Assembly: GCF_003966335.1 (NCBI RefSeq)
Contig: NZ_CP034549.1
Location: 30,001 to 62,000, forward strand
Direction: 5' to 3'
Origin: Nonlabens ponticola
GTDB taxonomy: Bacteria; Bacteroidota; Bacteroidia; Flavobacteriales; Flavobacteriaceae
Length of the DNA stretch: 32,000 bases
Shown: in pieces, positions 1 to 32,000 of the stretch
Position numbering within the stretch: position 1 is the first letter of the stretch
Layout of the letters: each line of letters starts with the position of its first letter
The notes under the pieces: model-generated
What the model was told of the DNA's origin: nothing
Databases searched by the model: none
The model's input: the letters and a program-made list of their open reading frames with translations, nothing else
Position numbers and translations under genes: made by a program

Positions 1-3000
1 GATGCTACCGTTGGGTGCCACCAGTAATGGGTCGCTCACCGTGATGTTGTTGAGCGCCGTGTCTCCGGTATTGGTTACCGTAAAGTCATAGTCGATCGTC
101 TCGCCTACCTGGGCAAAGCCATCTGCGTTGGCATCGTTGAACGTACCTTCCTTGATGATCGCGATGCTGTTGTCCTGTGGAAGTGGCGTCGTCGTCGTAT
201 CATCCTCCAGGTTGCTGTCGTCATCAGATACGTCGCTCACATCGTCGCCGTCATCCGTCGTTCCAGTGGCAGTGGCCTGGTTGTTCACGAAGCCTCGGTC
301 GATGTCTGCCTGCGTGAGCGTCAACGATCCCGTGATCGTTACACTAGCGCCTGGTGCCAGATCCGCGATTGGGCTGCCCGTGATGCTACCGTTGGGTGCC
401 ACCAGTAATGGGTCGCTCACCGTGATGTTGTTGAGCGCCGTGTCTCCGGTATTGGTGACCGTAAAGTCGTAGTCGATCGTCTCGCCTACCTGGGCAAAGC
501 CATCTGCGTTGGCATCGTTGAACGTACCTTCCTTGATGATCGCGATGCTGTTGTCCTGTGGAAGTGGCGTCGTCGTCGTATCATCCTCCAGGTTGCTGTC
601 GTCATCAGATACGTCGCTCACATCGTCGCCGTCATCCGTCGTTCCCGTGGCAGTGGCCTGGTTGTTCACGAAGCCTCGGTCGATGTCTGCCTGCGTGAGC
701 GTCAACGATCCCGTGATCGTTACACTAGTACCCGGTGCCAGATCCGCGATTGGGCTGCCCGTGATGCTACCGTTGGGTGCCACCAGTAATGGGTCGCTCA
801 CCGTGATGTTGTTGAGTGCCGTGTCTCCGGTATTGGTGACCGTAAAGTCGTAGTCGATCGTCTCGCCTACCTGGGCAAAGCCATCTGCGTTGGCATCATT
901 GAACGTACCTTCCTTGATGATCGCGATGCTGTTGTCCTGTGGAAGTGGCGTCGTCGTCGTATCATCCTCCAGGTTGCTGTCGTCATCGGATACGTCGCTC
1001 ACATCGTCGCCGTCATCAGTCGTTCCAGTGGCAGTGGCCTGGTTGTTCACGAAGCCTCGGTCGATGTCTGCCTGCGTGAGCGTCAACGATCCCGTGATCG
1101 TTACACTAGCGCCTGGTGCCAGATCCGCGATTGGGCTGCCCGTGATGCTACCGTTGGGTGCCACCAGTAATGGGTCGCTCACCGTGATGTTGTTGAGCGC
1201 CGTGTCTCCGGTATTGGTGACCGTAAAGTCGTAGTCGATCGTCTCGCCTACCTGGGCAAAGCCATCTGCGTTGGCATCGTTGAACGTACCTTCCTTGATG
1301 ATCGCGATGCTGTTGTCCTGTGGAAGTGGCGTCGTCGTCGTATCATCCTCCAGGTTGCTGTCGTCATCGGATACGTCGCTCACATCGTCGCCGTCATCAG
1401 TCGTTCCCGTGGCAGTGGCCTGGTTGTTCACGAAGCCTCGGTCGATGTCTGCCTGCGTGAGCGTCAACGATCCCGTGATCGTTACACTAGTACCCGGTGC
1501 CAGATCCGCGATTGGGCTGCCCGTGATGCTACCGTTGGGTGCCACCAGTAATGGGTCGCTCACCGTGATGTTGTTGAGCGCCGTGTCTCCGGTATTGGTT
1601 ACCGTAAAGTCATAGTCGATCGTCTCGCCTACCTGGGCGAAACCATCTCTATTGGCGTCGTTGAACGTACCTTCCTTGATGATCGCGATGCTGTTGTCCT
1701 GTGGAAGTGGCGTCGTCGTCGTATCATCCTCCAGGTTGCTGTCGTCATCGGATACGTCGCTCACATCGTCGCCGTCATCAGTCGTTCCAGTGGCAGTGGC
1801 CTGGTTGTTCACGAAGCCTCGGTCGATGTCCGCCTGCGTGAGCGTCAACGATCCCGTGATCGTTACACTAGTACCCGGTGCCAGATCCGCGATTGGGCTG
1901 CCCGTGATGCTACCGTTGGGTGCCACCAGTAATGGGTCGCTCACCGTGATGTTGTTGAGCGCCGTGTCTCCGGTATTGGTTACCGTAAAGTCATAGTCGA
2001 TCGTCTCGCCTACCTGGGCAAAGCCATCTGCGTTGGCATCGTTGAACGTACCTTCCTTGATGATCGCGATGCTGTTGTCCTGTGGAAGTGGCGTCGTCGT
2101 CGTATCATCCTCCAGGTTGCTGTCGTCATCAGATACGTCGCTCACATCGTCGCCGTCATCCGTCGTTCCAGTGGCAGTGGCCTGGTTGTTCACGAAGCCT
2201 CGGTCGATGTCTGCCTGCGTGAGCGTCAACGATCCCGTGATCGTTACACTAGCGCCTGGTGCCAGATCCGCGATTGGGCTGCCCGTGATGCTACCGTTGG
2301 GTGCCACCAGTAATGGGTCGCTCACCGTGATGTTGTTGAGCGCCGTGTCTCCGGTATTGGTGACCGTAAAGTCGTAGTCGATCGTCTCGCCTACCTGGGC
2401 AAAGCCATCTGCGTTGGCATCGTTGAACGTACCTTCCTTGATGATCGCGATGCTGTTGTCCTGTGGAAGTGGCGTCGTCGTCGTATCATCCTCCAGGTTG
2501 CTGTCGTCATCAGATACGTCGCTCACATCGTCGCCGTCATCCGTCGTTCCCGTGGCAGTGGCCTGGTTGTTCACGAAGCCTCGGTCGATGTCTGCCTGCG
2601 TGAGCGTCAACGATCCCGTGATCGTTACACTAGTACCCGGTGCCAGATCCGCGATTGGGCTGCCCGTGATGCTACCGTTGGGTGCCACCAGTAATGGGTC
2701 GCTCACCGTGATGTTGTTGAGCGCCGTGTCTCCGGTATTGGTGACCGTAAAGTCGTAGTCGATCGTCTCGCCTACCTGGGCAAAGCCATCTGCGTTGGCA
2801 TCGTTGAACGTACCTTCCTTGATGATCGCGATGCTGTTGTCCTGTGGAAGTGGCGTCGTCGTCGTATCATCCTCCAGGTTGCTGTCGTCATCGGATACGT
2901 CGCTCACATCGTCGCCGTCATCAGTCGTTCCCGTGGCAGTGGCCTGGTTGTTCACGAAGCCTCGGTCGATGTCTGCCTGCGTGAGCGTCAACGATCCCGT

Positions 3001-4434
3001 GATCGTTACACTAGCGCCTGGTGCCAGATCCGCGATTGGGCTGCCCGTGATGCTACCGTTGGGTGCCACCAGTAATGGGTCGCTCACCGTGATGTTGTTG
3101 AGTGCCGTGTCTCCGGTATTGGTGACCGTAAAGTCGTAGTCGATCGTCTCGCCTACCTGGGCAAAGCCATCTGCGTTGGCATCGTTGAACGTACCTTCCT
3201 TGATGATCGCGATGCTGTTGTCCTGTGGAAGTGGCGTCGTCGTCGTATCATCCTCCAGGTTGCTGTCGTCATCAGATACGTCGCTCACATCGTCGCCGTC
3301 ATCCGTCGTTCCCGTGGCAGTGGCCTGGTTGTTCACGAAGCCTCGGTCGATGTCTGCCTGCGTGAGCGTCAACGATCCCGTGATCGTTACACTAGTACCC
3401 GGTGCCAGATCCGCGATTGGGCTGCCCGTGATGCTACCGTTGGGTGCCACCAGTAATGGGTCGCTCACCGTGATGTTGTTGAGCGCCGTGTCTCCGGTAT
3501 TGGTGACCGTAAAGTCGTAGTCGATCGTCTCGCCTACCTGGGCAAAGCCATCTGCGTTGGCATCGTTGAACGTACCTTCCTTGATGATCGCGATGCTGTT
3601 GTCCTGTGGAAGTGGCGTCGTCGTCGTATCATCCTCCAGGTTGCTGTCGTCATCGGATACGTCGCTCACATCGTCGCCGTCATCAGTCGTTCCCGTGGCA
3701 GTGGCCTGGTTGTTCACGAAGCCTCGGTCGATGTCTGCCTGCGTGAGCGTCAACGATCCCGTGATCGTTACACTAGCGCCTGGTGCCAGATCCGCGATTG
3801 GGCTGCCCGTGATGCTACCGTTGGGTGCCACCAGTAATGGGTCGCTCACCGTGATGTTGTTGAGTGCCGTGTCTCCGGTATTGGTGACCGTAAAGTCGTA
3901 GTCGATCGTCTCGCCTACCTGGGCAAAGCCATCTGCGTTGGCATCGTTGAACGTACCTTCCTTGATGATCGCGATGCTGTTGTCCTGTGGAAGTGGCGTC
4001 GTCGTCGTATCATCCTCCAGGTTGCTGTCGTCATCGGATACGTCGCTCACATCGTCGCCGTCATCAGTCGTTCCCGTGGCAGTGGCCTGGTTGTTCACGA
4101 AGCCTCGGTCGATGTCTGCCTGCGTGAGCGTCAACGATCCCGTGATCGTTACACTAGCGCCTGGTGCCAGATCCGCGATTGGGCTGCCCGTGATGCTACC
4201 GTTGGGTGCCACCAGTAATGGGTCGCTCACCGTGATGTTGTTGAGCGCCGTGTCTCCGGTATTGGTGACCGTAAAGTCGTAGTCGATCGTCTCGCCTACC
4301 TGGGCAAAGCCATCTGCGTTGGCATCGTTGAACGTACCTTCCTTGATGATCGCGATGCTGTTGTCCTGTGGAAGTGGCGTCGTCGTCGTATCATCCTCCA
4401 GGTTGCTGTCGTCATCAGATACGTCGCTCACATC
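1..4434 (-). repeat. 381-bp (127-codon) in-frame tandem repeat array, ~11.6 near-identical units in the window; the array continues past position 1
   Basis: The antisense ORFs in the track start at 128, 509, 890 ... 3938, exactly 381 nt apart. Units differ at only about a dozen positions. The last unit breaks off at 4434/4435 (gctcacatc|gtcgcc in the array versus gctcacatc|tggacc). Each unit encodes an acidic linker (DVSDVSDDDSNLEDDTTTTPLPQDN) plus one DUF11-like beta-sandwich repeat. Confidence 0.97.
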
Positions 4435-6837
4435 TGGACCACTAGGTGGTGTACCTGTAGCTGTAGCTTGATTATTTATGAATCCTCGATCAATGTCCTC
4501 TTGAGTAAGAGTTAAGGAACCTGTGCGAGTTCTTACTGCACCTACAGGTAGATTTGCAATGTTACCTCCATTGATCTGGCCATTGGGAGCAACAAGTAAT
4601 GGGTCTGTAATTCTAACATTAGTCAAATCACGATTCCCTGTATTTTCTATCGTAAAGGTGTATGTTATTTCTTCACCAACTTGTGCAAATCCGTCTCCAT
4701 TAGCATCATTTAATATACCTTCCTTAATGATGGCGATATCGTCATTTCGCGTAAGCGGAGTTATTGTAATATCATCTGGATTACCATTTCCATTTGTATC
4801 AACATTTGTATCGTCATCTGGGTCATCAGATAAATCTGAGACGTCGTCACCATTTGAATTGATACCAGCACCAGTGATCTGATTACGGACCTCACCAGCA
4901 TTAAGATCATCTTGTGTAATCGTATGACGTGAAGTGGTTGTGATCGATTGACCTACATTGAGATTCCCAATGAAATTCCTATCTAATGTGCCGTTGTCAT
5001 CAGTTAAATTAATATTACGCAGTACCGTGTTACCAGTATTAGTAATCACAACGTCATACGTAATCACATCGCCTACCGAGTCGTATGTACCATCTCTATC
5101 ATCCTTGGTAATTGATAGGATACTACCCACGCTGAGAAGTGCTGCATTACTTACCTCACGCGCACAAGCATAAGATGAGCTTGTAACAACTACCCTGTAT
5201 AGATTTCCATTAAATGATTCTGGCGCATCCGTAACTGTGAGTGTATTAGAAAAAACACCACTATAACGAGCATTGTTATTCAAATTTGTAAAATTACCTC
5301 CATTAGTGCTTACCTGCCATCTATAAACTGGATTGCTGCCAGTAGCGGAAACGGAAAACTGTACACTATTATCGTCAGGAGTTACGGCGGTGGTAGCATC
5401 TGGCTGATCTGTAATATTGATGTCAGTTCCTGCTTCTAGAAAGTCTGGCGTTCCATTATTATTTCCATCTCGAGGTGTAGAATATCCATTACCACTTGTT
5501 ACCAAACCATCTTCATCGACGGTAGGCGGAACTTGATTTCCTAATTGACCATCGCCATCATTGTCAATAAAACCTGCCTCAATTACATCTGGACATCCAT
5601 CATCATCTGCATCGCGATCGATTCTATTAGGCAGTCCTGTACCATCTGTATTAGCCGTATCGCCACCTTCATCAACATCTGTAATACCATCATTGTCATC
5701 ATCAAGGTCAACTGAGTCTGCTAGACCATCCTGATCGAAATCGGGTCCATCAACAAAATCATTACCAACTCTTGATGCCTCACGTACAACGACTGTTATC
5801 TCATTATCATTAGCTCCATCCGTATCAGACACTGATGCTATATCGAATCCTGTAGGCACGTCAGTTTGTAGATCGATTTCTCTAATGGTAAATACTTGTT
5901 CATTAGTCCCATCTCTAACTACGGTGAATTGGTAATCTCCATTTGCATCAGTAGTTGTGGCTTCAATGAAATTACCGCCTTCATCATACAGCTCTACTCT
6001 TACACCTGAAATTCCTGAACCGCTATCTCTCAATACCGTTCCACATATTAGTGGGTTTGAGACAAATGTTTGGACTGGTTGTTGAAATTCTGCCCTTTCA
6101 AGAACTAGAGCGTAAAAACGATTTGACTGAGTTCCATTACCTACTTTACCAACGCGGTAAGTAAAAGTATTTCTACTCTCATAATAATTACTAAAGGTGT
6201 AGCGAGGATCTTGATCAATAGGCTCTACGGGCGCGGATCGTCCATCAATATTCTGTCCTCTAATGATAGTACCATTAGCACCCGTGCGGTCTATATCAAT
6301 TTCAGTCACTGCAGATACAGTATAAGCATCTGTCAAGGAAAGCTCTGCAAATTCACGTATGCTATTGGCTCCATTCCCGCCGCCACCATCTATGTCAAAT
6401 GGTGACGCGTAAAAACACACATTCTGACTAGGTGTATTAGTTCCAGCATTAACCAGCCTGATAGTAAATAATGCGTTTATATTACCAGAATTATTTGCAG
6501 AAATACGTGGCTGAAAAGCCCTAGGCAAACCTGAATCTGAAACATCAATATCTAAAAGCGTCGTACGATTAAGTTCTGTGATTTCAACTAAGATATCGAT
6601 AGCAGGATTGCTTGCAGTGGCTCCTGCAGCGTTAGGAAACCTATACACTGTACCCACGGCGAGCGGTGCACCACCATTATCAATTACAGGATCAGAATCA
6701 AAAGACACTATATCAAAACAGTTCTCTCTCAAGCAAGATCGCGACTGAGCTATCGCTGTCAGTGAAAAACAGCTGACGAGAAAAAATAGTAATAATGATC
6801 TAGTAGGAAAATTGTTTACTAAAGTAGAGTTGTTCAT
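1..6837 (-). CDS. Giant repetitive cell-surface (adhesin-like) protein, N-terminal 2279 codons; the C-terminus lies beyond position 1
   Basis: I checked the minus-strand frame (codons at 3n+1..3n+3) line by line across 4441-6837, through one full repeat unit, and at every variant site. No tta/cta/tca occurs in register from the ATG at 6837-6835 down to position 1. The N-terminus MNNSTLVNNFPTRSLLLFFLVSCFSLTAIAQS looks like a signal peptide. It is followed by ~250 aa of unknown fold and a Cna-B/SdrD-B-like segment (CGTVLRDSGSGISGVRVELYDEGGNFIEATTTDANGDYQFTV). Next come Asp-rich thrombospondin-type-3-like Ca-binding repeats (DQDGLADSVDLDDDNDGITDVDEG; DRDADDDGCPDVIEAGFIDNDGDGQ) and an Ig-like module (VQFSVSATGSNPVYRWQVSTNGG...YRVVVTSSSYAC). 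The rest is DUF11-type repeats (GETIDYDFTVTNTGDTALNNITVSDPLL). It is absent from the ORF track only because it is open at the window edge. Confidence 0.88.
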   Translation of the reverse strand, partial: MNNSTLVNNFPTRSLLLFFLVSCFSLTAIAQSRSCLRENCFDIVSFDSDPVIDNGGAPLAVGTVYRFPNAAGATASNPAIDILVEITELNRTTLLDIDVSDSGLPRAFQPRISANNSGNINALFTIRLVNAGTNTPSQNVCFYASPFDIDGGGGNGANSIREFAELSLTDAYTVSAVTEIDIDRTGANGTIIRGQNIDGRSAPVEPIDQDPRYTFSNYYESRNTFTYRVGKVGNGTQSNRFYALVLERAEFQQPVQTFVSNPLICGTVLRDSGSGISGVRVELYDEGGNFIEATTTDANGDYQFTVVRDGTNEQVFTIREIDLQTDVPTGFDIASVSDTDGANDNEITVVVREASRVGNDFVDGPDFDQDGLADSVDLDDDNDGITDVDEGGDTANTDGTGLPNRIDRDADDDGCPDVIEAGFIDNDGDGQLGNQVPPTVDEDGLVTSGNGYSTPRDGNNNGTPDFLEAGTDINITDQPDATTAVTPDDNSVQFSVSATGSNPVYRWQVSTNGGNFTNLNNNARYSGVFSNTLTVTDAPESFNGNLYRVVVTSSSYACAREVSNAALLSVGSILSITKDDRDGTYDSVGDVITYDVVITNTGNTVLRNINLTDDNGTLDRNFIGNLNVGQSITTTSRHTITQDDLNAGEVRNQITGAGINSNGDDVSDLSDDPDDDTNVDTNGNGNPDDITITPLTRNDDIAIIKEGILNDANGDGFAQVGEEITYTFTIENTGNRDLTNVRITDPLLVAPNGQINGGNIANLPVGAVRTRTGSLTLTQEDIDRGFINNQATATGTPPSGPDVSDVSDDDSNLEDDTTTTPLPQDNSIAIIKEGTFNDANADGFAQVGETIDYDFTVTNTGDTALNNITVSDPLLVAPNGSITGSPIADLAPGASVTITGSLTLTQADIDRGFVNNQATATGTTDDGDDVSDVSDDDSNLEDDTTTTPLPQDNSIAIIKEGTFNDANADGFAQVGETIDYDFTVTNTGDTALNNITVSDPLLVAPNGSITGSPIADLAPGASVTITGSLTLTQADIDRGFVNNQATATGTTDDGDDVSDVSDDDSNLEDDTTTTPLPQDNSIAIIKEGTFNDANADGFAQVGETIDYDFTVTNTGDTALNNITVSDPLLVAPNGSITGSPIADLAPGTSVTITGSLTLTQADIDRGFVNNQATATGTTDDGDDVSDVSDDDSNLEDDTTTTPLPQDNSIAIIKEGTFNDANADGFAQVGETIDYDFTVTNTGDTALNNITVSDPLLVAPNGSITGSPIADLAPGASVTITGSLTLTQADIDRGFVNNQATATGTTDDGDDVSDVSDDDSNLEDDTTTTPLPQDNSIAIIKEGTFNDANADGFAQVGETIDYDFTVTNTGDTALNNITVSDPLLVAPNGSITGSPIADLAPGTSVTITGSLTLTQADIDRGFVNNQATATGTTDDGDDVSDVSDDDSNLEDDTTTTPLPQDNSIAIIKEGTFNDANADGFAQVGETIDYDFTVTNTGDTALNNITVSDPLLVAPNGSITGSPIADLAPGASVTITGSLTLTQADIDRGFVNNQATATGTTDDGDDVSDVSDDDSNLEDDTTTTPLPQDNSIAIIKEGTFNDANADGFAQVGETIDYDFTVTNTGDTALNNITVSDPLLVAPNGSITGSPIADLAPGTSVTITGSLTLTQADIDRGFVNNQATATGTTDDGDDVSDVSDDDSNLEDDTTTTPLPQDNSIAIIKEGTFNDANRDGFAQVGETIDYDFTVTNTGDTALNNITVSDPLLVAPNGSITGSPIADLAPGTSVTITGSLTLTQADIDRGFVNNQATATGTTDDGDDVSDVSDDDSNLEDDTTTTPLPQDNSIAIIKEGTFNDANADGFAQVGETIDYDFTVTNTGDTALNNITVSDPLLVAPNGSITGSPIADLAPGASVTITGSLTLTQADIDRGFVNNQATATGTTDDGDDVSDVSDDDSNLEDDTTTTPLPQDNSIAIIKEGTFNDANADGFAQVGETIDYDFTVTNTGDTALNNITVSDPLLVAPNGSITGSPIADLAPGTSVTITGSLTLTQADIDRGFVNNQATATGTTDDGDDVSDVSDDDSNLEDDTTTTPLPQDNSIAIIKEGTFNDANADGFAQVGETIDYDFTVTNTGDTALNNITVSDPLLVAPNGSITGSPIADLAPGASVTITGSLTLTQADIDRGFVNNQATATGTTDDGDDVSDVSDDDSNLEDDTTTTPLPQDNSIAIIKEGTFNDANADGFAQVGETIDYDFTVTNTGDTALNNITVSDPLLVAPNGSI
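4435..5130 (-). repeat. Two diverged, AT-rich paralogues of the same DUF11-type unit (ancestral-looking copies)
   Basis: The unit next to the array (...IAIIKEGILNDANGDGFAQVGEEITYTFTIENTGNRDLTNVRITDPLLVAPNGQINGG...GSLTLTQEDIDRGFINNQATATGT) matches the array unit at 68 of 96 core residues by my count, but uses AT-rich codons. The next unit (GDVITYDVVITNTGNTVLRNINLTDDNG...HTITQDDLNAGEVRNQ) is more diverged. The boundaries are approximate. Confidence 0.6.
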
Positions 6838-7152
6838 CGACAATATTATTATGATAATAAGACTGACTAGAAAGGGACAACTTTCCTACAAAGCAAAACA
6901 CGAAGCAGAAACTGAGCCCCTAACCTCAGTCATCTACATTCTTAAAATTATTAGAATGTCTTGCAAAAGTAAACGTTTCGCGCTGTCCCACAAATACTTT
7001 CGGCTGGGACGCATAATAGTCGTTTAAAAGATGCTAGCGATCTTTATTGTTAACATTTGTTCAGTTAACACAGGTTGCATTTAGATTTTATTTTAGCATG
7101 TCTCCATAGATAAAACCTTTAATCCATAAAAAAAGCCATTCAACTTATATAC

Positions 7153-7173
7153 TTAGCTTTCACGAAAGCGTAA
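7153..7173. repeat. Degenerate copy of the 22-nt palindrome TTACGCTTTCGCGAAAGCGTAA (one deletion, one substitution)
   Basis: The sequence is ttaGCTTTCaCGAAAGCgtaa, in the intergenic region between the adhesin gene and the tRNA. Confidence 0.7.
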
Positions 7174-7393
7174 TACGTAAAACAGCCTATCTAAAAGAGT
7201 GTGTTTTTTGCGCATAATGCCGCGACCGTAAGATTATGATTTAACCCTTAACAAAGATTAAGGCTCTCTAATAATCAGTGTATGGCCAGATAAAGTGACG
7301 CATAGAGATTAAGTGATTGATAAAAAAACAGAAGCGTAGATGTATAGGATAAAGCAAAATTATCGCGTTGAATGCTCGTCAAGTTCTAGCAAT

Positions 7394-7422
7394 AAAAAAA
7401 GCCTTTCAGTTTCCTGAAAGGC
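7394..7422 (-). terminator. Rho-independent terminator downstream of tRNA-fMet
   Basis: The minus-strand RNA reads AAGCCUUUCAG-GAAA-CUGAAAGGCUU followed by UUUUUUAUU. This is a 9-11 bp stem with a GNRA tetraloop and a U tract. Confidence 0.75.
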
Positions 7423-7430
7423 TTGCTTAG

Positions 7431-7503
<73 letters not shown>

Positions 7504-7645
7504 ATATGGACGGCAAATATACAACTATTTCTAGATGCACAAAGCATGGATCACTAAATATTCTCGTCCTAGCGTTAAACATGTCTCAAATGACAGGTTA
7601 TTAAGATTTTGCAATCTCTTTCATTTTATCTTCAAACAAAAAATC

Positions 7646-8098
7646 ATGGATACGCAAGAAAAATTAAATGCCTTATTAGAAAAGACCTATGATGCACAAC
7701 GAGGTTATGCCAATGCAGCTGAAATGGCAAAAGATCCCAATGTCAAAAACTGGTTAGCACATCAGGGCGCGCGTCGTACCGAATATGCAGCCGCTATTAC
7801 AGGCGAGATGAAAGGTATGAATAAAGAACCAGAGCTGGACGGCAGCATGACCGGTGACTTACACCGCAGCTGGACTAATATTAAAGCGGCGTTGAGCAGT
7901 GAAAAGGATGAGATTGTTCTTGAAGAATGCATACGAGGCGAGAAAGCCGCGGTTGAGGAATATGAGGATGTATTAAATGATGCCTCTCACCTGCCACCAA
8001 CGGTAGTAAGTATCCTACAGGCGCAAAAGGATGAAATATCTGCAACGATTAATTCAATCAAGCGCATAGAAGATATCGTTGAAAATTCAAATGACTAA
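7646..8098 (+). CDS. PA2169/DUF2383-family four-helix-bundle (ferritin-like) protein, 150 aa
   Basis: This is the track ORF 7535..8098. I place the start at the internal ATG 7646 (MDTQEKLNALLEKTYDAQRGYANAAEMAKD...), because the upstream 37 codons are basic, low-complexity sequence running toward the divergent tRNA. The pattern YDAxxGYxxAAE...RRTEYAAAI...EECIRGEKAAVEEYE resembles the TIGR02284/PF09537 family. Confidence 0.6.
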   Translation: MDTQEKLNALLEKTYDAQRGYANAAEMAKDPNVKNWLAHQGARRTEYAAAITGEMKGMNKEPELDGSMTGDLHRSWTNIKAALSSEKDEIVLEECIRGEKAAVEEYEDVLNDASHLPPTVVSILQAQKDEISATINSIKRIEDIVENSND

Positions 8099-8123
8099 AT
8101 CACATCATTGAAATGTCAAAACA

Positions 8124-8149
8124 AAACCAGACTCGCGTCTGGTTTTTTT
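8124..8149. terminator. Bidirectional rho-independent terminator between convergent genes
   Basis: The sequence is aaaaccagac-tcgc-gtctggtttt, a 10-bp stem. A T tract follows on the + strand and TTTTGTTTT follows on the minus strand. Confidence 0.75.
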
Positions 8150-8327
8150 ATTGACCTATTTCTCTAGCCTCAAAACTTACCAACTCGCCATCTTCAAAAG
8201 CTACTGATAACTCAATTGGATTGCAACAGACCTCACAATCTTCTACATAGGTCTGACTATACGCTGGATCCAGCAACATAGATATTTGCTGCCAGCAGTG
8301 TGGGCAAGAGAAAAAGTGCTCAATCAT
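8148..8327 (-). CDS. CPXCG-motif cysteine-rich small protein (59 aa), not in the ORF track
   Basis: My manual translation is MIEHFFSCPHCWQQISMLLDPAYSQTYVEDCEVCCNPIELSVAFEDGELVSFEAREIGQ*. The two Cys pairs (CPHC ... CEVCC) and YVEDCxVCCxPI match the CPXCG family (PF14255) as I remember it. Its ATG (8327-8325) overlaps the TGA of the upstream OMF gene (8326-8324) as ATGA. Confidence 0.75.
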   Translation of the reverse strand: MIEHFFSCPHCWQQISMLLDPAYSQTYVEDCEVCCNPIELSVAFEDGELVSFEAREIGQ

Positions 8328-9700
8328 AGGCTTACGTTTAAAAACTGCCCAGTGAGCTGCAACAATTGATATTCCGCTAATTTGGCGTCATATTTAGCCA
8401 GGGTTTTTGTGGTCTGCGCATTTATGAGATTGAGTTGCGCCTGCCTGAATTCAATAGAAGTTGCCTGACCCAATTTAAATCGTTCTTGCGTACGATTAAA
8501 GTTATCTGTGTTGGTCACTAGATTTTGCTCCTGCATTTCAAAAATTCTCAAAGCATTTGCATAATTACCTCGAGCGTTGAGTACATCTCTTGTCACCTCA
8601 TCGATGGTTTGCTTTTTAAGCAATTGCTCATTATCTAGATTTATCATCGCGTTGCGTATACTGTTGATAGATCTACCGCCGTCAAAAATATCCCATGTCA
8701 GATTTGCGCCTACAGCTAGGGTTTTGCTAGTGTTAGTAGTTGTAGCATCAGGAAAGAATGCACTACCAGGATTTTCCCTACGGTTCCAACCATAGGAACC
8801 TGTCAATCCTATACGCGGCAGCAATAACGAGCGAGCCACCTTAATGTCATAATCGCTTATGGTAACATTCTGTTCTGCTTGTAAGAGTCGTACATTATTC
8901 TCTTGTGCCTGTTCCACAAAGGAATCGATTACCAATAGATTTTGTAGTGTCACCGTGGTATCGACTGTAAATTGTTGATTGAAATCGCGATTGAGCAATA
9001 AGTTCAAATCGCGTTTTGTATTGCGCAGCTGTTGTCTAGTATTGAGAATATTGATACTATCTGTATTAATATCTACGCGTGCATTAAGTACCTCTAGTTT
9101 GTTTACCTGTCCATATTCAAATTGATACTGTGCCCTTGTCTCGCGCTGTTTATTAATCTCAAGACTTTGCTCAAAAGTTGCAAGGTTTTCCTTTAAACGC
9201 GCTATTTGCAAATACACGCTCATCAATTGCACACCTGTGGTTTCAATGGTAGAACGCACTTGCAGTTGACTCAATTCATACTGCTCTTGTAAAATTTTGA
9301 AATTGTAGTATCGGCCCAATCCATCAAATAATAGATAATTTGCATTGATAGCCGCACTGTAACTTCTCGTTTCTGCATCATTTTGTACAAAAGGTTCTCG
9401 TGGCTCGCCTTGTTGATTCTCTGCACCACCAAAATCGGTTCTGTTATCACTCAATTGATATTCTGCATTTGCGGTGCCCTGTAAGGTTGGTAGGTATCCA
9501 GAGTTGAGAAGCCCTGCATTATTATCGGCGATCTCGACTTGATTGCGTGCCACGATGATCCCGTAATTATTTTGCAACATGCTATCTAGAGCCATCTGCC
9601 GTGTGAGCAGTGGTACGTTGGATTGTTGGGATTCCGCTTTCGCGAAAGCAAAAACCAAGACCAGCAACTTTACATATAACAAGCTTTTATTCTTCTTCAT
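8324..9700 (-). CDS. TolC-family outer-membrane efflux protein (OMF) of the RND system, 458 aa
   Basis: This is the track ORF 8324..9940, trimmed to Met81 (ATG 9700), which gives a signal peptide MKKNKSLLYVKLLVLVFAFAKAESQQ. The upstream part overlaps the RND permease gene. The protein is long, coiled-coil-rich and Q/N/L-rich, as is typical of OEP family proteins, and it is last but one in the efflux operon. Confidence 0.8.
   Translation of the reverse strand: MKKNKSLLYVKLLVLVFAFAKAESQQSNVPLLTRQMALDSMLQNNYGIIVARNQVEIADNNAGLLNSGYLPTLQGTANAEYQLSDNRTDFGGAENQQGEPREPFVQNDAETRSYSAAINANYLLFDGLGRYYNFKILQEQYELSQLQVRSTIETTGVQLMSVYLQIARLKENLATFEQSLEINKQRETRAQYQFEYGQVNKLEVLNARVDINTDSINILNTRQQLRNTKRDLNLLLNRDFNQQFTVDTTVTLQNLLVIDSFVEQAQENNVRLLQAEQNVTISDYDIKVARSLLLPRIGLTGSYGWNRRENPGSAFFPDATTTNTSKTLAVGANLTWDIFDGGRSINSIRNAMINLDNEQLLKKQTIDEVTRDVLNARGNYANALRIFEMQEQNLVTNTDNFNRTQERFKLGQATSIEFRQAQLNLINAQTTKTLAKYDAKLAEYQLLQLTGQFLNVSL
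9636..9649. repeat. 14-nt palindrome GCTTTCGCGAAAGC inside the OMF signal-peptide coding region
   Basis: It is a perfect palindrome and is read on the minus strand as A-F-A-K-A (in VFAFAKAESQ). Confidence 0.9.
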
Positions 9701-12700
9701 ATTCCGTATCGTTATGCTTTTCTTGATAGGCCGTGGTAACTTTTCTCTTATCGGGTTTCTCGCCTGTCCAAAGCCACGTGAGCCATACCTGAGCATTGTT
9801 ACCAAAGGACAAAAAGAGCGGCAACAACAATAATGTAAGTAGCGTTGCCAAGCCAATACCGTAGGATATCGATATCGCCATAGGTTTGAGAAATTGTGCC
9901 TGCCTGCTTGTTTCCAACAACAGCGGCGCCAGACCTGCAATAGTTGTAAGTGAGGTCAGGAAAATAGCCCTAAACCTGCTCTTACCAGCTTCATATAGCG
10001 CCTCGTCAAACTCAAGACCGCTTTTAAGCAAGGTGTTGAACTTGCCTATAAGCACAAGACCGTCATTGACCATGATACCAATAAGGGCAATGATACCCAG
10101 CATCGACAATATATTTACCGGGAAACCGTGAATCCAATGTCCCCAACCTACTGCAATCAAACTAAATGGAATGAGCAAGATCAACATGATAGGCTGCGTA
10201 GCACTGCGAAAGGTAAACGCGATCACAAAGTAAATGAGTACCAGCACCATCGGGAAAACAACCGATGCGCTCTCGCTGATCTTGTTTGCCTCACGTGCCT
10301 GTCCCGATAAATAATTGGGCGATATTGTCGGGTACTTTTTTTGTAATTCTGGAACTATATTCTCTCGAATATTTGTCAAGATATCTGTCGTGCTTTGATT
10401 AGGGTCTACAAGATCTGCGGTTACCTGAATCTCTCGACGACCTTCTAGGTGGTTAATGACTACCTCACCACGTTCAATCTGATAATCTGCAATATCACGT
10501 AATGGTACCAGCGATCCATCTGGCGTGGTGATGCGCAATTCATCAAGATCTTTGATACTATTCCTGTTATCGCGATCGTATCGTACCCAGACACGTATCT
10601 CGTCTTGACCACGCTGGAAACGTTGTGCCTCACGCCCAAAAAATGCCGCTCTCACCTGACTCATGACCTGTTGCAGGTTGAGACCCAACGCATAGGCGTT
10701 CTCTTTGAGCTCCAGCTTTATTTCTTTAATACCTGCTGGATCATTATCTGTAATATCCTTGAGTAATGGATTTGATTGGAGCTCAGCTTTAAATTCTGCT
10801 GTAGCGGCTTTGAGCTCATCGATATTGTTACTTAACAAGGAAACTGCCACTGGACTACCACCAAAGTTACCACCAGAACCAAATATTAAACGCTCTGCAC
10901 TAGGTATATCACCTACCAGCTCTCGCAATCTATTGGAAACGATACTGGATTTGAGGGATTGCGGCCGTTCCTCACCGGGCAGTAAATTGATGGATAGGTT
11001 TGCCGACGATGACGAGGTTTGAGAGGTAATGATATTCTCGAAAAGCTTTACAGAATCTGGATAATCTTGTAGGTACTCCTTAGTGAGTTCTTGATTGACG
11101 ATTTTGGCCTTGCTTTCTATGTGAGTAATGATAGAATCGGTAATCCTTTCTGATGTGCCGTTAGGCATTTCTAATGTTACAGAAACCCGATCGCTCGAGA
11201 TTTGTGGGAACAGCGTCACACCTATGATCCCACCATTGATGGAGCCTAGTGTGAGAATGAAGGCTACCAAAAAAAACGAAAACACCAACACCTTAAAATC
11301 AATGGTAAATTTGAGCGCTGGCGCGTAAACGTTATCACGCATCCAGTTCATAGCGCGGTCGCCATACTCGTTGACCGATCGCATTTTGGCAAACAACTTA
11401 CCTATACCTTTTTTAGGTTTTTCAGATCTATCCTCTTGATGTTTTAGCGCTTTAGAATGCGCCAAGTGTGCTGGTAAAATGATTAGTGCCTCGACCAAAG
11501 AGACTACCAATGTCAAAATAACTATAACGCTTACCTCGCTAAAAAACTCGCCTATACGACCATCCAGAAATAAGAACGTCGAAAATGCCAATATGGTGGT
11601 GATAATAGCAGACATGATAGGCGGAATCACTTCCATCGTTCCTTCTACCGCAGCGTCTATAGGTGATTTGCCATCCTCATAATGCTGGTAGATATTTTCT
11701 GCAATCACGATACCATCATCTACCAGTATACCTATCACGATGATCATACCGAATAACGATAGTACATTGATCGTCACATCAAACTGTCCCGCAAAAATGA
11801 ACATTCCCAAAAACGCAATGGGCAAACCGAATGCTACCCAAAATGCCAATCTAGTATTTAAAAACACCGATAGGAAAACCAATACTAATAACATACCGAT
11901 AATCGCATTTTCAGTAAGTAATGCGGTACGTTGGTTCAATACTTTGGATTGATCGCTAACAACATTAAGCTGCACGTTGCTGTATCTCTTATTGAAGTTC
12001 TCGATGTACTCCTTAGTCTTATCTGCGCTATCAATGAGATCTTCGGCATTTGTGCTGGTGATGGTGAGCGTTACTGCAACTTCATCATTATACTCTGTAC
12101 TATTGGGAGTTTCAGAAAATCGATCTCTGACAATAGCAACATCCTTGAGCAATATTTGAGTCCCATCTGCTCTGGTCCTTACAGGCGTGTAATTAAGTTC
12201 ATCACCGTAGTAGGATCTACCATTAGCACGTATCAAATATTCTTCAACATCAGTCTTGATGTTACCACCTGTGACCAGAATATTGGAATTACTCACGGCT
12301 GCGGCAACCTCTGTAAAAGTGACATTGTAAGCGAGCAGGCTATTTTCATTAACGGCGATCTCAATCTCTTCTTCAGGAAAACCTGAAATGGTGATTTGCG
12401 AAATTCCTTCAATACCTCGCAAATCGTTCTCAATATCTCTAGAGATATCCTTAAGTGTCTTGAGCGGTACGTTAGAACCACTTAATGCAAAGGTGATAGT
12501 AGGCCTGCTCTCTTCCTGCTTTGCTACCACCAGCGGTTCCATACCTATCGGGAACGATGGTACGCGATCCACTGCATTCTTGACCTCTAGCAGCATGAAG
12601 TCAATGTCGTAGCCTTTGATAATCTCAACGGTAATTGTACCGCTATTTTCTCGCGATGCAGATGTCACGCGGTCAATTCCTTCTATTCCCTCGAGGTTAT

Positions 12701-12908
12701 CCTCAATCTTGAGAACAACGCCTTCTTCAATCTCTTGTGGTGATGCTCCTGGATAAATTACATTAATTAGAATGACCTTAGAGTCAACCAATGGGAAAAA
12801 TGAAGACTTAAGTGACAAAGCGCCGACGATCCCAAAAATGATAAATGCAAAAATCACGATGTTCACCGCGATGCTGTGCTTTATAAAGTATGCTATGACA
12901 TTTCTCAT
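9687..12908 (-). CDS. RND efflux transporter permease (AcrB/CzcA superfamily), 1073 aa
   Basis: The length, the N-terminal TM helix followed by a large periplasmic loop, and the repeated clusters of hydrophobic helices match RND permeases. Typical segments include FGLPIAFLGMFIF, GIVIAENI, and ALIGIMVNDGLVLI. Its end overlaps the OMF start by 14 nt. Confidence 0.9.
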   Translation of the reverse strand: MRNVIAYFIKHSIAVNIVIFAFIIFGIVGALSLKSSFFPLVDSKVILINVIYPGASPQEIEEGVVLKIEDNLEGIEGIDRVTSASRENSGTITVEIIKGYDIDFMLLEVKNAVDRVPSFPIGMEPLVVAKQEESRPTITFALSGSNVPLKTLKDISRDIENDLRGIEGISQITISGFPEEEIEIAVNENSLLAYNVTFTEVAAAVSNSNILVTGGNIKTDVEEYLIRANGRSYYGDELNYTPVRTRADGTQILLKDVAIVRDRFSETPNSTEYNDEVAVTLTITSTNAEDLIDSADKTKEYIENFNKRYSNVQLNVVSDQSKVLNQRTALLTENAIIGMLLVLVFLSVFLNTRLAFWVAFGLPIAFLGMFIFAGQFDVTINVLSLFGMIIVIGILVDDGIVIAENIYQHYEDGKSPIDAAVEGTMEVIPPIMSAIITTILAFSTFLFLDGRIGEFFSEVSVIVILTLVVSLVEALIILPAHLAHSKALKHQEDRSEKPKKGIGKLFAKMRSVNEYGDRAMNWMRDNVYAPALKFTIDFKVLVFSFFLVAFILTLGSINGGIIGVTLFPQISSDRVSVTLEMPNGTSERITDSIITHIESKAKIVNQELTKEYLQDYPDSVKLFENIITSQTSSSSANLSINLLPGEERPQSLKSSIVSNRLRELVGDIPSAERLIFGSGGNFGGSPVAVSLLSNNIDELKAATAEFKAELQSNPLLKDITDNDPAGIKEIKLELKENAYALGLNLQQVMSQVRAAFFGREAQRFQRGQDEIRVWVRYDRDNRNSIKDLDELRITTPDGSLVPLRDIADYQIERGEVVINHLEGRREIQVTADLVDPNQSTTDILTNIRENIVPELQKKYPTISPNYLSGQAREANKISESASVVFPMVLVLIYFVIAFTFRSATQPIMLILLIPFSLIAVGWGHWIHGFPVNILSMLGIIALIGIMVNDGLVLIGKFNTLLKSGLEFDEALYEAGKSRFRAIFLTSLTTIAGLAPLLLETSRQAQFLKPMAISISYGIGLATLLTLLLLPLFLSFGNNAQVWLTWLWTGEKPDKRKVTTAYQEKHNDTEYEEE

Positions 12909-14062
12909 GATTCTCTCGCCTGTGCTATGGAATCCTGAGTCTTCTTCCTGGTGGCCTGTTCCTGCGTCTGAACTTTCATGTCCTGGTAAGCGCCTGACAA
13001 TACTTTATTAATAATCACCGTGTTGTCATCTAGTCCTTTAATCACAACCGTTTCATCCGTATAAAAAACTGGATCGATCTTGACTAGATCCAACCTGCCA
13101 TCTACTACCGTAAATATTGAATTGCCTTGCTGCAGTAAACTACGATCTAGCTCTACCGCATTCTCAATTTGTTGTACGTTTAACCTAGCCTTGACATACA
13201 TACCTTGTTTCAGGTCTGGATGACTTACCTCGATTACCGTTGTAATGGTTTGTGATGATGGATCAATTTTGGCATTGACTCTAGTTACTTTACCTACATA
13301 GGTTTGCGTACCGCTTGTATTCTCTAGCATTACAGTCTCACCTACCTGCAGGAGATCTGCAAACTCACCGCTTATCGCTACCTGCAATTCATAAGTTCCT
13401 GTAGCGATAAATTCACCCAACTGCTGGCCGTTGCGCACTAGCGTACCTTCAGTCACCATGGCCTCTGTAAGTACACCCGTGAAAGGCGCTGTCATTACAA
13501 ACTTGCCCAATCGCCTCTCTAGGTTTTTGATATTGTAATAAGTGGCATTGATACCGCTGTTGGTAATAAAATATTTCTCACGATCATTAACTGGTTGCGG
13601 TAATGCTGGTGTTGAGTTATTGAGATTCCAATTATCAAGATATGATTGCCATTGCGAGAATGACTCTGGATAATCCAATCGCAAATCTGCCATGATTGCG
13701 GCGATCTGATTATACAAGGATGTGCGCGAACTTTGCACCTGTGCATAGAACTCCGTATTGTCAATACGTATCATGGCCTCACCAGCGCTATAAGCTTGAC
13801 CTGTTCTAAAAAGCTTATTGACCGGCCTAAAAACGCCAGTCACTTCAGAGAATAGCTCAACTCTGCGCTTTGCAGTCAAATTACCATTTGCCGGGATAAT
13901 GATGGGCACCGTTGAATTTTGTACCGTATCGGTCTCAACAATTTTGATCTCTTCCTTGACTTTTGATTGGGGCTTTTCCTTGCTTTCAACGATAAAATAT
14001 GCGGCTGCTACGGCGGCAATAACGAGAACAACGCCTACAATGGATAGTACAGTCTTGCGCAT
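12905..14062 (-). CDS. RND efflux periplasmic adaptor (membrane-fusion protein, HlyD family), 385 aa
   Basis: It has an N-terminal membrane anchor (MRKTVLSIVGVVLVIAAVAAAYFIV). It has lipoyl and beta-barrel type segments, such as PFTGVLTEAMVTEGTLVRNGQQLGEF. An ATGA overlap with the permease gene lies at 12905-12908. Confidence 0.85.
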   Translation of the reverse strand: MRKTVLSIVGVVLVIAAVAAAYFIVESKEKPQSKVKEEIKIVETDTVQNSTVPIIIPANGNLTAKRRVELFSEVTGVFRPVNKLFRTGQAYSAGEAMIRIDNTEFYAQVQSSRTSLYNQIAAIMADLRLDYPESFSQWQSYLDNWNLNNSTPALPQPVNDREKYFITNSGINATYYNIKNLERRLGKFVMTAPFTGVLTEAMVTEGTLVRNGQQLGEFIATGTYELQVAISGEFADLLQVGETVMLENTSGTQTYVGKVTRVNAKIDPSSQTITTVIEVSHPDLKQGMYVKARLNVQQIENAVELDRSLLQQGNSIFTVVDGRLDLVKIDPVFYTDETVVIKGLDDNTVIINKVLSGAYQDMKVQTQEQATRKKTQDSIAQARES

Positions 14063-14094
14063 GTAAGTAATTAAATTAGTGGCTGGTATACTTA

Positions 14095-14102
14095 CAAAGC
14101 TA
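14095..14102 (-). promoter_or_regulatory. Candidate Bacteroidota -7 box (TAGCTTTG) for the efflux operon
   Basis: The reverse complement of caaagcta matches TAnnTTTG perfectly, 32 nt upstream of the adaptor ATG. I found no good -33 TTTG. Confidence 0.3.
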
Positions 14103-14154
14103 GGCTAGGATTGAACGCGCTGTCTTAAAGAATTCTTAAAGCTATGCTCGCTGG

Positions 14155-16086
14155 CTATTGGTTTATGGCGTCCAGCTCCTCGCTTATCGCTTCCCATTTT
14201 GACATCCACACGTCAAGCTCTTTTTTCTTCTTGTTATACTGATCAAAAAATAGTGGATTGGCACTCACTGCATCATAATCTGCAGCTAGCTCGGCGTCCT
14301 TTTTCTCTAGGTGACGCTCCAGTTTATTGATTTCAGATTCTGCATTTGACAAGCGATTGTTGAGCGATTTGAGCTTTTTCTGGTCTTCATAGGATGGTTT
14401 GCTGTCGTTGCTATTTTGCTTTCGCGAAAGCTTGCTCCCATCATCCTTACTGCTCTTTTCTATCTCTCTCATGTCACGAGCCTTGCGTTGCTCTAGGTAA
14501 AAATCTATATCACCCAAAAACTGAAATAACTGATGATCTCTAAATTCATGAACCACATCTGTCAAGCCCTGAAGGAACTCACGATCGTGTGATACCACGA
14601 TGAGCGTACCATCAAATTTGATGAGCGCTTGTTTCAATACATTCTTTGATTGAATGTCCAGGTGGTTGGTAGGCTCATCCATGATTAAGACGTTAAATGG
14701 CTGCAACAACAGTTTACAAAGCGCCAATCGATTGCGCTCACCACCGCTCAATACCTTAACCTTTTTCTCTACTTCATCACCTCTAAACAGGAACGAACCC
14801 AACATATCGCGTACCTTGATCCTATTGGTATCATCGGCGGCATCCAGCATGGTGTCGAGTATGGTTTTCTCGCCGTCTAGATATTCTGCCTGATTTTGTG
14901 CAAAGTATCCCAGCTGGACATTGTGACCTAGGTTCACATTTCCCTTCTCATTCTTGACATCGCCTACAATGATTTTGGCAAGGGTTGATTTTCCCATACC
15001 ATTTTGACCTACAAAGGCAACGCGGCTGCCTCGCTCAATCATGAGGTTAACACCGCGCAGTACGTTTTTATCTGCATAGGATTTGTGGACGTCTTCAATC
15101 TCCAGAACAACCTTTCCTGGCTGTACAGACTTGGTAAAGTTGATATTCATGGCTGCATTATCAACCTGATCAACCTCTACCACATCCATTCGGTTCAATT
15201 TCTTGACCAGTGATTGCGCCATGGTGGCTTTGCTGGCTTTGGCCTTGAACTTTTCTATTAGCTTTTCTGTTCGCTCAATTTCTTTTTGTTGATTCTTGGC
15301 GGTTGCAGCCTGTTGCTCGCGCATCTCAGCACGCAATTCTAGAAACTTCGTATAGGGTTTAGGGTAATCATAGATGCGTCCCAGACTTATCTCGATCGTT
15401 CTATTAGTAACATTATCAAGGAACATCTTATCGTGACTTACAATCACCACAGCGCCTGGATACGATTGTAAAAATTGCTCCAGCCAAAGTATGGAATCAA
15501 TGTCAAGGTGATTGGTAGGCTCATCCAACAGTAGGATGTCATGTTTTTCTAGTAGAAGTTTTGCTAGTTCAATCCTCATGCGCCAGCCGCCAGAAAGCTC
15601 ATCAGTCAACTTATCAAACTGCTCTGGTTTAAAAGCTAGACCTTTTAAAATTTTCTCCGTTTCACCTTTGTATAGGTAACCGCCTATAATTTCATATTCA
15701 TGCGTGATGTCTCCTATATCTTGGATAAGCTGCATGTAGCTATCACTCTCGTAATCTGTTCGTGTAGCTAATTGATGATTGATCTCTTCCATTTGGGTTT
15801 CTAGGGATCTCGCTTTCGCGAAAGCGGTATACGCCTCTTCTAGAACTGTGCGTCCTTGTTCAAAATCTATGTCCTGACGCAGGAAACCAATGCTTACCTC
15901 TTTTTCAATAGCCAGCGAACCTTGATCTGCCGGTATATCACCAGCGATGACCTTGAGCATGGTGGATTTACCAGCGCCGTTTTTACCTATCAAACCCACG
16001 CGATTACCTGCGTTAAGTCTGAAGGTTATTTCTTCAAAAAGTGGCTCGCCGCCAAAGCTGACGTGCAAATCATGAATATTGAGCAT
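14155..16086 (-). CDS. ABC-F family ATPase (soluble, two ABC domains, Uup/YheS-like), 643 aa
   Basis: Two Walker A motifs (GKNGAGKST, GQNGMGKST), two signature motifs (LSGGWRMR, LSGGERNR) and two Walker B motifs (LLLDEPTNHLD, LIMDEPTNHLD) are present. There is a charged inter-domain linker, no TM segments, and a C-terminal coiled-coil extension. Confidence 0.9.
   Translation of the reverse strand: MLNIHDLHVSFGGEPLFEEITFRLNAGNRVGLIGKNGAGKSTMLKVIAGDIPADQGSLAIEKEVSIGFLRQDIDFEQGRTVLEEAYTAFAKARSLETQMEEINHQLATRTDYESDSYMQLIQDIGDITHEYEIIGGYLYKGETEKILKGLAFKPEQFDKLTDELSGGWRMRIELAKLLLEKHDILLLDEPTNHLDIDSILWLEQFLQSYPGAVVIVSHDKMFLDNVTNRTIEISLGRIYDYPKPYTKFLELRAEMREQQAATAKNQQKEIERTEKLIEKFKAKASKATMAQSLVKKLNRMDVVEVDQVDNAAMNINFTKSVQPGKVVLEIEDVHKSYADKNVLRGVNLMIERGSRVAFVGQNGMGKSTLAKIIVGDVKNEKGNVNLGHNVQLGYFAQNQAEYLDGEKTILDTMLDAADDTNRIKVRDMLGSFLFRGDEVEKKVKVLSGGERNRLALCKLLLQPFNVLIMDEPTNHLDIQSKNVLKQALIKFDGTLIVVSHDREFLQGLTDVVHEFRDHQLFQFLGDIDFYLEQRKARDMREIEKSSKDDGSKLSRKQNSNDSKPSYEDQKKLKSLNNRLSNAESEINKLERHLEKKDAELAADYDAVSANPLFFDQYNKKKKELDVWMSKWEAISEELDAINQ
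14418..14431. repeat. 14-nt palindrome GCTTTCGCGAAAGC inside the ABC-F gene
   Basis: It is a perfect palindrome and is read on the minus strand as L-S-R-K (in GSKLSRKQNS). Confidence 0.9.
15811..15826. repeat. 16-nt palindrome CGCTTTCGCGAAAGCG inside the ABC-F gene
   Basis: It is a perfect palindrome and is read on the minus strand as A-F-A-K-A (in YTAFAKARSLE). It shares the flank GAAAGCGGTAT with the copy at 26326. Confidence 0.9.
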
Positions 16087-16478
16087 AGCGATTTTTGTAA
16101 CCTTGCAAAGATGCGGCTATCGCAGTTAACTCTAAAATTTAAACATGCCAAAAGGCGTCAAATTATAAAGCATTATGAAGTAATTATGTCCTGTGTGCCG
16201 TCAGGAATCGCTAAATGCGAATACACATTATTTCAACTACCGTTTGACGGAAAAAAGCGCGTGCGTCGTTCTAATCTCAACACAAAATACAGGATCAAAT
16301 CGTGCCTTTTCCATAGATCTATGTTTCTCATCTCTTACTTCTTCACTGACTTGGATCGATAGTCAACATTCTTTAATGTCGTTACTGGGCTCACCGTTAT
16401 GAAACCTGCAAGAATACGCTCGTAGCATAATTTATGGATGTATGTAGTCCGTTACCAATGAGCTAAAGATGCAAGTAA

Positions 16479-17516
16479 TTAATTATTGAATCTTGCTATA
16501 TCCATTTCTAATGGTAGCGATTCATGATTATAAATATGATTGAACAGTAATTGCGCTGCCCAAGGTGCGACAAGGGAAGCCCTGCTTCCCATCCCGTTGA
16601 ATACATAAGATTGCTGCTGTTGCAACGAACCTAAAAAAGGTCTTCTATCAACAGTAGTAGGTCGTATACCTGTTTTATGCTCCACAACTTCATACGGTAA
16701 TTTTAAGAATTGTTGCAGCCTAGCTTCCAGCCATTCTCTAGCGTGAGTGGTAGTTTGCTTACTTAAATCATCTCGATCATAAGTCGCACCTACCCAAAAC
16801 AGGTCATCAGTGTACGGCATTAAAAATACAGAGGACTTGATGATACTATCCAGCTTTAAACCTGTACAACGAATTAACAGCAACTCGCCTTTGTTGCCTT
16901 GCATAGGTAACTGCGAAGTCTCTGGATTGTTGATAGCAGCATAACCTTGAGCCCAAATAATGCTATGTGCTACTGCACCATTGTAGCTGACTGAATTTAC
17001 ATCGTATTGTAATTTACCAGGCATCAGTTCCTCTAGCCTAACCTTTTGGTGCTCCGTAAAAAACAGTAAACTTTTTTCAATAAATACATTCACGTCCAGC
17101 CATCCAGATTGTAGCACCTTACCAAATCCATAAGGAGCAAAAACACCAGCCATTTCCCCTGCAAAAACATCATTACTCATAAAAGCATTTAGATCTTCTC
17201 TCTGGGACTTGCGCTTCCAAGTTTTAATTTCAGCTTCATCATGTAATCGTCTCCATATCTCTATGGGATGAGATACTTTAATCCCTAAGAGCTTTTCGAT
17301 TTGTGGGTAAAAAGATTGCAGAACATTGAGTTGATCGGCTGCTTGCCAAACAGGTGAAAATCTTTTGAGAACAACAGGATTATATACGCCTGCGGCTACA
17401 TGGCTGGACCCTTTTTTATCATCAAGATACCAGACAAATTCCTTGCCTTGCAAATACCATGTCCATGCCAGTACACAGCCTGAAATACCACCACCAACAA
17501 TTATTGCATCTTTCAT
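16479..17516 (-). CDS. FAD-dependent oxidoreductase (DAO / glycine-oxidase-like family), 345 aa
   Basis: The N-terminal dinucleotide-binding fold is MKDAIIVGGGISGCVLAW...VWYLDD (GxGxxG plus an acidic residue at the end of beta-2). The size and layout match DAO-family enzymes. Identity as a stand-alone MnmC-type oxidase domain is possible but not demonstrable here. Confidence 0.7.
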   Translation of the reverse strand: MKDAIIVGGGISGCVLAWTWYLQGKEFVWYLDDKKGSSHVAAGVYNPVVLKRFSPVWQAADQLNVLQSFYPQIEKLLGIKVSHPIEIWRRLHDEAEIKTWKRKSQREDLNAFMSNDVFAGEMAGVFAPYGFGKVLQSGWLDVNVFIEKSLLFFTEHQKVRLEELMPGKLQYDVNSVSYNGAVAHSIIWAQGYAAINNPETSQLPMQGNKGELLLIRCTGLKLDSIIKSSVFLMPYTDDLFWVGATYDRDDLSKQTTTHAREWLEARLQQFLKLPYEVVEHKTGIRPTTVDRRPFLGSLQQQQSYVFNGMGSRASLVAPWAAQLLFNHIYNHESLPLEMDIARFNN

Positions 17517-17520
17517 AATT

Positions 17521-17528
17521 CAAAGCTA
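17521..17528 (-). promoter_or_regulatory. Candidate -7 box (TAGCTTTG) only 4 nt upstream of the oxidoreductase ATG
   Basis: The reverse complement of caaagcta matches TAnnTTTG perfectly. It sits immediately downstream of the gldN terminator. Confidence 0.3.
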
Positions 17529-17546
17529 GTTTAAAACTCAGGACAT

Positions 17547-17577
17547 AAAAAAAGCTCTGTTTTCACAGAGCTTTTTT
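17547..17577 (-). terminator. Rho-independent terminator at the end of the gldKLMN operon
   Basis: The sequence is aaaaaaagctctgt-tttc-acagagctttttt, a GC core stem of 7 bp extended by A:T pairs. U tracts are available on both strands. Confidence 0.75.
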
Positions 17578-17593
17578 GAGAAGTTATATGCTA

Positions 17594-18484
17594 TTAATAA
17601 TTCCACATATCAATTTCAAAATTGCGGATAATCTCTTGCAATCTTTGAGATTCTAAAAGCTGCATCATGGAATTATCTGCAATGTAAGAGTCGATATCCC
17701 TATCGCCTTGTACATTGTCAATCTTATAGATCACAGCGTTAAACCTTCTAGAGTTCAACAAATGATCAAAGGATATTGGCCGTGCTGAGTTTTGCGAATT
17801 GAAGGATTTTGCCTCGTGTAAAATGTTGCGTGCGTCTGGATAGAACACCCAGAACAACTCTACCCCAGTCTTATCTTCTAAGAAATTTACATCTGGCGTT
17901 ACTGGCGCTATACCTATCAAACGATACTTTAGTTCCGCTTGACGCGTGTCAAAATACCAAACACCACGTATGCGGTACTCATCTACCATGTTAGCGTTGA
18001 TGGTGGTGGTTGTGATATACTCAGCAGGAACACTACCGGTTTGATTATAAATTTCAATACCAGCATCTGATGTATCCACGCGACGTAAACTGCTACCTAG
18101 GTCTTGGAAATTTGCCTTAGTATTGAAGTAAGAATCTCTGTATAATTCGATTTGTCCTTCACGAGCTGCTTTGGTCAATACATGAAACAACGATCTACGA
18201 TTACCACCTACAAAGTTGGTATCCACAGGATAGTACAATGGGAAGTTCATACGCTCGTCCAGATCAATAGATTCCCAAACATTGCGCTGCCACAATATGT
18301 CCCGATCACCTACAAAACCGTAAGGTAAAGGCTCATCATTATCGTTAATTAATTGCTCTAGCGTTTTCTCACCTATCTCGTCCGGTGATTTTGCATTGAG
18401 AATATTGTTCTGTGCTTGCAAGCTTCCTGTGATAAACACAGCGACAAGCAATAAGAGGACTTTATTCATAATTTCTTTTTTCAA
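17594..18484 (-). CDS. gldN: Gliding motility / T9SS periplasmic ring protein GldN (PorN)
   Basis: It is 296 aa with a signal peptide (MKKEIMNKVLLLLVAVFITGSLQAQ). It sits directly after gldM with a 3-nt gap. The size and sequence character are those of GldN. Confidence 0.88.
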   Translation of the reverse strand: MKKEIMNKVLLLLVAVFITGSLQAQNNILNAKSPDEIGEKTLEQLINDNDEPLPYGFVGDRDILWQRNVWESIDLDERMNFPLYYPVDTNFVGGNRRSLFHVLTKAAREGQIELYRDSYFNTKANFQDLGSSLRRVDTSDAGIEIYNQTGSVPAEYITTTTINANMVDEYRIRGVWYFDTRQAELKYRLIGIAPVTPDVNFLEDKTGVELFWVFYPDARNILHEAKSFNSQNSARPISFDHLLNSRRFNAVIYKIDNVQGDRDIDSYIADNSMMQLLESQRLQEIIRNFEIDMWNY

Positions 18485-18487
18485 TAA

Positions 18488-20038
18488 TTAGTCTGTCAAC
18501 TCAATAGAAACAGGAGTCGTTGACTTTAACTGCTGCCCTGGCACTGTTGACTTGATCTGTGCAATTTGTACTATAGCTCCTTGAGGTGCTCTTGCTAGTG
18601 CAGCCTTAGCCGCTGCATTCAATTTATTACCAGAAACCTTTACACCTGGCACACCAGGTACTTTGAAAATAAATTGAGTTACTCGTGGAGTAAGATCAAA
18701 GTCAAAGTCTAAGAACTCTGATGATACGGTAGATATTGCAAGGTTTGCACGATTTTTACGCACACCATCAAATTCTCCTGAAATCATACCCGTAGGATTA
18801 GGCAATCCTTTAATACGGAAGGTTTTTGAATCACGTACTGTCTCGCCGGTTTCTAGTGTACCTGTGACATTGATATCCACTGTTGCTCCTGAACTTGGTT
18901 TCATATTATAACTAGCTCCACCACGTGAACTCAAACCTGGCGCACTTGCCTTAACTCTGTTATTAGGAACACCTGCAAAGGATATGGTCATAGGATTATC
19001 AACACCTCTATATACCACGTTCATTTTGTCTGCACTAATAGTTGCACTGTTCGGCTTTCCTATTACAGAGTATTTTTGGTTAATAGGAATTACTATCGTA
19101 GAATCGCCTTCCATAAATTGCATCTCACCACTGATCGTCTTGTCTCCTACTGATCCAGCACCAAAGCTCAACTGAACTGCACCATTTTTAATCTGACTTG
19201 CAGGAACTTCAGAGCCATTGATAATTACTTTACTTGGTTTCAGGTTAGAGTCGTAACGACCCAACACTACTTCACCTGTAACAGTTTCTCCATTAAAGAA
19301 AGCTCCTTTATCTAAACTAACAATAGTTTGATAATTGTTCATGGACGCGATCTCGATCAACTCACCTTGTAGCAATTGACCTAAAACATCCGCTTGAGCA
19401 TTCTTGACATCATTCTGCATTTGTGTCAACTTTGCTTTTGAAGCAATCAGTGGATAACCTTCATAGTGATATCTCAAATAGTTAATCTTTTCACTATCTG
19501 GATCATCCATCTCTGAAGGAACATCACTTGTGTCGAATTTCTCCTTGATCTCAGTTCTCAATTGATCGTATCCTTCTTCAGGTAACGCATCTAACATGCC
19601 GGTACGATATGCATCCATTTGAGACAAAAACTCCTGTCCATCTGGTGACAAACCATCACCGCTAAATAATTTAGAATCTAAATAATCGGTTTTATCCTGA
19701 GTCTGAAAATCACCTCGGTCTTCTTCTGGAATAGATTCCATCATCCCGCTTTTGAGAGAAGCTAGGTATTCATCAAATCGATTAGAAACTTCAGAAACCT
19801 GCTCGGCAGATGCAACGGCTTCTTTGAACTGTTCTGGTTGTTCCTGCGCTTTTTGCTCTAGTTGAGCTAGAGAAGCCTCATTACGAGTCTCTAGGGTAGC
19901 ATTATTCTCTGCAACACTTTCTTCAATAATACCGAAAGCCGTAAGAACCTCTTTACTCATATTAAGGGCCAGCATCGCGATAAAAACCAAATACATTAGG
20001 TTAATCATCTTTTGCCTTGGGCCTTGTCCTCCTGCCAT
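18488..20038 (-). CDS. gldM: Gliding motility / T9SS motor-associated protein GldM (PorM)
   Basis: The N-terminus MAGGQGPRQKMINLMYLVFIAMLALNMSKEVL is the highly conserved GldM start with a single TM helix. The protein is 516 aa and lies between gldL and gldN. Confidence 0.93.
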   Translation of the reverse strand: MAGGQGPRQKMINLMYLVFIAMLALNMSKEVLTAFGIIEESVAENNATLETRNEASLAQLEQKAQEQPEQFKEAVASAEQVSEVSNRFDEYLASLKSGMMESIPEEDRGDFQTQDKTDYLDSKLFSGDGLSPDGQEFLSQMDAYRTGMLDALPEEGYDQLRTEIKEKFDTSDVPSEMDDPDSEKINYLRYHYEGYPLIASKAKLTQMQNDVKNAQADVLGQLLQGELIEIASMNNYQTIVSLDKGAFFNGETVTGEVVLGRYDSNLKPSKVIINGSEVPASQIKNGAVQLSFGAGSVGDKTISGEMQFMEGDSTIVIPINQKYSVIGKPNSATISADKMNVVYRGVDNPMTISFAGVPNNRVKASAPGLSSRGGASYNMKPSSGATVDINVTGTLETGETVRDSKTFRIKGLPNPTGMISGEFDGVRKNRANLAISTVSSEFLDFDFDLTPRVTQFIFKVPGVPGVKVSGNKLNAAAKAALARAPQGAIVQIAQIKSTVPGQQLKSTTPVSIELTD

Positions 20039-20086
20039 AATTGTAGTCTAATTGGTTGTTTTTAATTAATTGAAATGAAGAACTAA

Positions 20087-20749
20087 TTATCCTTTCATTG
20101 CTCCTAGCATGTTTCCATACACGCCATTAAGACTACTCAAATTATTGGCAAGACCTTCCATTTGGTCCTTAAGTCTAGCAGCGTTGTTAGCAACCTCTTG
20201 GTTAACTTCTGCCTGACGAGCGGTGCTTTCTACTTGAACCTTATATAGACTATTTAATGATTCCATTTGTGCTGCGGCAAGTGCCATTTCCTCAGAGTAT
20301 TTCTTAGTGGAAGACATTGCTTCAGCCGTCGGTGCCATTCCTTTGGCAGCACCTTCAAAGCTTCTGATGCTTGTTCCTAGACTCTCCATTAGTGCAGCAT
20401 CTACTTTTGCTTCTTTAAGCATTTCATCCAGCTTTTTAGATAGCATACTCTCTGCCTCTGCAGTTTCCTGTAATTGATTTTTCGCTTTCGCGGAAGCGGT
20501 ACCACCAGCAAGCTCTGGATAAACTAGTGACCAATCTAGATCATCATCAACTGGTTCAAACGCAGAAATCGCAAAAATCGCAGCCTCGGTGAGAAGACCA
20601 ATTGCTAAAAGGTCACCACCAGTAAGAGTATAAAATCCTAAAGGAAGTTCCCAGTGTAGAATTTTAAATAGAGCTCCAACGATTACAATTGCTGCTCCTA
20701 GGCCATAAGCCATGTTAAATAATTTCTTTGTTCCTTTAGATTGTGCCAT
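20087..20749 (-). CDS. gldL: Gliding motility / T9SS motor protein GldL (PorL)
   Basis: The protein is 220 aa. It has two N-terminal TM helices (FNMAYGLGAAIVIVGALFKILHW; LAIGLLTEAAIFAISAFEP, with the conserved Glu) followed by a helical cytoplasmic tail. Confidence 0.92.
   Translation of the reverse strand: MAQSKGTKKLFNMAYGLGAAIVIVGALFKILHWELPLGFYTLTGGDLLAIGLLTEAAIFAISAFEPVDDDLDWSLVYPELAGGTASAKAKNQLQETAEAESMLSKKLDEMLKEAKVDAALMESLGTSIRSFEGAAKGMAPTAEAMSSTKKYSEEMALAAAQMESLNSLYKVQVESTARQAEVNQEVANNAARLKDQMEGLANNLSSLNGVYGNMLGAMKG
20483..20498. repeat. One-mismatch copy of the 16-nt palindrome (CGCTTTCGCgGAAGCG) inside gldL
   Basis: It is read on the minus strand as A-S-A-K-A (in GGTASAKAKNQ), in the linker after the TM helices. 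Confidence 0.75.
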
Positions 20750-20785
20750 GTGTTAGGGTACTTTATTATTAAATGTTGAATAAAC

Positions 20786-22153
20786 TTATCTAGTTGACGC
20801 GTTGAGCGTCACGTCTGTACCGACATAAGATTGTACGGTACGGAAACCAATATAACTCCTTGCTGAATCTTGATACTCATAATCGCGAGTACCTACTTGT
20901 AAAAAATACGAAACGTCTTTCCACGATCCACCGCGCACGCCTTTACGGCGATTGTTAGCGTCGTTAACCACAGGGTTCATTGAACTCATATACTCATACG
21001 CTCCTGGCTCGTAGGATGAGTTCACCCATTCTGCCACGTTACCAGACATATTGTAAAGATTGTAATCGTTAGGCTCATAAGAATCTGCCTCGACCGTATA
21101 CAATGCTTGATCAGCAGCGTAATCTCCACGCAATGGCTTGAAGTTAGCTAAAAAACAACCACGGTCATTTTTTGCATAAGGACCACCCCATGGATAAGTT
21201 GCACTTTCTAGACCACCGCGAGCGGCGTATTCCCATTCTGCCTCACTAGGCAATCTGTATTCAAAAACATCATCACGGCCTTTTTGTTTTCTCACATAAC
21301 CATTGTGATACAACGTTCTCCATTGAGCAAACGCCTTTGCTTGCTCCCAATTGACTCCAACAACAGGATAATCACTGTATGCCTCATGATAATAGTAATC
21401 ATTGTGCATAGGTTCATTATAGCTATAATTAAAATCTCTAATCCACACGGTAGTGTCTGGATAAACATTAATCGTTTTTGTTTGAATAAAATCCTTGCGA
21501 CTCATATCAGGATTTCTTGCAGCACCTTCAGAATCCTTCTCTGAATATCTAAAAATCAATTTCTCAACATCAATTGTTCTCTTACCATTGTACGCCTCTT
21601 CAAAAGGTATGTACATACTATCGTAAGCTTCAGCATAGTATTCATCAGGAATATCTTCTGTATCCCAGATAAGCTCTTCTCTCCAATTTAATTTGCGGCC
21701 CTCGTATCCAGTCTCGCCCAAACCAACATAATTGTCAATAACATACTGCTCCCATACTGTTGGGTTTTGATTGTTGGCATCAACAAAGGCAAAATCACCA
21801 GTGCCACCGCTACCAGCAGTAAGACCTTCATCATCAGCAATAATCGCTAACCTCATTCTAAGAGTAGAATCACGTACCCAATTAGTAAATTGGCGGTATT
21901 CAGAATTAGTTATTTCCGTCTCATCCATATAAAAGGAGGAAACTGTAACAGTTTTGGCAGGAGCATTTTGCACAGCAGCAATATCGTCGTCTGCCTTACC
22001 CATAATGAAAGATCCACCTGGAACTAGTGTCATTCCATACGGTTTTTCTGGATACCATTTTTTACCATCTACGCCTACTAATTGACCGCGATCGCCCTTA
22101 CCACAACTAGCAAGAAAAACAACCATCACGACGAGCATGAGTAACTTTTTCAT
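20786..22153 (-). CDS. gldK: Gliding motility / T9SS lipoprotein GldK (PorK), SUMF1/FGE-sulfatase-fold
   Basis: The start is placed at Met11 (ATG 22153), which gives a lipoprotein signal with a lipobox (MKKLLMLVVMVVFLASCGK). The track start at 22183 is an alternative. FGE-like motifs are present (RVxRGGSW-like: VRGGSWKD; EWEYAARGG; GNVAEWV). Confidence 0.9.
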   Translation of the reverse strand: MKKLLMLVVMVVFLASCGKGDRGQLVGVDGKKWYPEKPYGMTLVPGGSFIMGKADDDIAAVQNAPAKTVTVSSFYMDETEITNSEYRQFTNWVRDSTLRMRLAIIADDEGLTAGSGGTGDFAFVDANNQNPTVWEQYVIDNYVGLGETGYEGRKLNWREELIWDTEDIPDEYYAEAYDSMYIPFEEAYNGKRTIDVEKLIFRYSEKDSEGAARNPDMSRKDFIQTKTINVYPDTTVWIRDFNYSYNEPMHNDYYYHEAYSDYPVVGVNWEQAKAFAQWRTLYHNGYVRKQKGRDDVFEYRLPSEAEWEYAARGGLESATYPWGGPYAKNDRGCFLANFKPLRGDYAADQALYTVEADSYEPNDYNLYNMSGNVAEWVNSSYEPGAYEYMSSMNPVVNDANNRRKGVRGGSWKDVSYFLQVGTRDYEYQDSARSYIGFRTVQSYVGTDVTLNASTR

Positions 22154-22188
22154 ATGTAAATCCCTATTAGAAACGAATTTCAAGCTGG

Positions 22189-22219
22189 TAAACCTATTGT
22201 AAAGAATTTAATTACCAAA
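22189..22219 (-). promoter_or_regulatory. Candidate Bacteroidota promoter for gldKLMN (TTTG-N19-TAGGTTTA)
   Basis: On the minus strand, TTTG is at 22219-22216 and TAGGTTTA (7/8 match to TAnnTTTG) is at 22196-22189. The expected TSS near 22182 would exclude the 22183 ATG and so favours the 22153 start. Confidence 0.4.
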
Positions 22220-22266
22220 CTATAATTCTCTTGTTAACGTTAATTTTAAAAGGTGCAAGATAGTTA

Positions 22267-23427
22267 TTATACCTCATTTTTTTGCCTGGCTTTTAGCCAT
22301 CTTTTTGGCAAAATTTGGTCGGCTGCCATGAGGTAGTCATTCTTATCACAGGGTAATAACGTGTACTGCTTTAATTTATTATTGAGATTTGAGATAAACG
22401 GCAGCTCAATCCACCATCGCCCTGTTTTACTGGACTCATAGAAGATAAGCGTCTGGTCGTCTACTGGTACTTTGTACTTTTTAAAGCCCCTATTTATGTC
22501 TATTGGGTACTCACCGCTACGGTATGAGTAGCCTTCAATGAAGTACCAAAGTGCCTGCGCAATGACCTTACTACCTGCTAATGAAATGCCATCAAACAGT
22601 TCAAAAAAACCTACCGCCTTTAGTCGATCACTTAATCCAGAATATCTCGATAAACTGCATAATTGAGCTGAAGAAAATCCATTAGGCTCTCCATTTGGAT
22701 TTTGTAGGTCGGCTGCCTTGACACTTTTCAAGTCAAAACCTATGAGATCTGCATCTCGCAAAATAGGTTCGGCTAATTTTATATCTGCATCCAATTCACC
22801 CAATCTAATTGCGTCAAAATACATACGCTCTAGAAGATCAATCTCGTCCTGTGAATTGTAATAGGTTTGAAACCCTAAATTGCTGTAATTAAATAAATTA
22901 TAAGGCTCATTAGCTACCATCTTGCCTATGTAGCTGCGACTGGTAATGGACTCCTCAATATTCCCTAGATCAAAACAATTATCTACATTGACAACATTAA
23001 TCATACTCTTGATGGAGTCAAACGACCGATACATGGGATACATGAGATCTTGACTACCGCCAATGATGACTGGTATGATGTCTTGATCTATTAAAAATTC
23101 CGTGATCTTTTGAACTACAAAATAAGTATCGGTAACACTTTCTCCTGGAAGTACATTACCCAAATCAACTATGCGAGTAGGCCAATTTCCTGGAAACAAT
23201 TCGTAAAACGCAGTGCGCACCGCATCTACTGAACTTAAAGGCGACATCGCATTCAAGTCATTACGATTCTCTAGTACTACTATGATCGCAATATCAATCT
23301 GATCTAAGTCTGGTAAACCATCCTGATTGCTGTGTAGAAGAATGTTGTTACCTAGGGCTTGTTGATCTTGCATTTTTGCATGAGCAACCGCCGTATCAGA
23401 TATTGGAGTTAAATACTCTAACGCCAT
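22267..23427 (-). CDS. Arginase/formimidoylglutamase-fold (ureohydrolase superfamily) protein with a ~100-aa C-terminal extension, 386 aa
   Basis: The motif order and spacing fit the arginase fold: IIGGSQD at residues 121-127, VDNCFD at 148-153, GFDLKSV at 230-236, and GFFELFD at 273-279. Several canonical Mn ligands are substituted (see findings). Confidence 0.55.
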   Translation of the reverse strand: MALEYLTPISDTAVAHAKMQDQQALGNNILLHSNQDGLPDLDQIDIAIIVVLENRNDLNAMSPLSSVDAVRTAFYELFPGNWPTRIVDLGNVLPGESVTDTYFVVQKITEFLIDQDIIPVIIGGSQDLMYPMYRSFDSIKSMINVVNVDNCFDLGNIEESITSRSYIGKMVANEPYNLFNYSNLGFQTYYNSQDEIDLLERMYFDAIRLGELDADIKLAEPILRDADLIGFDLKSVKAADLQNPNGEPNGFSSAQLCSLSRYSGLSDRLKAVGFFELFDGISLAGSKVIAQALWYFIEGYSYRSGEYPIDINRGFKKYKVPVDDQTLIFYESSKTGRWWIELPFISNLNNKLKQYTLLPCDKNDYLMAADQILPKRWLKARQKNEV

Positions 23428-23432
23428 TTAGA

Positions 23433-25982
23433 CTACTTCTTTTTAGCTTTTGATTTTGTCTTTGTAGCTGCTTTCTTTTTAGGTGCAGCTTTTTTCTTGG
23501 TGGCCGTTTTCTTTTTGGCTGCCGCTTTTTTCTTAGGAGCCTTTTTGGCAATCATCTCCTTGGCTTTTTCTAACGTGATTTTCAAGGGATCAATCGTTTT
23601 TGCCAGCTCGACTTTGGTCTTGCCTTTGATGATGTTGTGACGACCCCAACGCGCTTTTTCAATACGTATGCCTTCATCTTCCCAATCCACGATAAGCTTA
23701 TCTTTCTCTTTCTGGATCTTGTCCTTGATCAAGGTCTCAATATCATCGTTAGTCAAGTTATCAAAATCATACTTTTTATTGACTGATATAAACATGCCAG
23801 CCCATTTAATATAAGGACCAAATCGTCCGACACCTTTAGTCACAGGTTGCTCGTCATACATATATATAGGAGCATCAGCCTTTTCTTTTTGAGCGATCAA
23901 CTCTGCTGCACGATCAAAAGTTAGCGTCAATGGATCATCAGTATCTTCAAGAGAAACAAATGTTTTCTCATTGAACTTAACATAAGGGCCGAATCGTCCT
24001 TGATTCACCTCAACAGGATGACCATTATACTCGCCTACCGTTCTAGGTAATTTGAAGAGATCCATAACCTCTTCTAGCGTTACTGTATTAAGTGATTGTG
24101 ATGGTAATAAACTTGCAAACTGCGGCTTTTCTTCATCTTCGACGGTTCCTATCTGAGCCATTGGACCAAATCGCCCCAATCGCACGGAAATCGGCTTGCC
24201 TGTTTTAGAATCAGTTCCCAGGATACGCTCACCTACCTCACGCTCTGCATTTTCTGCCACGTCGGTAACAGTTGGATGAAAGTCTTTGTAGAAATGATCC
24301 ATCATGTCTTTCCATTCCTCTTTTCCTTCAGCGATGTTGTCAAAGGACTCTTCAACCTTGGCGGTAAAATTGTAGTCTAGAATATTGCCAAAATGCTCTA
24401 CTAAAAACTCGTTCACTACTCTACCCACGTCAGTAGGTACCAGTTTCCCTTTATCGCTTCCTGTAGTTTCAGTCAGCGTTTCTTCCTGTACCTCACCATC
24501 AGCTAGTGTCAATTGTGCATACGATCGTTCTTCACCGGTATTGATACCCTTTTGCACATACTTACGATTCTGTATGGTGGTAATGGTTGGCGCATAAGTA
24601 GATGGTCGCCCTATTCCTAGTTCCTCTAATTTTTTGACTAGTGAAGCCTCGGTATATCTGTATGGTGGTCTTGTAAAACGTTCAGTTGCGACGATTCTTT
24701 TATTTGATAACGACTGTCCTGTTTTAAGCTCTGGTAACAATCCTTGTTGTTCAAGATCTTCATCATCAGTGCTTTCTAGATATACTTTTAGGAAACCTTC
24801 AAATTTTACGATCTCACCGTTTGCAGTAAAGTTTTTATCGTGCGTGTCTGCCTCAATAACAACATTAGTTCTCTCCAGTTGTGCATCACTCATTTGGGAT
24901 GCTATGGCACGTTTCCAGATAAGCTCATACAATCTGGTCTGGTCACGATCTGCGCCAGCGCTGTGCAATGCAAAATCTGTAGGGCGTATGGCCTCGTGCG
25001 CTTCTTGAGCACCTTTTGACTTGCCTTTATAATTGCGTTCCTTGTGAAATTCCTTACCGTAAGCTTTTTGAATCTCGGCACTGGCGCTAGATTTCGCCTC
25101 CTTGCTCAGGTTGACGCTATCCGTTCTCATATAGGTAATGAGACCAGCCTCATACAATCGTTGTGCTAGTTGCATGGTACGACTTACATTAAAGAACAAT
25201 TTGCGCGATGCTTCTTGCTGTAATGTTGATGTAGTAAATGGTGGTGCTGGCGATTTTTTTGCTGGCTTTTTAGTGAGATCAGCAATTTTGAATTTGGCTT
25301 TTTTATTAAGGCCTAGAAATTCTTCGGCTGCCTTTCTTGATTTGATGTTTGACGGCAATTTTGCTTTGAAACTGCTACCATCTGCTGTTTCAAAAACAGC
25401 ATCTACCCTATAAGAAGCTTGTGGTTTAAAGTTAAGCACCTCATCCTCGCGCTCGACGATCAATCGCACAGCGACGGATTGTACACGACCAGCACTGGCA
25501 CCGCCCTTTACCTTTCTCCATAATATAGGAGATATTTCATATCCAACAATACGATCCAGCACGCGACGTGCTTGTTGTGCATTTACAAGATCATAATCAA
25601 TAGTACGTGGATTATCGATGGCGTGTTGCACCGCACTTTTTGTAATCGCATTAAAGACAATGCGCTTGGTATTTTCCTCCTTTAAATCTAGTTGTTCTGC
25701 TAGGTGCCACGCAATGGCCTCACCTTCTCGATCCTCATCGCTAGCCAGCCACACCGTTTCAGATTCGGCTGCCATTTTCTTGAGTTTTTTGACAAGATCC
25801 TTCTTGTCGCTACTCACGATATATTTAGGTTCAAAATCCTTATCCACCGCTACGCCCAGCTCCTTTGCTGGCAGGTCTGCAATGTGGCCAAAACTCGACG
25901 CCACCTTATAATCCTTACCTAGAAACTTCTCAATCGTCTTTGCCTTTGCAGGCGACTCCACTATCACTAGATTCTTTGCCAT
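23433..25982 (-). CDS. topA: DNA topoisomerase I
   Basis: The protein is 849 aa and starts with a TOPRIM N-terminus (MAKNLVIVESPAKAKTIEKFLG...DEDREGEAIAWH). The catalytic Tyr region is LITYMRTDS. It has C-terminal repeated domains (GRFGPY x3) and a Lys/Ala-rich tail. Confidence 0.96.
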   Translation of the reverse strand: MAKNLVIVESPAKAKTIEKFLGKDYKVASSFGHIADLPAKELGVAVDKDFEPKYIVSSDKKDLVKKLKKMAAESETVWLASDEDREGEAIAWHLAEQLDLKEENTKRIVFNAITKSAVQHAIDNPRTIDYDLVNAQQARRVLDRIVGYEISPILWRKVKGGASAGRVQSVAVRLIVEREDEVLNFKPQASYRVDAVFETADGSSFKAKLPSNIKSRKAAEEFLGLNKKAKFKIADLTKKPAKKSPAPPFTTSTLQQEASRKLFFNVSRTMQLAQRLYEAGLITYMRTDSVNLSKEAKSSASAEIQKAYGKEFHKERNYKGKSKGAQEAHEAIRPTDFALHSAGADRDQTRLYELIWKRAIASQMSDAQLERTNVVIEADTHDKNFTANGEIVKFEGFLKVYLESTDDEDLEQQGLLPELKTGQSLSNKRIVATERFTRPPYRYTEASLVKKLEELGIGRPSTYAPTITTIQNRKYVQKGINTGEERSYAQLTLADGEVQEETLTETTGSDKGKLVPTDVGRVVNEFLVEHFGNILDYNFTAKVEESFDNIAEGKEEWKDMMDHFYKDFHPTVTDVAENAEREVGERILGTDSKTGKPISVRLGRFGPMAQIGTVEDEEKPQFASLLPSQSLNTVTLEEVMDLFKLPRTVGEYNGHPVEVNQGRFGPYVKFNEKTFVSLEDTDDPLTLTFDRAAELIAQKEKADAPIYMYDEQPVTKGVGRFGPYIKWAGMFISVNKKYDFDNLTNDDIETLIKDKIQKEKDKLIVDWEDEGIRIEKARWGRHNIIKGKTKVELAKTIDPLKITLEKAKEMIAKKAPKKKAAAKKKTATKKKAAPKKKAATKTKSKAKKK

Positions 25983-26002
25983 TAAGCTCTCAATTTTGGT
26001 GG

Positions 26003-26036
26003 CAAAGGTATATGATATTTTTATTTAAAGTACAAA
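26003..26036 (-). promoter_or_regulatory. Candidate topA promoter (TTTG-N22-TACCTTTG)
   Basis: On the minus strand there is a perfect TAnnTTTG at 26010-26003, 22 nt upstream of the topA ATG, and a TTTG at 26036-26033. Confidence 0.45.
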
Positions 26037-26325
26037 ATGCTGTTAAACAGCGGTTTACGAGCCGGATTCTAGAGTTAATGATTTCATCTGTCGTGAGTTA
26101 TATAATAAGGACGGTAAAAAAGTTTGCTAAGTTTATGGGCGTTTCACTTCGGCACTGCAGAAAAAGCATCGCCTCGTGTCGGGCTTTACGTTGCAATCTT
26201 TATCGCCTATCACTCATAATCAGTAAGGCGATAAAGGATTTACACTACAATCCCTAACGCATTGTCAACCGCCTTGATGGACAGACAATTGCTTTTATAT
26301 AGTATCTATCTGTTGGGAGAATCAA

Positions 26326-26337
26326 CTTTCGCGAAAG
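26326..26337. repeat. 12-nt palindrome CTTTCGCGAAAG in the topA-miaB intergenic region
   Basis: It is a perfect 12-mer with the right flank GCGGTAT, as at 15825-15830. Confidence 0.9.
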
Positions 26338-26369
26338 CGGTATCACAGCAAAATATAAATTGCTGCCAC

Positions 26370-26403
26370 TTTGTCACTCTCTTATTAAAAAATTTTACCT
26401 TTG
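26370..26403 (+). promoter_or_regulatory. Candidate miaB promoter (TTTG-N22-TACCTTTG)
   Basis: TTTG is at 26370-26373. A perfect TAnnTTTG is at 26396-26403, 21 nt upstream of the miaB ATG. Confidence 0.45.
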
Positions 26404-26424
26404 CAGCCTGATTATCGATCGTGA

Positions 26425-27894
26425 ATGGAAAAGATTATTGAAGAAGAAAAACAGGGAACTACTGTCGCCGTAGCACCCAAAAGTGAGAACAAACGCAAGC
26501 TTTATATAGAAAGTTACGGCTGCCAGATGAACTTTGCAGACAGTGAGGTCGTGGCATCCATTATGGCAACGCAAGGATTTAATACTACAAATGTACTTGA
26601 GGACGCAGACCTTGTGCTGGTCAATACTTGCAGCATACGCGACAAGGCAGAACAAACCGTGCGCAAACGACTGGAAAAGTACAATCGCGTGAAGCGCAAG
26701 TCTAATCCCAACATGAAAGTTGGCGTGCTGGGCTGCATGGCAGAGCGTCTTAAATCCAAGTTCTTGGAAGAGGAAAAAATCGTGGACATGGTCGTAGGGC
26801 CAGATGCCTACAAGGATTTACCAAACCTTTTGACTGAAATTGACGAAGGACGTGACGCGGTCAACGTTATATTGAGTAAAGACGAGACTTATGGCGATAT
26901 CGCGCCGGTACGTTTAAATACTAATGGTGTCACTGCATTTGTTTCCATTACTCGTGGTTGTGATAATATGTGCACTTTTTGCGTGGTACCTTTTACCAGA
27001 GGTCGCGAGCGCAGCCGCGATCCATACTCTATACTTGAAGAGGTAAACGATCTATGGGATAAAGGATTTAAGGAAGTAACCTTATTGGGTCAAAATGTAG
27101 ATTCATACTTATGGTACGGTGGCGGTCTCAAAAAGGACTTTAAAAAAGCCAGTAAAATGGCCAAGGCAACCGCGGTAGATTTTGCCCAGCTATTACATAA
27201 GGTGGCCAATGCGCAACCTAATATGCGCGTACGTTTCTCAACGAGCAATCCACAAGATATAAGCGATGATGTGCTACACGCAATTGCCGCACATCGTAAC
27301 ATTTGTAATTACATTCACCTGCCCGTACAATCTGGTAGCGATCGCATATTAAAAGAAATGAACAGGCTTCACACTCGTGAAGAGTACATGAGACTTATTG
27401 ATCGCGTTCACGCCATCATTCCTAATTGTGCGATATCACAAGATATGATTGCCGGTTTCCCTACTGAGACCGAAGAAGACCATAAGGATACCTTAAGCCT
27501 GATGGAATATGTGAAATATGACTACGGTTTTATGTTTGCCTATTCTGAAAGACCAGGAACCATGGCAGCACGCAAGATGGAAGACGATGTGCCAGAAGAT
27601 GTGAAAAAGCGAAGACTCAACGAGATCATTGCGGTGCAGCGTCGTACGGGTCATGAACGTGCTCAGTTTTTTGTAGGTAAAACTGTTGAATGCCTTATTG
27701 AAAAGGAATCAAAGAAATCACCCGATGAATGGGCTGGTCGCAACACCCAAAATTATGTGGCTGTATTCCCTAAAGAGAATTATAAGGTAGGCGATTATGT
27801 AATGGTGAAAATTACAGATTGTACCAGTGCAACCTTAATAGGTGAAGCTGTTGGTTATAGCGATATGGTAGGACCTACAACATTGGATCAATAA
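26425..27894 (+). CDS. miaB: tRNA (N6-isopentenyl-A37) methylthiotransferase MiaB
   Basis: The UPF0004 domain carries conserved Cys (YGCQMN, VNTCSIR). A radical-SAM CDNMCTFC (CxxxCxxC) motif and a C-terminal TRAM domain are present. The protein is 489 aa. Confidence 0.93.
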
Positions 27895-27896
27895 TT

Positions 27897-29183
27897 ATGG
27901 AAAGTGTACAAGCGGTCAAGCAACGATTTGAACTTATAGGTAACGACCCAGCATTTAATCGTGCGGTAGAAAAGGCATTGCAGGTAGCGCCTACTGATAT
28001 ATCGGTATTAGTAACTGGTGAAAGTGGTGTAGGTAAAGAGAGCATTCCGCGGATTATTCACTCGCAATCATTCCGCAAACATGCAAAGTATATTGCGGTC
28101 AACTGTGGTGCAATACCAGATGGGACGATTGATTCAGAGCTTTTTGGGCATGAGAAAGGTGCTTTTACAGGTGCGACTCAAACAAGATCAGGATATTTTG
28201 AGGTGGCAGATGGTGGTACCATTTTTCTAGATGAAGTAGGTGAATTACCGTTGCCTACCCAAGTGCGATTACTGCGTGTTCTAGAGAATGGTGAATTCCT
28301 TAAAGTAGGATCCTCGCAAACTCAAAAAACAGACGTCCGCATCGTGGCAGCGACTAATGTCAATATGTTTCAAGCGATAGAAGATGGTAAGTTCAGGGAA
28401 GACCTTTACTATCGTTTGAGTACGGTAGAAATTGAATTACCTCCGTTGCGTGATCGCAAAGGCGATATTCACTTACTATTCCGCAAGTTCGCGTCTGACT
28501 TTGCCAATAAATATAAGATGCCCACATTACGACTGGATGAACAAGCAGTAGGTCTGCTTACCAATTATCGCTGGAGCGGTAACATACGACAGCTGCGCAA
28601 CATTGCAGAACAGATAAGCGTTCTAGAAAAAGATCGAGACATTGATGCACGCACCTTGCAAAATTACCTGCCAGATGCTGGCAAAAATCTACCGGCTGTC
28701 ATTAATTCATCATCTAAGAAATCTGATAGTGAGTTTGCTAATGAGCGCGAGATACTTTACAAAGTGTTGTTTGACATGAAAAACGATCTAAACGATCTTA
28801 AAAAACTGACTAACGAGTTGATGACAAATGGTGTTGATCAAGATGTTCCAGAACAGAACAAGCAATTGATCAACAGATTATATGGCGAGGACGAGAATAG
28901 CTATGATTATGAAGAAGTCATCGATCAGGCCTATGAAGTAAGCCAAGAAGATACGCTACCTAAGCCTGCTACGCCAGTTCATAGCGAGGTGGAAACAACG
29001 ACAGATCGATATGATTTTGCTCAAGAGATTGAAGAAGAAGAATCTTTATCGTTAGTGGATAAAGAAATAGAATTAATCAAAAAATCACTGGCCAGACATC
29101 AAGGCAAACGCAAGGCAGCAGCAGATGATCTAGGAATTTCAGAACGAACCTTATACCGTAAAATAAAGCAATATGACTTATAG
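27897..29183 (+). CDS. Sigma-54-dependent transcriptional activator (bEBP) lacking an N-terminal sensory/receiver domain
   Basis: Walker A GESGVGKE sits at residues 41-48 and the GAFTGA loop (HEKGAFTGA) is present. Walker B is IFLDEVGEL and the R-finger region is REDLYYRL. A C-terminal Fis-type HTH is present (AAADDLGISERTLYRKIKQY). Confidence 0.9.
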   Translation: MESVQAVKQRFELIGNDPAFNRAVEKALQVAPTDISVLVTGESGVGKESIPRIIHSQSFRKHAKYIAVNCGAIPDGTIDSELFGHEKGAFTGATQTRSGYFEVADGGTIFLDEVGELPLPTQVRLLRVLENGEFLKVGSSQTQKTDVRIVAATNVNMFQAIEDGKFREDLYYRLSTVEIELPPLRDRKGDIHLLFRKFASDFANKYKMPTLRLDEQAVGLLTNYRWSGNIRQLRNIAEQISVLEKDRDIDARTLQNYLPDAGKNLPAVINSSSKKSDSEFANEREILYKVLFDMKNDLNDLKKLTNELMTNGVDQDVPEQNKQLINRLYGEDENSYDYEEVIDQAYEVSQEDTLPKPATPVHSEVETTTDRYDFAQEIEEEESLSLVDKEIELIKKSLARHQGKRKAAADDLGISERTLYRKIKQYDL

Positions 29184-29685
29184 AGGTTTTACCATTGCGT
29201 TTCTAATATTGGTAGCCACTCAACTCAACAGTTGTGGTTTCTATAGTTTATCGGGTGTTTCTATTCCAGATAATGTAAAGACTTTTGAAGCTCCATTTTT
29301 TCAAAATGTGGCGACTCAGGTAGAAGTAGGTATTGCAAGAGATTATACACTGGCGTTACAGGATCTTATACAAGATCAAAGCAGCTTGTCGCTAGTAACC
29401 AATAATGGTGATTACATATATCAAGGAGAAATAACTCGATACAACATCTCTCCTATTACTGCGACTGCAAACAACACAGCATCTCAAAACAGGCTAACTA
29501 TAGGAATCAACCTTAGGTTTACCAATACTAAAATTCCTGATGAGAGTTTTGAAAAAGGTTATAGCTTTTATCATGATTATCCAGCGGCAACCTTACTTCA
29601 AGGAGCTGCGCTGGAAGAAGCGCTCGATGTGATATTTACACAAATCACGCAGGAAATGTTCAATGATACATTGGCCAAATGGTAA
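29173..29685 (+). CDS. lptE: LPS-assembly lipoprotein LptE-like
   Basis: The protein is 170 aa with a lipobox (LNSCGFYSLSG). Its size and its conserved position before secG in Flavobacteriia fit LptE. It overlaps the upstream gene by 11 nt. Confidence 0.65.
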   Translation: MTYRGFTIAFLILVATQLNSCGFYSLSGVSIPDNVKTFEAPFFQNVATQVEVGIARDYTLALQDLIQDQSSLSLVTNNGDYIYQGEITRYNISPITATANNTASQNRLTIGINLRFTNTKIPDESFEKGYSFYHDYPAATLLQGAALEEALDVIFTQITQEMFNDTLAKW

Positions 29686-30509
29686 ACAAGGATCGACTTT
29701 ATACTGTCCTTGCTCAACCTGAACAGGTTCATGCAGATGATTTGCCATCGCTGGATCATGTAATAGAATCCTATCCGTATTTTCAAGCCGCTCGCAGTGT
29801 GCGGCTCAAATGCCTGCACAACAATAGCAGTTCTTTATATAATAAAGAGTTGCAGGCAACAGCTGCTCATACGGCAGATAGATCTGTTTTATTTGATTTT
29901 ATAACTAGTGAAGAGTTTTTGCAAAATCGCATAAGCGAGCAAATCAAGAAACGTCAAGACCATCTAGAATCTATCGAGGTAGATGCCGAAGAAATAGAAA
30001 TAGAAAGTACAGACCTCAACGCAGATACCGATTTTACGCAGGTGATTGATGTAGACCTATTTCAAAAAAAGGAATCCATAGTAGACCAGCCGCTCACCTT
30101 TTACAGCAATGAAAAATATAGCTTTACCGAGTGGCTGAGACTTACCCAACTCAAACCTATTGACCGAACTGAAGAAAAAAAGAAATCGTCTGCAGGTCAA
30201 AAAGCTACAAAGCCAGTAGATACCAGCAAGAAATTGCGCCAACGTCAAATGGAGAAGATTGATCAGTTCCTAGCTGATAAACCTAAAATCAAACCTCGTA
30301 AATCCAGTACGAGTGACACACCGCTGCAATTGTCAAATGACAACAGCAAACAACTAATGACTGAGACACTTGCACAGGTTTATCTCGCCCAAAAAAACTA
30401 TGAGAAAGCGATAAAATCCTATGAGATATTGATATTGCAGCATCCAGAAAAAAGTGGTTTCTTTGCAGACCGAATTCAGGAAATCAAAAACCTACAAAGT
30501 AATACTTAA
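29679..30509 (+). CDS. Hypothetical protein with a C-terminal TPR-like helix pair
   Basis: The protein is 276 aa with a charged, low-complexity middle. The C-terminus AQVYLAQKNYEKAIKSYEILILQHPEKSGFFADRIQEI resembles a single TPR. It overlaps lptE by 7 nt and abuts secG. Confidence 0.6.
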   Translation: MVNKDRLYTVLAQPEQVHADDLPSLDHVIESYPYFQAARSVRLKCLHNNSSSLYNKELQATAAHTADRSVLFDFITSEEFLQNRISEQIKKRQDHLESIEVDAEEIEIESTDLNADTDFTQVIDVDLFQKKESIVDQPLTFYSNEKYSFTEWLRLTQLKPIDRTEEKKKSSAGQKATKPVDTSKKLRQRQMEKIDQFLADKPKIKPRKSSTSDTPLQLSNDNSKQLMTETLAQVYLAQKNYEKAIKSYEILILQHPEKSGFFADRIQEIKNLQSNT

Positions 30510-30842
30510 ATGACTACGTTTTATATATTTCTAGGCCTTATCGTACTGGTAGCCTTTCTATTAGTTGTTGTGATTATGGTTCAAAACCCTAAAGGTGGTG
30601 GACTTTCTTCCAGCTTTGGAGGTGGTGGCACACAGCAATTAGGTGGTGTAAAAAAGACTGGAGACTTTCTAGACAAGAGTACTTGGGTACTTTCTACAGC
30701 ACTGTTGCTATTGATTCTTGCAGCAAGTACTTTCCTGATCAAGGAACGTCAAGGCAACACGATTCAAATCACAGATCCTAGCGCCGTTGAAACTCCTGTA
30801 ATCCCAGCAAACGATAACACCGTACTGCCAGAAACTGAATAG
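30510..30842 (+). CDS. secG: Preprotein translocase subunit SecG
   Basis: The protein is 110 aa. It has a TM helix followed by the conserved Q-N-P-K-GGG stretch (VIMVQNPKGGGLSSSFGGGG) and then a second TM helix. Confidence 0.88.
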   Translation: MTTFYIFLGLIVLVAFLLVVVIMVQNPKGGGLSSSFGGGGTQQLGGVKKTGDFLDKSTWVLSTALLLLILAASTFLIKERQGNTIQITDPSAVETPVIPANDNTVLPETE

Positions 30843-30863
30843 TACATTTCAACATATACTGAC

Positions 30864-30897
30864 AAAATATCCAGCTATACCAGCTGGATATTTTTTT
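30864..30897 (+). terminator. Rho-independent terminator after secG
   Basis: The sequence is atatccagct-atacc-agctggatat, a perfect 10-bp stem at 30867-30891. Flanking A:T pairs extend it, and it is followed by TTTTTTT. Confidence 0.8.
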
Positions 30898-30925
30898 ATA
30901 TGATGTTTTGTCAGCAAACATGGCG

Positions 30926-30940
30926 TGGCACGTTAATAGC
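30926..30940 (+). promoter_or_regulatory. Candidate sigma-54 (-24/-12) promoter upstream of groES
   Basis: TGGCACG-ttaa-TAGC compares with the consensus TGGCACG-N4-TTGC. The GG (30927-28) and GC (30939-40) have canonical spacing. The predicted TSS is near 30952, 27 nt before the groES ATG. No TAnnTTTG box lies in this spacer. Confidence 0.4.
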
Positions 30941-30978
30941 CTTACACAAGCATATTAATCAAATAAACATTTATTCAA

Positions 30979-31254
30979 ATGGCATTAAATATTCAACCTC
31001 TCTCAGATAGAGTTCTTGTCGAACCTATGGCCGCAGAACAAAAAACAGCGTCTGGTTTATACATTCCTGACACTGCTAAAGAGAAACCACAACAAGGTAA
31101 AGTGGTGGCTGTAGGTAAAGGGAAAAAGGATCACGATATGACTGTAAAAGTGGGTGACACCGTGCTTTATGGTAAGTATGGCGGCACAGAGTTAAAGCTG
31201 GATGGTAACGACTATTTAATGATGCGAGAAGATGATATTCTTGCAATCGTGTAG
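30979..31254 (+). CDS. groES: Co-chaperonin GroES
   Basis: The protein is 91 aa: [46 protein letters not shown]..., with a typical mobile loop and beta-barrel. Confidence 0.97.
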
Positions 31255-31262
31255 ATAGATTG

Positions 31263-31284
31263 TTACGCTTTCGCGAAAGCGTAA
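31263..31284. repeat. Perfect 22-nt palindrome TTACGCTTTCGCGAAAGCGTAA in the groES-groEL spacer
   Basis: I checked the base pairing position by position, from 31263<->31284 through to 31273<->31274. Confidence 0.95.
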
Positions 31285-31336
31285 TCCCAAAAATCATTTA
31301 AACATAACATTTACAGGGCAGTAAGCTCTAACATAA

Positions 31337-32000
<664 letters not shown>

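What the first reader, a model, noticed from the sequence alone, without database searches (positions are those of the whole stretch)
1..4434. GC-rich, almost perfectly homogenised 381-bp coding tandem array with a knife-edge junction to AT-rich paralogous repeats
The period is exactly 381 bp, or 127 codons. About 11.6 units lie in the window and the array runs off the edge. By hand count, nt 1-360 are 204/360 = ~57% G+C. The 360 nt just after the array (4441-4800) are 140/360 = ~39%, and they encode a clearly homologous DUF11 unit (68/96 core residues identical by my count). The switch occurs within a few nucleotides at 4434/4435, inside an uninterrupted ORF. Units differ at only about 12 positions, and nearly all differences are synonymous (tct/tcc Ser, acg/act Thr, gcg/gca Ala, gtc/gta Val, tac/tat Tyr, aac/aat Asn). 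I found two replacements: GASV versus GTSV, and NADG versus NRDG in the unit near 1640. Variant sites assort in different combinations between units, giving a mosaic pattern. In addition, nt 1 to ~860 match nt 1906 to ~2765 with one difference that I could find, which indicates a 5-unit (1905-bp) higher-order duplication. Together this looks like recent amplification plus ongoing gene conversion under protein-level constraint. The 18-point composition gap between paralogous units of one gene needs an explanation. It could be GC-biased gene conversion in a recombining array, or capture of a foreign GC-rich unit followed by expansion. Identical-repeat surface proteins in other phyla (for example the Rib/alpha-C and Bap types) vary copy number. 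I am not aware of this having been described for flavobacterial DUF11-type adhesins.
Basis: partly seen in the sequence, partly recalled or inferred. Interest (0 to 1): 0.72.

Follow-up and report, generated by a model that had tools for sequence, protein, structure and literature searches.

The report
GC-rich repeat stalk in flavobacterial adhesin
A giant surface adhesin gene of the marine bacterium Nonlabens ponticola has a run of near-identical 381-bp repeats whose silent codon positions are far richer in G+C than the rest of the genome; this oddity is inherited across the genus rather than recently imported, so it could serve as a natural test of whether recombination itself pushes bacterial DNA towards G+C.

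Summary
Window 1-4434 holds 11.6 copies of a 381-bp unit (98% match, no indels). It is 57.4% G+C against 41.2% for the rest of the window, and the switch falls within about 15 nt inside one open reading frame on the minus strand.

The gene comes from the complete genome of Nonlabens ponticola. It encodes a fibrillar adhesin: signal peptide, head domain, then a stalk of CLIPPER_2 (DUF7507) domains. An ortholog ends in a T9SS sorting domain.

The G+C excess lies only at third codon positions (GC3 0.71 against 0.25 in the same gene). Units differ at 17 sites, 14 of them synonymous, in mosaic combinations. This fits concerted evolution under protein constraint.

Recent capture of a foreign unit is disfavoured:
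- No donor was found in any collection.
- The unit carries a Nonlabens-specific insertion.
- N. agnitus has a homologous array with GC3 0.55-0.69.
- An uncultured Nonlabens shows the same AT-to-GC junction.

Similar GC3-rich blocks occur in unrelated AT-rich marine contigs. In one four-genome family the block is at compositional equilibrium.

The force that maintains the G+C is unresolved. GC-biased gene conversion is my favoured explanation, but AT-rich homogenised arrays show no such bias.

The array type is known (Periscope-like). The inherited composition step is new as far as I could find.

The parts
1..4434 (-). GC-rich homogenised array: 11 full units plus one 243-nt partial unit of 381 bp (127 codons). 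Each unit encodes one CLIPPER_2 (DUF7507) domain plus an Asp/Thr-rich linker. The array runs off the window at its 3' (C-terminal) side.
   Evidence: TRF. Unit table. GC1/2/3 = 0.55/0.46/0.71. Pfam PF24346. tblastn of the unit, 98.4-100% identity.
4420..4450 (-). AT/GC junction. The last AT-rich codons (...GGTCCA) meet the first array codons (GATGTGAGCGAC...) at 4435/4434, inside the open frame.
   Evidence: Sequence. 30-nt G+C bins. The same junction appears in the ortholog of uncultured Nonlabens 105-3Z.
4435..4845 (-). AT-rich CLIPPER_2 unit (aa 665-801) with a longer linker. It is paralogous to the array unit and shares the Nonlabens-specific LVAPNG insertion and a 2-residue deletion.
   Evidence: 84/127 aa identical, GC3 0.21. 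Alignment A1. Motif survey.
4846..5124 (-). First, more diverged AT-rich CLIPPER_2 unit (aa 572-664).
   Evidence: Pfam stretches. Coordinates.
5125..6741 (-). Non-repeat N-terminal part. Head region (aa 33-263, no family hit). CarboxypepD_reg/SdrD_B-like domain (aa 264-324). Asp-rich thrombospondin-type-3-like calcium-binding stretch (aa 363-470; this label is from my reading of the sequence). Ig-like domain (aa 471-571).
   Evidence: Translation. Pfam PF13620. Orthologs N. marinus 67% and Nonlabens MAG 56% identity over 100% of the query. Coordinates.
6742..6837 (-). Start codon (ATG at 6837) and predicted signal peptide MNNSTLVNNFPTRSLLLFFLVSCFSLTAIAQS.
   Evidence: The signal peptide is inferred from the hydrophobic core and the AxA-like site, not from a predictor.
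6964..6971 (-). Candidate Bacteroidetes-type -7 promoter box TACTTTTG, 127 nt upstream of the ATG.
   Evidence: Pattern search. The motif is not enriched in the window (22 found, 26 expected), so this is a lead only.
1639..1657 (-). Patch of 7 clustered differences in unit 8 (including NADG to NRDG). It looks like a short conversion tract from a diverged copy.
1..860 (-). Segment identical, bar one base (817), to 1906-2765, five units away. It is a recent multi-unit duplication or an unequal exchange.
17594..22183 (-). gldK-gldL-gldM-gldN (T9SS core), 10 kb from the adhesin gene. This is context for the predicted secretion route, not part of the array.
   Evidence: NCBIfam GldK and GldN equivalogs. 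Source names GldL and GldM.

Best explanation
What it is. The array is the stalk of a giant fibrillar adhesin of Nonlabens ponticola, most likely secreted by the type IX system. The window holds at least 11.6 near-identical 127-residue CLIPPER_2 (DUF7507) domains. These are Ig-like domains of the CnaA type, predicted to be locked by a Lys-Asn isopeptide bond.

How the units stay alike (concerted evolution; Periscope-type architecture). Unequal exchange and gene conversion between units keep them alike, while purifying selection keeps the protein.

The G+C excess. It is purely a third-codon-position effect, and it is not a recent import. The same GC3-rich unit type occupies the orthologous place in other Nonlabens species. 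The block was therefore already GC-rich in their common ancestor and has been held there, against the AT-biased background, by a force confined to the homogenised block.

The force. I consider the most likely one to be a G+C bias in the repair of heteroduplex mismatches formed during inter-unit conversion. That would be a bacterial, intragenic form of GC-biased gene conversion.

Shown: the anatomy, domain family, third-position confinement, mosaic synonymous variation, inheritance across species, absence of a donor, and recurrence elsewhere.
Inferred: T9SS secretion of this protein, the isopeptide bond, and above all the nature of the force. I put gBGC at roughly 0.35-0.4 on its own. The confidence below is for the whole statement with the force left as 'conversion-linked drive or copy-number-amplified synonymous selection'.
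For: Anatomy and family.
- K31, D71 and N115 are conserved at the spacing given for DUF7507 (Lys72/Asp112/Asn152) in PMC12617251.
- The AF2 model has pLDDT 85.9 and is all-beta.

Secretion: gldKLMN lie in the window. The 3' part of the N. marinus ortholog carries CHU_C.

Concerted evolution: 98% unit identity within N. ponticola but 68% aa and 69% nt identity to N. agnitus units. Of 17 variable sites, 14 are synonymous, and four-gamete pairs are frequent.

Third-position confinement: GC1/2/3 is 0.55/0.46/0.71 in the array and 0.53/0.44/0.25 in the 5' part. Sixteen other genes have GC3 0.29-0.46.

In-lineage origin:
- The DPLLVAPNG insertion occurs only in Nonlabens units (N. ponticola GC and AT units, N. 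agnitus, N. antarcticus) plus one ENA contig. It is in none of 100 other loci.
- N. agnitus contig CM009580.1 is all array, with GC 0.53 and unit GC3 0.55-0.69. It matches the N. ponticola unit by blastn at 70-73% over 278 nt (E=1e-42). Codon identity is 53/86 against 45.0+-3.2 expected from codon usage (P=0.010).
- The ortholog L001 turns GC-rich (GC3 0.20 to 0.48) and matches the N. ponticola unit start exactly where its contig ends.

No donor: the best non-Nonlabens matches are 70% or less. Synonymous identity to all of them is at chance level.

A maintained force:
- In four orthologous contigs about 20% diverged (L046, L042, L056, L057) the GC block is conserved. Singleton changes are balanced, W>S 24 to S>W 22, giving an implied equilibrium GC of 0.56 against the current 0.54.

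Link with homogenisation:
- GC3-rich blocks are the most homogenised sub-arrays: L046 94-99%, L082 89-94%, L101 97%.
- The within-locus GC3/identity correlation is positive in 29 of 41 loci (p=0.012).
- TRF %match against delta-GC gives rho 0.29, p=0.024.

Bacterial gBGC has published support (PMC4450053).
Against: Against gBGC specifically:
- Homogenised arrays that stay AT-rich exist: Dokdonia L002 at 89%, L023 at 92-95%.
- Across 360 units there is no global GC3/identity correlation (rho 0.07).
- Among units of AT-rich arrays the S and W alleles are equally often the majority (245 to 234).
- Several A-ending codons persist in the unit (CCA 76% of Pro, GTA 40%, GCA 36%, CGA 92%). An indiscriminate W-to-S drive would not obviously leave these.
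- GC1 and GC2 barely follow GC3 (slopes 0.01 and 0.09).
- N. ponticola shows no G+C gradient into the neighbouring AT unit.

Against the general picture:
- The C-terminus, the second junction and the true copy number are outside the window.
- Polishing of a long-read assembly could create part of the mosaic pattern.
- The equilibrium test rests on 46 changes in a different lineage.
- Nucleotide identity between two GC3-biased units is slightly inflated by shared codon bias.
Confidence: 0.55

Rival explanations
1. Selection on synonymous sites, multiplied by copy number. In a homogenised array a synonymous variant ends up in every unit, so a tiny per-site effect is multiplied by N and becomes visible to selection. 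Candidate effects include loss of AT-rich spurious promoters or terminators, fewer slippage-prone runs, and changes in mRNA stability or translation pace. The array then settles on its own codon regime.
For: - The shift is confined to third positions, with almost no spill-over to GC1/GC2.
- Preferences are codon-specific rather than uniform: ACG 79%, ATC 100%, CAG 100%, AAG 100%, yet CCA 76% and CGA 92%.
- The same codon regime is shared by the N. ponticola and N. agnitus arrays. Expected codon identity from usage alone is already 45/86.
- There is no homopolymer run of 4 or more in 4.4 kb, and no TAnnTTTG box in the array.
- The analogous block is at equilibrium.
- AT-rich arrays show no conversion bias.
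Against: - ACG, AGC and CTG are minority codons in the 16 other genes of the window, so ordinary translational optimisation is unlikely.
- Many equally long homogenised arrays in related genomes stay AT-rich.
- The homopolymer and motif depletions are expected from composition alone, and rest effectively on one 381-nt unit.
Confidence: 0.25
2. Foreign origin. A GC-rich block of units was captured from another organism, either recently in N. ponticola or anciently in the Nonlabens ancestor. It was then amplified, and its composition is a relic.
For: - Atypical composition with a knife-edge border.
- GC-rich organisms with 381-bp CLIPPER_2 units 61-70% identical in protein exist: L024, L025.
- Two GC units of L082 are closer to L024 units (0.65-0.72) than to their own AT neighbours (0.52-0.53).
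- In N. agnitus the GC-rich and AT-rich units alternate with sharp borders.
Against: Recent capture is contradicted by:
- the homologous GC-rich arrays in N. agnitus;
- the conserved junction in L001.

Any capture from a distant donor is contradicted by:
- the Nonlabens-specific insertion and deletion shared with the AT-rich neighbour unit;
- the lack of any closer relative among 5.8 billion proteins, 1.84 billion representatives, 241 million metagenome records and PLSDB;
- chance-level synonymous identity to all GC-rich candidates.

A relic should be decaying, but the analogous L046 block is not (24 W>S to 22 S>W).
Confidence: 0.12
3. Assembly or polishing artefact. The copy number, the extreme homogeneity and the mosaic of variants are products of collapsing and consensus-polishing of a repeat longer than the reads.
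For: - Every other Nonlabens assembly fails here. N. marinus has a 9,874-N gap. In N. agnitus the array sits at contig ends plus an orphan 5.65-kb 'plasmid'. N. antarcticus yields 240-540-bp contigs. L001 ends in it.
- The N. ponticola record also encodes frameshifted copies of the same unit outside the window: P0025, P0041, P0043, P0048-50.
- Their accession numbers (AZQ45114, 45259, 45260 against AZQ42721-33 for the window's genes) suggest the array may span the record's origin. This last point is inference.
Against: - The 4.4 kb in the window keeps one frame open through 1,478 codons. It has 9 distinct unit sequences and a clean 14:3 synonymous excess. Random errors would not produce that.
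- The composition step is seen independently in N. agnitus DNA and in L001, so it cannot be an artefact.
Confidence: 0.08

Closest known systems
Periscope Proteins (SasG/Aap, Rib, Sgo_0707, Esp, CdrA; PMC8201768)
   Same: A surface protein whose stalk is a long tandem array of globular domains encoded by nearly identical DNA repeats. High DNA identity is thought to allow intragenic recombination and length variation. An N-terminal functional region is projected from the cell.
   Different: - The domain type here is CLIPPER_2, and the host is a marine flavobacterium.
- Length variation between isolates was not testable here.
- That paper does not mention G+C content (0 occurrences).
- The conserved GC3 step is not part of the class description.
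CLIPPER / CLIPPER_2 (DUF11 / DUF7507) fibrillar adhesins, e.g. Acinetobacter silvestris B9T28_05395, PDB 9IFR (PMC12617251)
   Same: - Pfam PF24346 matches 14 times.
- Lys, Asp and Asn sit at the expected spacing.
- The architecture is a tandem stalk.
- The family is very large: 12,025 representative proteins, with up to about 59 units per protein.
   Different: - The solved structure is of CLIPPER, not CLIPPER_2.
- Neither sequence search nor Foldseek retrieved 9IFR.
- The anchor here is probably a T9SS CHU_C domain rather than OmpA-like.
- The isopeptide bond is untested.
Flavobacterial T9SS cell-surface adhesins with CHU_C-type C-terminal domains (SprB/RemA kind; from my own knowledge)
   Same: A giant repetitive protein with a Sec signal peptide. 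The gldKLMN genes lie nearby, and the ortholog has a CHU_C end. Head-domain relatives are annotated as SprB-repeat or gliding-motility C-terminal-domain proteins.
   Different: There are no SprB repeats in the visible part. The C-terminus of this protein is outside the window. A role in gliding is unknown.
GC-biased gene conversion in gene families under concerted evolution (mammalian histone, Hsp70 and rDNA arrays, from my own knowledge; bacterial gBGC, PMC4450053)
   Same: Copies that keep converting each other have a much higher GC3 than single-copy DNA, with sharp limits at the edge of the converting block.
   Different: - Here the setting is intragenic and bacterial.
- The bias itself is not demonstrated.
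- AT-rich converting arrays of the same family show no S-allele excess.
Horizontally acquired genomic islands with atypical composition
   Same: An abrupt composition change relative to the genome.
   Different: The block lies inside one ORF and is paralogous to its neighbours. It is present in sister species, has no donor, and shows no sign of amelioration in the analogous family.

Membership tests
CLIPPER_2 (DUF7507, PF24346) domain | Match to the Pfam model above the gathering score | tested here: met
   E=0, 1014 bits against a cut-off of 27, 14 stretches. The precomputed annotation of relatives is the same.
CLIPPER_2 (DUF7507, PF24346) domain | Lys / catalytic Asp / Asn triad for an intramolecular isopeptide bond, at about 40 + 40 residue spacing | tested here: met
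   K31 and D71 are invariant and N115 is at least 90% conserved in alignment A1. The spacing is 40 and 44 residues, against 40 and 40 for A0A2I2KYV6; the unit has a net +3 indel. The bond itself is not testable here.
CLIPPER_2 (DUF7507, PF24346) domain | Compact seven-strand CnaA-like beta-sandwich | tested here: inconclusive
   The AF2 model has pLDDT 85.9 and 8 strand segments. Foldseek against the PDB gave only generic Ig-like sandwiches, none with E<=0.001, and 9IFR was not in the top 50.
Periscope Protein class | Long tandem repeats of high DNA identity encoding whole globular domains in a surface protein | tested here: met
   381 bp x 11.6 at 98% identity, one domain per unit, signal peptide present.
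Periscope Protein class | Repeat number varies between strains | not testable with these tools
   Only one N. ponticola genome exists, and it is withheld from the look-up tools. The indirect evidence is that all related assemblies break in the array.
T9SS-secreted adhesin | C-terminal sorting domain (CHU_C / type B CTD) | not testable with these tools
   The C-terminus lies beyond the window edge. The 3' part of the N. marinus ortholog has PF13585 CHU_C.
T9SS-secreted adhesin | Host has a T9SS, and the protein has a Sec signal peptide | tested here: met
   GldK and GldN equivalogs and GldL/GldM names in the window. The N-terminal hydrophobic leader ends in AIAQS; this was read by eye.
Array shaped by GC-biased gene conversion | G+C excess at silent sites, restricted to the converting copies | tested here: met
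   GC3 is 0.71 in the array and 0.21-0.25 in flanking units of the same gene. The same pattern occurs in L046, L082, L089 and L103.
Array shaped by GC-biased gene conversion | GC3 rises with conversion intensity | tested here: inconclusive
   Within-locus correlation is positive in 29/41 loci, p=0.012. TRF rho is 0.29, p=0.024. The global rho is 0.07, and AT-rich arrays at 89-95% identity exist.
Array shaped by GC-biased gene conversion | S alleles spread preferentially over W alleles among copies | tested here: inconclusive
   S-major to W-major counts: AT-rich arrays 245:234, GC-richer arrays 252:198, this window 11:5. The alleles are unpolarised, so non-equilibrium cannot be excluded.
Horizontally acquired segment | Closer relative in a compositionally matching donor than in the host lineage | tested here: not met
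   The best outside hits are 70% protein identity or less, with synonymous identity at chance. The closest DNA relative is the N. agnitus array.
Horizontally acquired segment | Absent from sister species | tested here: not met
   It is present in N. agnitus and at the orthologous junction of uncultured Nonlabens 105-3Z.

The most novel reading that the evidence does not exclude
Homogenised intragenic repeat arrays in bacteria can evolve to, and stay at, their own G+C equilibrium. Here GC3 is about 0.7 in a genome with GC3 of about 0.3-0.4. The cause would be that repair of inter-unit heteroduplexes is G+C-biased. If so, the Nonlabens adhesin array and its analogues (L046 family, L082, L089, L101) would be the first clear intragenic, single-genome read-out of GC-biased gene conversion in bacteria. 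The flanking paralogous units of the same gene would serve as a built-in control.
Probability: 0.3. Interest if true: 0.8.

Novelty: new variant of a known kind. Interest (0 to 1): 0.58.

Why it matters
Whether recombination biases bacterial base composition is still argued, mostly from genome-wide correlations (PMC4450053). This gene places GC3 0.71 and GC3 0.21-0.25 units of the same domain, under the same protein constraint, next to each other in one reading frame. The arrangement persists across Nonlabens species, and look-alikes occur in unrelated marine lineages. That gives a compact system in which mutation bias, conversion bias and synonymous selection can be separated, using long reads, population data and recoding experiments.

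There are also practical consequences. These arrays break even 'complete' genome assemblies, as with the 9.9-kb gap in N. marinus. They create spurious 'plasmids', as with the 5.65-kb N. agnitus record. They fragment annotation into dozens of short ORFs. As a result, adhesin repertoires of marine Flavobacteriia are under-reported.

Tried and rejected
Source genome:
- I tried to fetch the rest of the array from it. Exact look-ups of window proteins and of the N. ponticola fragments all failed, and the genome-collection scan did not return N. ponticola. The 3' junction, C-terminus and copy number therefore remain unseen.

Donor hunt:
- Searches run: the unit against 5.8 billion proteins, PLSDB by tblastn, 241 million metagenome records and 1.84 billion representatives. 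Nothing exceeded 70% identity outside Nonlabens.
- The GC-rich contig L024 looked like a donor lineage at first, with the same 381-bp period. Its synonymous identity to the unit is at chance and it lacks the Nonlabens indels, so I rejected it.

Analogue rejected:
- The L027-L030 family was first counted as an analogous case. It was rejected because the host is a mid-GC genome. There the GC3-high part is a non-repetitive SprB/DUF11 stalk and the AT-poor head is the odd part.

Tests that gave nothing:
- Global correlation of GC3 with homogenisation: absent. Only within-locus tests are positive.
- Transition signature at four-fold sites between the AT and GC units: none, the sites are saturated.
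- Direction of minor alleles in the array: too few sites.
- Fold match to the solved CLIPPER structure: not retrieved.

Features dismissed:
- Antisense 114-aa ORFs in every unit are by-products of G+C-rich coding sequence.
- Homopolymer depletion and CpG excess are noted, but neither separates the hypotheses.

Literature:
- Searches for a prior description of GC-rich homogenised adhesin repeats found none. The library is limited to open-access text.

Full report
**1.

Tandem Repeats Finder reports one array at 1-4434: period 381, 11.6 copies, 98% matches, no indels. The array is 57.4% G+C and the other 27.6 kb are 41.2%. No 381-nt window outside the array exceeds 47.8% (mean 41.2, sd 2.5). The change happens between two adjacent 30-nt bins.

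The coding strand is the minus strand. One frame is open from 6885 to nt 1, with ATG at 6837 and a hydrophobic leader. The window therefore shows the 5' end of the gene and loses its 3' end.

There are 17 variable sites among the 11 full units, rather than about 12. Fourteen are synonymous third-position changes. Only 24% of random changes would be synonymous, so this excess has P=6.6e-7.

Nine of the eleven units are distinct, and 21 of 36 informative site pairs show all four allele combinations. The 'mosaic' is therefore real in this sequence.

The five-unit repeat is partly confirmed. 1-860 and 1906-2765 differ at one base. Over the whole overlap, however, the five-unit shift (9.9 mismatches/kb) is no better than shifts of eight or ten units.

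**2. What the gene is**

Ten neighbouring proteins are exact matches to Nonlabens ponticola, from a single 2,872,100-bp record.

Pfam places 14 DUF7507 domains in the visible 2,279 residues. This family was renamed CLIPPER_2 in 2025. It is a compact CnaA-like domain predicted to carry a Lys-Asn isopeptide bond catalysed by an Asp, and it is typical of fibrillar-adhesin stalks (PMC12617251).

In the unit, K31 and D71 are invariant and N115 nearly so, at the expected spacing. An AlphaFold model is confident (pLDDT 85.9) and all-beta. Neither sequence search nor Foldseek recovered the one solved CLIPPER structure. Fold-level membership therefore rests on the HMM.

The order of parts is:
- signal peptide;
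- a 230-residue head with no family hit;
- a CarboxypepD_reg/SdrD_B-like domain;
- an Asp-rich calcium-binding-type stretch;
- an Ig-like domain;
- two AT-rich CLIPPER_2 units;
- the array.

The T9SS core genes gldK, L, M and N lie 10 kb away. The N. marinus ortholog (67% identity over the head) resumes after a gap with CLIPPER_2 units and a CHU_C sorting domain. I therefore read the protein as a T9SS-secreted fibrillar adhesin whose stalk is of the 'Periscope' kind (PMC8201768). The secretion route is inferred.

The family is huge: 12,025 representative proteins match the unit, with up to about 59 units per protein.

**3. Where the G+C excess sits**

It is entirely a third-position effect. 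GC1/GC2/GC3 are 0.55/0.46/0.71 in the array and 0.53/0.44/0.25 in the 5' part of the same gene. Sixteen other genes of the window have GC3 0.29-0.46.

Codon choice differs sharply from the background:
- ACG is 79% of Thr codons, against 19% in the background.
- ATC is 100% of Ile, CAG 100% of Gln and AAC 88% of Asn.
- Some A-ending codons nevertheless stay common: CCA, GTA, GCA, CGA.

CpG is over-represented (1.27 against about 0.9), as it is in analogous blocks elsewhere.

The adjacent AT-rich unit shares 84/127 residues with the array unit but only 27% of third positions. Synonymous sites between the two are saturated, and four-fold sites show no transition signature.

**4. Foreign capture is unlikely, and recent capture is excluded**

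No donor was found. The best hits to the unit outside Nonlabens are 70% identical or less:
- among 5.8 billion proteins;
- in PLSDB, where the alphaproteobacterial relatives are 52% or less;
- among 241 million metagenome records;
- in an exhaustive HMMER scan of 1.84 billion representatives.

A GC-rich contig with the same 381-bp period (L024) looked promising. Its codon identity with the unit equals what shared codon bias predicts.

The unit carries a five-residue insertion (DPLLVAPNG). This is found only in Nonlabens units, including the AT-rich neighbour in the same gene, N. agnitus and N. antarcticus, plus one ENA contig. It is in none of 100 other loci. A two-residue deletion is shared only with the AT-rich neighbour.

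The strongest evidence comes from sister species.

(a) L001 is the ortholog in an uncultured Nonlabens. It has the same head and the same two AT-rich units. Its contig stops 25 codons into the third unit. At that point GC3 jumps from 0.20 to 0.48 and the DNA matches the start of the N. ponticola unit, including the 12-mer ACGCCACTTCCA.

(b) I first reconstructed N. agnitus codons from annotated frameshifted protein fragments. The method was validated on N. ponticola fragments. I then obtained the DNA itself.
- Record CM009580.1, a 5,650-bp 'plasmid', is nothing but CLIPPER_2 array: 387 bp x 13.7 and 417 bp x 3.6.
- Its G+C is 0.53 and unit GC3 is 0.55-0.69.
- Two AT-richer units (GC3 0.32-0.44) are set in with knife-edge borders.
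- The reconstructed 33- and 39-mers occur in it verbatim.
- The N. ponticola unit aligns to it by blastn at 70-73% over 278 nt, E=1e-42.
- Codon identity at identical residues is 53/86, against 45.0+-3.2 expected from codon usage, P=0.010.
- The N. ponticola AT-rich unit shows no such excess.

Units are thus about 99% alike within N. ponticola but only 68% alike in protein between species, and both arrays are GC3-rich. This is classical concerted evolution of a block that was already GC-rich before these species split.

**5. The array defeats assemblers**

- N. marinus S1-08, a 'complete' genome, has 9,874 Ns starting inside the second unit. AT-rich units lie at both edges.
- In N. agnitus the fragments carry locus tags at the very end and very start of the chromosome record and on the orphan 'plasmid'.
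- N. antarcticus has it in 240-540-bp contigs.
- The N. ponticola record encodes at least six short ORFs that are frameshifted copies of the same unit and are not in the window.
- Their accession numbers lie about 2,400-2,540 above those of the window's genes. This suggests, but does not show, that the array spans the origin of the record.

Copy number and part of the fine-scale mosaic must therefore be treated as provisional. The composition step is seen in independent assemblies and so is safe.

**6. The pattern recurs elsewhere**

Among 76 metagenome loci and 8 genome loci holding related units, several AT-rich contexts (flank G+C 0.36-0.44) contain blocks of units with GC3 0.55-0.82, flanked in the same frame by units with GC3 0.12-0.38:
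- L046 and its orthologs L042, L056 and L057;
- L082;
- L089.

L101 is a 499-bp x 5 array at 97% identity and 58% G+C that drops to 44% after the array.

In these loci the GC-rich blocks are the most homogenised sub-arrays: 94-99% in L046 against 78% for the adjacent AT-rich array, and 89-94% in L082. Their closest protein relatives are often their own AT-rich neighbours.

The four L046-family contigs are about 20% diverged in DNA, yet all keep the block at 0.52-0.56 G+C next to 0.39-0.44. Changes private to one contig are balanced in the block: W>S 24 to S>W 22, implying an equilibrium of 0.56 against the current 0.54. A relic decaying towards the local background should show roughly a 3.5-fold S>W excess. 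Something therefore maintains the composition.

**7. What maintains it is not settled**

In favour of a conversion-linked G+C bias:
- the confinement to converting blocks;
- a positive within-locus relation between a unit's GC3 and its identity to another unit (29 of 41 loci, p=0.012);
- a weak relation between array identity and G+C excess over 59 arrays of several domain types (rho 0.29, p=0.024). The N. ponticola array is the extreme at +0.16.

Against it:
- the global correlation is nil;
- AT-rich arrays at 89-95% identity exist;
- in AT-rich arrays the G/C allele is the majority as often as the A/T allele (245:234). Only GC-richer arrays show a skew (252:198), which non-equilibrium could also produce;
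- GC1 and GC2 hardly follow GC3;
- some A-ending codons are retained.

The last two points fit selection on synonymous sites better. Homogenisation would multiply such selection by copy number.

I rank the explanations as follows: conversion-linked drive first, amplified synonymous selection second, ancient import third, and artefact (for composition) essentially excluded.

**8. Novelty and verdict**

The array as such is a new member of a known class (Periscope-type stalk built of CLIPPER_2 domains), and that part is ordinary. The composition step is not ordinary. It is confined to silent sites, sharp to within a few codons, inherited across a genus, recurrent in other lineages, and apparently at equilibrium.

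I found no description of it in the searchable literature. That library covers open-access text only.

I score it as a new variant of a known kind and of moderate-to-good interest. The mechanism is unproven, but the system would make a long-standing question directly testable.

Noticed in passing
L103 (N. agnitus CM009580.1, 1-5650): The record labelled as a 5,650-bp plasmid consists only of CLIPPER_2 repeat units with many frameshifts. It is almost certainly an unplaced piece of the chromosomal adhesin array, circularised by the assembler, and not a plasmid.
   Followed up: partly
L102 12114-21987 (N. marinus AP014548.1): The 'complete' genome has a 9,874-N gap exactly where the orthologous adhesin array should be. 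The gene is annotated as two partial proteins of 704 and 930 aa, the second ending in CHU_C.
   Followed up: partly
L103 1812-2576: Two AT-richer units (GC3 0.32-0.44) sit inside the GC-rich N. agnitus array. Nearly the same linker sequence (AATGATCCAACGGATACGGACCTTC) occurs at both borders, as if units of the two composition classes are exchanged as cassettes at the linker.
   Followed up: no
window 128-4282, + strand: Every unit carries a 114-aa antisense ORF (TTG start). An AT-rich 354-bp array in L023 has 108-aa antisense ORFs that a gene caller even annotated. I read these as by-products of codon-biased repeats, but did not test this.
   Followed up: no
window 1-4434: There is no homopolymer run of 4 nt or more in the whole array, against 14.9/kb in the rest of the window. 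Other arrays (Dokdonia L002, the AT-rich units) are also depleted. CpG observed/expected is 1.27 in the array against about 0.9 elsewhere, and the L046 and L082 GC blocks show the same direction.
   Followed up: partly
window 7430-7503 (-) and 26173-26263 (-): tRNA-Met (CAT) lies about 600 nt upstream of the adhesin start. A Flavo-1 sRNA (Rfam RF01705, 58 bits) lies between topA and miaB.
   Followed up: no
window 8324-14062 (-): This is an RND efflux operon (TolC-like OEP, AcrB-like pump, HlyD-like adaptor). The mechanical ORFs for the OEP and the pump overlap by 254 nt, so the listed TTG start of the OEP is probably too far upstream.
   Followed up: no
window 23437-23541: Short 36/18-nt imperfect repeats (70-76% match) lie at the 3' end of the topA ORF (23433-25982, minus strand).
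   Followed up: no
L024 1-16197 (ENA ERZ1757541 contig_5570): A long-read contig that is one frameshift-ridden giant adhesin, with three arrays of different composition (G+C 0.66, 0.64 and 0.61) and non-repeat parts at 0.45-0.50. This is another compositional mosaic, in a GC-richer host.
   Followed up: partly
L027 5471-14719: In a SprB-repeat adhesin of more than 3,083 aa, GC3 steps from 0.30-0.40 in the head to 0.52-0.70 in the DUF11/DUF7507/SprB stalk, with no detectable tandem DNA identity. Intragenic composition steps in these adhesins are therefore not limited to homogenised arrays.
   Followed up: partly
N. ponticola proteins P0025, P0041, P0043, P0048-P0050 (outside the window): Six short annotated ORFs are frameshifted copies of the same GC-rich unit. 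One shift maps to the CCCAAC of LVAPNG. Either the rest of the array is degraded or mis-polished, or a second copy of the array exists about 145 genes away (AZQ45114 against AZQ45259/60).
   Followed up: partly
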